A stretch of DNA of 64,000 nucleotides from assembly GCA_964415935.1 (NCBI GenBank), contig CAYQCH010000001.1, positions 1,144 to 65,143 on the forward strand, written 5' to 3'. Of the stretch, positions 1-64,000 are shown piece after piece (within the stretch, counting starts at the first letter, position 1; each line of letters starts with the position of its first letter). Source of the stretch: an uncultured Gammaproteobacteria bacterium. GTDB lineage: Bacteria > Patescibacteriota > Patescibacteriia > VMEV01 > CAYQCH01. The translations under genes and the position numbers were made by a program. The notes below the pieces were generated by a model that was not told where the DNA came from, did not search any database, and was given only the letters and a program-made list of their open reading frames with translations.

Positions 1-326
1 ACCATATGTACGGCCTGCGGCTCACTACCGTAAGTCTCTTTTACCGCCATGCGCACCTGATGCTTGTTGGCGTCCACGGCAACATAGAACACATACTTAT
101 TCTGTGCCTGTAACCGGAAACTTTTTTCCGTAGAAGCCGGCTGCAACAATACATGCGCCATGACCAACTCTTTGGCATCAGAAGCGGGCTTGCCCATCGC
201 AACAGGTTTGCTGGATACGGGTTTCGCGGCAGGCTTCACGGCCTTGGATTTCTTTGCCGCAGCAGGCTTGGCTGACGCCGGTTCTTTGGTAGTCTTCTTT
301 CGTTTGAATGTGTCAAGAATACCCAT
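1..326 (-). CDS. rplW: 50S ribosomal protein L23 (3' end outside window); N-terminal Lys/Ala-rich extension
   Basis: Reverse-strand translation from ATG at 326 gives MGILDTFKRKK...ELVMAHVLLQPASTEKSFRLQAQNKYVFYVAVDANKHQVRMAVKETYG, a typical L23 core. It sits immediately downstream of L4 in conserved S10-operon order. Confidence 0.7.
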   Translation of the reverse strand, partial: MGILDTFKRKKTTKEPASAKPAAAKKSKAVKPAAKPVSSKPVAMGKPASDAKELVMAHVLLQPASTEKSFRLQAQNKYVFYVAVDANKHQVRMAVKETYGSEPQAVHM

Positions 327-335
327 AGAGAAACA

Positions 336-974
336 TTAAGCCTTGTTGGCGTAAAGCTGTTCAATCATCGACAGGGCCGCAACTGGCAGCACAATCGTCC
401 CCGCCTTCAACGTGTCATGAACATTCAAGCTTTCAACGCCGGACAACATGACGCCGGGGATATTGCGAGCGGAACGACTCATGTTTTTGGCCTCTTTATC
501 TAAAACAAATAAGGTTGTGCGGCCCTTTCGCGGAAGTTTAGCTAAAGCAGAGGCAACTTGTTTAGTTTTGATTTCCGGCAATGCCAGAGAATTTACCAAA
601 ATTAATTGCTGGGCAGCGACCTTATCAGACAAGACCATGCGCAAAGCCAATTGGCGAGTCTTTTTATTCATGCGCGTAGCATAACTACGCAAATTGCGCG
701 GACCAAAAGAAACACCGCCACCCTTCCAAATAGGGGTACGCGTGGAGCCATGGCGGGCTCGACCCGTATGCTTTTGCGCCCAAGGCTTTTTCCCGCCGCC
801 ACGCACTTCAGCGCGAGTCTTGGTGTGTGCCCATGGCTGGCGGCGATTGGCCAGCTGCGCGCGAACGACTTGCTGGACAACGACCGGATTCACGTCCACG
901 CCGAACACTGTCGGGTTCAACTCCTGTTGCCCCACCACTTCACCTGCCAGATTGTACACGTTTACTTTAGACAT
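336..974 (-). CDS. rplD: 50S ribosomal protein L4
   Basis: 212-aa ORF MSKVNVYNLAGEVVGQ...; L4 family signature and S10-operon position (L3-L4-L23). Confidence 0.9.
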   Translation of the reverse strand: MSKVNVYNLAGEVVGQQELNPTVFGVDVNPVVVQQVVRAQLANRRQPWAHTKTRAEVRGGGKKPWAQKHTGRARHGSTRTPIWKGGGVSFGPRNLRSYATRMNKKTRQLALRMVLSDKVAAQQLILVNSLALPEIKTKQVASALAKLPRKGRTTLFVLDKEAKNMSRSARNIPGVMLSGVESLNVHDTLKAGTIVLPVAALSMIEQLYANKA

Positions 975-994
975 ATGCGTTCGAATTCATGGCG

Positions 995-1705
995 TTAAGC
1001 TGCTGCGGTGACCTCAGCCGGCGCTTGTACGGGCTCGGCTTCAGGCTTCGCTGAAGCAAGAATGTTGACGGCGGGCTGCATGTCGCCCGGGCCGATCAAC
1101 ATGATCAGGGAATGACGCGCGCCGGGCAAGGCGCCCTTGACATACAACATGTTCTTTTCAGCATCAACACGGACAATTTCCAAATTCTTGATGGTGATAC
1201 GGTCAGTACCCATGCGCCCCGCCATACGCGTTCCTTTACGGACAGCGCCCTGGCGCTTGGAAGCAATGGAACCAGGCATGCGTTCCTGATCTTTGGTGCC
1301 GCGAGATGCCGGCTGACCAGCAAACCCATGACGTTTGACGACACCGGCAAAACCACGGCCTTTGGAGGTGCCGATGGCTTCCACTTTATCGCCAGCCTGA
1401 AAAGAAGCCACTGAAAGGGTATCGCCGATTGTCAACGAAGCGGCTGCGGGCAACCGCACTTCGCGCAAACGGTGAAACGGAGCCTGGCCAGCAGCCAAGA
1501 TGGATTTGAGATGACCACTAAGCGCTTTGCCTGGATGCTTCTTTTCACCGACGCCAATCTGGACGGCTTCGTATCCATCCTTTTCTGCTGTTTTGACCTG
1601 TGTTACCACGCAAGGGTCGGCCTTGACCATGGTCACAGGAACAATCGTACCGTCTTCACGATACAATTGTGTCATCTCCTGTTTGTAACCGAGTATAAAT
1701 TTCAT
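995..1705 (-). CDS. rplC: 50S ribosomal protein L3
   Basis: ORF 995..1777; the L3 core begins at internal Met25 (MKFILGYKQEMTQ...). Conserved L3 motifs GTSKGRGFAGVVKRHGF are present. Confidence 0.88.
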   Translation of the reverse strand: MKFILGYKQEMTQLYREDGTIVPVTMVKADPCVVTQVKTAEKDGYEAVQIGVGEKKHPGKALSGHLKSILAAGQAPFHRLREVRLPAAASLTIGDTLSVASFQAGDKVEAIGTSKGRGFAGVVKRHGFAGQPASRGTKDQERMPGSIASKRQGAVRKGTRMAGRMGTDRITIKNLEIVRVDAEKNMLYVKGALPGARHSLIMLIGPGDMQPAVNILASAKPEAEPVQAPAEVTAAA

Positions 1706-2001
1706 ATGCTTCTTTTTCAGTGTTAGTGCTCCCAAACGGGAGGTAACAAAAAGCCAGAAATTTTTTACCGCATACAAAATCCGGCAAAAAATTTCCGACC
1801 TTTATCACGAAAGACATGAAAAAGGTAATGTGTTCAAATCAAAGGGATTATCTCCTCTTGCGCGTCATGAGCCAATCAAGGTTTTCGTCCCGCTAAGCGG
1901 AAAGATCTTTCTTGAGTGTCGCGAGCCGCACATTTCCACAGTTCTGCGTGGAACTGAGCGTCAAATATCTTCGGCGCTCAGCCTCACGCAGGAGTGAGGG
2001 G
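1706..2001 (-). promoter_or_regulatory. Unusually long (296 nt) hairpin-rich spacer between rpsJ and rplC; candidate terminator/attenuator plus internal promoter or ribosomal-protein leader
   Basis: Several GC stems follow the rpsJ stop on the transcribed strand (cctcac/gtgagg, ctgagcg/cgctcag, ttccac/gtggaa, ccgc-tta-gcgg). These genes are normally adjacent. Confidence 0.3.
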
Positions 2002-2343
2002 TTACATCTTGATCTCGACGTCAACACCGGCTGGCAGGTTGAGGCTCATCAAAGAGTCAACCGTCTTGGGCGTTGGATCGATAATGTCAACGAGCCGCTT
2101 ATGGATGCGCATTTCGTACTGGTCGCGAGAATCCTTGTGAACGAAAGTGGATTTGTTGACCGTAAACTTGCGCTTTTCCGTCGGCAACGGGACAGGACCG
2201 ACCACATTGGCTCCGGAGCGGTGCGCGGTGTCGATGATGGTGCGCGTGCTCTGGTCAATAATTTTGTGGTCGTAAGCCAAAATCTTGATGCGAATGCGCT
2301 GCTTGGCTTCCTCCGTCTTTTCTTGTTTCTTTGCTGCTGACAT
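2002..2343 (-). CDS. rpsJ: 30S ribosomal protein S10
   Basis: ORF 2002..2355; the S10 core starts at Met5 (MSAAKKQEK...[17 protein letters not shown]...). Lies downstream of tuf as in the canonical layout. Confidence 0.9.
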
Positions 2344-2391
2344 GTTTGGAAACAATAAGGAGAGCCCACGAGGGGCCCTCCATACATCACA

Positions 2392-3579
2392 TTACTTGAT
2401 AATCTTGGTAATAACACCGGCGCCTACCGTGCGACCGCCTTCGCGGATGGCAAAACGCTGTTGTTCTTCCATGGCAACCGGGACAATCAACTTGACCGTC
2501 ATCTTGGCCGTATCGCCAGGCATAACCATTTCCGCGCCGGACAAGGTAACCTCGCCAGTCACATCAGTTGTACGCATGTAAAACTGGGGTTTGTATCCGG
2601 TAAAAAACGGCTTATGACGACCGCCTTCTTCCTTGGTCAAAGAGTAGACTTCCGCTTCAAACTCAGTATGAGGAGTAACGGAACCCGGCTTGGCCAAAAC
2701 CTGACCGCGCTCAACGTCTTCCTTCTTCAAACCGCGGAGCAACAAACCGGCATTGTCACCAGCCTGACCGCGATCCAACTGTTTGTTGAACATTTCAATA
2801 CCCGTGACAACAGTCTTGGATGTGTCGCGAATACCGACAATTTCTACTTCGTCGTTCAGGTTAACAACACCGCGTTCAATACGACCGGTCACCACAGTGC
2901 CACGTCCTTCAATGCTGAAGACGTCTTCAACGGCCATCAGGAACGGCTTTTCAACGTCGCGCACAGGGGTTGGGATGAAGCTGTCGACAGCCTCAAGCAA
3001 GTCAATAATGCACTTGGCATCATCGCCACCAGGGTTGTTGAGGGCATTCAACGCAGACCCGCGGACAACCGGAGTTTCAGCTCCCGGGTAGCCGTGCTTC
3101 TTGAGCAATTCGCGGACTTCTTCTTCAACGAGGTCAACGTATTCCTTATCTTCCACAGCATCAACCTTGTTCAAAAACACAACAATGGAAGGGACGCCGA
3201 CCTGCTTGGCCAACAAAACGTGCTCGCTGGTCTGAGGCATGACGCCGTCAACAGCGGAGACCACAAGGATGGCGCCATCCATCTGCGCAGCACCTGTAAT
3301 CATGTTTTTCACGTAGTCGGCGTGGCCCGGACAATCGACGTGCGCGTAATGGCGGTTAGGAGAAGAGTATTCTACGTGCGCGGTGGCAATCGTAACGGTC
3401 TTGCTCGCATCACGTTCAATACCGCCCTTGGCGATATCCTTATAGTCTTTCTTCTTACCCAAACCACGAGCTTCCGCAACAGCGGTCAACGCGGCGGTCA
3501 ATGTGGTCTTGCCGTGGTCAACGTGGCCAATAGTACCTACGTTAACGTGTGGCTTGGAGCGGTCAAACATTTCGGCCAT
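2392..3579 (-). CDS. tuf: Elongation factor Tu
   Basis: 395-aa ORF with [17 protein letters not shown] and NKVD GTPase motifs; follows fusA. Confidence 0.97.
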
Positions 3580-3629
3580 ACGAAGTTCTTAATGATGTAA
3601 ATCCGCGTTGCGGATGTTATTGCAGTAAG

Positions 3630-3660
3630 GAAAAACCCCAATACGGGGTTTTGTGATAAA
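3630..3660 (-). terminator. Rho-independent terminator-like hairpin (bidirectional) ending the rpsL-rpsG-fusA-small-ORF transcript upstream of tuf
   Basis: Sequence aaaaaccccaatacggggttttgtg: GC stem cccc/gggg flanked by an A-run and a T-run. Confidence 0.45.
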
Positions 3661-3783
3661 CCGTAATTCCTCTAAAAGTTGCCTAAATTATAACAGAGAA
3701 TTGAAAAATTGCAACTGGTGTCAACTCCCTGATTTTTCTAAAGAACAAACAGACAATCTTTTGGCCAACATTAGCAAAAATTT

Positions 3784-4080
3784 TTATTTCTGTCCATCCA
3801 GCGACTCGTCTCCGGATTCTTCATAAGCCAGCGGCTCAAACTCGTAGTTGTCCGCAAGCATTGACGACTCAGCGGCGCCGCCGACCGTTTGTTGAACAGG
3901 ATCGGCATTTGGACGCGGACGCGACACGAGGGTGTCGTTGTCCCGCTGGGGGGAGATGGCCTGCTCGTATTCTTTAATCGGCAAAATGACAAACGGCTCT
4001 TCCCCACCCTCCGGCAAAACGATCAGGCGATCGCCGGTGCGACTGGCAAGTTTGAGCAGTTGAGAGAGCCGTTTGTCCAT
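3784..4080 (-). CDS. Small acidic-tailed hypothetical protein (98 aa); N-terminal region resembles the Phd/YefM antitoxin-type fold
   Basis: ORF begins 8 nt after the fusA stop and is followed by a terminator. N-terminus LSQLLKLASRTGDRLIVLPEGGEEPFVILPIKEYEQA matches the Phd/YefM pattern (L..x..G..v.I.r.G.p.aVl...eYE). C-terminus is acidic (EFEPLAYEESGDESLDGQK). No toxin partner is seen. Confidence 0.4.
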   Translation of the reverse strand: MDKRLSQLLKLASRTGDRLIVLPEGGEEPFVILPIKEYEQAISPQRDNDTLVSRPRPNADPVQQTVGGAAESSMLADNYEFEPLAYEESGDESLDGQK

Positions 4081-4088
4081 ATGCGTGA

Positions 4089-6197
4089 TTACTTGGTTCC
4101 GGTTCCGGCGCGTTCGGCTTTCACCTTTTCCGCAACGTTGGCAGGTACTTCAGCATAATGGCTGAACTCCATGCTGGAGCTGGCGCGGCCCTGGCTCATG
4201 GAGCGCAATTCCGTCACATACCCGAACATCTCTGAAAGCGGAACGATGCCGCGGACAACCTTTGCCGTGCCGCGCTCCGTCATTTCATTGACCTGGCCGC
4301 GTCGCGCGTTCAAATCACCGATGACGTCACCCATGAAATCCTCAGGCGTGGTAATTTCCAGCTTCATCATCGGTTCGAGCAGGACGATTTTCGCTTTCTT
4401 TGCCGCCTCCTGGAAGGCCATGGAACCTGCCATCTTAAAGGCGACTTCCGAGGAGTCGACATCGTGGAAGGAGCCGTCGTACACCGTTACGTCGACATTG
4501 ACCACCGGATACCCGGCCAAAATGCCGCGGGACATGGCTTCTTCAACGCCCTTTTCAATAGGCTTGATGAATTCGCGGGGAATGACGCCGCCCTTAACTT
4601 CATCATGGAATTCAAATTCCTTGCCTTCAGCATGCGGCTTGACTCGCAACCAGCAATGACCGTATTGGCCGCGGCCACCGGACTGCTTGATGTACTTGCC
4701 TTCCGCTTCGGCTTCGCCCGTGATGGTTTCACGGTAAGCGACCTGGGGCTTACCGACATTTGCTTCGACTTTGAATTCGCGTTTCATGCGGTCGACCATG
4801 ATCTCCAGGTGCAATTCACCCATACCGGCAATGATTGTCTGGCCTGTTTCTTCATCCGTGCTGACGCTGAATGTCGGATCTTCTTCAGCCAGTTTACGCA
4901 AAGCAACACCAAGCTTTTCTTGATCAGCCTTGGACTTCGGTTCAATGGCCAGGCTGATAACCGGTTTGGCGAAGCTGATCTTTTCCAACAAAATCGGATG
5001 GTCAGGATCACAAAGAGTCTGTCCGGTGATCGTGTCTTTCAAACCGACAATGGCTCCGATATTGCCAGCGGTAATCTCCTCAACCTCTTCACGATGGTTG
5101 GCATGCAGCTGCACCAGGCGGCTGATGCGTTCTTTCTGACCGGTATTGGTGTTGTAGATGTACGTACCAGCCTTCATGACTCCGGAATAGACGCGCACAA
5201 AACACAACTTTCCGACAAACGGATCCGTGGCAATCTTAAACGCCAGGGCGGTCAAAGGTTCGGAGTCTTTCGCTTCGCGGGTAATCTTCACGGATTCGTC
5301 GGCAGGATCTGATCCTGTGACTGCCGGGATGTCCAACGGTGACGGCAAGTAGTCTGTAACAGCATCGAGCAACCGTTGCACGCCTTTGTTCTTCAAGGCA
5401 GATCCGCAAAGAATGGGGTAAAAATGCAGGCCGACGACTCCCTTGCGGATGGCGGCTTTTAATTCATCAACACTGATGTCTTTGCCCTCGAAATACTTGT
5501 TCATCAAAGCTTCATCATTCTCGGCGGCGGCCTCAATCAGCTGCTGGCGGTACTTCTTTGCCTCGTCCACCATCTCGGCCGGCACATCGGTTACTTGGAT
5601 GTCTGTACCCATTTCATTGGTGTAAATATATGCGTTCATCTGCACCAAATCGATGATGCCCTTGAAGTTATCTTCCGAGCCAATTGGCAGCTGGATGGGA
5701 AAAGCATTCTTGCCCAAACGTTCGTGAATGGACTTCACATCAGCGTAAAAATCCGCGCCCGTGCGATCAAGCTTGTTGATGAAACACAAGCGAGGAACCT
5801 GGTATTTGTCCGCCTGGCGCCAGACGGTTTCAGACTGCGGCTCCACGCCCGCAACACCGTCAAACACGACAACACCGCCGTCCAGCACGCGCAGGGAGCG
5901 CTCTACTTCAACGGTAAAGTCGACGTGACCGGGAGTGTCAATGAGGTTAATCTGATGCTTGGCGTTGTTCTGCGTGTTCGTCCAGAAACAGGTGGTGGCG
6001 GCGGCGGTAATGGTGATGCCACGTTCGCGCTCCTGTTCCATCCAGTCCATGGTAGCTTCGCCTTCATGAACTTCACCAATCTTATAATTCTTTCCCGTGT
6101 AATAGAGAATGCGTTCGCTGGTCGTGGTTTTGCCGGCATCAATGTGGGCAATGATACCGATGTTCCGGACCATGTTAAGCGGGGTTCGTTCGGCCAT
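4089..6197 (-). CDS. fusA: Elongation factor G
   Basis: 702-aa ORF; [10 protein letters not shown] and DTPGHVDF GTPase motifs and full EF-G domain order. Confidence 0.97.
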
Positions 6198-6215
6198 AGA
6201 ATTTTGTATGGTTGA

Positions 6216-6683
6216 TTAACGGGCAAAGTGGGCAAAGGCGCGGTTTGCCTCGGCCATTTTCTGCACGGTTTCGCGCTTTTTCATGGCTGAACCTTCTTTC
6301 TTGGCGGCATCCATGAATTCCTGGGCGAGCTTCTCTTGCATCGGCTTTCCCTTGCGCTCTTTGGCGGCATCGATGATCCAGCGGCAAGCCAGCAAAAACC
6401 GGCGTTCGGCCTTTACCTGGATGGGGATTTGGTAGTTGGCGCCACCGATACGGCGTCCCTTTACTTCCAATGTTGGTGCAACATTCTTAATGGCGGTTTC
6501 AAAAACCTCCAAAGGATTCTTTTTGGTCTTGTCTGCGACGACGTCAAAAGACTGATACACAATGCGCTGGGCCAGACTTTTTTTGCCGCGACGCATGAGG
6601 TAATTGATGAACTTCGCGACCTCCGCGTTCTGAAACTTGGGATCGGGAATGATTTCACGTTTTGGGGCTCGTTTTCCACGCAT
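6216..6683 (-). CDS. rpsG: 30S ribosomal protein S7
   Basis: 155-aa ORF MRGKRAPKREIIPDPKFQNAEVAKFINYLMRRGKKSLAQRIVY... typical of S7. Confidence 0.95.
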   Translation of the reverse strand: MRGKRAPKREIIPDPKFQNAEVAKFINYLMRRGKKSLAQRIVYQSFDVVADKTKKNPLEVFETAIKNVAPTLEVKGRRIGGANYQIPIQVKAERRFLLACRWIIDAAKERKGKPMQEKLAQEFMDAAKKEGSAMKKRETVQKMAEANRAFAHFAR

Positions 6684-6699
6684 ATCAAATCATTTGAAA

Positions 6700-7125
6700 T
6701 TAACTGGAAGCCTTCGGACGGCGCGCGCCGTACAAGGAGCGGCCTTGCTTGCGTCCTTCCACGCCTTGAGTGTCATATACGCCGCGAACAATGTGGTAGC
6801 GGACACCTGGCAAATCTTTCACGCGGCCGCCGCGGATCATGACGATGGAGTGTTCCTGCAAGTTATGGCCTTCGCCGGGAATGTATGCCGTTACTTCAAT
6901 GCCGTTAGACAAGCGGACACGGGCGATTTTGCGCAAAGCGGAGTTCGGCTTTTTGGGCGTCATGGTCGTGACTTTGGTGCAAACGCCGCGCTTAAAAGGA
7001 TGGCCCATGGGCATGGTGCTGCGTTTGCGGTGCAAAGAATCCAGAGTGACCTGCATGGCCGGGGCTTTGGACTTGCGGCGCTGCGGCTTGCGCGGTTTGC
7101 GGACAAGTTGATTGATTGTTGCCAT
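6700..7125 (-). CDS. rpsL: 30S ribosomal protein S12
   Basis: 141-aa [26 protein letters not shown]...; S12 signature. Confidence 0.95.
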
Positions 7126-7159
7126 AGCGTATTAAGGGTTTCGTTTATATAAAAGAAAA

Positions 7160-7196
7160 CTGACCGCTATAAAACGGTTCAGCTTTGCAACCCTCG
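7160..7196 (-). terminator. Terminator-like imperfect hairpin plus U-tract after the M50 protease gene
   Basis: Minus strand reads gcaaagctgaaccgttttatagcggtcagttttctttt. Confidence 0.35.
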
Positions 7197-7293
7197 CCCG
7201 GGTACACGCAGCCACGCGTGATGTCCCTGGCGAAAAAGCCGTTTTCAGTTATGGCTAAACCCTACCAAGAATGGCTTGGGGCGTCAAGAGAAA

Positions 7294-7944
7294 TCAAAAG
7301 AGAGACACCAGAGCAATCACCGTCCACTCTAACCCCGAGAGCACGGTTCTGAACAAACCGCCAAAAAAGGACACGGGTGAAGAAGCGTCCAATAAAACAG
7401 CTAATAACAGCAAAAAGGGACCATAGTTGGCCAGCCAGTTTTTTACATGGTCAAAACGGTCAGGCAAGACAGCATCGAGAACCTTCGAGCCGTCTAAGGG
7501 ATGGATCGGCAATAAATTGAAAACAAGTAATGCCACGTTAAATTGCGCCAGAAATAGCAGGAAAACATACAACAGCGAGTTGGAAGGCATCCCCCTGCCG
7601 ACCAGGATGGCTAGCGCTAAAATAGCAATAAAGGCGAGGATAAGATTGGAAATAGGTCCGGCCAAGCCGATCCAGGCGGCGCCCCACTTAGGGTTTTTGA
7701 GGTAGCGGTCATCAAACGGCACGGGGCGCCCAAAGCCAAATCCTGCGGTAATCAGCAACAAAAAACCGATGGGGTGCATATGAACAAGCGGATTGAGTGT
7801 CAGGCGCCCCAAAGACTTCGGCGTGGGATCTCCCAACCGGTCGGCCACATAAGCATGAGCGAATTCGTGAACCGTAAATGCAATCACCAAAGATAAAAAA
7901 ACCGGTATAAGCAATGCGGGCTGGGAAAGGAGTGATAGGATCAT
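7294..7944 (-). CDS. Site-2 protease family (peptidase M50) integral-membrane zinc metalloprotease
   Basis: HEFAH zinc motif and NLLPIHPLDGSKV (the LDG motif of S2P/M50) with multiple TM helices. Likely start is Met17 (MILSLLSQ). Extended -10 TGCTATACT lies about 40 nt upstream. Confidence 0.75.
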   Translation of the reverse strand: MILSLLSQPALLIPVFLSLVIAFTVHEFAHAYVADRLGDPTPKSLGRLTLNPLVHMHPIGFLLLITAGFGFGRPVPFDDRYLKNPKWGAAWIGLAGPISNLILAFIAILALAILVGRGMPSNSLLYVFLLFLAQFNVALLVFNLLPIHPLDGSKVLDAVLPDRFDHVKNWLANYGPFLLLLAVLLDASSPVSFFGGLFRTVLSGLEWTVIALVSLF

Positions 7945-8016
7945 AAAAAACCGGCTTGACAAAAACTTAGGTTCGCTGTTAGAGTATAGCAATCGTCGTT
8001 AAAAGTGAATACATTT

Positions 8017-8220
8017 ATGGCCCGTATTTGTGGCATTTGTGGCAAAGGATCGCAGGTCGTAACACCCCGCAAACTTTTGCGCGCCCACTATAATCCTACC
8101 AGCAAGCAACGCCGCTACCCGAACCTGCAGACCCTTCGCATCTCGGGTACAAAATTGCGTTTGTGCACCCGTTGCCTGAAGACCATGAAGCGGAAAGTCG
8201 CACAGCAGCACGGATCATAA
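8017..8220 (+). CDS. rpmB: 50S ribosomal protein L28
   Basis: MARICGICGKGSQVVTPRKLLRAHYNP...; L28-like size and motifs (ORF 8005..8220, start at Met5). Confidence 0.7.
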   Translation: MARICGICGKGSQVVTPRKLLRAHYNPTSKQRRYPNLQTLRISGTKLRLCTRCLKTMKRKVAQQHGS

Positions 8221-8242
8221 CAGTTCTCCAATTACTTTTGGC

Positions 8243-8271
8243 AAAACGCTCCGAATCCCGGAGCGTTTTTC
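8243..8271. terminator. Bidirectional Rho-independent terminator between convergent rpmB and queA
   Basis: Sequence aaaacgctccgaatcccggagcgttttt: 8-bp GC stem with flanking A-run and T-run. Confidence 0.65.
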
Positions 8272-9301
8272 AGTCTATAAACATGGCGTCGCCAAAAGAA
8301 AAAAATCGGTATCTTTTTTGTATAGCCTCGTCATAGGCTTTCCGTATAAATTGCTGCCCAGCAAAGGCATAGACGAGTGCGAGCAAACTGGAATGCGGCG
8401 TGTGAAAATTGGTAATGAGGGCGTCAACAGCCTTGAACTGATATCCCGGGTAAATAAATATGCGTGTTTCCCCGCTGATCTCCCGTGATTGGCCGCGAAG
8501 CGACGGATCAGAAAAGACTGTTTCCAAAACTCGGACGCTAGTCGTGCCGACAGCGACGATACGCCTCCCTTCTTGCTTGGCCTGGCGAAGCCGCTGAAGG
8601 GTTTGCGCCCCAAGCGAGTACCACTCGCTATGAATGGGATGATCTTCCACATGGTCGGTCTTAATGGGCTGAAAGGTACCGAGGCCGACATGGAGCGTGA
8701 CAAATTCCTGCTGTACACCTTTTTGGATTAGACGATCGATTAGTTCCTGGGTGAAGTGCAACCCGGCGGTAGGCGCGGCAGCGGAGCCGGAATCTTGGGC
8801 AAAGACGGTCTGATATAAGGCCGCATCCTTCAGCGTTTTTTTAATATACGGCGGTGTGGGCATGGTGCCGATGGTCTCTATGGCACGCACCAACTCCGCC
8901 CCGCTTTTATTGAATTGCACCGTGGCTGTGGGGGTTGAGGCTGTCGGCCGGGTTATGACGGTTGCCGCCAGGCTTTTCGAACAGGAAAGCCTCTCTCCTG
9001 TATCCGCTTTTCCGCCCAACAGGCACTGCCACATTCCCCGCCCCAAATCGCGCAGCAAAAGGATCTCCACACGGCCTCCGCTGCCGCGTTTGGCCAATAT
9101 GCGCGCTGGCAGCACCTTGGAGTTGTTAAACACCAGCACATCTCCCGCCCGAAGATACGAAAAAATTTCCGTAAAGGTCTTGTGTTCCGCCGAACGGGTT
9201 GCCCGATGAAGGATCATCAGGCGGCAAGCATCCCTCGGCAATACGGGCTCCTGGGCGATGAGTTCCTGCGGCAAATCAAAATGCAGTTCATCGCGGCGCA
9301 T
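8270..9301 (-). CDS. queA: S-adenosylmethionine:tRNA ribosyltransferase-isomerase
   Basis: 343-aa ORF MRRDELHFDLPQELIAQEPV...; QueA N- and C-terminal conserved blocks (ends ...FFSFGDAMFI). Confidence 0.85.
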   Translation of the reverse strand: MRRDELHFDLPQELIAQEPVLPRDACRLMILHRATRSAEHKTFTEIFSYLRAGDVLVFNNSKVLPARILAKRGSGGRVEILLLRDLGRGMWQCLLGGKADTGERLSCSKSLAATVITRPTASTPTATVQFNKSGAELVRAIETIGTMPTPPYIKKTLKDAALYQTVFAQDSGSAAAPTAGLHFTQELIDRLIQKGVQQEFVTLHVGLGTFQPIKTDHVEDHPIHSEWYSLGAQTLQRLRQAKQEGRRIVAVGTTSVRVLETVFSDPSLRGQSREISGETRIFIYPGYQFKAVDALITNFHTPHSSLLALVYAFAGQQFIRKAYDEAIQKRYRFFSFGDAMFID

Positions 9302-9306
9302 AGCGC

Positions 9307-10137
9307 TTAGACGCTCAATGGTTTGCCCTCCGCAACGCTCTTAGCCGAGTCTTTAGCGGTTGCGGCAGAGCCCTGTCCGCCATACCGGCGTGAACGACTG
9401 GAAAATTCTTCCAGGGCTTTGTCCAGTTGTGCTTCATCAAAATCCGGCCACAAAACGTCAGTAAAGTACAGCTCGCTGTAACTCATCTGCCACAGCAGAA
9501 AATTGGATAAGCGCATTTCCCCGCCTGTACGGATGATGAGATCGGGGTCGGGCTGGCCACGGGTATACAAATGCTGAGCAACAAGCTCTTCATTGATCTC
9601 TTTGGCGCTTTTCCCGCTTTCCACCAGTTCCTTAATGGCAGAAACGATTTCCGTCCTCCCGCCATAGTTAAACATGATGTTGCACTTGATGCGCTCGTTG
9701 TCTTTTAGCACCTCCACGGCTTGTTTCATGTTGCGCTGCACGCGTTCGGGAAGCCGGCGAAGTTCGCCCAAAAAGCTGAGGCGGACGCCAGACTGGCGCA
9801 TGCGTTTGACTTCGCGGCGGAGCCCGGTAACAGTCAGTTCAAACAGATCGGCGATTTCCGCCGCGCTGCGCTTTTTAAAATTTTCGGTGCTGAATGCGTA
9901 AAACGTTACAATCTGGACCCCGCGCGCCGCCGCCGCATCAACCATTCGCGACAACGTTTCCAGGCCGGCACGATGCCCGTCAGCGGTACTTAGGCCGCGC
10001 TGCTTTGCCCAGCGGCGATTTCCGTCCATGATGATTCCAATATGTTTCGGTACGCTCATATTCAAAGTAAAGAACCGCCGCGCGCAGGCGTGGCGGCGGT
10101 AATTGGCTATCATAGCCGAGGTTGGGGCCTGCGGCAA
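9307..10137 (-). CDS. uppS: Undecaprenyl-diphosphate synthase (cis-isoprenyl transferase)
   Basis: IIMDGNRRWA and the RTGGEMRLSNFLLWQ...SELYF motifs. The start may instead be Met27 (position 10059). Confidence 0.85.
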   Translation of the reverse strand: MPQAPTSAMIANYRRHACARRFFTLNMSVPKHIGIIMDGNRRWAKQRGLSTADGHRAGLETLSRMVDAAAARGVQIVTFYAFSTENFKKRSAAEIADLFELTVTGLRREVKRMRQSGVRLSFLGELRRLPERVQRNMKQAVEVLKDNERIKCNIMFNYGGRTEIVSAIKELVESGKSAKEINEELVAQHLYTRGQPDPDLIIRTGGEMRLSNFLLWQMSYSELYFTDVLWPDFDEAQLDKALEEFSSRSRRYGGQGSAATAKDSAKSVAEGKPLSV

Positions 10138-10152
10138 GCGGGAGCACTTGTG

Positions 10153-11523
10153 CTACCCCTCCCTTGGTTGTGCTGTAATAGTTTCAACCGCCTCTTCTAC
10201 GCGATCAATGACTTTGTAGTACCTGTTGTCGCCTGACGAAATGGTTTTGTATTTCTTTAACAAGATATCGTCAATGTATTTGAGCAGAGGGTTCCAGTAA
10301 CTGCTGTCGTAAAACATGACCGGAATGCGATGGGTTTTGCCTGTTTGCATGAGCGTCAGAAGTTCAAATGCCTGGTGGAGCGTACCCAACCCTCCCGGAA
10401 AAATGACAAAAGCATTAGATGGCGCCGTTAATATGAGTTTGCGCGTGTACGGAAATTTGAAGACGGCATGCGAATTAAGATACTTGTTGCCTGAGTCCGT
10501 GTGATCTTTGCGCATGATCAAGCCCACAGACGTTGAGCCCGCCTGAGCAGCGCCCTTGTTTGCGGCTTCAGTGATTCCAGGGCCTCCACCCGTGATAATA
10601 GTATATTTGCGGCGCCCAAGCTCGAGCCCGAGGCGGTATGCTTGGTGGTAGTATTCGGATTCTTCGCTTAACGCCTTTGATCCAAGAATGGTAACGTCAT
10701 CAAGGTACGTGGTAACGAGGTCAAACCCTTCTACCAGTTCCGCCATCACTTGAAAAATGCGCCAGTTGATCTCGTTCTCACACTTAAAATTGTCTGCAGA
10801 GAGCGCACACACGTTCACCGTATCGGGGGCTTTTTTCACGATGGCATAGGCGTCATTTGCATTGTCTACCAGCGAGACCGCCGCAAGCAACCTCTCATCC
10901 AAAATGCCATGTTTGATGGCGCGCTCCCGCAAAAATTTCAAGACGGGAGACCAAAACTCTTTTCCTACCAAAATCATCGGCGAGCGAGCGATCTGGTCAT
11001 TTTCCATCAAATCAAATACCTCAAAAAATTCATCGAGCGTGCCATATCCTCCCGGGAAAAACACAAACGCTTGTGCCGGGCTTAGCAACATTACTTTGCG
11101 CGTAAAAAAATATTTGAAACCCATGGACTGCTTCACATAGGGATTCAAAATTTGTTCGAATGGCAACTGAATGTTAATGCCGATAGAAGCTCCCTTTGCA
11201 TCGAATGCGCCGCGATTTGCCGCCTCCATGATACCTGGCCCGCCTCCCGTAATGGTCGTAAACTTTCCCTTTGCCAACAAGCTGCCCATTTTCACGGCTT
11301 CTTTATAATATTTCTGCCCGGGCTTGGTGCGAGCCGACCCCAAGATAGTGACGTTTCTGGTCAGCTTTGAGACAAAATCGTACCCCTCAACCAACTCGGC
11401 CATGATTTTAAAAATGCGCCAGGGACGCTTAAAATCTACTGGCTCATGGTATTGCGAAAACACCTTTTCTCGTTTTTGTTTTGCAGTCATAACGGGTGGT
11501 AATGCCATCATTTTAGCACACAA
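10153..11523 (-). CDS. Tandem LOG-family (Lonely Guy / TIGR00730-type) fusion protein with two complete domains
   Basis: Two repeats each carry GGGPG(I/M)(M/T)EAAN and PGG(Y/L)GTL..E motifs (domain 1 around aa 35-230, domain 2 around aa 255-450). Likely start is Met12 (11490), judged from an extended -10 TGCTAAAAT overlapping the upstream ATGs. Confidence 0.75.
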   Translation of the reverse strand: MCAKMMALPPVMTAKQKREKVFSQYHEPVDFKRPWRIFKIMAELVEGYDFVSKLTRNVTILGSARTKPGQKYYKEAVKMGSLLAKGKFTTITGGGPGIMEAANRGAFDAKGASIGINIQLPFEQILNPYVKQSMGFKYFFTRKVMLLSPAQAFVFFPGGYGTLDEFFEVFDLMENDQIARSPMILVGKEFWSPVLKFLRERAIKHGILDERLLAAVSLVDNANDAYAIVKKAPDTVNVCALSADNFKCENEINWRIFQVMAELVEGFDLVTTYLDDVTILGSKALSEESEYYHQAYRLGLELGRRKYTIITGGGPGITEAANKGAAQAGSTSVGLIMRKDHTDSGNKYLNSHAVFKFPYTRKLILTAPSNAFVIFPGGLGTLHQAFELLTLMQTGKTHRIPVMFYDSSYWNPLLKYIDDILLKKYKTISSGDNRYYKVIDRVEEAVETITAQPREG

Positions 11524-11525
11524 TA

Positions 11526-11553
11526 TAAAAACCTGCCGACCGGCAGGTTTTTA
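11526..11553. terminator. Perfect GC hairpin with flanking A-run and T-run just upstream of the LOG gene
   Basis: Sequence aaaaacctgccgaccggcaggttttta. Confidence 0.5.
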
Positions 11554-11871
11554 TACCAAACAAGACCACGGATCACTGCGCGCTTGGTGCGAATAAATTA
11601 TTAAGTCAGCGCGCAGGAAAAGCAATGTACGACTGTGGCATTGCTTTTAGCCAATGAGTCCTTGGCAGACCAAATCAAACGCATTCCATATCGTCCGCCA
11701 AGGTACTCATCTCGTCTTACGTGTCCCCAAATAAGACGAGACGAATGCATAAACATCAGCACTGAAAAGATCTATGGTCTTGACTGGCCACTTGGGATCA
11801 AGTCGCCATGAAATCGGCCACGCGGCCAAATAAACGACGGTACAATGAACGGGCCTTCCTTTTGGACATAT

Positions 11872-11968
11872 GCGGTTTTGAAAAGAGAGGGTTGAATTGC
11901 CATCCGGATGCGGAACCTGCTCTACGATGTAGAGAAAATTCAACCCTTATCCGTTTCATAACGGACTT
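11872..11968 (-). terminator. Multi-branched structured element plus U-tract downstream of lexA (complex terminator or 3' structured RNA)
   Basis: Minus strand reads tccgttatgaaacgga, then an 11-bp outer stem agggttgaatt / aattcaaccct. The outer stem encloses two hairpins (ctctac-atc-gtagag and the palindrome catccggatg). It is followed by ctctcttttc. Confidence 0.45.
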
Positions 11969-11997
11969 CTTTTCGTTTAAAAATTAGGTGGGCAGGG

Positions 11998-12618
11998 CTA
12001 TGACACGTGGGCGAAAGAACGAATCAGTCCTTTTACGACTCCCTGGATGATGGGATCAGATACGTAGATGGGTGACATGGAGGAATTTGCCGGCTGCAAT
12101 CGGATGCGACTCTTTTCTCGATAAAATCGTTTCAAGGTGGCGTAGGTGTTGTCCAAAAGCGCAACCACAATATCTCCATTCTTGGGGCTCGGATTGCGCT
12201 CCACAATGACGAAGTCCCCGTCAAGAATGCCATCTTCGATCATGGATTCCCCTTTTACTTTCAAGACGTAGGAATTAGCCGGATCGTCGACAAGGGTTAC
12301 AGGAACACCGATGGCATCGCGCTGCTCAACAGCTTCGATAGGTGAACCAGCCGTGATGAGCCCGACAAGCGGCAGGGAAACCGCTTGCGGCACCGGTAAA
12401 CTTTTTGCCGTCAATTCGATGGATCGAGATTCATTAGATGAGGTGGTAATGAACCCTTTTTCCTCCAACGTCTTTATATACTGATGGATGCTCGCCGGAG
12501 AGGAAAGGTTCAATGTTTCTGCAATTTCCCGATATGACGGCATGTACCCGAACTCTTGCTGATATTGGATAATGACATCCAGTATCTTTTTTTGCTTCTT
12601 GGTTAAGGTGTCGCCCAT
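11998..12618 (-). CDS. lexA: LexA repressor
   Basis: N-terminal winged-HTH (YMPSYREIAETLNLSSPASIHQYIKTLEEKGFI) and C-terminal S24 peptidase (VKGESMIEDGILDGDFVIVE...KRF). The cleavage site AG is present. Start is at Met17. Confidence 0.88.
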   Translation of the reverse strand: MGDTLTKKQKKILDVIIQYQQEFGYMPSYREIAETLNLSSPASIHQYIKTLEEKGFITTSSNESRSIELTAKSLPVPQAVSLPLVGLITAGSPIEAVEQRDAIGVPVTLVDDPANSYVLKVKGESMIEDGILDGDFVIVERNPSPKNGDIVVALLDNTYATLKRFYREKSRIRLQPANSSMSPIYVSDPIIQGVVKGLIRSFAHVS

Positions 12619-12660
12619 ATGATTTTGTTTAGGCTCTTGTCTACTGAAAACAGTATATAT

Positions 12661-12707
12661 GAACAAAACACGAACGTCAACGGAGCATTTTTGTTCGTGT
12701 TTTGTTC
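12661..12707 (-). promoter_or_regulatory. Candidate LexA operator: 15-bp perfect inverted repeat, each arm a GTTC-N7-GTTC unit, bracketing the lexA -35 and filling the -35/-10 spacer
   Basis: Sequence GAACAAAACACGAAC-(17 nt containing TTGACG on the transcribed strand)-GTTCGTGTTTTGTTC, then TATATACT (-10) about 38 nt upstream of the lexA ATG. Confidence 0.5.
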
Positions 12708-12725
12708 GTTATCCACAGTTTAAGA

Positions 12726-12752
12726 AAAAGCCCGGGAGATACCGGGCTTTTA
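12726..12752. terminator. Bidirectional Rho-independent terminator immediately after the htrA stop
   Basis: Sequence aaaaagcccgggagataccgggcttttatt: 6-bp GC stem, 6-nt loop, with an A-run and a T-run on the flanks. Confidence 0.7.
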
Positions 12753-12753
12753 T

Positions 12754-14076
12754 TTACTCTACATCAAACTCTCCTAACGTCACCCTCACCTCCTGCTCTT
12801 CTCCATCTTTTAGGACCTTAAGCGTTATGACATCTCCTGGATCAAATCGGCCAAGAATGCGGACCAGGCTTTGCTCGGCACTGACACGCTGACCATCAAT
12901 CTCTAAAATAATGTCGTTTTCTTCCAAACCCGCCTTATCTGCCGGGCTGCCAGGAATAACGGCCAATTCCTCGGGTTGTTCCCCGCGCCGCAACAAGGCG
13001 CCGTAATCCACAGAAAGCTTGTTGAGTTGCTGGAGCTGCTTATCAACAATCACATAACGGACGCCAAGATATGGACGAATCACGCGACCATACTCCTCGA
13101 TGCTTTCAATCAAGCGAATGGCATCATTAATGGGAATGGCAAACCCGATGGACTGGCCCTCCTGGCTTACGGCCGTATTTACGCCGATAACCTGACCAGC
13201 AATGTTTAACAAGGGGCCACCGGAATTGCCAGGATTAATGGCAGCGTCGGTCTGAATGACGGCCTCAAGCGTCTCTGCCCCGCCCGTGCCATCAGACGCG
13301 GTAACGCGGCGATTAATGCCGCTAATAACCCCTTTCGTGACCGTGTTATTGAACTCTCCAAGGCTGTTGCCAATGGCCAACACGGTTTGTCCGATGCGAG
13401 CGGTATCAGAAGAGCCTAATTCCAGGGCGGGCAAACTGACTTCTTCCTTTGTTTTAACGACGGCCAGGTCATTGACCGGATCAACGCCTAAAATTTCAAT
13501 TTCATGCTTTTGCCCGTCGCGCGTAAGGATCGAATACTTCGCATCTTTATCATTAACGACATGCTTGTTGGTGAGGATCAGCCCCTTCTCCGAAACAACG
13601 AAGCCGGTTCCGGCGCCGACTTGGACCAAAGATTCCTCCGTGTCGACAGGCACATCAGTTTGCGGTTGCGGCGTAGGCGGAACAATTTCAAATCCCGGGA
13701 AGTTGAAATCAAAGGGGAACAAATTCGGGCCCGTGGCCTGGCGTGCTGGTTTCTCCACGATGATGCTGACAACAGATTGGGAAGCCTCTTCAACCATGTC
13801 AATCAGCGCGGAATCTTCTACTGTCACTACTTTGGCCACGCGCGCGGACAAATCGCGATCCTGCCCTTTTGGTAAAATGCCATTTCCCTCAATGTACGAT
13901 GTGACCAACGCCCCGGCCACCCCGCCGCCCAACATGCCAAAAACGAGAACTAACGCGATAACTCCTCGGAGATTTGAAACGGCAATGTGCGTTTCCGGCT
14001 TCGACTGAGGTTTTTCATCGATCAAATGTGGTTCAAGCATATATTGTTGTAAAAATAACACCCATATATACCCCAA
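12754..14076 (-). CDS. htrA: HtrA/DegP-family periplasmic serine protease with a C-terminal PDZ domain
   Basis: Trypsin-like fold with catalytic GNSGGPL, an N-terminal TM anchor, and a PDZ-like C-terminus (LGVRYVIVDK...GSPADKAGLEENDIILEIDG). Confidence 0.85.
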   Translation of the reverse strand: MGYIWVLFLQQYMLEPHLIDEKPQSKPETHIAVSNLRGVIALVLVFGMLGGGVAGALVTSYIEGNGILPKGQDRDLSARVAKVVTVEDSALIDMVEEASQSVVSIIVEKPARQATGPNLFPFDFNFPGFEIVPPTPQPQTDVPVDTEESLVQVGAGTGFVVSEKGLILTNKHVVNDKDAKYSILTRDGQKHEIEILGVDPVNDLAVVKTKEEVSLPALELGSSDTARIGQTVLAIGNSLGEFNNTVTKGVISGINRRVTASDGTGGAETLEAVIQTDAAINPGNSGGPLLNIAGQVIGVNTAVSQEGQSIGFAIPINDAIRLIESIEEYGRVIRPYLGVRYVIVDKQLQQLNKLSVDYGALLRRGEQPEELAVIPGSPADKAGLEENDIILEIDGQRVSAEQSLVRILGRFDPGDVITLKVLKDGEEQEVRVTLGEFDVE

Positions 14077-14084
14077 TTTTCCTG

Positions 14085-14441
14085 CTATCTTTCAAACAAG
14101 GAAGATTTTTGCAAAAGTTCGCGCAATTGCTCGACGTTTATTCCACGCATATCGCCGGAAACATCGGGAATCGCTTCCTGGTATCCGCGGATGGTTTCCA
14201 ACCAGTCCCGGACAAATGGCGGCAAGAACACCGCCGCCAGTATCAATGGGATTAAAATAAGGATTAATTTTACCGCTGAGGCGACAAAAGAAAACCGCAT
14301 CCCGCGCCGCACGGACAACAACATGCGGTGGTTTTCCTCCAGGAGCTGGCGCTGGGATTTTAATTCCGCCTGAATTTTATCCATGGCCTGATGGGACTCG
14401 GAGGGATAGGCTGGCTGCTGGAGGGGGTGCTGTTGCTGCAT
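14085..14441 (-). CDS. Small hypothetical membrane protein (one TM segment), co-transcribed in the division/envelope operon
   Basis: Begins 5 nt after the M23 peptidase stop (Met17 start). Has a Gln-rich N-terminus and hydrophobic LILILIPLILAAVFL. No recognisable family. Confidence 0.35.
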   Translation of the reverse strand: MQQQHPLQQPAYPSESHQAMDKIQAELKSQRQLLEENHRMLLSVRRGMRFSFVASAVKLILILIPLILAAVFLPPFVRDWLETIRGYQEAIPDVSGDMRGINVEQLRELLQKSSLFER

Positions 14442-14445
14442 AGGA

Positions 14446-15720
14446 TTAAAACGTAATGGACGCAAGCGCGCCCTGCCATTCATTGACATTTACTAAAAAT
14501 GCTTCCATGAATTCCTCTGCCAGCGCCTCGCCTTCCGGAGCGTCAACTCGGGTGGGGTCAACGTATGCCCCGTACTCCGTCATGGAAAAGTGCACATGGT
14601 TGCCCGTAGAAAATCCGGTTGAACCGACATACCCGATGGTTTGTCCCTGTTTTACCCGGTCACCGATGCCCAAGCCCTTCACATAGGATGACATATGGGA
14701 GTACTGGGAACTGTATCGCTCATTATGGCGGATTTCAATGCGATTGCCATATCCGCCCGCCCAGCCTGACCGCGAGACAACGCCGTCGCCAATGGCAATA
14801 ATCGGCACGCCATAATCAGCGGCATAGTCCACGCCGTCATGCATCATTACTTTGCCCAAAATCGGATGAAAACGCGCATTGCTGAAACCCGAGCTGACAT
14901 ACCGAAAATTGACCGGCGCCTTTAAGAACGCGCGCTGCAACGATGCCCCGTCTGCCGTGTAATATCCTGGATCTTTTCCTTCCGGCTGAAAAAAGAATGC
15001 CTGAAACGTTTTCCCTTTGTTGGTGTATTCGGCGGCAAGAATCTTTCCTGGGGCCACAAACTGCCCGTCTTTATATTTTTCTTCGTACAGGACTTTGTAC
15101 GTATCTCCGGAAGCGGTGTCGCGCGCAAAATCAATATCCCAGGCAAACACGTCGGCGAAACGCATGATGGTGTTGTCCGAGAGGCCCTGCGCCAGCGCGG
15201 AGGCGTACAACGACCCCTCCACATTTCCTCCCCGCGTTGCGCGACGGATTTCATATTCGATGCGCTCCTCCTCAACAATCCAGCCAGCGGCGCTTTGCGT
15301 GGCTATAATGACCCGATTTGCATCAGGCTGGTACACCACCGAGGACAGTCCGTAGGAACTTCCTTCGTCAGCAAAAGCGAAATCCACGCTCTTGCCCACC
15401 TGGATATTAGTCAGGTCAAAGACCTTCTTGCTTGCCTGCTCGAGGAGGACTATTTCCGCGTAGGGGACGTCTGTGTCGGCAAAAACATCGGCAAGCGTGT
15501 CCCCTTCTTGCACGACATATGTTACGTCAGCTTCCGGCAGCTGGAGGCTTGGAGGCAACGGGTCTTCCTGGACGATATGGGTGTCAGCCGAAACCGTTTG
15601 AATGGTTTCCGACTTCTGCGGCCAGTATTTCCAGACGACGAATACGGCCGCGGCCAGCAAGAACAGCTTGCCGACCCGCCGCGAAGGAAACCGCCGCATT
15701 CGCGCGCCCCGCACCGGCAT
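14446..15720 (-). CDS. Peptidase M23 (LytM-type) with an N-terminal OapA/LysM-like region
   Basis: C-terminal VGSTGFSTGNHVHFS and HMSSY...D motifs of M23 metallopeptidases. Has an N-terminal signal anchor and lies directly downstream of ftsZ. Confidence 0.8.
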   Translation of the reverse strand: MPVRGARMRRFPSRRVGKLFLLAAAVFVVWKYWPQKSETIQTVSADTHIVQEDPLPPSLQLPEADVTYVVQEGDTLADVFADTDVPYAEIVLLEQASKKVFDLTNIQVGKSVDFAFADEGSSYGLSSVVYQPDANRVIIATQSAAGWIVEEERIEYEIRRATRGGNVEGSLYASALAQGLSDNTIMRFADVFAWDIDFARDTASGDTYKVLYEEKYKDGQFVAPGKILAAEYTNKGKTFQAFFFQPEGKDPGYYTADGASLQRAFLKAPVNFRYVSSGFSNARFHPILGKVMMHDGVDYAADYGVPIIAIGDGVVSRSGWAGGYGNRIEIRHNERYSSQYSHMSSYVKGLGIGDRVKQGQTIGYVGSTGFSTGNHVHFSMTEYGAYVDPTRVDAPEGEALAEEFMEAFLVNVNEWQGALASITF

Positions 15721-15724
15721 AGGC

Positions 15725-16972
15725 TTACATCATCTTCTTACGGATAAAGGCCGGAATTTCCAAATCTTCCTGATCAATATCCTGCTGGGGAGCGGCGGAA
15801 CGGCTGGATTCTTCCGCCCGCACGGGCTCGGTCATGATTGGGTTGGCGGCTAACGGCTCGGATCGAAACGACGGGGCCGTGTTAAAGGACCGCGGGGCCG
15901 CGGCCGGGCGCTCACTGGCCTGTTTATTCTGCTGGGACATGCGCATGAGCGGGCTGTTGTAGGCGCTGGCGGCCAGAGACTGGCCAAACGCCATGGTGTC
16001 GGCCTGATGAACAGATTTCGGCTGTTTGCCGAAACCGGCCGCAATTACGGTAACACGGACTTCATCTTTCATGTTCTCGTCAATAACCGTGCCGTAAATG
16101 ATCTTGGCGCTTGGATCGGCTTTTTCGGTAATGATGGTAGCGGCTTCATTCAGTTCATACATGCCCAAGTCCTTGCCACCAGTGATGGTAAACAAAATAC
16201 CTTTGGCGCCGTCGATGGAAACCTCCAACAAAGGACTGGAAATAGCTGCTTTGGCGGCATCAATCGCGCGATTATCGCCGGTGCCGTACCCAATACCCAT
16301 AAGGGCAGAGCCGGCATCTTTCATGATGGCTTTTACGTCAGCAAAGTCGACGTTGGTCACGCCATGCACGGTCACAAGCTCGGAAATCCCCTGCACGCCC
16401 TGGCGGAGGACGTCATCCACGATATCAAATGCCTCCACAAGCGTGGTCTTCTTTTCAATAACCTGCAAAATACGATCATTGGGGATGGTAATGATGGTGT
16501 CGACCTTGCTGGCCAACTCGTCATGTGCCTTTTCCGCGATCATTCCGCGTTGTTTTCCTTCAAACGAAAATGGTTTGGTCACCACGCCAATGGTAAGTGC
16601 GCCCAATTCCTTGGCGATACTGGCTACAATAGGGGCTGCGCCGCTGCCTGTGCCACCGCCCAAACCGCAAGTGATAAACACCATGTCGGTGTCTTTCAAC
16701 AATTCGCGCAGCTCGTTCTGGTTTTCTTCCGCGGACTTGCGGCCCATTTCCGGATCCATGCCAGCACCCAGGCCGCGAGTGACCGTTTTGCCGATATGTA
16801 CGCGCAGCGGCGCTCGCGAATGATGCAATGCCTGCGCATCGGTGTTCACGGCAATGAATTCGACGCCCCTGATTTTGGAGGCAACCATGGCGTTCACGGT
16901 CGATCCGCCGCTTCCGCCCACACCCACCACTTTTATTTTTGCGAACGTCTCGATTTCGGGTTTGATTTCCAT
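15725..16972 (-). CDS. ftsZ: Cell division protein FtsZ
   Basis: GGGTGSGAAP tubulin signature, NTDAQAL, and a conserved C-terminal peptide (DLEIPAFIRKK). Confidence 0.96.
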   Translation of the reverse strand: MEIKPEIETFAKIKVVGVGGSGGSTVNAMVASKIRGVEFIAVNTDAQALHHSRAPLRVHIGKTVTRGLGAGMDPEMGRKSAEENQNELRELLKDTDMVFITCGLGGGTGSGAAPIVASIAKELGALTIGVVTKPFSFEGKQRGMIAEKAHDELASKVDTIITIPNDRILQVIEKKTTLVEAFDIVDDVLRQGVQGISELVTVHGVTNVDFADVKAIMKDAGSALMGIGYGTGDNRAIDAAKAAISSPLLEVSIDGAKGILFTITGGKDLGMYELNEAATIITEKADPSAKIIYGTVIDENMKDEVRVTVIAAGFGKQPKSVHQADTMAFGQSLAASAYNSPLMRMSQQNKQASERPAAAPRSFNTAPSFRSEPLAANPIMTEPVRAEESSRSAAPQQDIDQEDLEIPAFIRKKMM

Positions 16973-17043
16973 ATTCGTGTGGTTACGCTTGTGAACAATT
17001 AACGTTTACCGACAAGCTCAGGGCAAACGTTAGCTTTCCCAAG

Positions 17044-18294
17044 CTATGGGATTATGGCCTTAAACCAAGATTTTACTTTTTCTTTGACAGAACCGAAGTT
17101 GGTAAAGCCCTGAAATCGGCCGCCGCTTCCCGCATGCATGTGCATGCCCCAGAGCAGCAAGCCTACGGCGACCGCATACATGGGGTCGTTTACCTTTTCA
17201 ATGGCCGTGGTCAACTCGCGCGGCACGCCGATTGAGGCTGGCAGGCGGAACTCCCGTTTAGCCACGTCGATAATGCCGTGCAGGCGCGAGCCGCCGCCGG
17301 TCAGGACCACGCCGGCCGGCAAAAGACCGCTGCGATTAATTTTCTTCAACTCTTTGTTCACCAGTTTAAAAATTTCTTCGATGCGCGCTTCGATGATTTC
17401 CGCCACCTGCCGGCGCGACACCAGATGGGATTCTCCTTCCTGGAACTCATTTAAATCAATCATTTCCTTTTTATCTACACTTTCTGGCAAAGACGTACCG
17501 TATTGCAGCTTCACTTGTTCCGCAATCTCTATGGACGTCCGTAACCCAATGGCAATGTCGGAAGTAATGTGACCCGCGCCCACGGGCAAGACTGCTGTAT
17601 GTAACACATCGCCTTCTTCGTAGACGACGACCGTGGTGGTTGCGCCGCCAAGGTTAACCAATGCCACACCCAGCTCTTTCTGCTGCTTATCTAGTACGCT
17701 TTCAGCAGCGGCCAGCCCAGCAAACACCGTGTCTTCAATGTCCAGCCCCGTGCGATAGACGGCTTTGGTAACGTTTTTTAATTGCGTGGAAAGTCCCTGG
17801 ATGATTTGCGCGTCGACTTCCAGGCGGATGCCGGTCATGCCTATGGGGTCTTTGATATGGCCCTGGTTGTCGACCGTATAAGAACGCGGGATGACATGCA
17901 AAATCTCGTAATTCGGCGGCGTTGCCACGGCCTGTGCCGCCTCAATGACGCGCTCCACGTCATCTTCGTTGATTTCTCCGTTCGCCTTGGAAACGGCAAT
18001 GACGCCTTTAGATGCCTGGGACAAAATATGGGCGCCGGAAATGCTTACAAAGGCACGCTCCAAAGGGACCCCGGCCATGCGTTCGCCCTTTTCTATGCAG
18101 CTCGTCAAGCAGGTAACGGCGTCTTCGATGCTGGTAACCACGCCTTTGCTTATGCCTTGCGAGGGGGTTTCGGCTACGCCAATAATATGCAGTTGCTGCC
18201 CCTCCCCGGCCTCATCCGGCACGAACTGACCGACTACCAAACGGATAGTCGATGATCCAATGTCCAACCCTGTAATGATATCGGACCGGCTCAT
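17044..18294 (-). CDS. ftsA: Cell division protein FtsA
   Basis: Actin-like ATPase motifs (GLDIGSSTIR, VNLGGATTTVV, LTGGGSRL) and position upstream of ftsZ. A TATATAAT -10 sits about 35 nt upstream. Confidence 0.9.
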   Translation of the reverse strand: MSRSDIITGLDIGSSTIRLVVGQFVPDEAGEGQQLHIIGVAETPSQGISKGVVTSIEDAVTCLTSCIEKGERMAGVPLERAFVSISGAHILSQASKGVIAVSKANGEINEDDVERVIEAAQAVATPPNYEILHVIPRSYTVDNQGHIKDPIGMTGIRLEVDAQIIQGLSTQLKNVTKAVYRTGLDIEDTVFAGLAAAESVLDKQQKELGVALVNLGGATTTVVVYEEGDVLHTAVLPVGAGHITSDIAIGLRTSIEIAEQVKLQYGTSLPESVDKKEMIDLNEFQEGESHLVSRRQVAEIIEARIEEIFKLVNKELKKINRSGLLPAGVVLTGGGSRLHGIIDVAKREFRLPASIGVPRELTTAIEKVNDPMYAVAVGLLLWGMHMHAGSGGRFQGFTNFGSVKEKVKSWFKAIIP

Positions 18295-18384
18295 GTGCTT
18301 AGCGAATAACTAATGAGTACATGTGAGAACATTATATATCCAATACCGCTGATGTTCCAGCGCTTCGCTGAACAACAGAACTAG

Positions 18385-18897
18385 TCAGCGGGCTTTCCGC
18401 TTTTGCTGCGAACCCATTTTTGACTCACCATTCATCCGAGTTATCAGACCGGCTTTATCCCCAAGATACTTTTGCTCCTCTTTAGCCATATCTTTCAAAT
18501 CGTCAGGCGTCTCATGGTCGTACCCAAGGATATGGAGCAGGCCGTGGGTAAACAATACGCGCGCTTCATCCGCCAGGCGATGCTTTTGTTCGCGTGCCTG
18601 CCGGCGCAAGGTGTCAACACTGATGATGATTTCTCCCAGGCAGCCGTCACTTGGCCAGCCCTCGCCTTCCAAAAAAGAAAACGACAACACATCTGTCGGG
18701 CCCTTTTTGCCGCGATGCATTGCGTTTAACTTGCTCATTTCACGATCTGAAACAAAGACGAGGGAAATGGAAACATTTCCACCGCGCAATGCACGCGGGT
18801 ATCCGCGCGACACAATCTCGTTTGCCAGTATATGCAGCGGCGCGACCGCAAAACTGACACGCGCCCGGCGCGAGACATCCAGAACAACGCGGTGCAT
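18385..18897 (-). CDS. ybeY: rRNA maturation endoribonuclease YbeY
   Basis: HGLLHILGYDH metal-binding motif, about 150-aa core. Confidence 0.85.
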   Translation of the reverse strand: MHRVVLDVSRRARVSFAVAPLHILANEIVSRGYPRALRGGNVSISLVFVSDREMSKLNAMHRGKKGPTDVLSFSFLEGEGWPSDGCLGEIIISVDTLRRQAREQKHRLADEARVLFTHGLLHILGYDHETPDDLKDMAKEEQKYLGDKAGLITRMNGESKMGSQQKRKAR

Positions 18898-18900
18898 ATG

Positions 18901-19860
18901 TTACTGGGCCGCGGCGGTATCGCCCGAAGAGACAGAGAGGCTGTTGGTCATGGTGTCCCAAACCGCCGGGAATCGGAGTGATTTTTCCTGGCCGGCGTCA
19001 TAGTGCATGACAAACATCAGGGCACGTGACCCCGGGCCGCCATCGTCGAATGAAGCAATCACCAGCGTATGATCCTGAGTCTGGACACCGATCCAGCTTG
19101 ATTCATTTCGAAAATTGACATACTGCGTCAAATTGACCGACGGATCCTGCTGCTGCAGCCATTCTGTTACGGAAAGACGGGCCTCATTGTCGTATACCAT
19201 GATACGAAATGATTCGCTGCCCTGGTCAGGCCGGACAATAAACTCGCGTCCATCCGCGGTGCTGCGCGTGGCCGTCCAGGCGAGCGGCACGAGCAACTGG
19301 TAGCCCAAGCTCTCATTACGCGCAATTTTGATTTGCGGCGACACCTCAAGCAACGCGCGCGGCGTGGCTGGGTCATACAAGTTGCGCAACTCCACGCCAT
19401 CCAAAAAGCTATCCTGGTCCGTATCAGGCACGGACGCGCTGGTAAGGAACAGCTGCTCCTCAATGTCCGTCAAGCTGTCCTGGTCAGTATCAACCGCCAC
19501 TGGCAAGACGCCGCTGATGACGGCGGGTAACTGCACGCGCGGCGTGGCCACCGGCTGCTCTTGTACTGGCTGCGGCGCGGCTGGTTGCGCCGGCTGCTGA
19601 GGCTGTTGCTGCGCCGGCTGTTCGATAACCGGAGTTTGCTCGATCGGGGCTTGCGCAACAGGCGTTGTCTGGGGCGCGCGCGTAAAAAAGAGCACCAGAA
19701 CAATGATGACTAATAACGCCACGATGCCCAAAACAATCGCCAATATGGCAGTTGAGGAAAGCTTCTTTTTTTCCTTTGGCACATACGCATCAGGCATGAC
19801 AATCAGGCGGCCTGACAATGCCGATGACGGTGTTTCCTGTGGGGACATCTGGGTGGCCAT
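18901..19860 (-). CDS. Membrane-anchored protein with Pro/Gln-rich linker, TSP3-like Ca-binding repeats and a C-terminal unknown domain
   Basis: Single TM (ILAIVLGIVALLVIIVLVLFF), then a (QP)n linker. Repeats DTDQDSLTD and DTDQDSFLDGVE match the D-x-D-x-D-G/S motif. No family match for the C-terminal ~170 aa. Confidence 0.5.
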   Translation of the reverse strand: MATQMSPQETPSSALSGRLIVMPDAYVPKEKKKLSSTAILAIVLGIVALLVIIVLVLFFTRAPQTTPVAQAPIEQTPVIEQPAQQQPQQPAQPAAPQPVQEQPVATPRVQLPAVISGVLPVAVDTDQDSLTDIEEQLFLTSASVPDTDQDSFLDGVELRNLYDPATPRALLEVSPQIKIARNESLGYQLLVPLAWTATRSTADGREFIVRPDQGSESFRIMVYDNEARLSVTEWLQQQDPSVNLTQYVNFRNESSWIGVQTQDHTLVIASFDDGGPGSRALMFVMHYDAGQEKSLRFPAVWDTMTNSLSVSSGDTAAAQ

Positions 19861-19863
19861 AGG

Positions 19864-20544
19864 TTATGGATTGGTTGGGGCGGCGGGAGGCGCGTCCTGC
19901 GGCTGAGTTTCTTGTTGCCCCAGTTGCTCCTCTTCTGCTCCCGGCAACGTCAAAAGCTTCGCACCGACGGCATTCGGATCATATCCGGAGCGCACTTCCA
20001 TGCCATCGGGGTAGCCGTCATTATCGGAATCCGGATCCAACGGGTCGGTGTTCCACACGCGGATTTCGTCGTAATCCGTGAGGCCGTCATCATCTGAATC
20101 GACAAGCGTCGGGTTGGTACGGTTTTCAGCTTCTTCTTCATCGGAAAGACCATCGCGGTCCGTATCCACCGGCAGTTGCGTTTCAGACGCAGGAGTTTCC
20201 GTCAGAGGGACAACCGGCAATGCCTGGGTGTCCGCCGTTTGCGTCGTCGGCAACTGCGTTACTGGCTGTTGCAGCTGGTTTGCCGCGGGTGCAGGAGTTT
20301 GCCGGCTCAGATAGATGTACACCAGCGCTACGGCAATGACAACAAAACCTAACACCGCGATAACGGCAATGATGATAAGCGTTTTACTGGGCCCGGACGC
20401 CACGACGTCCTCTACAGCAGATGGCGATGGCGGCGAAGACTGGCCAGATTGATTCGGCAGCGAAGGACGAACCAGCTGCGAGGGGGCGGCATCTTGCTCC
20501 GCGCCTTCAAAAATATCTTCCGGTTCTTTTGTGTCTTCAAACAT
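19864..20544 (-). CDS. Membrane-anchored protein with three thrombospondin type-3-like Ca-binding repeats (paralog of the preceding gene)
   Basis: Single TM (LIIIAVIAVLGFVVIAVALVYIYL). Repeats DTDRDGLSDEEE, DSDDDGLTDYDE and DPDSDNDGYPDGME. Pro/Gln/Thr-rich linker and C-terminus. Confidence 0.5.
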   Translation of the reverse strand: MFEDTKEPEDIFEGAEQDAAPSQLVRPSLPNQSGQSSPPSPSAVEDVVASGPSKTLIIIAVIAVLGFVVIAVALVYIYLSRQTPAPAANQLQQPVTQLPTTQTADTQALPVVPLTETPASETQLPVDTDRDGLSDEEEAENRTNPTLVDSDDDGLTDYDEIRVWNTDPLDPDSDNDGYPDGMEVRSGYDPNAVGAKLLTLPGAEEEQLGQQETQPQDAPPAAPTNP

Positions 20545-20553
20545 ACGACAAGG

Positions 20554-21165
20554 TTAAATGGTAGGTTCAGGCAATGCCTCTGGATTTGCAAAGACTTCAT
20601 ACTGATCCAGCAAATCATTGCTATTGCGATCTACATAGAGATCTGACCGCTTTTCAGCCACATGCGCCGCGCATTCTTCGCTCAAATTCTGTATAAAAAT
20701 ATCAGCACATACCGAAGCGGCAATACGCCCTTGTACGGCCTGAAACGACAAGTGCCGCATGATGCATGTTTGGGACTGCGGTCCGGACTGGAGCTGCGCG
20801 CACAAACCCTGTTGTTCAGGGCTGAGCATCGCGACCGTTTGAGCCCACGCTTGCGGATTCGGGGGCAAAGCTACGGCGCCCGGAGCCGACACTTGTTGCG
20901 GCATATTAGAATATAGGTTCAGGCCATCCAGCAATGCGTTCAGCCGCTCTTCAGAAAGACGCGAAACATAGTTAATGGGCTTGAACTGTCGTTTTGTCTG
21001 CTCATCCACGATGTCGGAATAGGTATACAACCCGCTTGCGCGGTCAATCAACAACACCCGTTCTTCGGCATTATACAACTGCTGGCGTCTGGCAAGCGTG
21101 TAAACAAGCCAACCTGATGCCGCAATAGCGAGCAGCACGACGACAAGAATAATTTTCTTATTCAT
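20554..21165 (-). CDS. Hypothetical N-terminally anchored exported protein (203 aa) with 4 Cys
   Basis: N-terminal signal-anchor MNKKIILVVVLLAIAASGWLV. No recognisable domain. Co-directional with a 5-nt gap to the neighbouring gene. Confidence 0.4.
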   Translation of the reverse strand: MNKKIILVVVLLAIAASGWLVYTLARRQQLYNAEERVLLIDRASGLYTYSDIVDEQTKRQFKPINYVSRLSEERLNALLDGLNLYSNMPQQVSAPGAVALPPNPQAWAQTVAMLSPEQQGLCAQLQSGPQSQTCIMRHLSFQAVQGRIAASVCADIFIQNLSEECAAHVAEKRSDLYVDRNSNDLLDQYEVFANPEALPEPTI

Positions 21166-21170
21166 ATTTC

Positions 21171-23801
21171 TTAGAGCGCCTGCAAGAAGTCACACACGCG
21201 ATTATTATCAACATCTACGCATCCTAACACATAGGTCGTATTGCTTGTCGTCGAGGTTTGACCCTGGCTTGGGTCAGTCTTGGTGCTATTTCCTAGCCAC
21301 ACCATAAATCCTTGTCCTTGCTGGAAGTTCACGCGGTAGGTGTCTTGCGGCAAGAGATTGCCGCTGGGATCGCGACGGTCACGCAAGTGTTCGAGGACGA
21401 CAATGCCGCCGTTTGTGTCGATTTCCTTGGCATTCGGAAGGTAGATCCTGCCGCGGGCATACCCGCCGTTCGCCCAGGTTTCATTCGCGACCACTTCGTC
21501 GATAACCGCATCGCTGAGATTCAGTCGATGCATGGCGTTGTCATTGCCGCAATGTTCGCCATGCTTTGGAATAAAGTACGTCTGATACCTTACTTCCTGT
21601 CCGTTATACCGCCCCATCATGAAATGACCGCCGCACCCGCCATGAAACCAGGTTACAGAATCCGTCATCAACGGATATGGCAGTTTATAGTGCGAGGCGT
21701 TATACGGCCATCCCCACGGTGAACCAAACGACTGGCCATTGCGCGTAAAACTTTGTGAAGATGCGCCCGTGCAAGTCATTTGCAATTCCTCGGAAGTGGT
21801 ATCTGCCATGCTCCAACCCCAGGCACCCTTGTTCGCCACACAAAATGATTTGCGAGTATCGGCAACCACAGCATAGCTTGCTGTAACTTTGTTATTGGCC
21901 ACCTGACAGCTCTGGCACAAGCCCGGTGTTTTGGCATCATCGCATTTTTCAGGACCGTTCACCGTGCCGTCACCACAGAAACCAACCTGCCTGCATGCGT
22001 CATACGGCCCCCAGGTACAAAGAGGGTTTTGGGGCGTTGCTTCCTGAACACAGCGACGCAGTTTGTAAAAGTATGTTGGTTCAGGCTCGCAAGGAACGTC
22101 CTGCGTCTGGTTATCGCATGCCTCAAACGGGATATTGCGCGCTCCATCACCACAATACGGGCCACGCACGACATCGATTTTGCAGGAATTGGTGCAGTAG
22201 TTACAGGTTTTTCCGTACGCAGGCACGCAACGCTGTCCGTTCTTGTTGGACTCATCGCATTCTTCTCCCTGGTCAGCCTGAACGATGCCATCACCGCAGC
22301 GGGGGCCAAGCGCTTCCTGCACTTTGCAAACGCTGCTGCAGTAGGTGCAACGCTGCGCATATGCCGCCTGGCATTGCACGCCGTTTTGCTCAGATTCATC
22401 GCACGTCTCCAACCCGTTTATGATGCCGTCCCCGCAGGTTTCAATGGGCTGGCAATCAGTCCAAGGGGCGTATCTGCATGTATTGCGACAAACACGCACA
22501 CGTTGCGTGCGGTAGCCATTGATAAACGTGGAACACAACTGCGTTTCGTTATTCCCGTCGCATTCTTCGTTGAGGCCCTGCTCATTGGGGGTCTGCACCG
22601 TCCCGTCGCCGCAATACGCTACGGAGCGGACTGAACGGCAGTCTGCGGCGCATTCCTGGAACTCATTCACGCCTGATTGGCCGTCGCAAGCTTCGGTTCC
22701 TTCCGTGACATTATTACCGCAGGTTTGAAAATCGCATACGTCGCCGACGCCATCGCCGTCAAGATCTGTCTGATCTGAATTTCCGATCGTCGGACAGTTA
22801 TCTAAATTTCCGCAAACGCCATCGTTGTCCTGGTCGTTGGTGGGGTCATTTGGACAAGTGTCACAGGCGTTTCCCACGCCGTCACTGTCGGAATCAGACT
22901 GATCGGCATTGCTCACCGCCGGACAGTTGTCCACGGCGGCCCCCACCCCGTCCCCGTCAAAATCAGCGGAGTCGGCCGCGCTGAAGTTAAAGCATTGCCC
23001 GGCAGTCTGGTCGGAAAACGATTGCGTGCGCCAGCTGCCTGGTCCCTGATATTCAAAATTTGTAAACAAGTTGTAAGACAACCCGTCGGGATTGACTCGG
23101 TATGCATAGGCATATGCCTCGGGGGGACAGGAAAACTGCCTGTCTTCAACGGACCAGCAGGTCTTGGTATCATACGGGTCTTTGCAACCGATGAATTCAT
23201 TGCGCGGGTCAACGGGCACAGCAACACCGAGCAAATTCCCAAGTGTGGCCTGCCAGGACGGCCATGTGCTGTAGGTAGTGTTGGGTAAATAACTCCCCGC
23301 TTCAAAAACCGGATACTTGCCGGTCTTGACCCGGTACGACTCCAGATATCCCTGAATGTTGTTCAGGTCAGCGGCACGATGCATGTCGCGACGGATCTGC
23401 TCGCGCGTGGTCCTGTCAGTAATGTTCGTATTCAGCCGGAACTGCCTGAGAAATTCATTAAATACGGCCTGAACGGACTCGTCAGCCGTTTCGCTGTAAG
23501 AAATAAGATAAATATTGCTGTACAAGGTGCGAGAGTTGGCGTCGTAATTTGTTGCAGCCACATATACGGAGCGGCCGTCACGAACAGCAGGATATCCGTC
23601 GACTTCAAGCGCCGCGGGATTCCCAGGATTTGGCACGTTCGCGCGATACCATGTCAACGGAGATAGCCTGTCAGGGTTGGGAATAATACGTATGCCAATG
23701 GCCTGCCCGCGCCCAGTGTCTTGCGCCCGCGCAGGAAAACCGACTGCCGAGGCGGCAAACAGGCAGAAAACAATTGCTATGTAATATAGTGACTTTCTCA
23801 T
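21171..23801 (-). CDS. Large secreted cysteine-rich protein: TSP3-type repeats plus at least six Myxococcus-type cysteine-rich repeats (CGDG...EECD)
   Basis: Signal peptide from Met25 (MRKSLYYIAIVFCLFAASAVGFPARAQ). Repeats DSDSDGVGNACDTCPNDPTNDQDNDGVCGNLDNCP...DLDGDGVGDVCD. Six CGDG(x)n(E/T)CD units (e.g. CGDGIVQADQGEECDESNKNG). Cys-rich C-terminal domain. Confidence 0.6.
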   Translation of the reverse strand: MRKSLYYIAIVFCLFAASAVGFPARAQDTGRGQAIGIRIIPNPDRLSPLTWYRANVPNPGNPAALEVDGYPAVRDGRSVYVAATNYDANSRTLYSNIYLISYSETADESVQAVFNEFLRQFRLNTNITDRTTREQIRRDMHRAADLNNIQGYLESYRVKTGKYPVFEAGSYLPNTTYSTWPSWQATLGNLLGVAVPVDPRNEFIGCKDPYDTKTCWSVEDRQFSCPPEAYAYAYRVNPDGLSYNLFTNFEYQGPGSWRTQSFSDQTAGQCFNFSAADSADFDGDGVGAAVDNCPAVSNADQSDSDSDGVGNACDTCPNDPTNDQDNDGVCGNLDNCPTIGNSDQTDLDGDGVGDVCDFQTCGNNVTEGTEACDGQSGVNEFQECAADCRSVRSVAYCGDGTVQTPNEQGLNEECDGNNETQLCSTFINGYRTQRVRVCRNTCRYAPWTDCQPIETCGDGIINGLETCDESEQNGVQCQAAYAQRCTYCSSVCKVQEALGPRCGDGIVQADQGEECDESNKNGQRCVPAYGKTCNYCTNSCKIDVVRGPYCGDGARNIPFEACDNQTQDVPCEPEPTYFYKLRRCVQEATPQNPLCTWGPYDACRQVGFCGDGTVNGPEKCDDAKTPGLCQSCQVANNKVTASYAVVADTRKSFCVANKGAWGWSMADTTSEELQMTCTGASSQSFTRNGQSFGSPWGWPYNASHYKLPYPLMTDSVTWFHGGCGGHFMMGRYNGQEVRYQTYFIPKHGEHCGNDNAMHRLNLSDAVIDEVVANETWANGGYARGRIYLPNAKEIDTNGGIVVLEHLRDRRDPSGNLLPQDTYRVNFQQGQGFMVWLGNSTKTDPSQGQTSTTSNTTYVLGCVDVDNNRVCDFLQAL

Positions 23802-23869
23802 AAGGACACGGGGCGATTCATTGAAATGATACCAATTTCCCAGCCTGCGGTCTCTGTGTATAAAAGACA

Positions 23870-26800
23870 TCATTCAATGATGAACAGTGATTCCTTTAAC
23901 ACGCCCCCGACATTCTGGCCGGTAACGGGGCTGGACAGGGGCGGCAAGTCGTCATCAAACCCCGGCTCGCCGGCATCTCGGCAATAGAAAATGTCGTAAT
24001 TGAATGCCGTGTCGACGTACGGGAAGGACGTGATATCCGGCCACGGATTTTCACACAAGAAGGTTACGACATCCAGTGTGCGTGAAATGGTGCCCTGAGA
24101 CGGGGCCTGGGCGCGCGCCGTTACCGTCACCGTCGCTTCGCCATTCTGTGGATTCGGCGTCATTTCCACCTGCTCCCCCGTTGCAGGATCAAGCGTCAAA
24201 ATGGGGTCGCCTTCCACAGTCCAGGTAAAGTCAGCCGGGACAATGAATCCCGCTCGGTCGCGTCCGGTAGCCAGATAGGCATGCTGGTTCCCTTCTTTAG
24301 TCGCGTTTACGTCTCCCGGGCAGTCGTTTCGAGCGGCGCAGAATGCAACATCCAGGCGGCCGGGCTCACCGGGAGGCGTGATAAGGACATCCACGTAGTC
24401 GAGCTTGCATTCCGCTTTGCCTGTCCTGAACGTCCTGACATCTTCCCCGCTGACCGCAACGTTAAACGAGTTGCGTACTCCTTCGGGAACGTTGTCATCG
24501 AGGTTCAGGTCCCCCACCGTCCGAACGCGGTACTGGCGGTCATCCTGGAGTTTTTGCTTCGGATATACGCGGGCGCTGCTGCCGACGTCCGTATTTGAAA
24601 CGCTGACGCTGGACTCAACGCGGCACCAGTTTTCTCCTTGCGCCTGCGTGGCGGGAATCACCCAGGACAGCGCGCGGGAGGCATAGTATTTTGCTTTTGG
24701 CCACCATGCCGTAGGCGCCACGGAAGGGCATGGGATGCCGCCATTATTGATTTCCAAAATGATGCCGCTGACCAAAGACGCCTGGTTCATGGGCTGGTCA
24801 AACTCTAGCTCTATACCCAGCGTCGTACAGACGGCTTCGGCACCGTTTCGCGGATTGCTACCGATAATCCCAGGGCGCGGATAGCAGCATGAATCGGATC
24901 CGACGCCATGCGACTGGACCGTAGCCGGAGATGGACATTGATTGTCGGTTTGAAAACCGCATTGCACCGTAAAATCTCCTTCACCATTAACCCCCTGGGT
25001 GGAGGCGCGCACCTTTGTGGATCCTTCGCCGCGGCTGGTGGTAATTTGCGCCCAGTCCTTGAAATTCTCTAAAGGCAATACATCTTGCTGGGTAACGGAA
25101 GCAACCTTTGGAACGGATACGCCCCAGACCCAGTCCATGGTATCGCCGCGCAGAATCTGACCATACTGGTTACATGCGTCAGCGGGAGCTACCGGCAACG
25201 CCTGGTAGTTGAATTCTTCCAATATGAGGCTGGATATGGCTGTAGGCGGATCAATAAGCACGTCTTCAATCTGACACTGATTGGGGTCATTTCTGGTGCT
25301 GAATAGCCAGGAATAGCTGTCAATGGTGCCATCCCCGTCGGCGTCGTAGTTTAATCCCGAAAGCGGCAGCCCGCTTGCGCTGCGCATGCCCTTGAGGACG
25401 ACGCGGTACTTGGTGGCGACTTTAAACGCGCTGATATTAGGCAGGAAGTGCAGGGTAAAGCTTGTATTGTTATAGGTCAGGCTGGTTACGCCGATACTGG
25501 CGGTATTGGCGCGCGCGCAGGCCGCGTCTTTACATTCGTGTAATTCCACGTTGGCGTTAGCCGTAACCGAAGCTTCCTGCATTTCTTGATTGAATTTCGC
25601 GCCCAACGCGGCGTTGATGCAAGCGCTTGAGCAATTCGGCCATTTATCCACCACCAAAGGCGGCTCCAAAGAAATACGCAACTGACCGCTGTCTTCCTTG
25701 CTGAACTCCGGAATGGACGCAATGATATCAACCGCCGGGCCAGGATCGGTGGCACCTTTCGCCGTGGCGCGATTTTGGTATGTCCTGGACGTTTCCAGAA
25801 CAGCTTTTGATGTATCCGCGCTCAGCCAGCCCCATGTATAGGCGCTGCCGTCGAGGATATTGCAATTCAAGGCAGTGGCAACGCCCGTATACGCTTGCGT
25901 CGCACCAACTTTTTTCAACGTGGCCGTGGCTGGTGTCACTTCGACATGATCAACAGCACAGGCCCCTTCTCCCGACTGCGTCTTAAACGTCCATCGATAC
26001 GGGTTTTCCATCCTGTTGCCGTTTTCCGCTTCCACGGTATTGGCAATCGTTACCTGGTACCAGGTGTCAGGAACAAACGCCGGTTGAGGCTGGGCGATAA
26101 AGCCTTCGCCCGGCTGATTGGAATTGATGATGACAAAATTACTGAGGCTCACCGTTGTTTGGCAGCTACCGCCATCAAAGGAAGGGCCGGTGTTGCAGCG
26201 GCGCAGCTCAACTGTTCCCGCGTTCAGCGTGGCGTCCTTCATATCATGGGTAAAGCGGGCGGAAACAGCCGCGTTCAAACAAGCATCAACGGTGTCCTTA
26301 AATGGTGACGGGCTTTGCGTGTTGTTTTTGCACGTCGCTTGCTCGATGACGCGCGGGATGCCGCCCAGGTCGTCGCCCGTGCCGAATGTCCAGGAATACG
26401 TACACAACGGCAGGGCCTCGGAACAGGTTCCGGCGGCCTGGCATGCTCCAGAAGAGCAGCATTCAAAGCCTGTTCCGCACGTGTCCGGGCTGCATTGTCC
26501 AACACGGAAGTTCAACCCGTTGCTTAGTTGTCCCGTGGAGGCAATGACTTGTACCAATCCCGTCTGGGCCGTGGGCGGCACGGCTACGCGGATCTGCCCG
26601 TCGTTCCAGGAAACAACGTCCGAAATATCAACGCGCGAATGGAAGCGTACGCCCCCCTTGTTTACGCCGAATCCCTCGCCATACAACACGGTTTCAATGC
26701 CTAGCGGGCCGTTGTCAGGTTCCATGGCGCACAGTCCGGGCAACCGGCCGCCGGCGGTAACGGTAAAGCTGGCCGGATTGCTGCGACCAGCATCTGTTTC

Positions 26801-28864
26801 TAAAAATACTTCGTAAATACCTGGATCCAGGCGCGGGACCCGGAACGCGCGCTGCTCGCCTTTGCGGAAGAAGCGCAAACAGCTGTCCGGCAGTCTGGTG
26901 TCGGCCAGCGTGACTTCACCTGTGCGCGGGTTTAAAAACTTCACAAGCGGCGTGCGCGACAAATTTTCGCCGATGATGGAGAAAATTTGTCCGACCGGGC
27001 CGCGATCCGGAGAAACGGAATCCAGGCGCGGCAACGTAGGCGATGAGGTCACAGACATGAACACCGGATTGCTGGTCAACGGACCTACCTGCACGCGCAC
27101 GGGCACGACACCCTCCGGCAGGGATGGCACGACCACATCGGAAATCTGTTCGTCTGCCCAGGTGCCGATGCGTCCGGCCCTGGCTTGTCCAAAGGAAACA
27201 TCGCCTAGCGTGGCTCCAAAGCCGTTGCCGCGCAGCGTAACCGGCTCTCCAACTTGCTGGCTGCCCGGTTCAACCGCGCATAAACCCGGGCGCCGCGTGT
27301 CGTTGATTTCAAAAATCACGCGTCCACCCTTGTCGTCATCGGTGGTGTCATACAACCCCTCTGCCGTGGTCAGACGAAGCGCGCCTGTGCGAGCGTTGGC
27401 AGGCACCTGCAGCACGACCTGCGTGTTGCTCCAGGCCCCGACGCATGGAAACGCGTCAACCGTTGCATCGTCGTCGTCCGCGCTCAAGCCAAGAAACACA
27501 AGCGTACCGGTTTCTGTTCCGAAATTACGTCCGCGGACGGTAACAAAATTTCCAGGCGCGCCATTGGCCTCAATCACTTCTTCAATCACCGGATAGTCAC
27601 GGCAGAATCCGCCGACACAGAGGCCGGAGGCGCACTGCGAATTTTCCGTACACGCGGCGCCCTGGCAGAGACGGCAGGTCGGGCCGCCGCAATCGACGCC
27701 TTCTTCATCCTCATTCTGCTGGCCGTCAAAACAATAGGCGGGCAAAATTTCCACGGATATTTCCGGGCTCAGCCCGGTCTGTCCCGCTAAATCAACGGCC
27801 GCGGCTGTAATGGCGTGACGGCTCTTTAGCGCAAGATCGATGGTAAGCCAGGTCGCGCTGCCGCGAAATTCAGTAACGACATCGGGACCGGAAGCCGGCG
27901 CCACGCCCACGGACGATCCATCAACAAAAAATTCCAAAAAGGCCACGGCATAGTCGTCCAATGCCAGGGCTTCCAACAACACGGAGCTGTTCTGCCCCAC
28001 CGCCGCGTCATTATATGGCAAAGTCATGCGAGCCGTGGGAGCGATGGTATCGACAGCCTCACCGGTCACAAATCCAAATGCGCACTGCGAAGTTGGCGAC
28101 GGACAACGGAAGGCATCGCCATCGGCGCTGGTCAAAGCGGAACTTATAACCGCTTCATAGGCCACATTCGCGTCAAAGCAGCGGACTTGTTCATTCGGCG
28201 AGGGACAAGCCTGGTTGGGAACGAATATGGCCCGGCTTCCCTTTACCGACCACGATCCGGCTACAGGAGCTGTTTCACCGGTCTTGCGGACATAGGCATT
28301 CTGCTCAATACCGGTCTGCGTGATGTCCTGGTTAAACAGCAGCTGCACCTGGACGTTGCGGATGGGCACCACGCCGGAAGGCAAGGCATCAATGAGCAAC
28401 AACGCGTCGCGCGTGTCCAGGCCGCTTTGTCCGACCGGCTGCGACAAAGGCGCCTGCTGGCTGGCTCGGCGCTGCTGGCTGCGAATGACAACGAAGCTGA
28501 TAAGCAGCAGTACCGCACAGAGCACGAATACAATGCCAAACACCAGCGCCAGGCGGCGGCCGCGCTCCAAAACAAGGATGTCATTGTTCTGGCTGCCATT
28601 TCGCCAAAGCACGATGCCGTAACTCATGCCTGCCAGGCTGAGAATGAGGCCGACGAATGCGGTTAACTGCAATACGCGCCATACCGTACTCGGCTGAGCT
28701 GCTTCCACTGTGGTTTGCGCCACATTTTGCGACGACGCGCCTTCCGTGACCTGAACGGCGTCCTGGGCCAGAGCCGGAATGGCCACAGCAAAGACTGCAC
28801 CCCAGGCAAACAAAGCGGACACAAGCATGGATCGAAAACAGCGCATACTCAAGCTACGGACCAA
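23870..28864 (-). CDS. Giant surface protein (1664 aa): signal peptide plus TrbC/VirB2-like two-helix membrane hairpin, then Ig-like (Big), Cys-knot and IPT/TIG repeat arrays
   Basis: N-terminus: signal peptide (...AIPALAQ), then hydrophobic helix, W-R-N-G-S-Q-N-N loop, hydrophobic helix. Multiple IPT/TIG-like units (PRLDSVSPDRGPVGQIFSIIGENL, LCAVEPGSQQVGEPVTLRGNGFG). Has D..AP-type Big starts. No LPXTG or C-terminal TM. Overlaps or abuts the upstream gene. Confidence 0.6.
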   Translation of the reverse strand: MVRSLSMRCFRSMLVSALFAWGAVFAVAIPALAQDAVQVTEGASSQNVAQTTVEAAQPSTVWRVLQLTAFVGLILSLAGMSYGIVLWRNGSQNNDILVLERGRRLALVFGIVFVLCAVLLLISFVVIRSQQRRASQQAPLSQPVGQSGLDTRDALLLIDALPSGVVPIRNVQVQLLFNQDITQTGIEQNAYVRKTGETAPVAGSWSVKGSRAIFVPNQACPSPNEQVRCFDANVAYEAVISSALTSADGDAFRCPSPTSQCAFGFVTGEAVDTIAPTARMTLPYNDAAVGQNSSVLLEALALDDYAVAFLEFFVDGSSVGVAPASGPDVVTEFRGSATWLTIDLALKSRHAITAAAVDLAGQTGLSPEISVEILPAYCFDGQQNEDEEGVDCGGPTCRLCQGAACTENSQCASGLCVGGFCRDYPVIEEVIEANGAPGNFVTVRGRNFGTETGTLVFLGLSADDDDATVDAFPCVGAWSNTQVVLQVPANARTGALRLTTAEGLYDTTDDDKGGRVIFEINDTRRPGLCAVEPGSQQVGEPVTLRGNGFGATLGDVSFGQARAGRIGTWADEQISDVVVPSLPEGVVPVRVQVGPLTSNPVFMSVTSSPTLPRLDSVSPDRGPVGQIFSIIGENLSRTPLVKFLNPRTGEVTLADTRLPDSCLRFFRKGEQRAFRVPRLDPGIYEVFLETDAGRSNPASFTVTAGGRLPGLCAMEPDNGPLGIETVLYGEGFGVNKGGVRFHSRVDISDVVSWNDGQIRVAVPPTAQTGLVQVIASTGQLSNGLNFRVGQCSPDTCGTGFECCSSGACQAAGTCSEALPLCTYSWTFGTGDDLGGIPRVIEQATCKNNTQSPSPFKDTVDACLNAAVSARFTHDMKDATLNAGTVELRRCNTGPSFDGGSCQTTVSLSNFVIINSNQPGEGFIAQPQPAFVPDTWYQVTIANTVEAENGNRMENPYRWTFKTQSGEGACAVDHVEVTPATATLKKVGATQAYTGVATALNCNILDGSAYTWGWLSADTSKAVLETSRTYQNRATAKGATDPGPAVDIIASIPEFSKEDSGQLRISLEPPLVVDKWPNCSSACINAALGAKFNQEMQEASVTANANVELHECKDAACARANTASIGVTSLTYNNTSFTLHFLPNISAFKVATKYRVVLKGMRSASGLPLSGLNYDADGDGTIDSYSWLFSTRNDPNQCQIEDVLIDPPTAISSLILEEFNYQALPVAPADACNQYGQILRGDTMDWVWGVSVPKVASVTQQDVLPLENFKDWAQITTSRGEGSTKVRASTQGVNGEGDFTVQCGFQTDNQCPSPATVQSHGVGSDSCCYPRPGIIGSNPRNGAEAVCTTLGIELEFDQPMNQASLVSGIILEINNGGIPCPSVAPTAWWPKAKYYASRALSWVIPATQAQGENWCRVESSVSVSNTDVGSSARVYPKQKLQDDRQYRVRTVGDLNLDDNVPEGVRNSFNVAVSGEDVRTFRTGKAECKLDYVDVLITPPGEPGRLDVAFCAARNDCPGDVNATKEGNQHAYLATGRDRAGFIVPADFTWTVEGDPILTLDPATGEQVEMTPNPQNGEATVTVTARAQAPSQGTISRTLDVVTFLCENPWPDITSFPYVDTAFNYDIFYCRDAGEPGFDDDLPPLSSPVTGQNVGGVLKESLFIIE

Positions 28865-30470
28865 CGCAAGGCTGGTAGCAATTCTGATAAATGTCTTTTA
28901 CGTTTGATGACACAACGGGCGTGTATGTCGCATTCTCATCCAACCCTGCGTGCACCATCTGCACGACCGTCTGATTTTCTTCCACGGACGAAGAAATCTG
29001 ATAATCAAGCCCGGGAACCTGCACGGTCTGGCGGTTGATGGTCTTTAACCACAGGGGTTTATCGAAGGTAACGGTCAAGCGGCTGTCGCGCGGGACCAGC
29101 GTGGCGTATGGCTGCGGCGATACCGCGCTCACGACGGGCGCGCGCAGGTCTATCTGGTCAGTGGTTTGAAAACTCCAGGCGAAGTCGTCGGCCGGGCTGC
29201 CTTGCGCTGCGCCGTCGACATTGCCATCAAAGGAGTTGCCTGACGCATCTACGACGCCGTCAAACGGAAAGACGGCCACCGGCGGTTGCGCGCTGACCGT
29301 GGCAGCGCGGACGCGTGCCGTAAACTTGGCGCTGGGCGGCAAGCAAAACACGTCCTGGCCGCAGGAATTGGTGCCACATAAATCATTGGTGACGAATTCG
29401 GCCGTGCGGTACTGGTTGCTGATGGTAAACCGGCCTGCCACCACTTCCCCGTTCTGTCCGCGCACGCTCAGGTTGTTAAATCCGCGCGCGGTATCGCCGC
29501 TGACGGCCAAGGGGTTCATGGCTTCGCTGAACGTCACCTGCACGATAATGTTGCGAGCATACGTCTGATCCGGTTGCGGGATAACGCTGACCACGCGCGG
29601 CGGCTCCAGATCAACAAACGTCCCCACCTCGAATTCCCAGGTATAGGCGCCGAAATTACCAAACGCCCCCCTGCCGGCCGCGGTGGAAATGCCCTCTCCC
29701 AGCGTTACGCGATACAGGGTGTTTTGTTCGGCGCTGCCGAGCAAGTCAATGGGGTCAATGACCAGGATGCGGGCGTCGTCGCTGACTGCCGCGCGCGCCG
29801 GAACAAACGGACCGGACTGCGGGTCATCGCTGGCCTTGGAGATAAAAATATTTTGGCCGTTAATCTCGTCGTCGGCCGGATCTTCCGTGCCCTTGTTATT
29901 AATGAGTGAGTCAACCAGCATGGGCTCAACGAAACTGACCATGATGTTGGTGTTGCGCGCAAGATTGGTCTGGCCGCGGTCGGGATAGTGCGATTCGATT
30001 ACGCCCAAAGGAAATCCGCCGCCCCCGCCCAAAAACCCGCCTGTGCCGCGGCGGCCAAAGGATGACGGTTGTGTCTCCGGACCGCCCACCAGGCGGTTGA
30101 GGACGAACGTTACAATGCCGAAAGAAGACAAGATGATGATCAAACCAATCAGGCCGTTGCGCAACAGCGTCTTGGCCGTATTGACCTGGTCATCATTGCC
30201 CGCCGCGGTCATCCAAAGATATCCCGCATATAAAAGCAGCCCCAGGGCGACAATTCCTAAAAAGCCCAGGGCCACTTGTATGACGCGCGCGATAATGACG
30301 CGCGGGTCGCTTCCGCTCAATCCAACCGATTCCGCTTGCTCCAGCCCGACGTCTACCGTCTGGGCAAAAGCCGGTTCATGCAAAACCAGGGATGAAACAA
30401 GCAACGCGGCGATGATGAATCCCGCGAAAATGATGATGCGTTTCAACCCCGAAAGCATGGGAACTTGCAT
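28854..30470 (-). CDS. Surface protein (538 aa) with TrbC/VirB2 pilin-like N-terminal anchor followed by SbsA-type Ig-like (Big_5) domains
   Basis: N-terminus: signal peptide (..HEPAFAQ), then QVALGFLGIVALGLLLYAGYLWMTAAGNDDQVNTAKTLLRNGLIGLIIILSSFGIVTFV, two hydrophobic helices with a short polar loop as in VirB2/TrbC. Gly-rich linker. Two Ig-like modules begin PRVVSVIPQPDQTYA and RAPVVSAVSPQPYATL. Confidence 0.55.
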   Translation of the reverse strand: MQVPMLSGLKRIIIFAGFIIAALLVSSLVLHEPAFAQTVDVGLEQAESVGLSGSDPRVIIARVIQVALGFLGIVALGLLLYAGYLWMTAAGNDDQVNTAKTLLRNGLIGLIIILSSFGIVTFVLNRLVGGPETQPSSFGRRGTGGFLGGGGGFPLGVIESHYPDRGQTNLARNTNIMVSFVEPMLVDSLINNKGTEDPADDEINGQNIFISKASDDPQSGPFVPARAAVSDDARILVIDPIDLLGSAEQNTLYRVTLGEGISTAAGRGAFGNFGAYTWEFEVGTFVDLEPPRVVSVIPQPDQTYARNIIVQVTFSEAMNPLAVSGDTARGFNNLSVRGQNGEVVAGRFTISNQYRTAEFVTNDLCGTNSCGQDVFCLPPSAKFTARVRAATVSAQPPVAVFPFDGVVDASGNSFDGNVDGAAQGSPADDFAWSFQTTDQIDLRAPVVSAVSPQPYATLVPRDSRLTVTFDKPLWLKTINRQTVQVPGLDYQISSSVEENQTVVQMVHAGLDENATYTPVVSSNVKDIYQNCYQPCVGP

Positions 30471-30500
30471 AGCAAGAAAGGGTGTGGATTGTATTTGTGT

Positions 30501-30752
30501 TTAGCGTCGGCGATCTCGTCTTTGTTCTTCAGGGAGCTGTCCGGTTTTTCGGAGCCATTCCCGTTTTTCTACCACTTCAAGGCGCCGCAATGCGCGCTCT
30601 TTCTGTCGGCGCTTGTTTTGCGTCCGTTCGTGGAAGCGGATTTTTCTGGCTTGAAAAATCTTACCGCTTTCCAGCACGCGCTTGTTAAAGCGTCGCAGCA
30701 AGGAGTCAAAACGCTCGCCTTTCTTCTTTTTTACGTCAACTACAGCTGACAT
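30501..30752 (-). CDS. rpsU: 30S ribosomal protein S21
   Basis: 83-aa basic protein MSAVVDVKKKKGERFDSLLRRFNKRV... with an Arg/Lys-rich C-terminus, as in S21. Confidence 0.8.
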   Translation of the reverse strand: MSAVVDVKKKKGERFDSLLRRFNKRVLESGKIFQARKIRFHERTQNKRRQKERALRRLEVVEKREWLRKTGQLPEEQRRDRRR

Positions 30753-30933
30753 GCTGTCACCGTCCTTTCAGTTGTATAAATAATGAGGGCAGTTTTTTGC
30801 TCGCTGCCGAATGCCAGCGTACCAAAAAACAGGCTGGTGCGTCAACTACCGGATGATGCGATACTTTGATAACAACGTTTTAAAAAACCGGCTGTTCATG
30901 AACCTACTTTCCAAACATATTTTAGCAAAAGAA

Positions 30934-30990
30934 AAGAGTCCGGAGAACATTCTTGCATCTTGCGACGCAAGCATCTCACGGACTCTGTTC
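30934..30990 (-). terminator. Nested-hairpin terminator with U-tract downstream of orphan paralog A
   Basis: Minus strand reads cagagtccg-[inner hairpin cttgcgtcgcaag]-ccggactct, followed by tttcttttg. Confidence 0.5.
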
Positions 30991-31053
30991 GGTGCGAAGA
31001 ACCAAGGATCAAGAATCCAAAAGTTCCAAGTTACCAAAGACCAAGTTCCTAGT

Positions 31054-31896
31054 TCACTCCCCGACAGGGCCAGGAACGGCGAAGTTCCTATCGTGAAAGT
31101 CGCCGTTGTCGTCGCTGAGCCGCACCCGGCGCTCACTCTGAAAGAAGATGAGCCAGGGAACGGCGGACCAGCGGCCTTCATAGAAGCACTGATAGCCGGG
31201 CAGCCACACAAACGGTACGGACTCGCCGTCCATGGCTTCCACCCACCACCTGTGGATGGCCGCCGCAGCCAGAATGCTGGCATGCGGCGACTGTGCGTTG
31301 CGCACGTCGCGCGGCCGGATGCCGTTCTGCTGGTCCCAGTTTGCGCCCAGGTCGATGGTCTCCCACCTCAGGCACCTGCCCGGATGGATGATGCCATCAA
31401 GCAGCTTGGCCAGGGCCTGGGCGCTCTTGAGCCGATCCCAGCGCCAGGTATTGGCATGACGCGCCTCGACGGCGCGCCACAGACCATCGAAAGTCGTCTG
31501 GACCGTATCCAGATACGGAACCAAGGTCACAGCAGCCAAATTGTGCAGCTGGACCGTCGGCCAGGCCGTCGGAACTGGCAGCGACGCGAAGTCGTCGGCC
31601 GTGAAGCCCCAGCCCAGGCGCTGGTTGAGTTCCCAGACCACCCTCACCTGCTTAACAATGGACTCGAACAAGGCATTGCTGGGTGACGGAAGGTGCGGGC
31701 TGCACTCCGCCATCGCCGTCTCCTGATCCGTGTTCAGGGCCAGGATGGCCGGAAGGATGCCGGCCGCCGCGGTGAGCAGCAGCTGCCGCTCTTGAATTGC
31801 GCCAGCGCGGGTTCGCGCCCTCAGCAGGCGCGCGTCATCCTCAGGGGCGCCGCTTACGGACGCCCCGCGTTGCAAAGCGCGAACCGACCAGTCCAT
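31054..31896 (-). CDS. Hypothetical protein, orphan family member A (paralog of 62889..63593)
   Basis: 280-aa ORF. Shares blocks with the second copy: DWSVRAL/DWVVRAAL, LGWGFTADDFASLPVP/FGWGLADKDFLRLPAP, LRWETIDLGA/MRWEVIDLGA, SPHASILAAAAIH/SPHAGILAAMALH, and a C-terminal AVP. Has its own promoter region and terminator. Confidence 0.5.
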   Translation of the reverse strand: MDWSVRALQRGASVSGAPEDDARLLRARTRAGAIQERQLLLTAAAGILPAILALNTDQETAMAECSPHLPSPSNALFESIVKQVRVVWELNQRLGWGFTADDFASLPVPTAWPTVQLHNLAAVTLVPYLDTVQTTFDGLWRAVEARHANTWRWDRLKSAQALAKLLDGIIHPGRCLRWETIDLGANWDQQNGIRPRDVRNAQSPHASILAAAAIHRWWVEAMDGESVPFVWLPGYQCFYEGRWSAVPWLIFFQSERRVRLSDDNGDFHDRNFAVPGPVGE

Positions 31897-32102
31897 GGCT
31901 ATCCCCCAATGTTGTTTATGAATGTGTTTTTAACACTCCGGGAACGCCCAGGAATATTTGGTCAAAATATTACTAAAATTTTATGATTTTGTCAAGTATT
32001 TTGAGATCGATTTCAGTTTTTGTGTCGACCGCACGACAAAATTGTGATACAGTACATGTACCCCAAATTTTTGCCTCTGCCGCATAATCATTCACGTTCA
32101 TT

Positions 32103-32411
32103 ATGTCGCAGGCAGAGCGCAATTTTTATACTCTCACAGAACGTATGGCTACCCTGGAAGCCAAAGAAAAGGACTTACGTACCATCACAATGGATGGGTT
32201 TGCCGAGATGCGAACAAAATTCCAATGGGTCGAAGACGGGTTTGCTAGGATGGACAAGGAATTCCAGCTTGTCCATAAAAAATTTGCTCAACACGAAGAG
32301 CAAATCGATTTTCTTGCCGTAGAGCTAGTAAATCGTACCGACCGTCTGGAAAAAAAATTCGACGCAATGGCCGCAAAAATTGACCTCATTTACAAAGCCC
32401 TGGCCATATAA
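32103..32411 (+). CDS. Small coiled-coil hypothetical protein (102 aa)
   Basis: Charged heptad-like sequence (MATLEAKEKDLRTI...RLEKKFDAMAAKIDLIYKAL). AT-rich upstream region with a GTACATGTAC palindrome. Weak coding evidence. Confidence 0.35.
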   Translation: MSQAERNFYTLTERMATLEAKEKDLRTITMDGFAEMRTKFQWVEDGFARMDKEFQLVHKKFAQHEEQIDFLAVELVNRTDRLEKKFDAMAAKIDLIYKALAI

Positions 32412-32434
32412 CCAGGGCTTTTCGTACATTCTTA

Positions 32435-33793
32435 TTAACTCATCCCTAATCTCTTTTTCAGCTCCGGCACCAGCTTGTCCTGGGGAATCTCTTCCTGGAT
32501 GCCGCCATCCATGTCACGGATGAGGATGGTCTTATCCAGCATCTCCTTCTGCCCCAGCACGCAGGTATATTTCACGCCAAGAGCCATGGCCTGCTCCAGC
32601 TGGTCCTTGAGGCTGTCCTTGCCAAAATGCTCAAAAGACTTGATGCCGGCGGCATGCAATTCTTCGCGCAATGCCAGGCATTTCTTTTTGGCTTCATCGC
32701 CGAGCTGCGCCAGGAAAATCTGGGGCAAACGCTCGACGGGAATGGACATGTTCTGGCTGCGTACCGCTTTCAAGCACTGATCCAGATCAATGGTCATCTT
32801 CATGGCCGGGATGTCCTGTTGTTCGATGATAGGCAGGCCGTCATAGCGCCCGCCGCGCGCAAGCACGTAGGACGCGCCGTTATCCACCGTTACTTTGATG
32901 GCAAACAACGTCTTTTGCATGTACTCGTCCAGCGGCGGGACCAGTTCCGGAGCCAGGCTGTAAGGAACGCCCAATTCATCGAGATACTCCAGCACGCGGA
33001 AGAAGTGCTGCTTGTCTTCCTCTGTAAACCAGTCCACGCTTTGCGGGGCTTCGCTGCGCAGCTGGTTGCATTCCTGGCGCTCACAGGCCAGCAGCTGCAA
33101 CGGATGCTTGCTGATGTATGGCTGGCAGCTGTCGCACACCTGACGCTTGCGGTCTTTATAGAATGCATTGAGCTCCTGCTTGTACATCTGCTGCGACTGC
33201 TTGCCGCCGATGCTGTTTACCAACACCTGGATATTTGTAAAACCCAGGGCCTGGATGTAGCGATACGCGGCCACGGCACATTCCGCGTCCACGACCGGGT
33301 GCTCGTTGCCAATGACACTCATGAACATCTGCGGGCGTTCGCGCGGCTCAAACTTGTTGCCGAAGACTGAACCAAAGGCATACCAGTTCTCAATGGGCAT
33401 GCCGTTTTCAAACGCCTGCCGATGCTGCAAATAATAGGCGCGCAAGAATGTAACATCATAGGAAGCACGCAAAGACAAATGCTCTTCTTTGGGATCGACA
33501 ATGGCCATGAGGTTGCCGTCCACCAGCGGATGGTCTTTGCCAAACGCGCGGGTGTACAGCGTGGTGTATTCTACGGCCGCAGGATGTATGAGATAAAAAT
33601 GGTACTTCTCCATTACCTCAAAAGCGACTTCCATGAAGTAGCCCCACCATTTGCGGTCGGTTCCCATGCGGTCTTTAAAACCAGGGGCCAGTTGCAGCGA
33701 ACGCGGTCCCGTAATGCGAGACGGCGTGGCCAGGGCCGCGACGGGTTTTGGTTTTGCCTTTTTGATGGTTTTCGCTTTCTTGGTCATACGCAA
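32435..33793 (-). CDS. hisS: Histidine--tRNA ligase (class II aaRS)
   Basis: Class II motifs including motif-3-like ARGGRYDGL, and a C-terminal anticodon-binding domain (KYTCVLGQKEMLDKTILIRDMDGG). Lys-rich N-terminal extension. Confidence 0.8.
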   Translation of the reverse strand: MRMTKKAKTIKKAKPKPVAALATPSRITGPRSLQLAPGFKDRMGTDRKWWGYFMEVAFEVMEKYHFYLIHPAAVEYTTLYTRAFGKDHPLVDGNLMAIVDPKEEHLSLRASYDVTFLRAYYLQHRQAFENGMPIENWYAFGSVFGNKFEPRERPQMFMSVIGNEHPVVDAECAVAAYRYIQALGFTNIQVLVNSIGGKQSQQMYKQELNAFYKDRKRQVCDSCQPYISKHPLQLLACERQECNQLRSEAPQSVDWFTEEDKQHFFRVLEYLDELGVPYSLAPELVPPLDEYMQKTLFAIKVTVDNGASYVLARGGRYDGLPIIEQQDIPAMKMTIDLDQCLKAVRSQNMSIPVERLPQIFLAQLGDEAKKKCLALREELHAAGIKSFEHFGKDSLKDQLEQAMALGVKYTCVLGQKEMLDKTILIRDMDGGIQEEIPQDKLVPELKKRLGMS

Positions 33794-33794
33794 A

Positions 33795-34430
33795 TTATTC
33801 TGTCTGTTCTAAAGAAGAAGGAACGTTGTACATGGGCGGAGAGAAAACGGTTACCTTGTTAAACGGCCAGCCGCGGATCCATGTCTTGCCGACAATATAC
33901 TGGCGCGGTAACGGACCAAAGCTGCGCGAATCTAGGCTGAAGCTGCGGTTGTCGCCGAGGACGAAATATTCGTCAGGTTGCAATGTGACAACCATTTCAC
34001 CCACCGTTGTTGTCCCTTCGTCCAAATACGGCTCCTCTACCTGCTCGCCGTTGATGTATACATTGCTGCCGGTTACCTGCACGGTCTCACCCGGCAGGCC
34101 GATGATGCGCTTGATGAAGTACTGTTTGGGATCGCGGGGGTAGCGGAAAACAATGATGTCGCCGCGCACCGGTTCTTTGAACCGATAACTGATCTCGTCA
34201 ATGACCAGGTACTCATGGTCAAAAAACGTCGGCTCCATGGACGCACCCTTGACATAAAACGGTTTGATGAAGAAATACCGGACCGGGATTATAATGACCA
34301 GGGCGACGATGACGACCTGCAACAACTCAACAAAAAATTCGCGCACCGATGTGGGTTGCGCGGCTTGCTCCTGCTCGGCAAAAAAATCCATGTGCTTGGA
34401 TTCCTGCGGCGTTTTGTTTTCTTCTGGCAT
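33795..34430 (-). CDS. lepB: Signal peptidase I
   Basis: S26 motifs GASMEPTF (catalytic Ser box) and GDNRSFSLDSR, with an N-terminal TM segment. Confidence 0.85.
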   Translation of the reverse strand: MPEENKTPQESKHMDFFAEQEQAAQPTSVREFFVELLQVVIVALVIIIPVRYFFIKPFYVKGASMEPTFFDHEYLVIDEISYRFKEPVRGDIIVFRYPRDPKQYFIKRIIGLPGETVQVTGSNVYINGEQVEEPYLDEGTTTVGEMVVTLQPDEYFVLGDNRSFSLDSRSFGPLPRQYIVGKTWIRGWPFNKVTVFSPPMYNVPSSLEQTE

Positions 34431-34562
34431 GAATAAAATTTTTGCGTGAAAACACGCAAAAAACTAGGAATATACGCATACTATAGCATGATTTTGCCCC
34501 CAAATCAACCTTGGCAAATCCGCAACAAATGAGTATGATGTGTCAACGATAGACCTTTCTCT

Positions 34563-35978
34563 ATGGAACCAAAACGTCGCTGGTGGAAATTCTTGCTATA
34601 CCCCGTCATTGTTGCCGCGGTTTTTTTGTTTGTACTCGGCCTGCGCGTGTCGTACAGCAATGATTCGTTTTGGGAATATGTTTCCGAACATTACATCCGG
34701 CCGACATTTTCATTATCTTCTTCCCTCTCCGTCCTCACGGCATCGGCCGACCAGGTTTTGGTGGGCGCGCAGGAAGACCGCATCAACATTTTGCTATTGG
34801 GTATTGGCGGCAAAGGCCATGAAGGGTCAAATCTCACGGACACCATCATTGTCGCCAGCTACAAACCCTCCACGAATGAAGTGGGCATGATGTCCATCCC
34901 GCGCGATTTGCTGGTGCCCATTCCGGGGTATGGCTGGCGCAAGGTCAACAATTTGTATTCCATCGCCGAATACAATGACCGCGGTACGGGCGGCGACTAC
35001 GCCAAACAAATCATCAGCCAGATTTTTGACGTGCAGATCCCGTATTACATCCGCATTGACTTCAACGGTTTCACGCAGCTTGTCGATCTGGTGGGCGGCA
35101 TCGACGTGGATGTGCCGAACACGCTTTCTGATTACCAATATCCCATCCCGGGCCGCGAAGAAGCACCTGAGGATGAGCGATACGAACACCTGTACATCGA
35201 AGCGGGCGCCCAGCATTTTGACGGGCAAACAGCGCTTAAATACGTACGTTCACGACACGGACAAGGCGAAGAAGGGTCAGACTTCGCGCGCGCCAAACGC
35301 CAGCAGCTTGTCATCGAAGCCCTGATGGACAAGGTCTTTTCGCTTAACACTTTGTTGCGGCCGAGCAAGATTAAAAAAATCCAGGCGAACCTGGAAGAAA
35401 ATATCGATACGAATTTGAACGCTGATGAGCTGGCCGCCTTTGCCAAACTGGCCGCCCAGTACCTGGGCGACAAAAAGCCCGTCATCACGCGCGTGCTGAG
35501 CGACGCCAATAACGGCCCGCTGGAAGCCGCCAATTATAACGGCGCTTTTGTACTCGAACCGAAAGTGGAAGACTTCAGTGAATTAAAATTCATCGCTAAA
35601 AACATTTTTGCCCCGGACCTGGTATACGAGCGGCCAACGGAAGAAGAAAGCGGCTTGCCTCGCGTTACCCTGGAAAACCCCGTGCAAGCCAAGGACGCCG
35701 CAACCATTGAAATTCAGAACGGCACCTTCGTGAATGGTTTGGCGCGCGCCACGCAAGAAAAGCTGTCTTCGCTTGAATATGAAATCGTCAGCATCGGCAA
35801 CGCCGCCAGCCGCGATTACGCGGAAACCATTATTTATGACTTCAGCAACGGCGCATACCCGGACACGCTCGACTTCCTGGCAACCAATTATACGGACAAT
35901 ATCACGGCCAGCATCCCGCTCGGCCTGACTTCAAGCGCCGACTTCCTGATCATTCTGGGACTGGACGCCGCCTACTAA
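34563..35978 (+). CDS. LytR-CpsA-Psr (LCP) family cell-envelope phosphotransferase with a C-terminal LytR_C-like domain
   Basis: N-terminal TM, then LCP core (NILLLGIGGKGHEGSNLTDTIIVASYKP...MMSIPRDL...G..KVN). Confidence 0.85.
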   Translation: MEPKRRWWKFLLYPVIVAAVFLFVLGLRVSYSNDSFWEYVSEHYIRPTFSLSSSLSVLTASADQVLVGAQEDRINILLLGIGGKGHEGSNLTDTIIVASYKPSTNEVGMMSIPRDLLVPIPGYGWRKVNNLYSIAEYNDRGTGGDYAKQIISQIFDVQIPYYIRIDFNGFTQLVDLVGGIDVDVPNTLSDYQYPIPGREEAPEDERYEHLYIEAGAQHFDGQTALKYVRSRHGQGEEGSDFARAKRQQLVIEALMDKVFSLNTLLRPSKIKKIQANLEENIDTNLNADELAAFAKLAAQYLGDKKPVITRVLSDANNGPLEAANYNGAFVLEPKVEDFSELKFIAKNIFAPDLVYERPTEEESGLPRVTLENPVQAKDAATIEIQNGTFVNGLARATQEKLSSLEYEIVSIGNAASRDYAETIIYDFSNGAYPDTLDFLATNYTDNITASIPLGLTSSADFLIILGLDAAY

Positions 35979-35979
35979 T

Positions 35980-37320
35980 ATGCCAACTGACCGCCTCCCA
36001 TCCGTGGTGCTTGTCGGCCGCACGAACGTCGGCAAATCGACGCTCTTCAATCGGCTGACGGAAACCGAACATGCCATCGTCTCCCCCATCGGCGGGACAA
36101 CGAGAGACCGCAACATCGCCAATGTCGAATGGGTTGGTTACAATTTCAATTTGATCGACACGGGCGGCCTTGACTTGAGCCATCCGGACGACGTGGAAAA
36201 AAAGGTGTTTGAAATGGCCTGGCGTTCGGTGCAGGAAGCCGACCTTATTTTGCTTGTGTTGGACGCTAAAGACGGCCTGCTGCCGCAAGACCAGGATATC
36301 GCCCGACAGCTGCGCGAAAAAGGCAAAGACTTCATTGTTGTGGCGAACAAAGCGGACAGCCCCTCGTTGAAACATCAATCCGCTGAATTTTTTGCCGTTG
36401 CAAAAACCGTGTTTCCCGTCTCTGCCGCCAACGGCACCGGAACCGGCGACCTGCTCGACTATGTCGTAGCGAGGCTGTTCCCTGCCAAACCCGCGCCGTC
36501 GCCTGCCTCGCCGATGGAAACGCGCGAAGAAATTTCCATCACCTTTGCCGGATTGCCAAATGTGGGAAAATCGTCCCTGCTTAATTCCCTTCTTGGGCGC
36601 GAGGAAGTTATTGTCAGCCCCAAGCCGCATACCACGCGCGAATCCCGCGACGTGTTTTTAGAGTTTGAAGGCCATCCCATCCGGCTGGTAGACACGGCAG
36701 GCATCCGCAAGCAGCAAAAACTGCGCGGTACCCTCGTGCAACAAAGCGCGGCGCGTTCCCTGCAGGCTATCCGCCAAGCGGACTGGGTCGTGCTGGTCGT
36801 TGACGCTACTAAAGACAACTGGGGCGAACAGGACCATTACATTTTGGATACCATCATCAAATCCGGCGCTTCCGTGATTATTGCCGCAAACAAATGGGAT
36901 ATGCTTGAAGGCGAAGACCGATACGAACAGTTTAAGAAACGCTTTGCCCGCGAATTCGGTTTATATGACTGGATTCCCGTCGTTGCCATCAGCGCCAAAA
37001 GCGGCTGGCATGTGGCCCGCGTGCTGCGCACCATCATTGAACTGCATCCCAACCGCAAACGCGAAATCCCGCAAAGTGCACTGGATCGCCTGCTCAAAAA
37101 GGCCGTAGCGCGCCGACGCCCGCAAAAGAAAAAGGGGCCCGAAGCGCCCTACATCCACGCCATCAAACAGGTCGGTACGGAGCCGCCGCATTTTGAAGTC
37201 ATCATCGACTACGACAACACCCTGGCGCATTTTTACGTCCGGTACCTCATGAAAGTGATCCGCGCGCAATTTGAATTTGACGGCACGCCCATCCGTATCC
37301 ATGTCCGTGCCATCCGTTAA
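35980..37320 (+). CDS. der: Ribosome-biogenesis GTPase Der (EngA), tandem GTPase domains plus a KH-like C-terminus
   Basis: Two G domains (GRTNVGKST...DTGG...NKAD and GLPNVGKSS...DTAG...NKWD). Confidence 0.9.
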   Translation: MPTDRLPSVVLVGRTNVGKSTLFNRLTETEHAIVSPIGGTTRDRNIANVEWVGYNFNLIDTGGLDLSHPDDVEKKVFEMAWRSVQEADLILLVLDAKDGLLPQDQDIARQLREKGKDFIVVANKADSPSLKHQSAEFFAVAKTVFPVSAANGTGTGDLLDYVVARLFPAKPAPSPASPMETREEISITFAGLPNVGKSSLLNSLLGREEVIVSPKPHTTRESRDVFLEFEGHPIRLVDTAGIRKQQKLRGTLVQQSAARSLQAIRQADWVVLVVDATKDNWGEQDHYILDTIIKSGASVIIAANKWDMLEGEDRYEQFKKRFAREFGLYDWIPVVAISAKSGWHVARVLRTIIELHPNRKREIPQSALDRLLKKAVARRRPQKKKGPEAPYIHAIKQVGTEPPHFEVIIDYDNTLAHFYVRYLMKVIRAQFEFDGTPIRIHVRAIR

Positions 37321-37321
37321 T

Positions 37322-37888
37322 ATGAAATTGATTGTCGGTCTCGGAAATCCGGGCAAGCAATACGAACACACGCGGCATAACCTCGGCTTTATGGCCGTGG
37401 ACGCCCTGGCGGAACGCCTGGATGCCGCCGAATGGAAAAAACATCATAAAGCGAATGCGCTGGTTGCTGAGGCCATGGTTGGCGGTGAAAAATGCCTGCT
37501 AGCCAAACCGCAGACCTTTATGAACAACTCTGGCGAGGCGGCGCAGGCGCTGATGGCGTTTTACAAGCTTCAATCAGGGGATGTCATTATCGCGCACGAT
37601 GAACTGGACCTGCCGTTTGGAACGCTGCGCATCAGTATTGACGCTTCGGCGGGTGGGCATAACGGCGTGGCTTCCGTCATGGAAAAACTCGGCACCAGGA
37701 ATATCACTCGCTTGCGCATGGGCATCCGCGGCTCGCAAAAAGGGAGTATCCCGGGCGACAAATATGTTTTGCTCCCTTTCTCCTTGCTGGAACGATTAAA
37801 ACGAAAGTCCGTTGTTTCCCATGCCGCTGAGGCGCTGGAATGCCTGGCCGCGCATGACGCGCAAACCTGCATGAACCGATTTAACTAA
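37322..37888 (+). CDS. pth: Peptidyl-tRNA hydrolase
   Basis: MKLIVGLGNPG...HNLGF...; starts 2 nt after the der stop. Confidence 0.9.
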   Translation: MKLIVGLGNPGKQYEHTRHNLGFMAVDALAERLDAAEWKKHHKANALVAEAMVGGEKCLLAKPQTFMNNSGEAAQALMAFYKLQSGDVIIAHDELDLPFGTLRISIDASAGGHNGVASVMEKLGTRNITRLRMGIRGSQKGSIPGDKYVLLPFSLLERLKRKSVVSHAAEALECLAAHDAQTCMNRFN

Positions 37889-37915
37889 AAAAGCCCGCCA
37901 TGCGGGGCTTTTTTG
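37887..37915. terminator. Bidirectional Rho-independent terminator between convergent pth and atpC
   Basis: Sequence aaaaagcccgccatgcggggcttttttg. Confidence 0.7.
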
Positions 37916-37917
37916 CA

Positions 37918-38319
37918 TTACTTCCGCCACTTCGTAAACGCGCTGACGCGCACGCGATGCTTGTCCAGGTTCGTCTTTAATGTCTCGTATTCGCGCAGAT
38001 CAAATTTCTTTTCCGCCATAAGCGCCTGCGCCAGTTCCATGGCTTTTTGGGCGCGCTCCAGGTCGACTTCATGGGCATGCTCAGCCGTGTCTGCCAGAAT
38101 GGTCACCTGGTTGTTGGCGACTTCCAGGAATCCTCCGGACACGACCACCGGTTTTACAGCCGAACCGCTTTTAATGACGATTTCGCCGGGCTTTAAGACG
38201 GAGATCAACGCGATGTGATGAGGCAAAATGGTTACCTGGCCGTCCAGAGTCATGGCGGAAACTGATTCCACTTCCTCCTCAAACATCACGCGCTCCGGCG
38301 TGACAAATTTGAGCTTCAT
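37918..38319 (-). CDS. atpC: ATP synthase F1 epsilon subunit
   Basis: Met8 start (MKLKFVTPERVMFEEEV...) and last position in the atp operon. Confidence 0.85.
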   Translation of the reverse strand: MKLKFVTPERVMFEEEVESVSAMTLDGQVTILPHHIALISVLKPGEIVIKSGSAVKPVVVSGGFLEVANNQVTILADTAEHAHEVDLERAQKAMELAQALMAEKKFDLREYETLKTNLDKHRVRVSAFTKWRK

Positions 38320-38350
38320 GGTGCGCTTTTCGCCAGGCATAGTTCTTGAA

Positions 38351-40658
<2,308 letters not shown>

Positions 40659-40661
40659 AGG

Positions 40662-42192
<1,531 letters not shown>

Positions 42193-42203
<11 letters not shown>

Positions 42204-42582
42204 CGATCGATCGCTTCAGGCGCTCGAGCTGGTTCTTGACTGATAAATCCCATTGGGCGTCTTCCGTGCGCACGACCACGCCGGCAATCAACGAAGGGTC
42301 TGTTTTTTTCGTCACGGCGACGTCGCGGTCGCCAAACAGCTCTTTCAGGATGCTTTTCTCCAAACGGCTGTCCAGCTCCCTGGCGCTGACGATGGTTACG
42401 GGCAGGGCCGGCTGCTCCCCTTGCAACTGCTCCATGGCCTGGCTGATGCCCTGCAAAGCGCGCCCGCCCGCGCGGCCAAAACGGCGGAGCATGCGGTCAC
42501 TGACCGCGTCCCAGTCCTTGGGGTCGGAACGTCGAAGCGCGTCTTGCCATCGCCTGGCATGTTGTTTGGCGGCGCCGTTCAT
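42193..42582 (-). CDS. atpH: ATP synthase delta (OSCP) subunit, short form (129 aa)
   Basis: Operon position between atpF and atpA. C-terminal OSCP-like block ([26 protein letters not shown]). The N-terminal domain appears reduced. Confidence 0.65.
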
Positions 42583-42583
42583 A

Positions 42584-43078
42584 CTATTTCACTTTTGCCA
42601 GCTGCGACTTAAGCCAGGCCTGGTCGACGCGTTCGTCCACCACGCCCTGCAGAATCTTTTCCGTGCTGGCCACGACCATGCCGATGACGTCTTTCTTCAC
42701 CTGCGTCAGCATGTTGGCGCGCTCGGCCGCCAGGGCTTGTTTCCCTTCCGCCACGACGCGCGTTACTTCTTCTTTGGCCTGAGCGACAATAGCTGCGGCC
42801 TGCTCATCCGCGGCTTTGCGCGCCGCGTCGATGATGCGGGCGGCTTCGCGCCGCGCCTCAACAACAACCGCTTCCTGTTCTTCCGTGGCGCGGGACATGA
42901 GGGCCTTGGCCTCTTTAGCGTCTTCTACGCCTTTGGCAATGGCTTCCTGCCGCTGACGCATGAAATTAAGCAGCGGGTTGTACGCAAACTTGTACAAAAT
43001 AGCCAGCAAGATGGCGAAGTTCACGAACTGCGCCACCAATGACTTCCAGTCAACGCCAAAGGCTTCAAAGAATTGCAT
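42584..43078 (-). CDS. atpF: ATP synthase Fo b subunit
   Basis: N-terminal TM, then a long charged helix. Confidence 0.8.
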   Translation of the reverse strand: MQFFEAFGVDWKSLVAQFVNFAILLAILYKFAYNPLLNFMRQRQEAIAKGVEDAKEAKALMSRATEEQEAVVVEARREAARIIDAARKAADEQAAAIVAQAKEEVTRVVAEGKQALAAERANMLTQVKKDVIGMVVASTEKILQGVVDERVDQAWLKSQLAKVK

Positions 43079-43084
43079 AGATCA

Positions 43085-43336
43085 CTAGATAGCGAAGAGC
43101 AAAATAAGAGTCACAACCAGGGCGTAAATGGCCGTGGATTCACAGATGGCCATGGCAATGACCATGCGGGTAAAAATGGAATCGCTTACTTCGGGATTGC
43201 GTCCCATGGATTCCATGGCTTTCGCGGCCACGAGACCTTCACCGACGGCAACAAGGCCGAATGCAAATGATCCCATGATGCCGATGCCGAGGTATTTGGC
43301 GGCTTCCGCGTAAATTTGAGCTACTTCTGGCGTCAT
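43085..43336 (-). CDS. atpE: ATP synthase Fo c subunit
   Basis: Two-helix hairpin with the conserved carboxylate (AICESTAIYALVV). Confidence 0.88.
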   Translation of the reverse strand: MTPEVAQIYAEAAKYLGIGIMGSFAFGLVAVGEGLVAAKAMESMGRNPEVSDSIFTRMVIAMAICESTAIYALVVTLILLFAI

Positions 43337-43421
43337 ACGGTCAGAAATGTTTAATGATGAACAATATCAAGTGATATTGAAAGCCCGTCCGGCGCATGCG
43401 CCAGGCAGGCTTTCCGCACCA

Positions 43422-44162
43422 CTACCCTTTTGCCTCCGGTTTGGCGGCGATATTGCCGGTGATGTTAAGCGCCGTCAGCAGGCTGAACACCGTGGGCTGG
43501 ACGAACGTGGTCAGCAACCCCAGGATGGCAAACGGCAGCGGTACGACGAATGGCATGAGACTGCCGACCACCGCGGTGAGCACTTCGCCAGCAAACATGT
43601 TGCCGAACAGACGAAAAGACAAGGATACAATCTTTGCCACCTCGCCAATCAAATCCATGACGCCCAGAAACACGTTGATGGGTTTTTGCGACCAGGGACC
43701 GGAAAAATTAATGAATTTTTTGATATAGGTTCCGATACCGCCGGTAGCCAGCAGCGTTCCCTGCGTAATGGCGAAGGAGATCAAGGTCAGAGCCAGCACG
43801 AAACTGTAATCGGAAGTAATGGTACGGTAGATGTTCGTTCCCTGATAGCTGATGGCGCCCAAACCCGGAATATAAGCGAACAAGTTGCCGAACAAGATCA
43901 ACAGGAACAGCGTCATGATTAACGGAAAGAGTTTGCGCGTCACGCGCTCGTCTTTGGTCAACCCTTGCAGGAACCCATAGACGAGGGCAACCATCTGCTC
44001 CGCCCAGAACTGCACGCCGGAAGGGACCATCTGCATGCGGCGCGTGGCCAAACGGGCCATGAACACCAAAAACAACGCCACGATGACGCTCATGAACAGG
44101 CTGTTCGTAACGGGAAACCCGTAAACGGTAAAGAGCACCGATGGTGCAATGCTGATTTCCAT
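43422..44162 (-). CDS. atpB: ATP synthase Fo a subunit
   Basis: Conserved R in helix 4 (LSFRLFGNMFAGE). Confidence 0.88.
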   Translation of the reverse strand: MEISIAPSVLFTVYGFPVTNSLFMSVIVALFLVFMARLATRRMQMVPSGVQFWAEQMVALVYGFLQGLTKDERVTRKLFPLIMTLFLLILFGNLFAYIPGLGAISYQGTNIYRTITSDYSFVLALTLISFAITQGTLLATGGIGTYIKKFINFSGPWSQKPINVFLGVMDLIGEVAKIVSLSFRLFGNMFAGEVLTAVVGSLMPFVVPLPFAILGLLTTFVQPTVFSLLTALNITGNIAAKPEAKG

Positions 44163-44165
44163 ATG

Positions 44166-44438
44166 CTAACGATAGCGGTTGATGATGTCCTGCGCCTTGC
44201 GATACACAAGGTAGTTGGACGCCACAAAGGCCAGCGCGATGCTGACAAAAAACAGGATGCGGCGCGTGTGCAACAGCGTATCGACCCAAAATCCCAGTCC
44301 GCCAATAACAACCAATGGGCCAATGATATATGCCGTGATGTGGGCCACCAGCGCCAACCCAGCCCACGGGCTGAATACTGGCCTCTGTTGCTGTGGCGGC
44401 TGAGACTCGGATGCGCCCTCCTGGCGATGATCGTCCAT
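44166..44438 (-). CDS. Small 2-TM protein upstream of atpB (AtpI/AtpZ-like)
   Basis: 90 aa with two hydrophobic helices, in the position of atpI. Confidence 0.4.
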   Translation of the reverse strand: MDDHRQEGASESQPPQQQRPVFSPWAGLALVAHITAYIIGPLVVIGGLGFWVDTLLHTRRILFFVSIALAFVASNYLVYRKAQDIINRYR

Positions 44439-44545
44439 AAAATAACAGGAAGAAGGGCAAAAACGCCCCTCTCCTTACATACCGAGGCCGTAGTATACGT
44501 TGGTTGTTGCTACCCGTCAACGGTTTTATACACACGGCAATGGCC

Positions 44546-45331
44546 CTACAATCGGGCATCCACGCGGATTCCGACGGGACAATGGTCAGAACCCATGACC
44601 TGCGGCCAAATAAAGGCATCCTTGACATGTTTCATGAATTCCTGGTTTACCCAAAAATAGTCGATTCGCCATCCGACATTGCGGTCGCGCGCCCGGGTTT
44701 TCTGGTCCCAATAACTATACTGATGCGGCTCTTTGCTGAAATGGCGGAACGTGTCGGCGTATCCAAGCTGCTGCAGCGTATCAAGCCGCTTGCGCTCAAC
44801 AGGCATAAATCCGGAATTTTTAACATTCTCCTTGGGGCGTGCCAGGTCGATCTCATGATGCGCGGTGTTGTAATCGCCGCAAACGACAATGTTCTTCCCT
44901 TTCTTACGGAACGTCTCGATGTATGTGTAAAACTTGTCGTAAAAATTCAGCTTGTACTTCAGCCGGACCGGGCCGCTGCCGCCGTTGGGAAAGTAGACGT
45001 TAAACAAAACAAAATCTTCAAATTCAAGCAGGTTCACTCGGCCTTCTTCGTCCAGCCAGTCCTGTTCAAAATTGGTCATGGACATGCGCGGGCAGCTTTT
45101 TGTAAACACGGCCGTGCCGCTGTACCCCGGCCGGTTTGCCGACGACCAGAACGTGTAATACCCTTCCGGCCGCAGCAGTTCGTCCGTTAACTGTTCCACA
45201 TGCGCTTTTGTTTCTTGCACGCAGAGCACATCGGGTTTAGCCTCTTGCAGCCATTGTAAAAATCCTTTTTTGTGCGCGGCGCGGATGCCGTTAACATTCC
45301 AGGAAACCAGCGTGGTAAATTTTTTCGCCAT
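44546..45331 (-). CDS. xthA: Exodeoxyribonuclease III (AP endonuclease, ExoIII family)
   Basis: WNVNG, QETK, GDYN and SDHCP motifs. An extended -10 TGCTATACT sits 7 nt from the ATG (leaderless). Confidence 0.9.
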   Translation of the reverse strand: MAKKFTTLVSWNVNGIRAAHKKGFLQWLQEAKPDVLCVQETKAHVEQLTDELLRPEGYYTFWSSANRPGYSGTAVFTKSCPRMSMTNFEQDWLDEEGRVNLLEFEDFVLFNVYFPNGGSGPVRLKYKLNFYDKFYTYIETFRKKGKNIVVCGDYNTAHHEIDLARPKENVKNSGFMPVERKRLDTLQQLGYADTFRHFSKEPHQYSYWDQKTRARDRNVGWRIDYFWVNQEFMKHVKDAFIWPQVMGSDHCPVGIRVDARL

Positions 45332-45371
45332 AGATACCAGTATAGCAAAAGGAAAGGTCCCGTTTGATTTC

Positions 45372-45623
45372 TCATTCGGGACCTGGCTCTGGCGTAATCA
45401 GGCCGAGACGGCACAGGACCTTGTCCATAAGCCACATGAACACATCGACCGGCGCGGCCAGAACCATCAAAACGCCCCATCCGATGATGCATGCCATGAG
45501 GATGAACACGACATACGTCATGCGAAAGACATTCATGATGCTCATGGGCGCATCTTCAAAAAATGAACAAAACGCCTGAAAGCGGGTCTCGCGAACCGCA
45601 CCTTGTTGCCCGTACATGGGCAC
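45372..45623 (-). CDS. Small hypothetical membrane protein (83 aa, 2 TM)
   Basis: Hydrophobic segments only; weak evidence. Confidence 0.3.
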   Translation of the reverse strand: MPMYGQQGAVRETRFQAFCSFFEDAPMSIMNVFRMTYVVFILMACIIGWGVLMVLAAPVDVFMWLMDKVLCRLGLITPEPGPE

Positions 45624-45663
45624 CTCCTGTCCACACTCTGGAAAACCTGGGGCAAGTTGTCAA

Positions 45664-46437
45664 TTACCTGATATCAAACAAATACAATTCAAGCGAGCCA
45701 AACCTTGTAAACGCTGAAGAAAAAAGGTAAATCCAGTTACCGAGCAGCAGGATGCCAATCACCATCATGAGTATGCCCGAAACGCGCATGAGGATGTTCA
45801 GGCTGCGGCGATGCCGGCGAAGCAACTCAATACCGCGATGCAGGAACAGGCTGATGAGGAGAAACGGCGTGCCCAGCCCGATGCCGTAAAAAAACAGCAG
45901 CAGCGCGCCCTGCCAGAAACTGGCCGCCTGGCTGGACCAGAACAAGATGACGGCAAGCACCGGGCCAATGCACGGTGTCCACGAAAACCCGAACGATACC
46001 CCGATGATAAAGGCGTTGAGGGGGGCGAAACGCGTCAGCTTTGTGGGCAGTTGCAACCGTTTGGTAAAACTTAAGAACCGCAGCTCAAACAAGCCGGCGA
46101 TATACGCGCCGACCACAATGAGCAACAATCCGCCAATCGTATGCATGATGCCGCGATAGGCCTGCAGCTTGGCGCCGATCAAGGTAACCGTCAGCCCGAA
46201 CAGCATGAACACGAACACAAACCCGGCGACGTACGCCAGGCTGGTGGCCAGAAGCAGGCGGCGCAGCGATTTTGCCTGCTTCGGGTCTAGGGTGGCAGAC
46301 TGCGTTTCCTGCAATGAAACGCCGGCAATGTAACTCATGTACGCCGGCACTAAAGGCAAGTGGCAGGGCGCGATAAAGGTAACGAGCCCTGCCACATAGG
46401 CAACAAAGACCGAAATTTCGTTTGCTTGAAGAACCAT
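45664..46437 (-). CDS. ccdA: Cytochrome c-type biogenesis / thiol-disulfide transporter CcdA (DsbD-beta family)
   Basis: Conserved Cys pair in TM1 and TM4 (FIAPCHLPLVP, WTPCIGPVL). ORF extends to 46500; Met22 is the probable start. Confidence 0.8.
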   Translation of the reverse strand: MVLQANEISVFVAYVAGLVTFIAPCHLPLVPAYMSYIAGVSLQETQSATLDPKQAKSLRRLLLATSLAYVAGFVFVFMLFGLTVTLIGAKLQAYRGIMHTIGGLLLIVVGAYIAGLFELRFLSFTKRLQLPTKLTRFAPLNAFIIGVSFGFSWTPCIGPVLAVILFWSSQAASFWQGALLLFFYGIGLGTPFLLISLFLHRGIELLRRHRRSLNILMRVSGILMMVIGILLLGNWIYLFSSAFTRFGSLELYLFDIR

Positions 46438-46517
46438 ACAGTACGCGCAGTTATACACGGCCAGCGGCGGGATATTCCGCAGTATAGCATCCTGAAACAT
46501 GATATACTTTACTCTCT

Positions 46518-46703
46518 ATGCAATCCGCACCTTCATCCGGCGCCAGCGGCCTGATGGCCGTAGCCGCGGCCTATAAAGCGCAGCAACAAAAAATGAAAGC
46601 CTTGGAAACGGAGCAACTGGCGCTGCTCCAGGAAGCCATGCGCCTTTTACAAGAGAGCCGCATGAGCGAGGCCCGAAAAAAACTGGAAGCCATCCTCCAA
46701 TAA
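46518..46703 (+). CDS. Small helical ORF (61 aa) immediately upstream of the giant coiled-coil gene, leaderless-type start
   Basis: An extended -10 TGATATACT lies 9 nt upstream of the ATG. Sequence ...KMKALETEQLALLQEAMRLLQESRMSEARKKLEAILQ. Its stop is 8 nt before the next start. Confidence 0.35.
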   Translation: MQSAPSSGASGLMAVAAAYKAQQQKMKALETEQLALLQEAMRLLQESRMSEARKKLEAILQ

Positions 46704-46711
46704 TTTTGCCT

Positions 46712-49330
46712 ATGCCAACAAGCACGGTTGCCCCATCCGCCGAACAACCCATACGCAAGTCCGAGCCCTTTGACATGCCGGTGCGCAAACGGGAGGCTGC
46801 GGGAAAAACAGAAATTCCCCAGGGTTTTTCCGAATCCGCCGATGATGCCGTACGCGCGGCGGAGCAGATTAAGCAAATCGCCGATCATATTAACCGTTCC
46901 GTCGAGCAGGCGCGCGCCACCCATCAACGCATCATGGGAATCGAAGTTTCCGGAAACCAGCGCCTGGATGAAATCAAAGCAACGTCCGCATCCCTCCTCA
47001 AAGAAATGGAGGACTTGCGCGCCGATGTCATGACGCATGGCATTCAAAACATGGATGCGGAAGTTCTTGCCAGCCGACAAAAAGAAATTACGCAGAACTT
47101 GTCCGCCTTGGCCGAAGATGCAGAAGGCGCTTCCCTCCCGTCGGCACGCGAACCGGAGGTAAAAACGGCATTTCAACAACATTTGGAATCGGTAGAGAAA
47201 CTCGAACTTGATGAGCCACTGGAATTGGTTCCCGAGGAAGAACCGTCCGCTCCGGACATCGCCGAACAGCAAGCCGCTGAGGCCGCGGCAGCACCTGAAG
47301 AAATACAGCCTGAGCCTGCGGCGCCCCAACCCGCAGAAACTGAGCCTGCATCGGCCGCAGAAGCGCCTGCTGCGCGCCAAACGGAGTCATACGACCGTTC
47401 TGCCGCCTGGCAAGAGATGCGCGTCAAATTGAAAAGCATCGACCGCGTGCGGGAAGACGTGTTCAAAACGAAGGACCAGTTAAACGAAGTCGCGCGGGAA
47501 ATAAAACGGCTTACGGCCAGCATGGAATCCGCGGACGCCCAATTCGGATCAATTGATGGTCTGGTGGACGCCATTGCCGACGCCCAGGCCATGATCGGCG
47601 GACGGGAATCCGCCGCGGCCGCGCGCGAAAAGCTGCAAGCGCTGATAACCGCCTATCAAGAGGGCAACGAAGACCTGCCGACCAACCTGATCCGCGAACT
47701 CAAATCCATTTCGGGAACAGAAGGGCTGTCCAGGCAAATTCAAGAAGCGCGGCAACGCGCTGCCAAGGCCGGGATTCTCCAAAAAGCTAGCCAGTTGTTG
47801 CAATCCGTTTTGGGGTACACCGAAGTTTCCGGATTGGAATTTGTGCAGGCCCATGCAAAAAAGCAGCTTACGGACGCGGTAGACACCCTCATGCAGCGCC
47901 TGCGCAATGAACATCAGCTCGCCTATTTGAAAGATAGGAAAAAAGAGCTGGAACTGGAAAAAGAGTCGCAACTGCAGCAGATTGCCTTTGACGTGAGGCT
48001 GGAAGCGCTCATGGCCGATGCTATCGCCGCTGAACAAGGCGCGGCCATGGTCAAAAAGCGCATGGATGCATTCCTCAAAAACCTTCCCGGCGAGGCTGCC
48101 GCCGCGCTGCAAGACTATCCGCATGCTGCCCCAACGGAAGTTCATTACCTCATGAGTGCACAAGACCGCCAGACGTATGAACGACTGGCTGCGCAATACC
48201 ATGCGCACATGGAAAAATTTAACGCCGCTTTGGACGAAATGGCCGGCATGAGCAAAGACGGCGTGGCCGCATTCCACGCGCGCCAGTCGCCTCAGGAAAC
48301 AGCCGCCCCCCAGCCCCAGGACGCTGAAACGCCTCGCCAAGCGGAGGAAGAATCTTTGAATACGGCGCTGGAAAACAAGAAGGATCAAATCGACCAGGCC
48401 TGGGATGCCGATACGCGCCAGCGCCTGACAGAGATTCTAAAACGCCACTACCCCAAATACATCAGCGACGAAGACGCGGAAAATGATGTCGCGGAATTCA
48501 TTGCAATCCATCTGCCCGACAAAGCACAGCGCAAACTGTATGAGATGGGCCGTTTGCAACGGGACCTGCGGGACGCGGAATCAGGGGAAGAAATCGACCA
48601 GATCCTCGTGGATAAAGCCGGGCTATTGCGCGATATTGAGGAAGCACTGCGCAATCCGGACCTGCTGCGCAACCCGGACATCCAGGGCGTGAAGAATTTT
48701 TTCAACAAACGCCCTGGTGAGACCACTAAAGCTGATACAGGTGAAAAAACCCTCTCCATGGAAGAGCTGGAAGATATGTCTGGCGATGAGACCGTAGCGC
48801 CGTCATACGCAGAACCCATTGAAGGCTATCTGCCGCCGTCAGAGAAAGAAATCCAAGACAAGCGCGAAGACGCCAGCAAGGACCTCAAAGAGTTATCAGC
48901 CATTTTCCACCAGCGCCTGGGCGACATGTCCCACAGCAAATTGCTGCCGCAAGCCGGCACATGGAACAAGTTGCGCGATTTGGACGCAACCGCCGCCGAC
49001 CTTAAGCGCATTGACATGCTGTCAGCTGATTCCAAAAAGGAGCTGCTTAAGACGCTAATCGAGCTGCATAACAGCTTGAATGACAGGCCTTTTGACCCAT
49101 ACGGATCATCTGCGGCGGAATACTTAGAGATAAAAAGCGGCGGCGCGGAAATCAAAGCCATTGCCGACACGCTGGGCGTAAACCTCAAACAGCTGGTCCG
49201 GGAAATGTCTAAACCCGCAGAAGCAAAAGCCGAACCCGCCAAGGCCGCGCCACGACGAAAGCCGCGGCAAGCGCCCCCGCCCAAACCGATACGCCGCCGC
49301 CCCGCCACCGCGCGCCCGCGTGCCGCCTAA
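46712..49330 (+). CDS. Large (about 870 aa) charged coiled-coil/low-complexity cytoplasmic protein with a basic Pro/Arg-rich C-terminal tail, function unknown
   Basis: Single uninterrupted ORF with no TM and no NTPase motifs. Composition is E/A/Q/K/R/L-rich. Acidic Pro/Glu/Ala segment (EEEPSAPDIAEQQAAEAAAAPEEIQPEPAAPQPAETEPA). Tail AKAEPAKAAPRRKPRQAPPPKPIRRRPATARPRAA. Confidence 0.6.
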   Translation: MPTSTVAPSAEQPIRKSEPFDMPVRKREAAGKTEIPQGFSESADDAVRAAEQIKQIADHINRSVEQARATHQRIMGIEVSGNQRLDEIKATSASLLKEMEDLRADVMTHGIQNMDAEVLASRQKEITQNLSALAEDAEGASLPSAREPEVKTAFQQHLESVEKLELDEPLELVPEEEPSAPDIAEQQAAEAAAAPEEIQPEPAAPQPAETEPASAAEAPAARQTESYDRSAAWQEMRVKLKSIDRVREDVFKTKDQLNEVAREIKRLTASMESADAQFGSIDGLVDAIADAQAMIGGRESAAAAREKLQALITAYQEGNEDLPTNLIRELKSISGTEGLSRQIQEARQRAAKAGILQKASQLLQSVLGYTEVSGLEFVQAHAKKQLTDAVDTLMQRLRNEHQLAYLKDRKKELELEKESQLQQIAFDVRLEALMADAIAAEQGAAMVKKRMDAFLKNLPGEAAAALQDYPHAAPTEVHYLMSAQDRQTYERLAAQYHAHMEKFNAALDEMAGMSKDGVAAFHARQSPQETAAPQPQDAETPRQAEEESLNTALENKKDQIDQAWDADTRQRLTEILKRHYPKYISDEDAENDVAEFIAIHLPDKAQRKLYEMGRLQRDLRDAESGEEIDQILVDKAGLLRDIEEALRNPDLLRNPDIQGVKNFFNKRPGETTKADTGEKTLSMEELEDMSGDETVAPSYAEPIEGYLPPSEKEIQDKREDASKDLKELSAIFHQRLGDMSHSKLLPQAGTWNKLRDLDATAADLKRIDMLSADSKKELLKTLIELHNSLNDRPFDPYGSSAAEYLEIKSGGAEIKAIADTLGVNLKQLVREMSKPAEAKAEPAKAAPRRKPRQAPPPKPIRRRPATARPRAA

Positions 49331-49333
49331 ACC

Positions 49334-49370
49334 AAAACCCGCTCCGAGACATTCGGAGCGGGTTTTGCGT
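49334..49370. terminator. Bidirectional terminator between the convergent coiled-coil gene and rpoD
   Basis: Sequence aaaacccgctccgagacattcggagcgggttttgcgtttt. Confidence 0.75.
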
Positions 49371-49371
49371 T

Positions 49372-50586
49372 TTAGCGGAGATAATCTTTTAGCCGGCTGA
49401 TCTGCGGCATGTTCAAGGCGTTCTGCAATGCCTTGGCTTCAATCTGGCGGATGCGTTCGCGCGTTACGCCGAATTCCTGACCCACCTCTTCCAGCGTGTG
49501 GGTTACGCCGTCGGTAAGGCCAAAACGCATTTCCAGAATCTTCTGCTCGCGCGGGCTGAGATTTTTAATGATCTCGCGCACATGGTCCTTGAGAAGCTGC
49601 AGGCCGGCTGAGCGATCCGGCATCATGTTCTTTTCGTCTTCAATGAACTCTTCCAGCGTGGAATCCTCATCATCATCGCCGACCGGCGTCTCCAGGGAAA
49701 CCGTGTCTTGGGAAATCTTCATGATATGGCGCACCTTTTCCACGTCTTCGCCCATTTCCGCGGCGATTTCTTCCGGCAGCGGCTCGCGGCCAAGGTCCTG
49801 GATGAGGCGACGCTCCACCTGCTGGAACTTATTGATGGTTTCCACCATGTGCACCGGAATACGGATGGTACGGCTCTGGTCGGCCAAGGCACGCGTGATG
49901 GCCTGACGGATCCACCATGTGGCATACGTGGAGAACTTGTACCCCTTGCGGTATTCAAATTTTTCCACGGCGCGGAACAAGCCGATGTTGCCCTCTTGAA
50001 TCAGGTCCAACAGGGACAAGGACTTGCCCGTAAACTTTTTGGCAATGGACACCACCAGACGCAGGTTGGCTTCAATCAACCGCTGCTTGGCTTCCGGATC
50101 GTTGCGTTCTTTGCGCTTGGCCAGGGCCACTTCTTCTTCCGCAGTCAGCAGCGGCACCTTGCCGATCTCGCGCAGGTACATCTGGATGGAGTCGCTGGAA
50201 ATGTCGCTTAAATCGATGCCCAACACCTTGGACTTCTCTTCCTTCTTGTCCGTTTTTTCGGCCTTCTTCTGTTCGCTTGGCAGCTGAAGCAGTCCGCCTT
50301 TCTGCTCCACGACGCTCACGCCGTAGTCCCAGAGCAGCTCCAAAAAATCTTCAAACACGTCGATATAGTCCTCGATTTCAGGAAATGCGTACAGCACTTC
50401 CTGCTCGGTGAGGAATCCACGCGACTTGGCTGTTTTAAACAAACGATCTAGTGTTTCCTTGTTCGGCGGCACGGCCGGTTCTAGCGGCGCGCGCGGCTTG
50501 CGGCTGGCACTCTTTTTGGCCGCTTTCTTTGCGCTGGATTTGGACTTCTTTGCACGTTGCTTCTTTGCTGGCATACACATGCTCAC
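49372..50586 (-). CDS. rpoD: RNA polymerase primary sigma factor (sigma-70)
   Basis: Regions 2-4 are present ([40 protein letters not shown] and the region 4 HTH). Lys-rich N-terminus. Confidence 0.92.
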
Positions 50587-50619
50587 CAGCCAAAACGCGA
50601 CACCGATTGGCTTGTGGGA

Positions 50620-52434
50620 CTAATTGATTTGAGCTAATTGTTGGGAAAGCACGGAAAAATCCCGGGATAACTGCTGGAGACGGGCCATGTCCTGCGCCCG
50701 TTCCGCATCCCGGATGTCCGCCTGGAGGTTGCGCAGCTGGTCTTCCAGCCGCTTTCGTTTCAGAAACGAGAGGCGCGCGCCCAAAACCTGCGTCGCTTCA
50801 GGTCCGGTCAGCTCGGCGAATTCCTTGTCGCCGTACAGCTGCAAGCGCGAAAAAAAAGTTTGCAAATCATGTGCGAGCCTTTTCGAAAAGGCTTCAGTAA
50901 ACAGGGGGTTCTCCCCTGCTGATATGGCCATATCATAAAATGATTTCATCTCTTTGTAAAGGGCCCGCTCTTCCGACCCGGGCAATATCAAAGAATCTTC
51001 CAATGCGTACCCGTCCAAAAACCCCGGATGCATGGCATATAAGGCCAAAATATCCTGGCTGGCCGATTGCTCCGGCGAAGGCGCGGCGGCCGGTTTTTGC
51101 GGCTCGAGCATGGCCTTGGCGCCGGGCTGCGGCTGGCTGCGCGGCCGCGCGGCCTGGACGGGCTGCTGGCGAAGCACCTGGTACAACGCTTCGTGGCTGG
51201 TCTGGAGTTCATCTCCCAGCAGCCGGACGTAATGTTCCACTTCCACGGGATTGGTGAAATGTTTAAGCATCGATAATACGTCCTGAGCAATCTGTTTCTT
51301 CCCGTCTGGTAGTCGCGGATCATAGGTTGCCAGGCTGCGCGACAAAATAACATCCATCACCGGCCGCGCCGAGGCAATGGCCTGCTCCCACAACACAGGA
51401 TCTTTCTGTATGCATTCATCCGGGTCTTTGCCGTACGGCAGCGTCAGCGCCTTGACGCTCATGCCAGCGCGCAGAGCCAGCTCCATACCCCGCCGCGCCG
51501 CCATGAACCCGGCCGCGTCGGCGTCAAAAGAAAAAATCAACGTATTTGTAAATCGCTTCAGCAAGGCGATTTGCGCTTCCGTAAAAGCCGTGCCCGACAC
51601 GGCGACCACCTGCTTGGCGCCTGCCTGATGCGAACTTATGGCGTCCATGTTTCCTTCCACAACCACGACATGGCCGGCAGCTTTTATGGCTTGCTTCGCC
51701 TGATCCAGCGCGAACACAACCCGACTTTTGTCGTATAGTTCGGTTTGCGGCGTATTGATGTATTTGCCCCCCTCAAACTCCTTGGCGATGGCGCGCGCCG
51801 TAAATCCGACGACGCGGCCGTTTACGTCGCATAATGGAATCATCAGCCGTCCGCGGAACCGGTCGTAATATGAACGGCGCTCCTGGTTGTACACCATGAC
51901 GCCGGCCGCAACCATATCTTCATTGGAAAAACCGCGGGAAGACAAAAACTTCTGCAAAACGTCCCAGGCATCGGGCGCGAATCCGATGTTGAAGGTGGAC
52001 AACGTCTCCGGACGTAGGCCGCGGGAGGTGGTATACGCGCGCGCCCCCGCCGCCTGCGGATGTGATGTCAAAATCTTGTGATAAAACGCGCGCGTTGTCT
52101 CCAGCACCTCCCGCAACGCGTCCTTTTTTTGCACCTCCTGGGGAGAAACGCGTTTTTCGATCTTCACGCCCGCGCGTTCTCCAAGAAGTTTTAAGGTTTC
52201 GTAAAAATTCAACCCCTCTATTTTTTGGACAAATGAAAAAATATCGCCGCCCTCATGGCAGCCGAAACAATGCCAGATTTGCTTGCCCTGGCTGACCATG
52301 AATGACGGCGATTTTTCCTGGTGGAACGGACAGTTGCCTTTATGGTTGGCGCCCGCGCGCTTGAGCGGAACGTATTGCTGCACCGTCTCGACAATGTCCA
52401 GCCGCTGTTTGATTTCCTCCACTTCGCGTGACAT
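50620..52434 (-). CDS. dnaG: DNA primase
   Basis: Zinc ribbon (CPFHQEKSPSF...CFGCHEGGD), TOPRIM (EGNMDAIS) and a C-terminal helicase-interaction domain. Confidence 0.92.
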   Translation of the reverse strand: MSREVEEIKQRLDIVETVQQYVPLKRAGANHKGNCPFHQEKSPSFMVSQGKQIWHCFGCHEGGDIFSFVQKIEGLNFYETLKLLGERAGVKIEKRVSPQEVQKKDALREVLETTRAFYHKILTSHPQAAGARAYTTSRGLRPETLSTFNIGFAPDAWDVLQKFLSSRGFSNEDMVAAGVMVYNQERRSYYDRFRGRLMIPLCDVNGRVVGFTARAIAKEFEGGKYINTPQTELYDKSRVVFALDQAKQAIKAAGHVVVVEGNMDAISSHQAGAKQVVAVSGTAFTEAQIALLKRFTNTLIFSFDADAAGFMAARRGMELALRAGMSVKALTLPYGKDPDECIQKDPVLWEQAIASARPVMDVILSRSLATYDPRLPDGKKQIAQDVLSMLKHFTNPVEVEHYVRLLGDELQTSHEALYQVLRQQPVQAARPRSQPQPGAKAMLEPQKPAAAPSPEQSASQDILALYAMHPGFLDGYALEDSLILPGSEERALYKEMKSFYDMAISAGENPLFTEAFSKRLAHDLQTFFSRLQLYGDKEFAELTGPEATQVLGARLSFLKRKRLEDQLRNLQADIRDAERAQDMARLQQLSRDFSVLSQQLAQIN

Positions 52435-52477
52435 AGCGCCCCAAGGTTACCCTGCGGGGACCAAAAAGACAACCGCG

Positions 52478-53455
52478 CTATTTATTTGTTTCTTCGGCTG
52501 CTGCGGCTTTTTCTTCTTCCGTCAGCGTGAACTTTGTCCTCATGGCCCCGTAATCGCTCAGGGCATCGTCAATATTTTGCGTAGGGACGTTATACCCGAT
52601 GCCATCCGAGCCGCGAACAACCAAATAGGTTTCTCCGCCGTTGGCATATATGTTCCAGGTTTCCTTGCGCTCAAACGTATCTACCGTTCCTACTTCAATG
52701 ACCACGGTGGCAAAGGTGCTGCGATTGCTGCGGGCATTTTCCACATCCTCTTTGGACGGAAAATCAGAAGCCCCGAGCTGCGCGAAAGAGCGCAACCAGT
52801 CTGTGACCTTATCCGTATCAACCACCTGTGCGGCGATGCGGTTTGTGCCAAGGGTCCAACCGGACGTGGTATTCACCAAATCCCAATTGATCTGATTCTC
52901 GTTATATGTGACACGACGAACCTGGTCAGCAGTAAACGAGGCCAGTGCGCGATCGCGCCAGAAGCTGGGATCTTCATTCAACGCATAGCGGGGAAACCCA
53001 TTCATGACATAGACATCATCCTGGTCAGGCAACCGGACGTACACGGCATCGCCGCCGGCGGTCTTGCCGACAATCATCTCGGCTTTCACCTGGTCGCTTT
53101 CCAGCATGGTCAGTCGCACGCCTTTGCCGTCAACCTCAAAACGCTCATGATATTGTTTGTTTCCGGATACCCGCGACGTAACCGAGGCAGTCCTCAGCGA
53201 GGCGATAAGATCCTCGATTTTTTGCGCGTTTGCCGGAGCATCATCAATACGCCACTCCCCATTCGATTCCCGCACGTCAATCTGTTTGCCGTCTCCGAAT
53301 ACCAGCCGCACTTCGTCTATGGACTCGGCGGGCAGCCCTTCAAAACGCAAGGCCGCAGGCGGCTCAAACGATGCCGGGCGCGCGTACCAGCGCAAACCAA
53401 CATAGCCAAGGACAAGAACAACAAACATGACGAGAAGCGTGGACAATCGTTTCAT
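52478..53455 (-). CDS. DUF4340-family protein (accessory to the GldG-type ABC system)
   Basis: N-terminal TM anchor. The two-domain periplasmic architecture is typical of DUF4340 proteins found next to GldG. Confidence 0.6.
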   Translation of the reverse strand: MKRLSTLLVMFVVLVLGYVGLRWYARPASFEPPAALRFEGLPAESIDEVRLVFGDGKQIDVRESNGEWRIDDAPANAQKIEDLIASLRTASVTSRVSGNKQYHERFEVDGKGVRLTMLESDQVKAEMIVGKTAGGDAVYVRLPDQDDVYVMNGFPRYALNEDPSFWRDRALASFTADQVRRVTYNENQINWDLVNTTSGWTLGTNRIAAQVVDTDKVTDWLRSFAQLGASDFPSKEDVENARSNRSTFATVVIEVGTVDTFERKETWNIYANGGETYLVVRGSDGIGYNVPTQNIDDALSDYGAMRTKFTLTEEEKAAAAEETNK

Positions 53456-53464
53456 ACGGGAAGG

Positions 53465-55687
53465 TTAATTGGTGGAATTGATGTACTTGCGGCGGCGATA
53501 CAGCCATACGGCGCCGACGAGACCGACAACAACCGGCGCGCCAACGGTATTCCCCCACTTGACCGCCGTTTGAGCGGATTTGGACGGCCAGATCATGGCG
53601 GCCGGCTGGCTCTGCTTGCTGCGGATGGCCACCAACGCGTCATTCTGGCTAAGCCAGTCAATGGCATTCAAGGCCAGTGAACCGTTTTGCGGGAACTGGG
53701 CCAGCATGGAATCCCCTAAAAATTCGCTGTTCGCGACTACGACCCACCGCCCGGCGGGCTGGCCCTCAGCGGCGGGAACGTTCTCTACAGCAGCGGCCAG
53801 CATGTAGGAAGCCGTTTCCAGGCTGGTAAAGTCCGGCAGACGGTCTGGGCTGAGCTGAAAATTTGAAGTGAAGCGTACCCCCTGCGGCGTGGTTTCGACG
53901 AGCGGATATGCGTCGCCGGGCGCGCTTTCATCCAACATGACGGAGCTGGGCCAGGGTAACATGACCTGCTGGATATTGCCCGCCAGCACATGCCGCCCGG
54001 TATTGGCGCGCACCCAATAGGGGTACGGGTAAAAATAGGTGAATAATCCGGCGCTGAAGTTCACCGTTTCATGCGACCGAATGTCCGCGACCAGGTCCTG
54101 ACGCACTTCAATGCCGGCACCGGCAAGAATATCTTCCAGTCCCGTTTTGACGCCGGCGGCGCTCAGACGGCTGGTATCAACTGTCACCCCGGGAAGCATC
54201 CAGAAAATTTTCCCGCCGCGAGAAACAAAGTTTTTTACTTCCGCAATGGCAGCCTCGGAATACGCCTGGGTCGGGGCGGCAATAACCAAGACGTCAATGC
54301 TTTCATCAATCTGATCGACGGCTTGTCCTTCTTCCGACGCGGACAACCGGACGTCTTCAATGGTGTAGTTCTGCCGCAACTGCTCGGCAAAGGCGGCAAC
54401 TTCTTCCAGCGTCTTTCCTCCAAAATCGGAAACGTACCCCACTTTAGGTTTGGCCGTGCTGCGCAGCGCCAGAATGGCGCGAGACAACCGATACTCCAGG
54501 TCATCGGTGCTTTGCACGAACGGGATGACTTCTTGCTTGTCCAAAAATTCCACCACGATGCCGATGTACCCCTCCTGAACCGTAAACTCATCCTGGCTCA
54601 AGACGTTGAAACGGATGGCGGGGACGCCTTGTTCTCGCGCCTCCATGGCCGCGTCTTCGTCCTGGTCAGGATACTTCACGTTCAACTCGGCGTGGCGCCC
54701 GCCAAACTTCTGGTAATCCCGCAGCAAATCCTGGATGTCGCGCGAGACCAGTTCCATCTGCGTCGGCAACTTTTTTGAACGGTAAAACGTAAAACGGACC
54801 GTATCGTCCAGGTCGGCCAAAATCCGCTTTGTCGCGGCGGACAGGCTGTAAATGTTTTGGGCAGTGGCGTCAAAACGGACCGTAAACGACTGTCCGAACA
54901 AATTTACAACGACGGCAATCGCGATAATAACGACAACCGTGCTTTGCAGCCTCCTCCACAACGGATCTCGCGGCGCAGTCTTTTGTTTAAACAACCAGGC
55001 CACGGACAGGGCGCCAAACACGGCCATCACAGAAAGGAAGTACAACACATCGCGCCCGTCAATCAGTCCTCGCGACAGGCTTTGCACATGGGAAAGCATG
55101 CCCAGCTGCTGGCCGATGATGTTCAGAGGATATGGCAAGGATAACAGCACGGCATCCAGGCTGATCAGATAAAACGCCACCAACGTCCCGATGGCGATAA
55201 CAAACGCCACAACCTGGTTTTTCGACAACGTGGAAGCCCATTGACCGACGGCGACCATGGCGCCGGACAGTAGTATGGCCCCTAAATACTGGGCCGCGAT
55301 GACACCCGTGTCAAAGTCGCCAGCCGCTGACAAGGAAGCCGGGATGCTGACGGTCACGAGCAAAATGGCCGTGATAAACGCCCAGGCCGCCGCGAATTTA
55401 CCGGCGACAATGACCCAGACCGGCGCCGGATAGCTCAGCAGCAAAGAGAGCGTTTGTTCCTTGCGCTCTTCCGCCCAGGAACGCATGGTCAGAGCCGGGA
55501 CGAAAAACAACAACATCCACGGCAATAGGCCGAACATCGAACGCAAACTCATGACCTGCTCGACCGAAGCGGCGCGAAAGAACAAAAAATGGTTGATGAC
55601 TAAAAAGACGATGGCCAGGATATACGCCAGCGGATGGTCGACGTAGGCCTTTATTTCCTTCTTGAATACGGCAAGAAATGCTTTCAT
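53465..55687 (-). CDS. Fused ABC-2 permease (GldF-like) and GldG-like large periplasmic-loop protein
   Basis: The N-terminal ~240 aa carry 6 TM, the ABC-2 permease pattern. A large soluble region follows, bracketed by TM helices (N-terminal VVIIAIAVVVNLF, C-terminal VGAPVVVGLVGAVWLY), typical of GldG. Confidence 0.65.
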   Translation of the reverse strand: MKAFLAVFKKEIKAYVDHPLAYILAIVFLVINHFLFFRAASVEQVMSLRSMFGLLPWMLLFFVPALTMRSWAEERKEQTLSLLLSYPAPVWVIVAGKFAAAWAFITAILLVTVSIPASLSAAGDFDTGVIAAQYLGAILLSGAMVAVGQWASTLSKNQVVAFVIAIGTLVAFYLISLDAVLLSLPYPLNIIGQQLGMLSHVQSLSRGLIDGRDVLYFLSVMAVFGALSVAWLFKQKTAPRDPLWRRLQSTVVVIIAIAVVVNLFGQSFTVRFDATAQNIYSLSAATKRILADLDDTVRFTFYRSKKLPTQMELVSRDIQDLLRDYQKFGGRHAELNVKYPDQDEDAAMEAREQGVPAIRFNVLSQDEFTVQEGYIGIVVEFLDKQEVIPFVQSTDDLEYRLSRAILALRSTAKPKVGYVSDFGGKTLEEVAAFAEQLRQNYTIEDVRLSASEEGQAVDQIDESIDVLVIAAPTQAYSEAAIAEVKNFVSRGGKIFWMLPGVTVDTSRLSAAGVKTGLEDILAGAGIEVRQDLVADIRSHETVNFSAGLFTYFYPYPYWVRANTGRHVLAGNIQQVMLPWPSSVMLDESAPGDAYPLVETTPQGVRFTSNFQLSPDRLPDFTSLETASYMLAAAVENVPAAEGQPAGRWVVVANSEFLGDSMLAQFPQNGSLALNAIDWLSQNDALVAIRSKQSQPAAMIWPSKSAQTAVKWGNTVGAPVVVGLVGAVWLYRRRKYINSTN

Positions 55688-55696
55688 ACGCTGCTC

Positions 55697-56626
55697 TTAC
55701 GATGCGGTTAAGGACCGGAAAATATCCTCAAAACTGACGGATGCCTCGTGCAATTCATACAAAACCCAGCCATGCTCTTTTGCCAGGGCAAAAATCTTGG
55801 GCCTGATGTCGCCACTTTCACCCGACAGCAGCGTGATATTGGTGCGGCCGTCGACCTGTTTTTCTTCAACAATGCGGACGCCCCCCTGCTGTTCGAGCGT
55901 CTGACGGATGCCCTGGCCGATGGCGGAAATTTCAACCTTCTGCCCTTCCTGCCCCTGGCGAAGCACGTCTTGCACCGGGCCTTCGGTAATCAAGCGTCCC
56001 TGGTTGAGGATGATGACTCTGTCGCACATGGCCTGTACTTCAGACAAAACGTGCGTGCTGATAACGACCGTTTTGTCTTTTCCCAGCCGGCTGATGAGCT
56101 CGCGGATGGTCACGCGCTGGTTGGGGTCAAGCCCTTCCGTAGGCTCGTCCAAAATAAGCACCTTTGGGTCATGTAAAATGGCCTGGGCCAGGCCCACGCG
56201 CTGTTTGTAACCTTTAGACAACTCTTCAATCGGCTGGCGCAACTTGTCTGCGATACCCGTTTCCTTCGCCACGCGGTTAATGGCCTCCTTTGCCTCGGCT
56301 TTTTCCATGCCTCGCAAGCCGGCCATGTAGGCCAGGTACTCTTCCACCAGCATGTCGCGGTACAACGGATTGACCTCTGACAGGAACCCGATGGCGGCCT
56401 TGATACCGGCCTCCGTTTCATGGGTCAGCTTTACGCCGTCAAACAACACCTCCCCATCATCCGGCGCCAAAATGCCGGTCATGATGCTCATGGTGGTGGT
56501 CTTGCCGGCGCCGTTAGGTCCCAGCAGGCCTATGATATGGCCTGATTCGACAGTAAACGAGAGTGTGTCGACGGCCTTTTTCTGATGATACGATTTGCTG
56601 ATCCCCTTTACTTCAATGGTATGCAT
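55697..56626 (-). CDS. ABC transporter ATP-binding protein (GldA-like)
   Basis: Walker A GPNGAGKTT, signature LSKGYKQRV, Walker B ILILDEPT. Confidence 0.88.
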   Translation of the reverse strand: MHTIEVKGISKSYHQKKAVDTLSFTVESGHIIGLLGPNGAGKTTTMSIMTGILAPDDGEVLFDGVKLTHETEAGIKAAIGFLSEVNPLYRDMLVEEYLAYMAGLRGMEKAEAKEAINRVAKETGIADKLRQPIEELSKGYKQRVGLAQAILHDPKVLILDEPTEGLDPNQRVTIRELISRLGKDKTVVISTHVLSEVQAMCDRVIILNQGRLITEGPVQDVLRQGQEGQKVEISAIGQGIRQTLEQQGGVRIVEEKQVDGRTNITLLSGESGDIRPKIFALAKEHGWVLYELHEASVSFEDIFRSLTAS

Positions 56627-56720
56627 AACAACGAATTCCATGAATCGTAGAATGGAGTATAGGAAACGGCGCCTGATTTTTCAACTCAGCCCGTGGGGCC
56701 GGGCAATGCCTGCCGCATCA

Positions 56721-57212
56721 TCATTGGACCACGGGGCCGGGGGCAAGACGGAAAAATGTAATGGTAAAGGGAAACCCGGGAATGAGGCGGTAATGAAGCT
56801 TGCCCAGCAGCATGCCCGGCTCGACCTGGACGACTTCGTCCAACGCCGGCCGCAGCCAGAAAGGGTTTCCTTCCAGGTCGTAATCGATCTGGAGTACGTC
56901 TTTTTCGGTATCGCGCAGGCCCTTCCCCACCGAAGTGCGAAATGGATACAGCTGCCTGTCGCCGGTACGCGCGGAGAATATGTTTATGCCCCTGGCCTGC
57001 GCGCGGTCAAACTGTTTGCCTTTCCAACGCCCTTGGACATCCGCTGAACCGGCAAAGAACCCATCAGGCAGCGGAGCCGGCAATGTGCCGGCGGCAAACA
57101 GTTGCTGCTCGTCGCTGCGGCCGGCAAGCCATGTTCCGATAAAACCGCCCAGAAGAGCGGCGGCTGAAATAACACAAAGAATAAGGAAAAAGAGCTTGAG
57201 AATGCGTTTCAT
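56721..57212 (-). CDS. Hypothetical N-terminally anchored protein
   Basis: Signal-anchor LKLFFLILCVISAAALLGGFIGTWLA; no family recognised. Confidence 0.35.
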   Translation of the reverse strand: MKRILKLFFLILCVISAAALLGGFIGTWLAGRSDEQQLFAAGTLPAPLPDGFFAGSADVQGRWKGKQFDRAQARGINIFSARTGDRQLYPFRTSVGKGLRDTEKDVLQIDYDLEGNPFWLRPALDEVVQVEPGMLLGKLHYRLIPGFPFTITFFRLAPGPVVQ

Positions 57213-57245
57213 AACATGCATATCAGGTTCAGATCCCTAGTATAG

Positions 57246-57278
57246 CAAAAGCAGTCCCGCGAAGGGACTGCTTTTGTG
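57246..57278. terminator. Rho-independent terminator after the anti-sigma gene; overlaps the extended -10 of the next promoter
   Basis: Sequence aaaagcagtcccgcgaagggactgcttttgtg; on the minus strand it is followed by TTTTGCTATACT. Confidence 0.65.
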
Positions 57279-57292
57279 CACGTCAAGGGTTT

Positions 57293-58864
57293 TTATTGTT
57301 TTGGCTCGCTGGCCGGCGCTGATGGCGCGGTGGCCGGATCGATGGCCGGGGGAACCGGCGCAATGGATGATGTCTCCTTCAGCATGGCGCCGCCCCCAAT
57401 ACCCAGCGGCATAATCACCTGTTGTTCGTAGGAATCCAGGATTTCTTTGATAACAGGCACAACGATCGAGCGTTGGCCGTAGTAATCCTGCGGCGCATCA
57501 AGAACCGGGAATACCAGCGCTGGTACATAGAGTTCTTCGTTCACTCCGTTCGTGTAATGCAGGAACTGCATCAAGGTATGCGTAGGCGTGCCCAAAGCGA
57601 TTTCCTTGGCATCGGGGGCCTCCTCGGCTCCCCACCAGCCGTACAGGCCGCCCCGCTCAGCAACCTTGATAATGCGGGAGGCATCCTGCTCCGTGGGGTA
57701 CGAAGATGATTCATACCGCTGGACGTTGAGGTTCCAGACGCCAAAGACTTTCTTTTCGCGCTGATGAACTTCGACACGCAGGCCATACAAGTTCCCGCCG
57801 GTATCCCGCACTTCCTGTCCCTGCAGCTGCAGCGGGAACACCACGCCGACGGTATCGGGGATATACACCTGGGATTTATCGACGGCCTGGTCATAGGCAA
57901 GGCGCCATTGGTTGTCCATAACCGGCGCGCCATATGTGGAAGCGTCAATGCCGTGCTGGGCAAGGAAAGACGTGGCGATGGAAATGGCCTCGCTGTCAGG
58001 AATGGCCTCGCCGATGGTCAGCGGCGGCGGGCAGTTGCCGCGGGCGCAAGCCGCGTTCTGCTCGGCAAACCAGGTTTCGTAATTGGGGTTGATGTACACC
58101 GTGCCTTCAAAGAAGTTGATGCCGATGTTGTAGCCGCCGGCGCGGTCTTCATACAAATCGATGGATCGGACCTGCGGATTGGCGAAGCTGCCGATATTCA
58201 CGAGCTCTCCGCCCAAGCCGGAGGCGATGCGCGCAATGTCAGAGCTGTTGAGCCGCTTGATGCGCTTATGCACATCAAGGCTGGCTTCGTCTACGGTCAG
58301 CTCATCGCCGCGATACACGAACTTGTACGGCTGGTACCAGGGCCGATCAATAACCATTTCAGAAGCAATTTTATCCGATGCGGGGCTCGGAGCCGGGAAT
58401 CCCCCGCCGCCGAAACCGCCGCCGCTTTGCGAGCGGCTCGCTTCCGCCAGCACGGCCAATGAACCAAAGGCGTTACTGGTCTGCGGCGTGAATACGGGCG
58501 TATTCGTCAAAGAGGAAATGAGATCAGAAGAAGAAAGACTGCTCAGGTTGCGCGCGGGCGTGGTGGCCAGGTACATGACCGGCAGCATGAATACCAGCGC
58601 GACCAGAGCTCCAGAAAGCCCGTACGTCAGGCGCGCGGAAGTGATGAATGACATAAGCGTTTTGATAGGTGATAAGGATGGACGGTCGGCGGCCAGAAGC
58701 TGGCGGCGCAATCGGCGGGCGAAGGCCTTGTCAAAAGTGTTCGCTGGCTGCTGATCCAGAAGCGACTGGACAATGCGGCGCAATTCGTCCTTGCGTCCGG
58801 CCAGGCTCGGCTCCATGTCGCAGAGCTCTCGCACGATTTGTTCTATGGTGGTAGATGATTTCAT
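57293..58864 (-). CDS. Putative anti-sigma factor: cytoplasmic N-terminus, one TM segment, large extracytoplasmic domain
   Basis: Its start overlaps the ECF sigma stop (58861/58864). Single TM (LTYGLSGALVALVFMLPVMYLA), Gly-rich linker, ~380-aa external domain. Confidence 0.5.
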   Translation of the reverse strand: MKSSTTIEQIVRELCDMEPSLAGRKDELRRIVQSLLDQQPANTFDKAFARRLRRQLLAADRPSLSPIKTLMSFITSARLTYGLSGALVALVFMLPVMYLATTPARNLSSLSSSDLISSLTNTPVFTPQTSNAFGSLAVLAEASRSQSGGGFGGGGFPAPSPASDKIASEMVIDRPWYQPYKFVYRGDELTVDEASLDVHKRIKRLNSSDIARIASGLGGELVNIGSFANPQVRSIDLYEDRAGGYNIGINFFEGTVYINPNYETWFAEQNAACARGNCPPPLTIGEAIPDSEAISIATSFLAQHGIDASTYGAPVMDNQWRLAYDQAVDKSQVYIPDTVGVVFPLQLQGQEVRDTGGNLYGLRVEVHQREKKVFGVWNLNVQRYESSSYPTEQDASRIIKVAERGGLYGWWGAEEAPDAKEIALGTPTHTLMQFLHYTNGVNEELYVPALVFPVLDAPQDYYGQRSIVVPVIKEILDSYEQQVIMPLGIGGGAMLKETSSIAPVPPAIDPATAPSAPASEPKQ

Positions 58865-59433
58865 AGGCGTGGGAGAAACAAGGAGATAAAGAGGAGCGTC
58901 AGGCTTGGCATGGCCTTCTGTAAGTGCCGGACAGTCCGAGAAAACATGACCTTACATGCGCCCTCGGATTTTCCGATGATGTCCGCAATTTCGCGATACG
59001 ACTTTCCTTGCCATAGGCGCAACAGGACAATTTCGCGCTGTTCGGCGCTGAGATCTGCCAGCAATGGCTGCACTTTTTGCATCATCTGCGCCACATGCGC
59101 GTCGCGCTCAATGTCCGCATCTGAAGCCAGGTCAAACGCATCCTCTATGTTGGAAGTGGGACGCGCGCGGCGATAATGGTCGATGACGGCGTTTCGCGCA
59201 ATGCTATACAACCAGGTGCGGAAAGCAGCGCGCTGCGCATCAAATCGTCCCATGGAGCGCAGGGCTTTCATGAACGTCTGTGACGTCAAATCCTGCGCCG
59301 TCTCCACATGATGCGTTTTGTAATAGATAAAGTTGTAGATGTCCTGGACGTACGCGTCGTAGAGGCGGCCAAACGCCTGTCGGTCGCCTTGTGACGCCGC
59401 GGTAACGTCGTGTTCATTGTTTTGCATGGCCAT
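58861..59433 (-). CDS. ECF-family RNA polymerase sigma factor (sigma-70 regions 2 and 4)
   Basis: Region 2 (FGRLYDAYVQDIYNFIYYKTHHVETAQDLTSQTFMKALRSM) and region 4 HTH (LSAEQREIVLLRLWQGKSYREIADIIGKSEGACKVMFSR). Confidence 0.82.
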   Translation of the reverse strand: MAMQNNEHDVTAASQGDRQAFGRLYDAYVQDIYNFIYYKTHHVETAQDLTSQTFMKALRSMGRFDAQRAAFRTWLYSIARNAVIDHYRRARPTSNIEDAFDLASDADIERDAHVAQMMQKVQPLLADLSAEQREIVLLRLWQGKSYREIADIIGKSEGACKVMFSRTVRHLQKAMPSLTLLFISLFLPRL

Positions 59434-59517
59434 GCGATTGATGAACGTTTTTTCAAGCGTGTGTCGCTTGCACATGAATATACGGAAAGCCGGCCTAAAA
59501 AGTAACAGCCTCGCCCG

Positions 59518-60150
59518 TTACCGCTCCAAAAACACCTCTTTTGCGGCAAATCTCACCTTTTTATAAGCCTTTTTTCCCTGTTTCTCGGCACGACGGTAAC
59601 CCAGGGCAACACAAACAACCGGAATGACGCCATGTCGTTTCAGGCCCAAAATCTTCTCAAATTTTTTGGGGTTAAACCCCTCTATGGGGCAGGCATCAAT
59701 ATTCATGTATGCGGCCGTGGCAAGCAAAAACCCCAGGGCGATATACACCTGACGAGCGTTCCAGTCGGCCCGCTCCCGCGCTGACAGACGCGCCACGTCT
59801 TTGGCAATCATCCGCTTGTATTTCGTATACGAAGATTCTGCCAGGCGTTGGATCTGGGAGGCAACCCGAATGTAGCGATTGACATCTCGAGGCGTAAGAG
59901 ATGTCCTGGCGCACAGCACGAGAAACTCGGAAGCCTCTGTCACCTGCGGCTGATCGTGGGAGTGCTGGCGGAGCTGGGAGCGAACCCCTTTGTCTTTGAC
60001 GCGTACAAACTTCCACGGCTGCAGGTCGTACGCCGAGGGTGTCATGCGCAAACTCTCCAGCAAGACCCGCAGGTCTTTACGGGGAATCCGCCGTTTGGCG
60101 TCAAAATCGTGGGTGGCGGAACGCCACTGCAGCTGTTGTAAAAAATCCAT
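59518..60150 (-). CDS. Nitroreductase-family flavoprotein
   Basis: R..S.R.F and P(S/T)..N.QPW blocks (RSATHDFDAKR, PSAYDLQPWKFV) and C-terminal GF/K motifs. Confidence 0.75.
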   Translation of the reverse strand: MDFLQQLQWRSATHDFDAKRRIPRKDLRVLLESLRMTPSAYDLQPWKFVRVKDKGVRSQLRQHSHDQPQVTEASEFLVLCARTSLTPRDVNRYIRVASQIQRLAESSYTKYKRMIAKDVARLSARERADWNARQVYIALGFLLATAAYMNIDACPIEGFNPKKFEKILGLKRHGVIPVVCVALGYRRAEKQGKKAYKKVRFAAKEVFLER

Positions 60151-60158
60151 GGGGAAGG

Positions 60159-61001
60159 TTATTTACTCGCCGGTTTATATAAGGAAATATCTTCTTCAAC
60201 ACCGACAAAGCCCAGTAGCTTGTCCTGCTCATCCAGAATCGGCGAGACGGTTGCCAACGCGCGATACAGCGTGCCGTCTTTGCGCTTGTTGATGATTTCA
60301 CCGCGAAATGGCTGCAGATTATCTTTTACCTGCTTCCAAAAATCTTTATAAAATGCGGCCGGCATCTGGCGCCCCCATAAGGCCGGGGTTTTTCCCAGCA
60401 CTTCTTTGACGCTGTACTGTGTTACGCGTTCCACGCCCTTGTTGGCAAACATGATTTTTCCCTCCGGATCGGTAACAATGATGTGGTTAAACGCATTCTC
60501 GACCGCCAGGCGGAATGTGCGCAACTCCCTATTGACCTTCTTAAGCAGTTCCGTGGCCGTCACTTGTTCGGTTACGTCGCGCGCAACGGCGAATGTGCCT
60601 ACCACCTTCCCCGCGTCATCTGTGGCGACCTGAACGGAAATATCTGCCCAAATATAATCACCCTTGCTGCGAAGCAACCGGATAAAGGCGCGGGAGTCTT
60701 GCCCATCCGTGATCACTTGCTTGAATGCTTCTTCCGCCTTTACCTTGTCGGCCACATACACAAGGTCGAACACGCCCTGACCAAACAGCGGGCGCTGCTC
60801 ATACCCAAGCAATGGTTTTACTGACGGCGAGATGAATTTAATCTTTCCGGCAATGTCCGTTTGAACAATCAAATCGTGCGTCAGTTCGGCAATACGCCGG
60901 AACATCTGTTCGCTTGAAACCAACTCAGAAAACAAGCTCGAGTCAAGGTCTTTGTATGACATTTCAGCAAACAGTTTTCGACTCGGTTTTTTGGATGGCA
61001 T
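60159..61001 (-). CDS. Tandem PAS-domain protein with no output domain
   Basis: Two PAS folds (…DLIVQTD..GKIKFISPS…; …NHIIVTDPEGKIMFANKGVERVTQYS…). Confidence 0.7.
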   Translation of the reverse strand: MPSKKPSRKLFAEMSYKDLDSSLFSELVSSEQMFRRIAELTHDLIVQTDIAGKIKFISPSVKPLLGYEQRPLFGQGVFDLVYVADKVKAEEAFKQVITDGQDSRAFIRLLRSKGDYIWADISVQVATDDAGKVVGTFAVARDVTEQVTATELLKKVNRELRTFRLAVENAFNHIIVTDPEGKIMFANKGVERVTQYSVKEVLGKTPALWGRQMPAAFYKDFWKQVKDNLQPFRGEIINKRKDGTLYRALATVSPILDEQDKLLGFVGVEEDISLYKPASK

Positions 61002-61005
61002 ATGT

Positions 61006-61551
61006 TTATTTTTCTGCGACCATGATGAAATACGGAAATACATTGCGCGGTTCTACGCTCAGGCTTACATGCCGAAAATACTTTTTCAGCACGGGCAGCA
61101 TCAGCGGTGAATATTGATAGACAATGAATGCCCCCCCATCGCGCAGGTTGCGATGGGTATTGCGTACAATGCGCTCGCGGGTGGCTGGATTAAAAAACGA
61201 AAACGGGATGCCTGAAATGACGGCATCCGCTGTTTTTAATCCAGTAGTGGAAAAATCCTCTGACAACCGAACCACATCCTCATTTTTTACGGCCAGGCGA
61301 TCATCTTTAATCTCGTTGAGCAACGGGAGAAAGTCTTTATTCAATTCAACAGCCACGACTTTGGCGTCACCAGGCAAACGAGACAAAAGCTCTTTGGTGA
61401 TGACTCCGTCGCCGGCGCCGTACTCCACCACCAGCTTATAGCCAGGCCGCACCTTCTTTAAAATGGCGCGCACCGTATGGGGCGAACTTTTGGTGATGGC
61501 GCCGACTTTGTAGTCTTTCAACGCGACCTTGATGAAATCAATGGCATTCAT
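61006..61551 (-). CDS. Class I SAM-dependent methyltransferase
   Basis: Motif [16 protein letters not shown], acidic residue at motif II (VELNKD). Confidence 0.7.
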
Positions 61552-62021
61552 ATGTGGCAGGTCGATAGTCCGCGCTTGGCCAGGTACTGCTGATGGTATT
61601 CTTCCGCCTTATAAAATGTCTGCGCCGGCTCCAGGCTGGTTACGATGGGCTTGTCCCATTTCCCGGTGGCATTCCATTTTTCTATGGCGGCCTGCGCAGC
61701 CAGCTTCTGCTCTTCATCATGGTAAAAAACGGCAGAGCGGTACTGGTTGCCGATATCGGGACCCTGGCGGTTCAGCGTGGTGGGGTTATGGCTGGAAAAA
61801 AACACGTCCAGCAGGCGGTCGTAGCTGACTTTGGCCGGATCAAATTCCACCTGCACGACCTCGGCATGGCCGGTTGTGTCCGTGCAAACATCTTGATACG
61901 TCGGGTTTTCCATGGTGCCGCCTTCATAGCCGACAGCCGTGGAAATGACACCGGGAATATTGCGAAATGTTTCTTCGACGCCCCAGAAGCACCCTGCGCC
62001 GAACGTGGCGAGTAATAGCAT
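61548..62021 (-). CDS. msrA: Peptide-methionine (S)-S-oxide reductase
   Basis: GCFWG catalytic motif at the N-terminus. Confidence 0.92.
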
Positions 62022-62106
62022 ACTTACATTTGCTTATTGTAGGAGCCAGCTCGTGACTAACTCCAGAGCTAATTATACCGGAAATCGACAAACTTGAATG
62101 CCCCGC

Positions 62107-62724
62107 CTACGTCGTATATTCCAAGGAAAGGCCGCTACTGGCAGGCTCTTCGGCCGTCTCCCCTCCTTCCTCTTCATCGGGACGCAACACGCCGAACATG
62201 GCGACGGTGGCGACAACCTGGATGATTCCCATCATGACAAAAAGCATTTTAAAAGAGGCATACGCGGCCACGCTGCCGCCCACCAGAAACGCCGCGCCCA
62301 TGATGATGCTGGACTGGCCTTGCGCCTGCCCCCAGGATTCGCCGGAGCTACGCGTGCCGTACTGGGAATACAGGGCGTACCACGTAGGCGTAGCCATGGC
62401 TTGCGCAACCCCCAAAATAGCCTGAACAACCATGAGCTGAAACGGATTTTGTACGAACAAATACCCAAACGTCATCAAGGCGTTCAGCGCATAGCCAATA
62501 ACGGCAAACCACTTCTGACGGCGTTCCGTCGTGGCAATTTTCCCGACGATAATAGTGGCAAAACCCGTTACCACCATAAACATGGCCCAGGCCCAGCTGA
62601 TATCCAAAATACTGCCGCCGATATGCTCCGAATACACGGCAAAAAGAGGGCCGAAGAGCCCTTCGCCCAAATACCAGAGATTGCTGGCGTACAACAGATT
62701 TTTTTCCGGGTGACTAAAGCGCAT
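62107..62724 (-). CDS. Six-TM membrane protein resembling half of an MFS transporter
   Basis: 205 aa with about 6 hydrophobic helices and an acidic C-terminal tail. No partner half is adjacent. Confidence 0.45.
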   Translation of the reverse strand: MRFSHPEKNLLYASNLWYLGEGLFGPLFAVYSEHIGGSILDISWAWAMFMVVTGFATIIVGKIATTERRQKWFAVIGYALNALMTFGYLFVQNPFQLMVVQAILGVAQAMATPTWYALYSQYGTRSSGESWGQAQGQSSIIMGAAFLVGGSVAAYASFKMLFVMMGIIQVVATVAMFGVLRPDEEEGGETAEEPASSGLSLEYTT

Positions 62725-62811
62725 AAAATAAACATCGCAGGCGATTCAATGAATCGGCCTGCGAAATCCAATAGTCGGTGCACCTAGTTTAGGCAAAAAA
62801 CAATTTTTTGT

Positions 62812-62862
62812 CAATGATGTTCCAAATAAAAAAGAGCCCGGAGCGTTCGACATGCGAGTGCT
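62812..62862 (-). terminator. Hairpin plus U-tract downstream of orphan paralog B
   Basis: Minus strand reads gagcccg...cgggctc followed by tttttt. Confidence 0.4.
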
Positions 62863-62888
62863 CAACGGGCTCATGACTCTGATCCTCC

Positions 62889-63593
62889 TTATGCGACGAA
62901 GCACGGAACCGCCGTGGTGGAAAACGCTTCATCGAGCGGGCGCAGGCCCAAATAGAGCCTGGGCTTCTGCCAAAAGACGCTGGGGACGTAGATCTTGCTC
63001 GATCCGCGCCGCCGACGCGCTTCGTAGCCGGCGAGATGCACGAACATCGCCCGGCACCAGCCATCCATGGTAATGGTCCACTTATCGTGAAGCGCCATCG
63101 CCGCGAGAATGCCCGCATGCGGAGATGACAGCGGCGAACGGACCTGGGAAACGGCCTTGCCCTCATGCGCGCCGAGGTCGATGACCTCCCAACGCATCAG
63201 CCGGCGAGGATGATGGCTGCCTTCGAGAACCGTGAGATGGCTGGCGTCCGGCCGCACGCGATCCAGCCGGCAGTACCTGCCCAGTTGCCATTCGATGGCC
63301 TGCCACCAGCGTCGAAACGTTTCTTCCACGTTACGGAAGTACACGGCCAGGACAATGGCCGTATGCTTCCCCGGCGGGCGCGGCGGCGGCGCAGGAAGCC
63401 GCAGAAAGTCCTTGTCCGCCAGACCCCAGCCGAACACGCTGTTGTAGGCGTAGACGCGGCTGAGTTGCTCTTCCGGCAAGGCATGCCACCAGGGCATGCC
63501 ATTCTCTTCGTGGCAGACCCGCAGCGCGCGGATGTCTGCTCGTTTCAACAATGCTGCGCGGACGACCCAATCGTCCACGATCTTCATGATCAT
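62889..63593 (-). CDS. Hypothetical protein, orphan family member B (paralog of 31054..31896)
   Basis: Start at Met86 of ORF 62889..63848 (MIMKIVDDWVV...), preceded by GGAGG. Shares blocks with copy A. Confidence 0.5.
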   Translation of the reverse strand: MIMKIVDDWVVRAALLKRADIRALRVCHEENGMPWWHALPEEQLSRVYAYNSVFGWGLADKDFLRLPAPPPRPPGKHTAIVLAVYFRNVEETFRRWWQAIEWQLGRYCRLDRVRPDASHLTVLEGSHHPRRLMRWEVIDLGAHEGKAVSQVRSPLSSPHAGILAAMALHDKWTITMDGWCRAMFVHLAGYEARRRRGSSKIYVPSVFWQKPRLYLGLRPLDEAFSTTAVPCFVA

Positions 63594-63639
63594 GACCCCT
63601 CCTGAGGGCATAGAATAAGCAAGGAAATCAAGAAAATCA

Positions 63640-63660
63640 ACAGTACCTTGCATTGCAATA
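63640..63660. promoter_or_regulatory. Palindrome TTGCATTGCAA in the divergent promoter between paralog B and the PadR gene; candidate PadR operator
   Basis: Perfect inverted repeat ttgca-t-tgcaa about 30 nt upstream of the PadR ATG. Confidence 0.3.
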
Positions 63661-63684
63661 TACCATGTGGTAAAGTAGCGCCAT

Positions 63685-64000
63685 ATGACAAACGCGCAAA
63701 AAAATATCGAGAACACCAAATCGCAGATGCGCAAAGGATCGCTGGAATTTTGCATTTTGCTGCTCATTGCCAGCAGCCAAAAGATGTACGCATCCGACAT
63801 GCTCAAAGAACTGAAGAACCATGAGCTGATTGTGGTAGAAGGAACCATTTATCCCCTTTTAAACCGCCTCAAACGCGAAGGACTGCTCGACTATGAATGG
63901 CAAGAATCCCAAAACGGCCCGCCGCGCAAGTATTACTTCGTAACCGCCGCCGGCGACGAAATGATCCGCGAACTCATGGCCACCTGGAAATCTTTGAACA
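63685..64000 (+). CDS. PadR-family transcriptional regulator (C-terminus outside window)
   Basis: Winged HTH (ILLLIASSQKMYASDMLKEL...GTIYPLLNRLKREGLL...WQESQNGPPRKYYFVTAAGDE), the PadR hallmark. Missing from the ORF track because no stop falls inside the window. Confidence 0.7.
   Translation, partial: MTNAQKNIENTKSQMRKGSLEFCILLLIASSQKMYASDMLKELKNHELIVVEGTIYPLLNRLKREGLLDYEWQESQNGPPRKYYFVTAAGDEMIRELMATWKSLN

Follow-up and report, generated by a model that had tools for sequence, protein, structure and literature searches.

A Phd/YefM-related protein family encoded upstream of tuf in Patescibacteria and its possible link to translation elongation

The antitoxins Phd and YefM have disordered C-terminal tails, which fold onto their respective toxins, Doc and YoeB (PMC7544224). 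Doc, the toxin neutralised by Phd, inactivates EF-Tu by phosphorylation. The N-terminal domain of the Phd/YefM antitoxins is a DNA-binding dimer (PMC7544224). In YefM of S. aureus, DNA is recognised through N5, Y6, S7, R10, Q11, K14 and T32, and the dimer is held together by beta3-beta3' pairing and hydrophobic packing of helix residues (PMC7544224).

The 64,000-nucleotide stretch of DNA analysed here (the window) carries a small ORF, hereafter X (3784..4080, minus strand), flanked by the elongation factor genes fusA and tuf. As stated in the preliminary description, X encodes 98 amino acids and begins 8 nt past fusA. Its ATG lies at 4080, it ends in a TAA stop, and the 8 nt that separate the ATG from the fusA stop codon (TAA, 4089-4091) read TCACGCAT, the stop and junction together spanning 4081..4091 on the minus strand. 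The gene fusA, encoding EF-G (4089..6197, minus strand), is the upstream neighbour of X in the window's clade, and tuf, encoding EF-Tu (2392..3579, minus strand), which starts 204 nt beyond the X stop, is linked to X throughout the X family.

X is a real coding gene. Its codon-usage score of 0.331 bits/codon equals the mean of the window's 31 long ORFs (0.336), and each of its five alternative frames scores at or below 0. Five homologues are 86-43% identical to X, and all those with known context occupy the same slot, in the order uppS-queA-M50 peptidase-rpsL-rpsG-fusA-X-tuf-rpsJ-rplC. The preliminary description had left it to codon usage and conservation in relatives to decide whether the ORF is a gene, and both favour a real one. 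Pairwise dN/dS is 0.25-0.45 for the whole X gene and 0.03-0.05 for tuf, and falls to about 0.05-0.1 over the first 43 codons of X in close pairs. At the TGDRLIV and EExFYLEP residues, which are invariant in the family, the choice of synonymous codon is free, which places the selection at the level of the X protein.

The N-terminal domain of X (residues 1-43; 3952..4080, minus strand) is a truncated Phd/YefM-like alpha-beta-beta-alpha unit with an invariant TGDR turn, and contains ...TGDRLIVLPEGGEEPFVILPIKEYEQAIS. AlphaFold2 places helices at residues 3-15 and 35-42 and strands at 19-21 and 30-32, with a pLDDT of about 85-92 (about 85 when 6 sequences were supplied, about 90 with 121). Residues T15, G16, D17, R18 and L19 are invariant across 42 diverse N-domains, and helix 1 has conserved basic positions, e.g. 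RLLRLARRTGDR. The domain is followed by a linker (residues 44-74; 3859..3951, minus strand) that is predicted to be disordered, with pLDDT below 50 for residues 48-69. It shows no conservation in alignments, is a local divergence hot spot relative to the homologous locus L005, and differs widely in length from one family member to another. Residues 44-98 contain 12 D/E and 4 K/R, so the C-terminal half is acidic and disordered, as the preliminary description had it.

A conserved C-terminal motif, which had been overlooked in the preliminary description, lies past the linker. In X it reads LADNYEFEPL (residues 75-84; 3829..3858, minus strand), the form that the family motif takes in the window's clade, and it is followed by an acidic extension (residues 85-98; 3787..3828, minus strand) that is specific to this clade. 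Predicted confidence rises here, to a pLDDT of about 71 over residues 81-90. The alignment of close homologues consists of the invariant blocks MDKRLSxLxKLxxxTGDRL.V.PE...EPF...P...YE and LADNYEFEP with a variable stretch between them, and L75-P83 is invariant among 6 close homologues. The synonymous codons of the motif vary, and it aligns with the EEQFYLEP of the wider family. Other proteins of the window do not end in this motif; a search of the window matched X alone.

The Phd/YefM likeness of the N-terminus, proposed in the preliminary description, holds up in several comparisons. PF02604 matches X with E=4.7e-4 and 20.3 bits, below its gathering cut-off of 29.8 bits, and TIGR01552 reaches 11.7 bits against a cut-off of 20.8. 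In the PF02604 match, profile positions 11-50 correspond to residues 3-43 of X. At E<=0.01 the same profile recognises 31 of 42 family members, the best with 1.9e-7. When the family N-domain was compared with verified YefM/Phd sequences by hhalign, a probability of 83% was obtained and residues 7-43 of X were aligned with residues 15-50 of YefM. The 11 best Foldseek matches in the PDB are all chains of YefM or related antitoxins, although their E-values are non-significant; a profile search of PDB sequences gave no significant match. These comparisons show the N-domain of X to be homologous to the Phd/YefM core of helix, beta2, beta3 and helix, as found in E. coli YefM (2A6Q), S. aureus YefM (6L8E) and P1 Phd (3HRY).

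The homology is limited to this core. X retains the YefM core formed by beta2 and beta3, together with the hydrophobic positions of the helices, whereas YefM residues 1-14, comprising beta1 and the DNA-contacting N5, Y6, S7, R10, Q11 and K14, are absent or unaligned. Only 6 residues of X precede the part aligned with YefM, and these are not conserved across the family. At the other end the alignment stops at YefM residue 50, and the C-terminal region of X does not resemble the segments with which YefM and Phd bind their toxins. Judged by its sequence, X is a truncated YefM homologue that has lost the known DNA-reading head and plausibly still dimerises. The preliminary description had suggested an antitoxin-fold regulator, and in the DNA-binding sense this is doubtful because beta1 and the DNA-contacting residues are missing or cannot be aligned.

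X belongs to a widespread family. A profile built from six sequences matched 370 representatives at E<=1e-3 in a search of 1.84 billion proteins, and two wider profiles matched 314 and 670 clusters. One well-scoring representative, P0010 (1681 aa), is a surface protein with Thr/Pro-rich repeats and was discarded as a spurious match. Another protein that scored well in this search, P0008, is 4318 aa long. The sources of the members are named Candidatus Uhrbacteria, Falkowbacteria, Magasanikbacteria, Parcubacteria or "Patescibacteria group", and NCBI taxonomy places Falkowbacteria within the Parcubacteria group of Patescibacteria. Almost all members are named "hypothetical protein", and a few carry the automatic product name "type II toxin-antitoxin system Phd/YefM family antitoxin". 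In Pfam and NCBIfam the family has no model beyond the sub-threshold Phd/YefM match, and a full-text literature search found no published description of it. We therefore class the family as undescribed: it is Phd/YefM-derived, and both its tail motif and its fixed genomic role are new.

Among 96 unique complete members, length ranges from 74 to 269 aa with a median of 156, and the window's X is a minimal version of the family. Their N-domains follow the consensus xxLxRLLxLAK/RRTGDRLIVxDxxGxEPxVILPLxEYExL. Median net charge is -16 for the tail and -2 for the N-domain, the whole protein being strongly acidic. Many members outside the window's clade have a conserved helix, L[TS]EEELLxKINRDIAxW, past the N-domain. 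The C-terminal motif, E-[ED]-x-[FQ]-Y-[LE]-E-[PE]-[VIL], is present in 95 of the 96 unique members and in other lineages usually ends up 1-4 residues from the C-terminus. It occurs in the subtypes EEQFYLEP, EEDRQYLEE and DEPVFYEEPV as well as the NYEFEP of the window's clade, and has the general form aromatic-x-hydrophobic-E-P-hydrophobic (YEFEPL in the window).

For analysis of gene context, 122 loci were gathered, 26 of them from GTDB genomes, 80 from metagenomes and the remainder by exact protein look-up. A scan of GTDB genomes with the close-homologue alignment gave no confirmed relative; the scan that did yield loci used an alignment that reaches just the "RTGDRLIVT" subfamily. Each unique protein was counted once, and linkage to tuf was scored in the 95 members for which 600 nt or more were available downstream. 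A same-strand tuf lies within 500 nt downstream of X in 84 of these 95 (median gap about 160 nt) and 700-1423 nt downstream in another 6, so that 90 of 95 have it within 1.5 kb; in the other 5 no downstream tuf was seen. Linkage to fusA is looser. Its end lies within 300 nt upstream of X in 38 of 74 informative members, farther away in 18, and it is absent within 2.5 kb in 18.

Individual loci illustrate this. A Falkowbacteria contig has M50-rpsL-rpsG-fusA-X-tuf in a synteny identical to that of the window, genomes of the Uhrbacteria type have one to four unrelated genes between fusA and X, and a Magasanikbacteria contig keeps X-tuf-rpsJ together with no fusA upstream. The conserved partner of X is tuf rather than fusA. 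A toxin gene adjacent to X was found neither in the window nor in the inspected loci with called genes, in agreement with the preliminary description, which had seen none beside X.

The identity of X N-domains tracks that of EF-Tu (Spearman 0.58), a correlation reached by 0 of 500 Mantel permutations, and relatives of X were found neither among the 2.9 million viral contigs of IMG/VR nor among the 72,556 plasmids of PLSDB. The family is vertically inherited. X had been described as inserted between fusA and tuf, a wording that does not suit an old gene, passed on vertically in a large clade of Patescibacteria.

Between X and tuf, a promoter scan identified a predicted tuf promoter, TTGCAA-16 nt-TGtTATAAT (3687..3714, minus strand), which is invariant in 5 relatives in which the flanking spacer has diverged. 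An equivalent promoter with an extended -10 box, TTGnnn-N-TGnTAnnnT, is present in 40 of 84 unique X-tuf spacers, and the distance from the X stop to the -35 box of tuf has a median of 30 nt and a minimum of 9 nt. Downstream of the promoter, RNA folding gives two hairpins in the tuf leader. The first, AAAACCCC-GUAUU-GGGGUUUU followed by U, lies at 3632..3652 (minus strand), and the second, AUCCGC-AAC-GCGGAU, also seen in relatives, at 3601..3615 (minus strand). Among relatives the stems of the hairpins are conserved and the loops vary. The preliminary description had placed a terminator behind X. The hairpin in question sits downstream of the conserved tuf promoter, within the tuf leader, and is part of the tuf 5' region, although it may still stop read-through from X. 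An anchored alignment of the 40 spacers with a tuf promoter showed nothing conserved besides the two promoter boxes (-35 and -10) and the start region. Rfam (at the gathering threshold) and ARAGORN found nothing over the whole window, and the longer X-tuf spacers of other loci contain no tRNA genes.

Upstream of X the signals differ between lineages. In the window's clade no Shine-Dalgarno or promoter pattern precedes X, which starts 4-9 nt past fusA or, in L003, overlaps it as TAATG, and for these reasons the translation of X is probably coupled to that of fusA. Outside this clade X has its own promoter. A promoter of the form TTGnnn-17-TAAGAT, ending 8-9 nt before the X ATG, was found in 31 of 99 unique upstream regions, whereas shuffling predicts this layout in about 1 of 99; a promoter so close to the start codon implies a leaderless mRNA. 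The earlier suggestion that X rides on the str transcript thus applies to the window's clade and fails elsewhere, where X has a promoter of its own and about a third of the upstream regions have the leaderless layout.

Our reading of these observations, which we hold tentatively, is that X, a small protein found specifically in Patescibacteria, descends from an antitoxin of the Phd/YefM type, is no longer part of a toxin-antitoxin pair, and now serves as a peptide tether for EF-Tu or the elongation machinery. The N-terminal 43 residues would have kept the dimer-forming alpha-beta-beta-alpha core and lost beta1 with the DNA-reading head. From the retained core we infer that X dimerises, and the dimer would present two copies of the C-terminal peptide to a partner on flexible acidic arms. 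The tail would bind this partner in the way the tails of antitoxins bind their toxins. The most likely partner would be EF-Tu, whose gene occupies the "toxin slot", or else another component of the EF-Tu/EF-G elongation cycle, and X would modulate the availability, activity or recruitment of the elongation factor it binds. Both the binding of the peptide to a partner and the identity of that partner are put forward here as suggestions.

A narrower proposal, if a doubtful one, makes X a partner dedicated to EF-Tu. An antitoxin scaffold would have been exapted for the core elongation cycle of a large clade of Patescibacteria, and its bivalent acidic arms and C-terminal peptide would bind EF-Tu so as to recruit, buffer or sense it. 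If true, this would make X a bacterial analogue of the recognition of GTPases by stalk peptides, or a feedback device that responds to EF-Tu. X would also be the first toxin-antitoxin component to have become fixed in the translation apparatus and inherited vertically along with it. Some points weigh against a tether. Adjacency within a superoperon can reflect co-expression and not physical interaction, and X and tuf are not strictly one transcription unit because a tuf promoter separates them in every spacer that was inspected. Since EF-Tu is among the most abundant proteins of the cell, binding it in stoichiometric amounts would be expensive, and X would have to act on EF-Tu as a regulator or at substoichiometric levels.

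Proteins of similar layout are known from other systems. The archaeal and eukaryotic ribosomal P-stalk proteins (aP1, P1/P2) are small and dimerise through their N-terminal domain, which a flexible acidic linker joins to a conserved hydrophobic peptide at the C-terminus; this peptide binds GTPases of the EF1A/EF2 type. X shares this division into three parts, and its gene lies between those of EF-G and EF-Tu, but the analogy is functional only: the motif is different, and there is no relationship in sequence or fold, the N-domain being YefM-like and matching no ribosomal family. Of the features of the stalk proteins P1/P2 and bL12, X shares the acidic linker and the C-terminal hydrophobic peptide, and homology is lacking. 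In SspB, with its ClpX-binding tail, and SSB, with its acidic C-terminal tip, an oligomeric domain is likewise joined by a long flexible linker to a short docking peptide at the C-terminus. The SSB tip, like the motif of X, mixes acidic with aromatic or hydrophobic residues, whereas the folds and partners of both proteins are unrelated to X. A free C-terminal carboxylate is not required for the X motif, because in the window's clade 6-15 residues trail it. The delta subunit of RNA polymerase (RpoE) of Firmicutes also combines a small folded N-domain with a long polyanionic disordered tail and belongs to the core gene-expression machinery. Its N-domain fold differs from that of X, however, and it has neither a conserved C-terminal motif nor a linkage to tuf.

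X could instead be a local transcription regulator that acts on the tuf promoter or its own, with the acidic tail as a sensor, possibly of EF-Tu, in a manner modelled on the conditional cooperativity of toxin-antitoxin operons. The Phd/YefM domain is a DNA-binding dimer in antitoxins, regulators are commonly encoded beside their targets, and the X stop is close to the tuf -35 box at the distances given above. Past the X stop, the window's clade and L012 share a near-palindrome, GCTAAT.ATTAGC, a candidate operator that we rejected as unsupported. The window's version is degenerate, and the palindrome is not enriched, with 3 matches against an expectation of 1.5; the anchored promoter alignments contain no conserved palindrome, and the 40 anchored spacers hold no additional conserved element. 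Together with the missing or unconserved beta1 and DNA-contacting positions, and an N-domain with a net negative charge in a strongly acidic protein, this makes a DNA-binding regulator unlikely.

A lineage-specific ribosome-associated protein would also account for part of the evidence. Its N-domain would dock onto the ribosome and its acidic arm, with the hydrophobic peptide at the C-terminus, would recruit translational GTPases, as the P-stalk does. The location of the gene in the str/S10 ribosomal cluster, between the genes of both elongation GTPases, an architecture in which a flexible acidic linker ties a small N-domain to a conserved hydrophobic motif at the C-terminus, and the basic positions on helix 1 (RLLRLARRTGDR) are consistent with such a role. 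This too is improbable, given that Pfam and NCBIfam scans detect only PF02604 and TIGR01552 and no ribosomal protein family. Fast evolution and the extreme variation of the linker (proteins of 74-269 aa) would be unusual for a ribosomal protein, and in some lineages X-tuf is found apart from fusA.

X might, thirdly, be an orphan antitoxin or a decoy that still neutralises some toxin, either one with its gene elsewhere or one that enters from outside, e.g. a Doc/Fic-type kinase targeting EF-Tu, and be kept beside tuf for joint expression. The homology of the N-domain to Phd/YefM, the inactivation of EF-Tu by Doc, the toxin of Phd, and the automatic naming of some members as Phd/YefM family antitoxins speak in its favour. 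X also resembles these antitoxins in plan, with a small N-terminal domain followed by a disordered C-terminal part that holds a putative partner-binding element, and in lying directly upstream of a gene in the "toxin position". That gene is tuf, however, and the inspected loci with called genes have no toxin gene adjacent to X. Unlike YefM and Phd, X lacks beta1 and the counterpart of YefM residues 1-14, its motif is unrelated to the YoeB- and Doc-binding segments, and its tail is far more acidic and variable in length. Its distribution is vertical with fixed synteny, not patchy or mobile as is typical of toxin-antitoxin modules, and the viral and plasmid collections searched hold no copies. 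Of the properties of a type II antitoxin, X displays domain homology alone, at scores below the curated HMM cut-offs; it has no toxin gene next to it, no complete head for binding DNA and no tail segment related to those that bind toxins, and its distribution is not a mobile one. We consider an orphan antitoxin quite unlikely. Finally, the idea that the ORF is spurious or has no function, or that a conserved spacer here just looks coding, is effectively refuted by dN/dS, codon usage like that of the window's genes and synonymous variation at invariant residues, for although X is small, half disordered and without an above-threshold match in curated families, it is conserved at more than 100 loci under frame-specific constraint.

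The genomes of Patescibacteria are very small, and a lead to function exists for few of the lineage-specific genes in them. The X family is conserved and strongly constrained, lies in the most conserved cluster of translation genes and keeps its place just ahead of tuf in genomes whose str operon has come apart as well, and its members are still named "hypothetical protein". The automatic "type II antitoxin" labels on some of them are unsupported by their context. The proteins are small (74-269 aa) and the motif is a short peptide, which makes binding tests straightforward. X probably came to the translation machinery by recruitment out of a toxin-antitoxin system. Should it bind EF-Tu or the ribosome, it would represent a lineage-specific addition to the elongation machinery of Patescibacteria and a clear case of a toxin-antitoxin part domesticated for housekeeping.

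Comparison with the near-identical relative L005, whose fusA (EF-G), tuf (EF-Tu) and rpsJ products are 100% identical to those of the window, revealed a sharp, localized hot spot of divergence covering the C-terminal two-thirds of X, the 98-aa small protein encoded between fusA and tuf (3784-4080, minus strand). This part of the gene differs at 14.5% of nucleotides (window 3787-3986 vs L005 6095-6294). The last 55 codons have a dS of 0.39 and a dN of 0.12, and the dS of tuf between the same two genomes is 0.015. The hot spot is due either to recombination or to very fast evolution of the disordered X tail. Just 3' of the X stop codon we observed a 12-bp palindrome, GCTAAT.ATTAGC (window 3764-3775), which is perfect in the X-carrying locus L007 and carries one mismatch in each of loci L003 and L012. 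The copy in the window is degenerate, and the window shows no enrichment of the palindrome, with three matches observed versus 1.5 expected.

The two genomes also differ in the region that separates rpsL from the M50 peptidase gene (window ~7289-7359 vs L005 1939-2792), where L005 carries an insertion or replacement of ~850 nt. A 192-aa ORF inside this L005 segment had no Pfam match. Next to this segment, the 3' part of the peptidase gene (window ~7327-7800) shares only 66-85% identity with its counterpart in L005.

Falkowbacteria- and Magasanikbacteria-type X proteins (alignment A7, loci L054-L120) share a conserved helix, L[TS]EEELLxKINRDIAxW, located C-terminal to the N-domain, as well as a conserved W-x-I-P segment ~20 residues ahead of the C-terminal motif, whereas the X of the window has neither. 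The X-tuf arrangement was also found in GTDB records named "uncultured Gammaproteobacteria bacterium" (MAG TPA_asm; loci L018, L021, L022, L026, L027, L031, L037 and L038). Their X-tuf is of the type seen in Uhrbacteria/Patescibacteria records, and their EF-Tu is ~70-75% identical to that of the window. The gammaproteobacterial titles of these records are probably wrong.

Both tuf (3577-3585) and X (4078-4088) lack a Shine-Dalgarno sequence (window and loci L014-L039), and their start codons lie in the context C(G/A)TATG. In Uhrbacteria-type loci the -10 box (TAAGAT) of the X promoter ends 8-9 nt from the ATG, a spacing which implies that X mRNAs would be leaderless in these loci. A promoter of its own, conserved and of the extended -10 type, precedes tuf (promoter and leader 3601-3714, minus strand), and the tuf leader of ~105 nt contains two conserved hairpins, whose stems are kept among relatives while the loops vary. 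Other lineages of Patescibacteria likewise have hairpins in their tuf leaders; the fold z-score of the leader in the window is only -1.2.

Neither tRNA genes nor Rfam families at the gathering threshold were detected in the whole window (1-64000), which includes the ribosomal gene clusters str and S10. At ~290 nt, the rpsJ-rplC spacer (~1709-2001, minus strand), likewise with no match to any Rfam family, is unusually long by the standards of S10 operons. Blocks of conserved sequence lie within it, and three hairpins are predicted. Compensatory changes occur at 17 of 47 pairs among seven loci, distant Patescibacteria among them. The spacer may be an undescribed ribosomal-protein leader 5' of rplC.

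Follow-up and report, generated by a model that had tools for sequence, protein, structure and literature searches.

The tetramer GTTC/GAAC is the target of the LexA monomer in Firmicutes and Actinobacteria, and its arrangement as a direct repeat, GTTC-N7-GTTC, is the LexA motif of Alphaproteobacteria (PMC4951493, PMC8565304). Several LexA sites per lexA promoter are common across phyla, often as one strong and one weak site (PMC4951493, PMC8565304). The lexA promoter of E. coli carries two boxes, and the presence of more than one site is associated with tighter autoregulation (PMC4951493). Tandem LexA sites are known in Gamma-, Beta- and Alphaproteobacteria, Firmicutes, Actinobacteria and Verrucomicrobia. 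As for the phylum considered here, a sentence in PMC7739468 cites a Patescibacteria study (ref. 52) among the cases in which LexA evolved direct-repeat recognition independently. In E. coli, DnaA and LexA jointly control the genes uvrB and recN according to a passage in PMC8203912, which cites Wurihan et al. 2018 and van den Berg et al. 1985.

The DNA analyzed here is a stretch of 64 kb, referred to below as the window, in which positions 12619–12753 constitute the control region of a minus-strand lexA gene. The best homologues of the encoded LexA (63–95% identity) were found in metagenomes and in genomes that carry the labels Patescibacteria, Parcubacteria, Falkowbacteria or Uhrbacteria, and all of them are from Patescibacteria; on sequence similarity, the source organism is assigned to the Patescibacteria (CPR). 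The gene order ftsA-ftsZ-M23 peptidase-htrA-lexA-LOG-like-uppS-queA is common to the window and its close relatives. The window also encodes an LCP protein, F-type ATPase subunits, a sigma-70 factor and a primase. The earlier note on this DNA, which was made from the window only, had described the organism as monoderm-like, an impression that fits a Patescibacteria/CPR host with an LCP protein. A Pfam scan of the ∼33 large ORFs of the window detected no SOS genes besides lexA; recA, uvrA, dinB and imuA are absent from the 64 kb.

The predicted features of the locus, all of which are encoded or read on the minus strand, are as follows.

11998–12618, minus strand: lexA coding sequence, 206 aa, with its start codon ATG at 12618

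12652–12657, minus strand: -10 hexamer TATACT, from a consensus scan

12661–12675, minus strand: O1, predicted proximal LexA operator, GTTCGTGTTTTGTTC on the coding strand, matrix score 18.1

12675–12680, minus strand: -35 hexamer TTGACG, from a consensus scan

12693–12707, minus strand: O2, predicted distal LexA operator, an inverted copy that reads GAACAAAACACGAAC on the coding strand, matrix score 22.1

12709–12717, minus strand: consensus DnaA box, TTATCCACA on the plus strand and TGTGGATAA on the lexA strand, 1 nt upstream of O2

12726–12751, minus strand: intrinsic terminator of the upstream HtrA-like protease gene, from a terminator scan

The identification of the gene as lexA, as the note had proposed, is supported both by its Pfam domains and by an equivalog-level assignment. 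The product consists of an N-terminal winged-helix DNA-binding domain (LexA_DNA_bind, PF01726, 6.9e-18) followed by a C-terminal S24 peptidase domain (Peptidase_S24, PF00717, 3.2e-30), and it scores 181 bits against the NCBIfam lexA equivalog TIGR00498, for which the cutoff is 110.95. Alignment with homologues places the start codon at the ATG at 12618, not at the upstream TTG at 12666 that is listed by the ORF finder. An alignment of 27 sequences (the window and 26 homologues) shows no variation at the self-cleavage site A90-G91 or at the catalytic residues S125 and K163, which correspond to A84-G85, S119 and K156 of E. coli LexA. The recognition-helix region, SSPASIHQYIKTLEEKG, appears to resemble the Gram-positive type more than the alphaproteobacterial type. 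Such a recognition helix would fit an independent evolution of direct-repeat recognition, which is also what PMC7739468 suggests.

On the lexA strand, the control region reads, in order, the terminator, TGTGGATAA, one base, GAACAAAACACGAAC, 17 nt ending in TTGACG, GTTCGTGTTTTGTTC and TATACT. Its upstream limit is the terminator at 12726–12751, beyond which lies the HtrA-like protease gene (12754–14076; Pfam Trypsin_2 and PDZ). The predicted promoter has a 17-nt spacer and matches 10 of the 12 consensus positions. The two 15-nt arms, GAACAAAACACGAAC at 12661–12675 and GTTCGTGTTTTGTTC at 12693–12707 as read on the plus strand, are 100% complementary, and each of them is a GTTC-N7-GTTC direct-repeat unit with a T-rich spacer. 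The note had described exact reverse complements 17 nt apart, with a TTGACG -35 element between them and a -10 element after, and is correct in every detail. The first base of O1 is also the final one of the -35 hexamer, and O1 occupies 14 of the 17 spacer positions, while O2 lies upstream of the -35 hexamer; relative to the inferred transcription start, O1 would extend from about -30 to -16 and O2 from about -62 to -48.

The inverted repeat in the lexA promoter is beyond chance. Perfect 15-nt inverted repeats with separate arms occur three times in the 64-kb window, and the other two are terminators with loops of 2 and 5 nt. The bare GTTC-N7-GTTC pattern occurs 3 times in the window, twice as the arms themselves, where 1.9 occurrences are expected, and so shows no enrichment; nor does the 15-mer when 3 mismatches are allowed, beyond the two arms. 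A weight matrix trained on 47 Patescibacteria lexA-promoter box sites separates the arms from the rest of the 64 kb: they score 18.1 and 22.1, and the next best match, at 13.3, lies within a coding region.

A survey of the phylum covered 80 lexA loci from species-representative Patescibacteria genomes, with 472 kb of flanking DNA. The exact GTTC-N7-GTTC pattern has a density of 3.56/kb within 250 nt upstream of lexA, compared to 0.049/kb elsewhere, an enrichment of ∼73-fold. A matrix match is present within 700 nt upstream of lexA at 74 of the 80 loci; where the match lies 470–630 nt away, a small gene is located between the promoter and lexA. The consensus of the sites, cGTTCGgTTTTTGTTCGg, repeats directly after 11 bp and has a T-rich spacer, and in Patescibacteria lexA promoters the box nearly always directly follows TTGAC and is itself followed by a TATAAT-like hexamer. 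Extra GTTC-N7-GTTC copies are found outside the promoter spacer, in both orientations. A second, inverted box is present at 22 of the 80 loci, mostly downstream, so that the pair brackets the -10 element; in the clade of the window, the second inverted box lies upstream and the pair brackets the -35 element. The operator, which the note had called unusual, is thus of a kind that is widespread in the phylum, including, at more than a quarter of the loci, the inverted second copy.

From the nearest metagenomic relatives, 19 lexA loci were collected as well. The pattern TTGAC[G/T]TTCGTNTTTTGTTC[A/G]TATATACT is kept in every close relative (LexA 75–95% identical), with TATATACT at the -10 position conserved in all of them. 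An O1-type box occupies the same spacer position in every close relative and at most of the 80 phylum loci. As the same TTGAC-box-TATA arrangement recurs in every close relative, the proximal arm occupies the standard operator position of the phylum.

Sanchez-Osuna, Barbe and Erill (2017; Environ Microbiol 19:3465) reportedly described the LexA-binding motif of Patescibacteria, which, to judge from a sentence that cites the study, is probably the same box as the one found here. Phylum, gene and kind of site would then agree, and the direct-repeat box in the promoter spacer is recovered in the present survey of 80 + 23 Patescibacteria lexA promoters (the 23 being from among the metagenome matches listed, see below). 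The window differs from most Patescibacteria promoters in having a perfect inverted copy upstream of the -35 element, whereas the others have one box or a second one past the -10 element. In comparison with the box of Alphaproteobacteria (and Acidobacterium), the tetramers, the spacing and the direct-repeat geometry are identical (PMC4951493, PMC8565304), which bears out the resemblance pointed out in the note; the binding protein here, however, would be a Patescibacteria LexA.

Links between the box and other SOS genes are seen outside the window. At 31 loci (30 of the 80 genomes, and locus L097 of the close clade), the gene after lexA, in the same orientation, is of the dinB type (IMS family), and separate dinB promoters with the same box were found at two loci (L024 and L007). 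A metagenome search with the pattern TTGAC-N-TTCG-NN-TTTTGTTCG yielded at least 121 public matches, ∼110 of them with enough downstream sequence for assessment. Among the matches listed, ∼85 of the 110 assessable ones adjoin lexA or translesion-type genes: 28 precede lexA, 30 precede Y-family polymerase genes, with 3 more before ImuB-like genes, 13 precede imuA-like genes (a weak Rad51-fold match), 8 precede genes of the DinB/DinB_2 superfamily, and 3 precede a small ORF followed by dinB. Thus, among the matches listed, ∼57 adjoin Y-family polymerase, imuA-like or DinB_2 genes. These matches, again among those listed, split into one low-GC CPR population and one high-GC soil population, and on the high-GC soil contigs imuA-like, dinB-type and lexA genes are preceded by the same -35-plus-box pattern. 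Further copies at canonical SOS genes, which the note had put forward as the check on a LexA site, therefore exist in related and other genomes, where they precede dinB and imuA-like genes, and the absence of such copies, which it had named as counter-evidence, is not what those other genomes display.

Taken together, these results make it probable that the region is an autoregulated lexA promoter with two separate direct-repeat LexA operators (GTTC-N7-GTTC with a T-rich spacer). A LexA dimer on O1 would exclude RNA polymerase from the promoter, and O2 would be a helper site, either increasing the occupancy by LexA or preventing contacts of the polymerase further upstream. Upon DNA damage, RecA-stimulated self-cleavage of LexA at Ala90-Gly91, via Ser125 and Lys163, would free both O1 and O2, and lexA would be de-repressed. 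We infer LexA binding, the transcription start site and any cooperativity from the sequence, and the same holds for whichever way the neighboring DnaA box might act. Two LexA operators around a -35 element for self-repression are an ordinary SOS design, and the direct-repeat box has already been attributed to the phylum. A conventional, self-repressed SOS switch in an uncultivated CPR bacterium helps annotation and is unsurprising, while the recurrence of polar LexA boxes as inverted pairs around a core promoter hexamer may be of specialist interest.

The comparative data favor a double LexA site with autoregulation, one of the two alternatives raised in the note. In the close clade, an inverted LexA-like box is located 1–4 nt after TGTGGATAA at 12 of the 13 loci analyzed, the exception being L097. 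A single mismatch in the tetramers is usual for this distal box (GTACAAAATATGAAC and AAACAAAAAACGAAC are examples), and 2–5 positions distinguish it from the reverse-complemented proximal box. The distance between O1 and O2, measured start to start, is 62–63 bp in most lineages, 52 bp in one (L001), 29 bp in two, and 32 bp in the window. As the distal arm is degenerate and the distance variable in the closest relatives, the two arms are best regarded as separate sites. Since the nearest relative (LexA 95% identical) has a spacing of 62 bp and a degenerate distal box, we take the perfect symmetry of the window to be a recent, local perfection of the second site, not an obligate palindrome. The strong-plus-degenerate pattern of known multi-box promoters is seen exactly in the close relatives. 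Convergent box pairs in other clades lie 26–27 bp apart. The spacings of 32, 52 and 62–63 bp are near whole helical turns, but that of 29 bp is not, and with too few independent events no claim is made for helical phasing of O2 and O1.

The known tandem sites consist of palindromic boxes 1–10 bp apart, whereas the boxes of the window are polar direct repeats in inverted orientation that bracket a promoter hexamer, with a gap of 17 bp (14–48 bp in the relatives). Because this gap exceeds the 1–10 bp of cooperative tandem sites (PMC4951493), we only infer cooperativity between O1 and O2, and the pair is referred to as a double operator and not as a tandem cooperative site.

A further feature of the promoter, which the note does not mention, is the DnaA box adjoining O2. 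The sequence TTATCCACA at 12709–12717 is the only exact DnaA-box consensus in the 64 kb. Across the phylum survey, an exact box is present within 250 nt upstream of lexA at 45 of the 80 loci, and one with at most one mismatch at 62 of the 80, as scored against the general consensus 9-mer, from which the consensus of the CPR hosts themselves may differ. The density is 2.35/kb upstream of lexA and 0.036/kb elsewhere, a difference of ∼65-fold, although these promoters share ancestry, which inflates such counts. Only 9 exact boxes lie outside the lexA upstream zones of the 80 loci, and one of these accompanies the LexA box of a separate dinB promoter (L007). The metagenome matches listed provide an independent sample, in which an exact box is found in 15 of 23 CPR lexA promoters (20 of 23 with at most one mismatch), compared to 0 of 3 CPR dinB promoters and 1 of 84 high-GC matches, 63 of which adjoin an SOS-type gene. 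The positions of the box fall into classes: at a fixed 21–23 nt upstream of O1 in many Uhrbacteria-type promoters, ∼55–58 nt upstream of O1 in another group of promoters, 33–45 nt downstream in Falkowbacteria-like promoters, and locked to the distal LexA box in the clade of the window. No dnaA genes or oriC-like clusters of DnaA boxes were detected in the 1.22 Mb of loci examined. By inspection, the distal arm itself has no resemblance to TTATCCACA in either orientation, and it was rejected as a second DnaA box.

These observations bear on the role of O2. It is so tightly linked to the DnaA box (1–4 nt) that part of its role may concern DnaA. In a stronger version of this idea, which we consider possible but unlikely, the distal arm would mainly be half of a DnaA-LexA module, with DnaA at TGTGGATAA (12717–12709) and LexA at O2; the two neighbors would compete or contact each other, lexA would respond to initiator status as well as to damage, and O1 would provide classical repression. 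The fixed gap between the DnaA box and the distal box speaks for such a module, as the distance of this pair from the promoter varies between 29 and 63 bp, and so do the enrichment of DnaA boxes at Patescibacteria lexA promoters, their specificity for lexA in the independent sample, and the fixed distance at which many Uhrbacteria-type promoters have them upstream of O1. A precedent is offered by uvrB and recN of E. coli, according to the same passage of PMC8203912, in that a DnaA box adjoins a LexA operator in a damage-response promoter both there and here. The target here is lexA itself, however, and the association is phylum-wide and specific to lexA, not to downstream SOS genes. On the other side, DnaA binding is a prediction based on a consensus that may not be that of CPR bacteria, and the position and orientation of the box vary (upstream in either orientation, or downstream), which is hard to reconcile with a single mechanism; the shared ancestry of the promoters weakens the counts as well.

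We put forward, tentatively and as somewhat less than an even chance, that lexA in Patescibacteria could be wired to the replication initiator via a maintained DnaA box, so that DnaA status and damage would jointly set the level of LexA, and that inverted polar pairs around a promoter hexamer, the -35 element in the window and the -10 element in Uhrbacteria-type promoters, could be a recurrent design peculiar to direct-repeat sites. A conserved, lexA-specific DnaA box suggests that, in hosts with very small regulatory repertoires, the SOS set-point is directly linked to the initiation of replication. Our literature search returned no paper that describes a DnaA box in a lexA promoter or in a CPR bacterium, and the phylum-wide DnaA box at lexA promoters may be the one new element of this locus.

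The reading of the region as two separate operators has also to be weighed against the other alternative of the note, a novel composite SOS box, in which both arms would form a single palindromic operator for a LexA tetramer or for a new binding mode. Several properties of the window would suit such an operator: the symmetry is perfect over 15 positions, including the 7 variable positions of the spacer, the identity of the arms ends exactly at the edges of the boxes, and the distance of 32 bp from center to center corresponds to about three helical turns. However, the relatives do not preserve it, with a distal arm that is off by 2–5 positions and lies 29, 52 or 62–63 bp away from the proximal one. 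A single box, or a second one on the opposite side of the promoter, is what most Patescibacteria lexA promoters carry, and the same is true of every separate dinB promoter encountered. As single boxes prevail and the distal arm varies, the unit under selection is most simply the 15-nt box, and a composite operator appears very improbable.

It is also conceivable that GTTC-N7-GTTC is bound by another regulator, or is a generic element of promoter spacers, and is not a LexA site. LexA binding is predicted from the sequence, and one instance of the box lies in the promoter of a tRNA-Asp gene (L021). But the ∼73-fold enrichment at lexA is measured against the remainder of 472 kb, in which numerous other promoters are present, additional copies lie beyond the spacer and in both orientations, and the metagenome matches listed are dominated by lexA and translesion-synthesis genes. 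LexA monomers are moreover known to target the GTTC half-site in Firmicutes, Actinobacteria and Alphaproteobacteria (PMC4951493). Such an element can hardly be the explanation for this region.

Finally, a hairpin, either as a terminator or attenuator of read-through from the protease gene or as a DNA cruciform, is rejected as extremely improbable in spite of a stable predicted RNA fold (-26.8 kcal/mol, z = -4.4 against shuffles), since the complementarity is not conserved: in the relatives, pairing is lost outside the GAAC/GTTC tetramers without compensatory changes, and local fold energies are only -12 to -14 kcal/mol in L083, L087 and L096, while in the window itself the predicted promoter lies inside the structure, so that neither arm would be complete in the lexA transcript, the upstream gene is already terminated at 12726–12751, and no T-run follows the stem.

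Apart from the promoter, a conserved region was noticed on the other side of the gene. The 474-nt gap downstream of lexA (11524–11997) shows conservation throughout the close clade, also at loci with a different next gene, and contains a stem-loop, a tiny ORF, a structured element and a terminator. The tiny ORF (11869–11798) encodes a basic peptide of 23–30 aa, MSKRKARSLYRRLFGRVADFMAT, and is conserved at the protein level with synonymous changes. Among the small ORFs, neither this one nor an 81-aa ORF has an NCBIfam family, and for the latter Pfam gave only a sub-threshold match to DUF6504. Searches of the region and the window with Rfam (gathering and E-value thresholds) and ARAGORN returned no real match, and the structured element is without an Rfam match. 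This element (11782–11561) corresponds to a structured RNA of ∼220–300 nt, which is closed by a 13-bp helix and includes a hairpin whose loop is GGGGAC. Compensatory changes are found in 12 of its 25 pairs, compared to 5.1±1.5 in shuffles, and 91% of cells are paired, compared to 35–51% when the partners are slid, with the closing helix favored in these figures by the location of its 3' ends through a complementarity search.

The putative DnaA box TTATCCACA that adjoins the distal LexA-type box in the window is a conserved partner of the LexA operators at the lexA promoters of Patescibacteria in particular.

Window 12709-12717, lexA upstream region: consensus DnaA box TTATCCACA

The exact sequence lies upstream of lexA in 45 of the 80 loci from species-representative Patescibacteria genomes (L001-L080), a 65-fold enrichment, and its placement and orientation at lexA promoters fall into a small number of classes. 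Among the metagenome matches listed for the -35-plus-box pattern (L100-L219), it was found in 15 of 23 independent CPR lexA promoters (low-GC loci), in none of three CPR dinB promoters, and in only 1 of 84 high-GC matches to the same pattern. The 95%-identical relative L081 differs from the window and L082 by an extra gene inserted upstream of the lexA control region, for which Pfam returned nothing; the module of DnaA-like box, distal box and promoter is unaltered.

L081 9069-9620, minus strand: extra 183-aa gene flanked by htrA and the control region of lexA

The -35-plus-GTTC-N7-GTTC pattern itself also occurs on high-GC soil-metagenome contigs (e.g. L104, L141, L144 and L182, among L100-L219), where the downstream genes among the matches listed include imuA-like, Y-family polymerase, DinB_2 and lexA genes. 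These sequence matches are consistent with the direct-repeat LexA box reported beyond Alphaproteobacteria (Acidobacterium).

One high-scoring LexA-type box, in a single case from an Uhrbacteria genome, stands ∼28 nt upstream of a tRNA gene and is immediately followed by TTATAAT.

L021 6419-6436, minus strand: LexA-type box, score 22.5, upstream of tRNA-Asp (6316-6391)

Either this putative box places tRNA-Asp under LexA control, or it is a promoter look-alike that arose by chance.

Downstream of lexA, a one-strand cluster of lexA, a small ORF (∼72-94 aa) and a dinB-type Y-family polymerase is widespread in Patescibacteria, being seen in 30 of the 80 genome loci (range L006-L067) and in L097, with dinB 0.1-2.3 kb 3′ of lexA. 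The small ORF gave only a sub-threshold match to DUF6504. In the window genome, lexA is followed by a LOG-like gene in place of the small ORF/dinB cluster.

L093, L096, L097 and L098 (close-clade loci): lexA / small ORF / dinB-type cluster

The close clade carries a candidate new structured RNA 3′ of lexA, followed in the window by a terminator.

Window 11561-11782, minus strand: candidate structured RNA (close-clade alignment A3)
L081 10836-11056; L083 3861-4101; L087 1845-2085; L098 3431-3660; others in A3: relatives of the candidate RNA
Window 11524-11555: terminator
Window 11798-11869, minus strand: tiny basic ORF MSKRKARSLYRRLFGRVADFMAT, 23 aa, between lexA and the candidate RNA
Window ∼11888-11948: stem-loop ahead of the tiny ORF

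The candidate RNA is predicted to be closed by a 13-bp helix and to contain a conserved hairpin whose loop is GGGGAC. Compensatory changes affect 12 of 25 pairs, a level attained by none of 500 shuffles, and Rfam contained nothing matching the element. Within the close clade it remains linked to lexA despite differing downstream genes. The tiny ORF, for which NCBIfam has no family, is present in all close relatives at 23-30 aa, its amino acids kept while codons changed synonymously, and a strict pattern search found it confined to the window's close clade.

Follow-up and report, generated by a model that had tools for sequence, protein, structure and literature searches.

A conserved gene cluster for predicted surface proteins between rpsU and ybeY in Patescibacteria

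Genes of the rpsU-ybeY interval

The window (the whole 64-kb stretch of DNA that was analysed) contains six densely packed open reading frames at positions 18901-30470, all on the minus strand. According to the ORF coordinates and translations, these genes, labelled A to F, encode products of 538, 1664, 876/900, 203, 226 and 319 aa. The initial annotation spoke of seven genes, but both the ORF list and its own enumeration contain six. It placed the block between rpsU on one side and ybeY, ftsA, ftsZ, an M23 peptidase gene and htrA on the other, and all these flanks were recognised in Pfam and NCBIfam searches. The upstream boundary gene rpsU (30501..30752, minus strand) encodes ribosomal protein S21 (Pfam Ribosomal_S21, 29.3 bits; TIGR00030). 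Downstream, also on the minus strand, are ybeY (18385..18897), encoding the rRNA maturation RNase (Pfam YbeY, E=8e-34; TIGR00043), ftsA (17044..18294; TIGR01174, 394 bits), ftsZ (15725..16972; TIGR00065, 409 bits) and the gene of a Csd3-like M23 peptidase (14446..15720; Pfam Peptidase_M23 and Csd3_N2). Further flanking genes encode LexA and, upstream of the block, are hisS and lepB.

Gene A (28854..30470, minus strand) encodes a signal peptide, a two-helix hairpin, a Gly-rich linker and three Ig-like Big_5 domains (93 bits in Pfam) with conserved cysteines. Gene B (23870..28864, minus strand) starts with TTG; an alternative ATG start is at 28846, six codons 3' of the TTG. Its product consists of a signal peptide, a diverged hairpin, a stalk of at least ten Ig-like domains and two Cys-rich knots. 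The Pfam families in the stalk are Big_5, Big_7, four TIG and more Big_5, and the C-terminal 180 aa or so were assigned to no family.

Gene C (21171..23801, minus strand) has an ORF extending to 23873 (900 aa). The identical database protein begins at M25, which gives 876 aa and a start at 23801 and leaves a clean signal peptide. The signal peptide is followed by an N-domain (aa 30-275; 22977..23714, minus strand), TSP3 Ca-binding repeats (TSP_3, E=5e-12), Cys-rich repeats (TIGR02232 myxo_disulf_rpt) and a C-terminal beta jelly roll, a lectin/CBM-like beta-sandwich forming the distal tip (aa 640-876; 21174..21884, minus strand).

The product of gene D (20554..21165, minus strand) has a membrane anchor at its N-terminus and a small domain with cysteines, and matched no Pfam or NCBIfam family. 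The products of genes E (19864..20544) and F (18901..19860), both on the minus strand, each have a predicted cytoplasmic tail and one TM helix. In E these precede a Pro/Gln-rich linker and three TSP3_bac Ca-binding repeats (Pfam, E=5e-14). In F they precede a Pro-rich linker, two DxDxDG Ca-binding loops and a PsbP/Mog1/LpqN-like domain (aa 166-310; 18931-19365, minus strand). No Pfam family matched F. Comparison of its profile with PDB sequences retrieved the Ca-binding region of Bap alone (E=8e-4), and it is solely through this match that the loops were detected.

The domains listed in the initial annotation (Big_5, TIG, TSP_3 and the TIGR02232 Cys-rich repeats) were recovered by the Pfam and NCBIfam searches, together with Big_7 and TSP3_bac. 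However, its label of eukaryote-like modules is uninformative, as TSP3, TIG and Big domains are frequent among surface proteins of bacteria.

The genes from rpsU to ftsZ lie on one strand, and their spacing varies between an overlap of 11 nt and a gap of 90 nt. Gene A is 30 nt from rpsU. Genes A and B overlap by 11 nt with the TTG start of B and are separated by 7 nt with the ATG start; B and C overlap by 4 nt with the 900-aa ORF and are separated by 68 nt with the M25 start. The other gaps are 5 nt (C-D), 9 nt (D-E), 3 nt (E-F), 3 nt (F-ybeY), 90 nt (ybeY-ftsA), 71 nt (ftsA-ftsZ) and 4 nt (ftsZ-M23 peptidase gene), and the loci of relatives likewise show short intergenic gaps. Terminator-like hairpins occur at chance level (26 observed, 20.7 +/- 4.7 expected), none of them strong; a scan for promoter-like sites also gave chance level only, and an Rfam scan found no element. 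Given how tightly genes A to F are packed on one strand with rpsU, ybeY, ftsA and ftsZ, they are probably expressed constitutively with the housekeeping genes and may be co-transcribed with them. The co-regulation with cell-division genes proposed in the initial annotation would rest on these short gaps and on the lack of convincing terminators.

Conservation of the locus in Patescibacteria

We compared 80 loci from different Patescibacteria genomes, with identity of A ranging from 31 to 61%. The loci were fetched with 10 kb on either side, so that E, F and ybeY are reachable in 26, 13 and 7 of them, respectively. Homologs scattered singly outside the rpsU-ybeY context are not what was seen: wherever the fetched DNA reaches, the 80 loci keep the order lepB-hisS-rpsU-(yqeY)-A-B/C-E-F-ybeY-(~122 aa)-ftsA-ftsZ. 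Gene A is preceded by rpsU in nearly all related loci, 26 loci have an E-like gene after the giant gene, and ybeY follows F in 7. The extra ORF of about 122 aa between ybeY and ftsA is a feature of the relatives.

Every source-named protein among the 112 homologs of A comes from Patescibacteria, and a relative of A is encoded by at least 528 species-representative genomes. Among the carriers, those with names are Uhr-, Falkow-, Komeili-, Buchanan- and Kuenenbacteria, which belong to the GTDB class ABY1. Judged by the fetched genomes, nearly the whole lineage has the module, at a fixed housekeeping locus. Gene D has a different distribution. Its homologs were found only at loci L001, L004 and L007 (25-29% identity) and in the near-identical strain L005 (97%). 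Judging by this distribution, D is a recent gain restricted to the closest relatives.

The GC content of A, B, E and F (0.57-0.58) is slightly above the window average, which would suit an adhesin island acquired recently and inserted at random between rpsU and ybeY. However, the synteny holds across genomes at the above level of divergence of A. The relative synonymous codon usage of A to F correlates with that of the housekeeping genes at r=0.95, compared with 0.954 for housekeeping against housekeeping genes, which is a native profile. Besides, there are no tRNA genes within the 64-kb window and no mobile-element families among the scanned flanking ORFs. Synteny and codon usage thus reject horizontal transfer, and we consider an island hardly credible. 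The same two observations back the view of the initial annotation that the block is lineage-specific rather than a random island, and they point to an ancestral module of surface proteins. The best explanation is that a large Patescibacteria (CPR) lineage inherited a cell-surface module vertically, of which the window carries one copy.

Hairpins, the split giant and the membrane proteins

In A, the signal peptide (aa 1-37) is followed by two hydrophobic helices, TM1 and TM2, joined by a short loop (aa 59-127; 30090..30296, minus strand), as read from the sequence and alignments. The hairpin matches the Pfam family T4SS_pilin (PF18895) with 25.2 bits at aa 59-123, below the cut-off of 26.6, and the NCBIfam family NF045849 'Mbov_0395 pilin-like' (pilin-like conjugal transfer protein) with E=1e-7. 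The PF18895 match is precomputed for most homologs of A, and B of locus L003 also matches T4SS_pilin. Conservation of A peaks in the hairpin, where mean column identity is 0.70 and 0.66, versus 0.46-0.60 in the Ig domains. Such conservation exceeds the need of a passive anchor.

The initial annotation assigned a shared pilin-like anchor to A and B. This holds in most relatives, whose A and B paralogs have the common motif LYAGFLWMT..G...KV.KAK..I.NA.IGL.IIL, but not so clearly in the window, where the hairpin of B has diverged from that of A and has no T4SS_pilin match in Pfam. An HMM of the A hairpin, run against the window, matched no second hairpin protein, B included, and thus the shared anchor had to be demonstrated via the relatives.

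[quoted passage not shown] Like the hairpin proteins of the cluster, they have a signal peptide and then two helices joined by a short loop, and the resemblance extends to the Pfam and NCBIfam similarity and to the strongly conserved helices. However, they are small and comprise hardly anything beyond the hairpin, whereas the hairpins of the cluster bear extracellular domains of 400 to 3,000 aa: A has 538 aa, B has 1664 aa, and the fused B/C protein of relatives is far larger. One might still suppose that a T4SS encoded elsewhere polymerises the hairpins of A and B into a VirB2-type pilus, with the Ig-like parts decorating the pilus or forming its tip. The pilin matches of the A homologs and of B of L003, the NCBIfam hit, and the better conservation of the hairpin than of the ectodomains are consistent with this, as is the fact that VirB2-like pilins (PF18895), with arrays in Saccharibacteria and other Patescibacteria, and VirB4 are common across the phylum (PMC12102498). 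On the other hand, neither the scanned ORFs of the window nor the conserved neighbourhood include a gene for VirB4, VirB6 or any other T4SS component. The A protein of the window scores under the Pfam cut-off and its B hairpin has diverged, and extensions of this size on every subunit would be ill-suited to the tight helical packing of VirB2. A true T4SS pilus therefore seems quite unlikely.

In most relatives one protein of about 3,300 aa covers both B and C, and the fusion junction sits exactly between the end of B and the start of the N-domain of C, e.g. at residues 2046 and 2054 of the L003 protein. By this comparison, B and C are the N-terminal and C-terminal halves of one ancestral giant, split at a domain boundary in the lineage of the window, and thus they can be considered as one physical unit.

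The N-domain of C has 25 invariant positions within aa 30-275 in a 19-sequence alignment and 47 in a 12-sequence alignment. The block-mean pLDDT of its AF2 model is mostly 80-93 over aa 40-160, dropping to about 61-75 further on. It is a widespread domain without a family model: its relatives include 1,464 cluster representatives at E<=1e-10, in which it lies either at the N-terminus of proteins of about 800-1100 aa or inside giants of 2000-6000 aa. Searches of Pfam and of PDB sequences gave no match except T2SSG at E=0.028, and assignment to the globular domain of type IV pilins or T2SS pseudopilins was rejected on family and fold. Foldseek comparison of the C model with PDB gave nothing at E<=1e-3, and the C profile matched only the TSP3 repeats (COMP, TSP-2) among PDB sequences. 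The C-terminal tip is the most variable part, while all other parts are strongly conserved, and a variable lectin-like tip suggests ligand recognition.

The PsbP/Mog1/LpqN-like domain of F shows only 8-15% identity to proteins of this fold, namely LpqN of M. tuberculosis, cyanobacterial PsbP and DcrB of Salmonella. Those are lipoproteins or lumenal subunits, whereas F spans the membrane once and has a Pro-rich stalk and Ca-binding loops.

Short motifs in the otherwise variable cytoplasmic tails of the two membrane proteins, 'MFDD ... EDIF' in E and 'VMPxxY/F' in F, are retained in distant relatives. PilN is known to bind the FtsA-like PilM, and FtsN binds FtsA. By analogy, EDIF of E and VMPxxF/Y of F might bind FtsA or FtsZ, so that the division site would be where the module is positioned or built, and the conserved F-ybeY-ftsA-ftsZ adjacency would agree with this. 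However, this argument is one of adjacency and analogy, as Pfam, NCBIfam and PDB comparisons gave no homology to PilN, PilO, FtsN or known FtsA/FtsZ binders. Moreover, ybeY, and in relatives also the ORF of about 122 aa, separates F from ftsA, and the motifs might bind any cytoplasmic partner. We consider coupling to division very unlikely.

Possible role of the cluster

Patescibacteria make up a big part of bacterial diversity, are mostly uncultivated, and presumably spend their lives on other cells. The cluster is a good candidate for a structure that builds their outer surface or attaches the cells to a partner. The reading that we find probable on balance, from domain content and gene order, is a permanent, constitutive coat of membrane-anchored surface fibrils with which the organism would attach to partner cells or to surfaces. 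A and B+C would be secreted and held in the cytoplasmic membrane by the VirB2/T4SS-pilin-type hairpin, both termini of which would face outward after removal of the signal peptide. The Ig-like stalks, of three domains in A and at least ten in B, would project from the hairpin. As a rough estimate, 10-25 Ig-like domains would give fibrils of about 40-100 nm. C would form the distal portion, with its N-domain, TSP3 Ca-binding and disulfide-rich repeats, and the jelly roll as the likely contact surface. E and F would most likely be a membrane-proximal base organising or stabilising the fibrils, with the Ca-binding loops outside and the PsbP/LpqN-like domain of F serving for interactions. All these proteins are probably made constitutively alongside those of the housekeeping genes. 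The Ca-dependent adhesion or matrix building proposed in the initial annotation may likewise be suggested by the domain content.

The layout is similar to that of fibrillar adhesins (Bap, SasG, SiiE, LapA-type), which also have an anchor, an Ig-like stalk (Big_5, Big_7, TIG in the cluster) and a distal domain, putatively of a binding type in the cluster. Ca-binding repeats are shared as well, the Ca-loop region of F matches Bap of Staphylococcus, and variability is highest in the tip. However, these adhesins rely on LPXTG/sortase, T1SS retention modules or autotransporter barrels for anchoring, whereas the anchor in the cluster is the N-terminal VirB2-like hairpin. Indeed, no LPXTG/sortase, T1SS retention, autotransporter or lipobox families were found in Pfam and NCBIfam scans of the cluster, and the N-terminal hairpin is the sole membrane element of A and B. 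Besides, fibrillar adhesins are patchy and mobile, whereas the cluster consists of several genes (A, B/C, E, F) kept at a housekeeping locus almost throughout its lineage. Adhesins are also usually fast-evolving. Given the near-universal presence and the fixed locus, a core structural role fits at least as well as an adhesin.

Big_5 is the Ig-like domain type of the S-layer protein SbsA of Geobacillus. One possibility is a constitutive scaffold of A and B/C, either S-layer-like or spanning the wall, which has E and F as its membrane base and is renewed in growth and division; such renewal would account for the housekeeping and division genes nearby. The fixed location by rpsU, ybeY, ftsA, ftsZ and the M23 peptidase gene, the near-universal presence and the strong conservation of every part but the tip are in line with such an envelope layer, as is its use of the SbsA domain type. 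The structure and formation of the CPR envelope are called unclear in the literature (PMC5220378). On the other hand, no SLH, CWB or other wall-binding family was found in A to F by Pfam and NCBIfam. An anchor, a stalk and a variable tip are the layout of a fibril, unlike that of a lattice protein, and the lectin-like character of the tip points to ligand recognition. A core envelope layer is thus possible, but less likely than the fibrils.

If the hairpin is an assembly module, the VirB2-like helices of A and B/C might co-polymerise, giving a filament that is rooted in the membrane or extruded and is clad in Ig-like stalks, with E and F coupling it to FtsA/FtsZ or another cytoskeletal partner through the cytoplasmic motifs. 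We regard this as rather unlikely. If true, it would mean an unrecognised CPR-specific class of surface filaments, placed by the division machinery and having no neighbouring T4SS.

TSP3 Ca-binding and Cys-rich acidic repeats (TIGR02232) are shared with the cell-cell cohesion proteins MtsC and MtsD and the gliding protein CglD of Myxococcus, to which C and E gave weak NCBIfam matches. However, the cluster has no MYXO-CTERM signal and belongs to another organism with another envelope. The NCBIfam scores are far below the cut-offs (58.6 versus 350 for C and MtsC, 31.8 versus 800 for E and MtsD, 24.4 versus 400 for E and CglD) and the matches span the repeats alone, and thus C and E were rejected as equivalogs of these proteins.

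In the chiefly open-access literature covered, searches for the cluster, for T4SS_pilin domains fused to large proteins, and for fibrillar adhesins in Patescibacteria turned up no account. A module of four to six genes with an unusual pilin-type anchor, present with fixed neighbours in hundreds of species, may well be a core surface structure of the whole class, and this can be tested. Its variable tip provides a handle on predicting partner specificity, and its proteins offer clear targets for imaging by cryo-ET, for proteomics, and for identifying hosts with antibodies or FISH.

Giant surface proteins so far known in Patescibacteria have been treated as lineage-specific. The giant membrane proteins of Vampirococcus lugosii were read as host-attachment fibres (PMC8080830), and so were the FhaB-domain giants of Patescibacterium danicum, which were reported to lack full-length homologs elsewhere (PMC11809585). 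Like the product of B/C, they are very large predicted surface proteins of ultra-small, probably host-dependent bacteria. However, they contain WD40, PKD, integrin and FhaB domains, whereas the giant of the present cluster is conserved, together with its neighbours, in hundreds of species.

Gene content and spacing

ORF calling identified six genes on the minus strand at 18901-30470, where the initial annotation had counted seven. These are A (28854-30470, 538 aa), B (23870-28864, 1664 aa, with a TTG start and an ATG six codons downstream), C (21171-23873, 900 aa as an ORF), D (20554-21165, 203 aa), E (19864-20544, 226 aa) and F (18901-19860, 319 aa). A database protein identical to C (P0151) begins at M25; this alternative start gives 876 aa (21171-23801) and yields a clean signal peptide. 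With its TTG start B overlaps A by 11 nt, and with the ATG the two are 7 nt apart. C as the full ORF overlaps B by 4 nt, and from M25 it lies 68 nt away. The other gaps are 30 nt (rpsU-A), 5 nt (C-D), 9 nt (D-E), 3 nt (E-F) and 3 nt (F-ybeY).

Pfam and NCBIfam searches confirmed the flanking genes named initially. Upstream of A is rpsU (30501-30752, minus strand), with hisS and lepB further upstream; F is followed by genes for YbeY, FtsA, FtsZ, an M23/Csd3-like peptidase, HtrA and LexA. The outer parts of the window encode housekeeping functions (LCP protein, Der, ATP synthase, rpoD, dnaG). Since A-F are tightly packed on one strand behind rpsU and ahead of ybeY-ftsA-ftsZ, the arrangement suggests constitutive expression. 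That these neighbours of ftsA and ftsZ form a division-coupled apparatus is very unlikely. Terminator-like hairpins in the window are at chance level (26 observed, 20.7 +/- 4.7 expected from shuffles), and no tRNA genes or matches to Rfam elements were found there.

Domains and the N-terminal hairpin

The Big, IPT/TIG, TSP3 and cysteine-rich repeats listed in the initial annotation were all recovered by Pfam and NCBIfam HMM searches. Its label "eukaryote-like" is uninformative, as bacterial surface proteins often contain such repeats. In A, a signal peptide precedes a two-helix hairpin, after which come three Big_5 domains (93 bits). B, scanned as ten overlapping pieces, contains Big_5, Big_7, four TIG and several further Big_5 domains with two cysteine knots between them; its last ~180 aa match no family. 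C has TSP_3 repeats (E=5e-12) and TIGR02232 cysteine-rich acidic repeats, and a PDB profile search with it retrieved only the TSP3 repeats of COMP and thrombospondin-2. E contains three TSP3_bac repeats (E=5e-14). No Pfam family was found in D or F; the profile of F matches the calcium-binding region of Staphylococcus Bap (E=8e-4) via two DxDxDG loops.

The hairpin of A scores 25.2 bits against Pfam T4SS_pilin, just below the cut-off of 26.6, and matches the NCBIfam family "Mbov_0395 pilin-like conjugal transfer" at E=1e-7. In most relatives the giant protein, the fused counterpart of B and C, starts with a motif near-identical to that of A, LYAGFLWMT..G...KV.KAK..I.NA.IGL.IIL, and continues into a Gly-rich linker. 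The hairpins of B and its closest relatives have diverged and are missed by an HMM of the A hairpin. Across 18 diverse A proteins in an alignment, conservation is highest in the two helices (mean column identity 0.70 and 0.66, against 0.46-0.60 in the Ig-like domains of A and 0.47 in the single transmembrane helix of F). A passive anchor would not require such conservation; the helices probably form specific contacts with each other or a machine.

Many Patescibacteria encode VirB4 systems and small VirB2-like pilins at other places in the genome (PMC12102498). Unlike T4SS pilins, the A and B proteins are not small, and no T4SS components were found near A-F, either among the flanking ORFs of the window or in the neighbourhoods of three related loci (L001, L003, L004). 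That A and B are true T4SS pilins is quite improbable.

Judged by sequence, each part is of a known kind: the stalks resemble those of fibrillar adhesins, TSP3 repeats are present, and the hairpin is VirB2-like. Their combination would place A-F in none of the families compared. Unlike fibrillar adhesins, they show no known adhesin anchor in the Pfam and NCBIfam scans; unlike S-layer proteins, they show no wall-binding module there; and they score far under the cut-offs of the Myxococcus Mts and CglD equivalogs. In the full-text literature searched, mostly outside subscription journals, neither this cluster nor T4SS_pilin hairpins with giant ectodomains are described.

In the alignment of A homologs (columns 740-783), most proteins of lineages other than the window's end in an additional cysteine-rich tail, P.CC.G......C. 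The 526-538-aa proteins nearest to A, and A itself, terminate in ...YQNCY.PCVGP.

The cytoplasmic tails of E and F carry short motifs. Homologs of E start with MFDD and have an acidic (E/D)DIF or DDMF before the transmembrane helix (window 20470-20544). Homologs of F have hVMPxxF/Y ~10 or more residues before it (window 19780-19860); M22 and P23 do not vary among 25 sequences, and relatives at 23-28% identity still have the motif. Conservation of both short motifs in distant relatives, within otherwise variable tails, points to a cytoplasmic binding partner. Similar tails may occur in other CPR membrane proteins.

Conservation of the locus and fission of the giant gene

There are 112 detectable A homologs, all from Patescibacteria where the source is named (Uhr-, Falkow- and Buchananbacteria), and a search with an alignment of A, one genome per species, detected relatives in at least 528 genomes. 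Several records are titled "uncultured Gammaproteobacteria", apparently a placeholder name, as they have the gene content of Patescibacteria. We compared 80 loci with 10-kb flanks by tblastn of all window proteins followed by ORF calling. The order lepB-hisS-rpsU-(~146-aa ORF)-A-giant gene-E-F-ybeY-(~122-aa ORF)-ftsA-ftsZ recurs, in agreement with the context proposed initially. When HMMs of E and F were used, 26 loci reaching far enough had an E-like gene behind the giant gene; F was found in 13 loci, ybeY in 7 and ftsA in 5, all four numbers being counts of loci with the gene found, not shares of all loci reaching that far. The order is the same gene by gene in L001, L003 and L004 (A identity 61, 39 and 48%), and in L001 and L004, both of which cover the complete module, the gaps are just as short. 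No scattering of homologs outside the rpsU-ybeY context was seen in the related loci. In codon usage A-F agree with the housekeeping genes of the window (r=0.95) as well as two halves of the housekeeping set agree with each other (0.954). The recurring order and native codon usage lead us to reject an acquired island. In Firmicutes, as in Bacillus subtilis, rpsU and yqeY are neighbours, and so are ybeY and dgkA; the surface module therefore appears to have been inserted into an old ribosome-biogenesis neighbourhood.

In most relatives A is followed by a single ORF of 2,200-3,480 aa matching B and then C. In four fused giants the match to the last domain of B stops 8-49 residues before that to the N-domain of C; in L003 these matches occupy residues 1775-2046 and 2054-2389. 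The window's lineage, L001, L004, L007, L060 and L066 are split at exactly this boundary. On this comparison, B and C are two halves of one protein, and C has gained a signal peptide of its own. Counterparts of D were detected solely in L001, L004 and L007 (25-29% identity) and the near-identical strain L005. With B/C fused in most relatives and D confined to few, the core module is A, B/C, E and F.

The N-domain of C (aa 30-275; window 22977-23714, minus strand) has invariant W-P-S-W, T-C-W and C-P motifs, and matches no Pfam model and no PDB sequence. Its sole signal, T2SSG at E=0.028, was not accepted. Its profile retrieves 1,464 cluster representatives at E<=1e-10, where it is either N-terminal in proteins of ~800-1,100 aa or deep within giants of 2,000-6,000 aa; some proteins (up to ~6,000 aa) hold two to four copies. 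It is a candidate new domain family and widespread module. In an AlphaFold2 model of C (19 sequences, mean pLDDT 73.5), the N-domain is predicted with confidence as a beta unit, after which come a long helix and a small sheet; its block-mean pLDDT is 80-93 for aa 40-160 and about 61-75 onward to aa 250. A C-terminal beta sandwich (aa 640-870), confidently modelled, shows the lowest conservation within C (0.48, compared with 0.74-0.77 elsewhere, in 11 close homologs).

A ~146-aa gene (YqeY in L003) lies between rpsU and A in most relatives (L003, L010-L085); the window (30471-30500) and its closest relatives do not have it. The ~122-aa membrane protein of the ybeY-ftsA interval (L013 19398-19817, L044 17961-18335, L052 20803-21204, L080 20815-21183), whose motifs EQN... 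and E..N[ST]A.E...D resemble, by eye, diacylglycerol/undecaprenol kinase DgkA, is likewise missing between ybeY and ftsA in the window.

Possible role and other features of the window

The layout of A-F is most likely that of a membrane-anchored fibril. The hairpin would be its membrane anchor, and Ig-like domains its stalk, short in A and long in B. The distal part would be calcium-stiffened and disulfide-rich, with a variable lectin-like tip in C, and the base would be formed by E and F, two single-pass, predicted calcium-binding proteins. Giant surface proteins of other CPR members have been interpreted as attachment structures (PMC8080830; PMC11809585). Together with the episymbiotic lifestyle inferred for these bacteria, this makes attachment to a partner cell or surface the best-supported function and, on balance, the probable one. 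The serious rival, though less likely, is a core envelope layer: the module is near-universal and fixed in position, unlike typical adhesins. Conserved and uncharacterised, the module is a candidate, open to testing, for a core surface structure in a major class of uncultivated bacteria.

Between hisS and rpsU there is a 280-aa ORF with no Pfam family (31054-31896, minus strand) in a stretch of GC 0.605, overlapped by a plus-strand ORF (30811-31686); a sigma-70-like promoter match, TTGACA-17-TAATAT, is just upstream (31995-31967). As rpsU directly follows hisS in relatives, with no ORF between, the 280-aa ORF looks like a lineage-specific insertion. The rpsU-dnaG-rpoD cluster is a classical operon; here dnaG and rpoD are adjacent (49372-52434, minus strand) and rpsU is ~19 kb off, so this operon is not intact in the window. 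The AT skew is strongly positive (0.17-0.29) over ~6 kb at 43000-49400. In this stretch an 874-aa plus-strand ORF with no Pfam family (46706-49330) is overlapped by several minus-strand ORFs, and either strand may be coding. Finally, a 456-aa protein encoded at 10153-11523 (minus strand), with uppS on one side and lexA on the other, contains two tandem SLOG domains of the LOG/"lysine decarboxylase" type.

Follow-up and report, generated by a model that had tools for sequence, protein, structure and literature searches.

The adjacent genes pA and pB, from an uncultured, ultra-small member of the Patescibacteria of class ABY1, encode large Ig-like proteins that each begin with a signal peptide and a two-helix hairpin. 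On balance, we regard the two products as the hairpin-bearing pair of a membrane-anchored surface module that would be inherited vertically within ABY1. The hairpins belong to a family that also includes small pilins of type IV secretion systems (T4SS), and the comparisons below weigh an anchored complex against a pilus, a surface layer, and a simple membrane anchor.

Organization and conservation of the locus

Both tandem reading frames proposed in a first-pass annotation were recovered with precisely the given coordinates on the minus strand of the window (the whole 64,000-nucleotide stretch of DNA that was analyzed), and their features are listed in Table 1. ATG codons at position 7 or 13 are alternatives to the TTG start of pB, and the NCBI gene model begins at codon 13 (P0113, 1652 aa). 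The pC reading frame and the pB stop overlap by 4 nt, and the spacing within the module, from -11 to +30 nt, suggests a single transcription unit.

Table 1. Features of the pA-pB locus in window coordinates (a slash marks the predicted signal peptidase site)
Feature	Coordinates	Strand	Description or basis
pA, 538 aa	28854..30470	-	Signal peptide, PF18895 hairpin, Gly-rich linker, Big_5 x3
pA predicted signal peptide, aa 1-37 (...PAFA/QT)	30360..30470	-	Hydropathy, predicted helix 7-29
pA two-helix hairpin, aa 56-128, PF18895 T4SS_pilin module	30087..30305	-	Loop 89-92
pA Gly-rich flexible linker, aa 129-155	30006..30086	-	Low pLDDT
pA ectodomain, aa 156-538, tandem Ig-like (Big_5)	28857..30005	-	Pfam, Foldseek
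pB, 1664 aa, TTG start	23870..28864	-	Signal peptide, diverged hairpin, Big_5/Big_7/TIG/Cys-rich ectodomain
pB predicted signal peptide, aa 1-34 (...PALA/QD)	28763..28864	-	Hydropathy segment 9-34
pB two-helix hairpin, aa 56-127, diverged PF18895 module	28484..28699	-	hhalign, orthologues
pB ectodomain, aa 128-1664	23873..28483	-	Big_7, Cys-rich modules, TIG x2, Big_5 x4
pC, 900 aa, secreted, signal peptide only	21171..23873	-	Pfam TSP_3
p203, single-pass, N-terminal TM	20554..21165	-	TM 1-26
p226, single-pass membrane protein	19864..20544	-	TM 46-83; Pfam TSP3_bac E 5e-14
p319, single-pass membrane protein	18901..19860	-	TM 32-68
rpsU (S21)	30501..30752	-	Pfam Ribosomal_S21; pA starts 30 nt downstream

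The order LytR/SPase I/HisRS/S21/pA/pB/.../YbeY/FtsA/FtsZ was conserved in the four loci that were looked up, and some loci carry pC after pB (SPase I-HisRS-S21-pA-pB-(pC)-TSP3 proteins-YbeY-FtsA-FtsZ). Among 80 species-level loci, S21 and pA were adjacent in 63 and the pA-pB pair was present in 62; the p226-p319-YbeY order was found in at least 15 loci. Relatives of pA are encoded by at least 449 species genomes, the pA homologues fall into 112 clusters that nearly all combine Big_5 with PF18895, and pB orthologues show 48 to 100% identity. We conclude, as far as gene order and sequence can tell, that the pA-pB module is core and vertically conserved. A Pfam scan of 44 window ORFs (most ORFs of at least 150 aa) returned no VirB4-, VirB6-, or VirB11-type family, in agreement with the first-pass annotation, and the 10-kb flanks of related loci contained none of the T4SS genes virB3, virB4, and virB6. 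A T4SS-cluster setting was not borne out; the locus is instead a conserved module in a housekeeping neighborhood.

N-terminal topology of pA and pB

The proposed architecture of a signal peptide ending in A-x-A-Q followed by two hydrophobic helices was seen in both proteins by hydropathy. Kyte-Doolittle scans placed hydrophobic segments at residues 3-36, 56-91, and 101-130 of pA and at residues 9-34, 60-87, and 96-132 of pB, with no further TM segment in either sequence, and the first segment ends in AFA/Q in pA and ALA/Q in pB. The A-Q at the pA site is near-invariant across 65 homologues and the AQ motif of the pB signal peptide is kept among its orthologues; signal peptidase I probably cleaves both proteins after AxA. 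In the AlphaFold2 model of pA (pLDDT 85.9), a helix at residues 7-29 and a helical hairpin (56-88 and 93-128) precede a beta-rich ectodomain, and residues 130-152 (pLDDT <50) form a disordered Gly-rich linker with the sequence GGPETQPSSFGRRGTGGFLGGGGGFPLG. A signal peptide plus two TM helices separated by a short loop was likewise present in 60 of 62 pB-like and 78 of 82 pA-like proteins. Because the signal peptide and two TM segments are followed by a disulfide-rich, Ig-like C-terminal part, a hairpin topology with the ectodomain outside is predicted. As had also been claimed, a search for LPxT[GAS] found no such motif in pA or pB and neither protein has a C-terminal hydrophobic segment, which separates them from sortase-anchored proteins with their C-terminal LPxTG, TM segment, and basic tail.

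Relationship of the hairpins to PF18895 and to each other

When scanned alone, the pA hairpin matched PF18895 ("T4SS_pilin") with 30.5 bits (E 3.9e-7), above the gathering cutoff of 26.6 bits; full-length pA scored 25.2 bits, slightly under that cutoff. Precomputed PF18895 matches are carried by pA orthologues of 98% and 88% identity and by the 3294-aa pB orthologue of Uhrbacteria. The pB of the window gave no PF18895 match at E<=0.1 with Pfam or at E<=10 with the family HMM, so that membership in the pilin family held directly for the pA hairpin but not for that of pB. Single-sequence BLASTP of the two N-termini was marginal (E 0.025). Alignment of pB with pA-family hairpin profiles by hhalign produced a score of 51.0 (probability 94%, E 8.5e-8), exceeding both the reversed profile (14.3) and 30 column shuffles (11.2 ± 1.8, maximum 14.9), and the common N-terminus claimed for pA and pB was thereby sustained. 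The syntenic giants of other species possess a canonical PF18895 hairpin in 60 of 62 cases (module HMM E 1e-31 to 1e-38), and the pB hairpin has a clade-specific loop (WRNGSQNNDILxLERGRR). From these profile comparisons we conclude that pB carries a divergent PF18895 hairpin, homologous to that of pA.

PF18895 comprises at least 73,000 cluster representatives. Stand-alone proteins of pilin size (122-180 aa) match the module profile as well as pA orthologues do, which means that fusion does not mark out a separate "anchor-only" subtype. The suggestion that the products were previously uncharacterized has to be narrowed: the hairpin domain is already a Pfam family and NCBI names some homologues "pilin", although we found no description of the fused, syntenic giant architecture in the literature. 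In the publications consulted on the patescibacterial T4SS, only small pilins are described and adhesins are reported as undetected (Quinonero-Coronel 2025, Wang 2023).

The majority-residue conservation of pA was 0.62 for the hairpin, 0.54 for the ectodomain, and 0.31 for the signal peptide; G91 is invariant and Y81, G83, A99, and K100 are near-invariant. The pA and pB hairpins of one genome share 60% identity, compared with 47-50% for orthologues, and the paralogous hairpin of the same genome is closer than the orthologues from about 80% of other genomes. This evidence indicates concerted evolution of the two hairpins. The third-codon-position identity of the two hairpins reaches 0.72-0.79 in some genomes, which points to gene conversion between them, and the concerted evolution could in part be mechanical gene conversion of tandem genes rather than selection.

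Comparison with VirB2/TrbC and other pilins

The likeness to TrbC/VirB2 pilins put forward in the first-pass annotation was retained as a weak, in-register profile similarity; matches at the level of fold were too generic to discriminate. Weak matches to PF04956 (TrbC/VirB2) were obtained from 10 of 26 PF18895-family members (best E 7.9e-5), FixQ-type small TM families were matched about as often as TrbC, and pA itself did not match PF04956. Against eight plasmid VirB2/TrbC proteins the hairpin family gave a weak hhalign score of 25.6 (E 6e-4, probability 28%), in an alignment that runs end to end and in register and lies ~8 SD above shuffles (10.5 ± 1.9). Residues 60-125 of pA aligned with positions 13-78 of the 80 in NF045849, the Mbov_0395 family (E 1e-7), with a score of 31.6 that is under the curated cutoff of 40. 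Fold searches with the hairpin model returned generic helical hairpins only, with no VirB2/TraA among the matches, and an HMM search of the PDB identified no pilin, only the COX2 TM hairpin (E 0.11).

The AxA-Q signal peptide, two-helix hairpin, and short loop are common to pA, pB, and the VirB2/TrbC proteins of MPF-T systems, but pA and pB are 5-15 times larger (538 and 1664 aa against a mature size of ~70-120 aa), have no adjacent virB3/virB4/virB6, and belong to a monoderm host. The Mbov_0395-family pilin-like conjugal transfer protein of Mycoplasma ICEs also comes from a wall-less/monoderm, MPF-FATA-type conjugation system; unlike pA, the Mycoplasma proteins are small and ICE-encoded. Modular type IV pilins, such as PilB and PilC of Streptococcus sanguinis, join a pilin module to a vWA or lectin module and likewise use an N-terminal polymerization or anchor module to bear a large adhesive one, but they have a class III signal peptide, a single N-terminal helix, and T4P machinery, and their polymerization has been shown. 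Among the closest counterparts are the small patescibacterial PF18895 pilins, which have the signal-peptide-plus-two-helix module in common with pA; here the module makes up the first ~130 aa of Ig-like giants in a housekeeping neighborhood with no virB4 beside them, whereas the T4SS cluster of Southlakia epibionticum holds an essential array of small VirB2-like pilins (Quinonero-Coronel 2025, Wang 2023).

Ectodomains and partner proteins

Pfam assigned three Big_5 domains to pA (E 2e-26) and four Big_5, two TIG, and one Big_7 domain to pB, so the earlier labels "Ig-like" and "IPT/TIG" were right; the label "Cys-knot" was not borne out, since pB contains only Cys-rich modules (378-421 and 791-821) that match no family. 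Foldseek related the pA ectodomain to the tandem Ig domains of LdtMt2, the S-layer protein SbsC, and titin (E about 1e-8). The pC repeats are of the TSP type-3 Ca-binding kind (Pfam TSP_3) and Cys-rich acidic, with NCBIfam MtsC-like and myxo_disulf_rpt matches. Of the 41 pB-like proteins with 2500 aa or more, 35 had a pC-homologous C-terminal region, against none of the 25 shorter ones; ectodomain length ranges from 1460 to 3481 aa, a two-fold variation between species. Judged by this homology, pC is related to the final third of the long giants (pB/pC fission).

Ca-binding TSP3 repeats occur in three proteins of the cluster, pC, p226, and p319. The repeats of p226 are of the bacterial type, and its gene lies 3' of the giant gene where loci are long enough; p319, with a Pro/Gln-rich spacer and DTDxD repeats, is the final conserved member ahead of YbeY. 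No family in Pfam or NCBIfam matched p203, which is syntenic among close relatives. Giant Ig-like adhesins (SiiE, LapA-type RTX, and LPXTG MSCRAMMs) similarly combine Ig-like/TIG rods with Ca2+-binding repeats in the system, but pA and pB are without a T1SS retention module, RTX, or LPxTG and have an N-terminal pilin-type hairpin instead.

Discussion

It is possible, if unlikely, that pA and pB are modular VirB2-type pilins. A T4SS encoded elsewhere (VirB4, VirB6/PrgH, PrgI) would then extract and polymerize the hairpins; pA and pB would form the pilus by themselves or join the small PF18895 pilins as minor or tip subunits, and the Ig-like ectodomains would be built-in adhesins on its surface. 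F-type pili have both chain ends on the outer surface and display short C-terminal fusions, a precedent for such an arrangement, and the flexible Gly-rich linker after helix 2 fits it, as does a genuine PF18895 hairpin that is weakly in register with VirB2/TrbC and the Mycoplasma ICE pilin-like family and equals small stand-alone pilins in profile similarity. Hairpins that are extracted and polymerized in the manner of VirB2 would likewise be expected to be strongly conserved and to evolve concertedly. Moreover, virB4 is close to PF18895/VirB2-like pilins in 1135 of 1948 assemblies and the pilins are essential in Southlakia (PMC12102498; PMC10633639), and VirB4 is carried by three of the four related ABY1 genomes located in Table S1 of PMC12102498, all three reasonably complete. 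Against a pilus, no T4SS gene adjoins the locus in the window or the related loci inspected, an ectodomain of 40-170 kDa per subunit would be sterically hard to place in a VirB2-type helical lattice, the pB hairpin of the window clade lies outside the pilin HMM and that of pA within it, which is difficult for one common lattice, and the fold searches gave no support.

The absence of neighboring T4SS genes, the generic hairpins from the fold searches, the lone COX2 match from the PDB HMM search, and the FixQ and other small TM families matched about as often as TrbC would also suit a hairpin that is merely a two-TM anchor, functionally unrelated to T4SS pilins and misleadingly named "T4SS_pilin". 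We consider this improbable: if only a passive anchor, the hairpin would be expected to evolve as the signal peptide does, whereas it is twice as conserved and contains the invariant G91, and concerted evolution, the end-to-end VirB2/TrbC register, and the sub-threshold match to the Mycoplasma family argue against it as well. Quite doubtful, though not to the same degree, is that pA, pB, and pC build, as structural subunits, the regular outer layer observed on CPR cells, with the hairpin as membrane tether and Ca2+ on the TSP3 repeats driving lattice formation. A core syntenic module, probably highly expressed downstream of rpsU, among envelope and division neighbors (LytR-CpsA-Psr, SPase I, FtsA, FtsZ, and an M23 peptidase) is consistent with such a layer, as are the Ca-binding repeats and the presence of SbsC among the top Foldseek matches. 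The SbsC match is, however, a generic tandem-Ig one, with LdtMt2 and titin scoring alike; the Pfam and NCBIfam scans returned no SLH or S-layer family, and the two-fold length range of the ectodomains is unusual in a lattice subunit.

In the membrane-anchored surface module that we favor (S21-pA-pB-pC-p203-p226-p319-YbeY), pA and pB would be exported by Sec and then cut by signal peptidase I, leaving two antiparallel helices to span the cytoplasmic membrane; both ends of the chain would face outward and the short conserved loop would face the cytoplasm. The hairpin would originate from the PF18895 module, as in the small VirB2-like pilins of patescibacterial MPF-FATA-type T4SSs, and in the lineage of the window that of pB would have diverged past HMM recognition. 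Beyond the flexible Gly-rich linker, the Ig-like, TIG, and Cys-rich domains would form a rod that crosses the wall and comprises roughly 380 aa in pA and 1540 aa in pB. pC may be the detached C-terminal third of an ancestral or alternative giant of 3000-3500 aa, and synteny suggests that pC, p226, and p319 join pA and pB in a Ca2+-dependent complex with a surface, adhesion, or envelope role. Given the conserved hairpin sequence and the likeness maintained between the pA and pB copies of each genome, the hairpin may be a site of specific lateral association between the two proteins rather than a passive anchor, and it may also contact the small-pilin pool and the T4SS membrane machinery. In Paceibacterales that parasitize methanogens, PF18895 proteins are among the highest-expressed unknown genes and have been read as adhesion-related (PMC10936435). 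For the ABY1 lineage, a membrane-anchored complex is more likely than a polymerized pilus, and pA and pB are, on their sequences, most likely hairpin-anchored, Ca2+-associated adhesin or envelope proteins.

Architecture of pA and pB

The first-pass annotation described two tandem giant ORFs, and both (pA and pB) are present on the minus strand with exactly matching coordinates. Alternative starts for pB are in-frame ATG codons at positions 7 and 13, the latter being where the NCBI model (P0113) begins. Hydropathy scans located hydrophobic segments at residues 3-36, 56-91, and 101-130 of pA and at residues 9-34, 60-87, and 96-132 of pB, with none further along either protein, and the first segment ends in AFA/Q in pA and ALA/Q in pB. 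These profiles agree with the proposed signal peptide ending in A-x-A-Q and two hydrophobic helices at both N-termini. The claimed lack of a sortase motif and of a C-terminal transmembrane (TM) segment likewise held, as the hydrophobic segments are N-terminal only and a motif search found no LPxTG in pA or pB. An AlphaFold2 model of pA, for which the input was 65 homologues (pLDDT 85.9), contains a signal-peptide helix (residues 7-29), a helical hairpin (56-88 and 93-128), a disordered Gly-rich linker (130-152), and then a beta-rich ectodomain. Pfam assigned three Big_5 stretches to the pA ectodomain and four Big_5, two TIG, and one Big_7 domain to that of pB. The Ig-like and TIG domains reported earlier were thus recovered but the Cys-knot was not, the Cys-rich regions of pB (378-421 and 791-821) being without a family match. 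No specific function could be drawn from a Foldseek search with full-length pA, for which the matches were generic tandem Ig domains only (LdtMt2, SbsC, and titin).

Positions of the pA-pB gene cluster and of other ORFs discussed in the text
Feature	Position	Strand	Description
p319	18901-19860	minus	Single-pass membrane protein
pC	21171-23873	minus	900 aa; signal peptide only, thrombospondin type-3 Ca-binding repeats, Cys-rich acidic repeats
pB	23870-28864	minus	1664 aa; TTG start; 11-nt overlap with pA stop
pA	28854-30470	minus	538 aa; ATG start
291-aa ORF	30811-31686	plus	Overlaps the 280-aa ORF
280-aa ORF	31054-31896	minus	Between HisRS and S21; no family match
SPase I	33795-34430	minus	Three genes upstream of pA
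874-aa ORF	46706-49330	plus	No Pfam family

Relationship of the hairpins to each other and to VirB2/TrbC pilins

The hairpin of pA belongs to PF18895 (the Pfam "T4SS_pilin" family, hereafter the module), which matches residues 59-123 with 25.2 bits in the full-length protein, slightly below the cutoff of 26.6, and with 30.5 bits in the isolated domain. Precomputed Big_5 and PF18895 assignments exist for nearly all of 112 pA homologue clusters, and NCBI names some homologues "pilin" or "Ig-like domain-containing protein" (in Uhrbacteria, Falkowbacteria, Buchananbacteria, and "Patescibacteria group"). A Pfam scan gave no direct PF18895 match for pB, and an HMM of the pA-family module run against all ORFs of the window recovered pA alone, so the homology of the two hairpins had to rest on profile-profile comparison and on orthologues. 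A profile of nine pB orthologues aligned in register with the pA-family profile (score 51.0, probability 94%, E 8.5e-8), compared with 14.3 for the reversed profile and 11.2 ± 1.8 (maximum 14.9) for 30 column shuffles, and the two N-termini are related as had been proposed. In pB homologues at greater distance (1071-2663 aa), the N-terminus matches PF18895. Among 62 species-level genomes with a readable gene for a syntenic giant (the pB-like protein at the corresponding position), the canonical module was found in 60 giants (E 1e-31 to 1e-38), a signal peptide plus two TMs in 60, and the lack of a C-terminal TM in 61. The diverged version is confined to the small clade of the window, and the loop of this clade, WRNGSQNNDILxLERGRR, is kept among pB orthologues down to 48% overall identity. 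At the level of sequence, these comparisons show the pB hairpin to be a diverged copy of the pA-type module.

The suggested resemblance to VirB2/TrbC was upheld in part. The module profile aligned end to end with that of eight genuine MPF-T VirB2/TrbC pilins from plasmids (score 25.6, E 6e-4, probability 28%; reversed profile 13.6, shuffles 10.5 ± 1.9), and 10 of 26 members of the PF18895-type family matched the TrbC/VirB2 family PF04956, at best with E 7.9e-5. Residues 60-125 of pA gave a sub-threshold match (E 1e-7, 31.6 bits, cutoff 40) to the NCBIfam "Mbov_0395 family pilin-like conjugal transfer protein" of a Mycoplasma ICE. The weak profile similarity is in register; a search of all PDB sequences with the module HMM found no pilin, the best match being a TM hairpin of COX2 (E 0.11). 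The sequence evidence for a relation of the module to VirB2/TrbC is weak but consistent.

Conservation, concerted evolution, and wider use of the hairpin

Across 65 pA homologues the hairpin had a majority-residue fraction of 0.62, against 0.54 in the ectodomain and 0.31 in the signal peptide, with G91 invariant and Y81, G83, A99, and K100 nearly so, which points to a sequence-specific constraint on the hairpin. The hairpins of pA and pB evolve in concert. Within the same genome they share a mean identity of 60% (n = 60), orthologues and cross-genome pairs share 47-50%, and in a typical genome the hairpin of its own paralogue is closer than the orthologue from ~80% of other genomes; an ancient duplication followed by simple divergence could not give this pattern. 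Third-codon-position identity averaged 0.46 and reached 0.72-0.79 in three genomes, and these high values, with near-identical codons at loci L031, L063, and L084, are a sign of gene conversion in episodes. The clade of the window itself escaped concerted evolution, and its pB hairpin is strongly diverged.

A profile search of 1.84 billion representatives returned 73,114 proteins with the module, including 22,678 at E ≤ 1e-10. The best 150 of the 73,114 comprise pilin-sized proteins of 122-290 aa, fusions of 487-3481 aa with an N-terminal hairpin, and polyproteins with 2-17 tandem hairpins; the fusions indicate that joining to a large ectodomain is a common use of the module. As to the genomic context of the small stand-alone pilins, one lies on a 1.2-kb contig and is uninformative. 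Tandem PF18895 hairpins occur in many library proteins, among them P0143-P0149, P0188, P0208, and P0229, and P0148 has 17 matched stretches in 1775 aa. Chains of this "poly-pilin" type imply side-by-side packing of hairpins in the membrane, and they may bear on self-association of the module. PF18895 proteins rank with the most strongly expressed genes of unknown function in Paceibacterales that parasitise methanogens (PMC10936435).

Genomic neighbourhood

The window is ordinary chromosome, with genes for EF-Tu, EF-G, ATP synthase, DnaG, RpoD, FtsA, and FtsZ, and its reported lack of VirB4-, VirB6-, and VirB11-type genes agrees with a Pfam scan in which none of 44 ORFs matched a T4SS family. 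The genes for S21 (the rpsU product), pA, pB, pC, p203, p226, p319, and YbeY are spaced by -11 to +30 nt, and counts from a promoter and terminator consensus scan of the cluster were at shuffle level. Like p319, p203 and p226 are single-pass membrane proteins, and p226 and p319 contain TSP3-like DxDxD repeats. The synteny is deep: the order LytR-CpsA-Psr, SPase I, HisRS, S21, pA, pB, ..., TSP3 protein, ~320-aa protein, YbeY, FtsA, FtsZ recurs in close relatives, in Uhrbacteria (a 1.07-Mb contig), in "Parcubacteria" (a 0.77-Mb scaffold), and at the majority of 80 species-level loci taken from a scan of GTDB representatives, in which at least 449 genomes proved to encode a relative of pA. The T4SS loci of ABY1 are found close to comF, recG, and radA, away from the pA-pB locus. 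Four related genomes, all of class ABY1, are listed in Table S1 of PMC12102498; three have VirB4, and the fourth, a 619-kb assembly, is scored "No".

Most other ABY1 species (loci L012-L084) encode pB and pC as a single protein of 2500-3481 aa. A C-terminal third homologous to pC is present in 35 of the 41 giants of at least 2500 aa and in none of the 25 shorter ones, so pB and pC are one protein that has been split, or two that are fused elsewhere. The gene is split in the clade of the window, where pB and pC overlap by 4 nt and pC has its own signal peptide.

Several further features of the region were noted. The SPase I gene is fixed in nearly all loci, which could be coincidence or a functional link to the processing of AxA-Q substrates. 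A homologue of the 280-aa ORF occupies the equivalent place in one other locus only (L076), which marks the ORF as an insertion that varies between lineages where the gene order is otherwise fixed. The conserved last member of the cluster, p319, has no assigned family; its weak NCBIfam matches to IcmG/DotF and GltJ in the TM plus Pro/Gln-rich spacer are probably compositional, and its assignment as IcmG/DotF (E 2e-5, 24 bits versus a cutoff of 200, in a low-complexity Pro/Gln region) was rejected as spurious. The 874-aa ORF is not a VirB4-like ATPase; its product is acidic, Ala/Glu/Gln-rich, and coiled-coil-like, with no TM and a basic Pro/Arg tail, and AT skew in the stretch around the gene is unusually high (0.15-0.25). 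A cell-division role suggested by the FtsA and FtsZ neighbours was set aside, as synteny is its sole support and the genes are kept apart by YbeY and by intergenic gaps of 71-90 nt. Many MAG records that contain this locus of Patescibacteria bear the title "uncultured Gammaproteobacteria bacterium" (L005-L082), and one bin titled Chlamydiae (L026) and one titled Candidatus Methylomirabilis (L062) each have a single contig with it; such cases reflect placeholder titles or mis-binning and are no evidence of the module outside Patescibacteria.

Discussion

We lean toward pA and pB being anchored by their hairpins in a complex that serves the surface, adhesion, or the envelope, with specific lateral association also provided by the hairpin. 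Both proteins would be exported by Sec and then cleaved by SPase I, adopting a topology with the N-terminus out, the loop in, and the C-terminus out. Their ectodomains would project through the wall, and association with pC, p226, and p319 may occur via the Ca2+-binding repeats.

That pA and pB are instead modular VirB2-type pilins incorporated into a T4SS pilus is possible, if doubtful. Their module is indistinguishable from that of the small pilins, relatives carry VirB4, and in solved pili the two ends of a VirB2-type pilin chain point outward; however, the locus is remote from T4SS genes, ectodomains so large are sterically hard to pack in a lattice, and the pB hairpin has diverged in the lineage of the window. 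We consider unlikely the fuller version, in which polymerisation is the task of the PF18895 hairpin and the first "modular" VirB2-type pilins would be pA and pB, their hairpins extracted from the membrane by the chromosomal ABY1 T4SS into a pilus of a monoderm cell with a 40-170-kDa Ig-like adhesin on all or some subunits. A role of pA and pB as S-layer subunits appears quite improbable, and it is more improbable yet that the hairpin is a purely passive anchor. To our knowledge, VirB2-like pilins are the sole feature separating the patescibacterial T4SS from an otherwise Gram-positive type.

Pfam, the names used by NCBI, and three recent papers already record the domain family and its resemblance to VirB2. 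PF18895/VirB2-like pilins are common in Patescibacteria and occur close to virB4 in 1135 of the 1948 assemblies, their genes form arrays of 2-11, and the T4SS is of an MPF-FATA-like type (PMC12102498). In Southlakia epibionticum, the sole species tested, the T4SS and its pilins are essential (PMC10633639, PMC12857230). These papers describe the pilins as small proteins, and adhesins are reported as not detected (PMC12102498). Our literature search found no description of the module fused to giant Ig-like ectodomains, of a conserved gene pair with a fixed place among housekeeping genes across ABY1, or of concerted evolution of both hairpins. The practical value is limited, as sequence analysis is the sole basis and the domain family is already catalogued.

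If the modular-pilin reading were true, a conjugation-type pilus would be the main host-attachment organelle, which would explain the essential T4SS and pilins of epibiotic Patescibacteria. The Patescibacteria, a very large bacterial branch of which most is uncultured, live attached to other cells, and on sequence grounds pA and pB appear to be a good lead for the surface and attachment apparatus of the CPR. With a pilin module heading two giant Ig-like proteins, a fixed chromosomal place in most loci examined, and concerted hairpins, they are candidates for the ABY1 attachment or envelope apparatus. They pose the question of whether the VirB2-type hairpin is a general device for surface display and anchoring or whether these bacteria build adhesin-coated conjugative-type pili.
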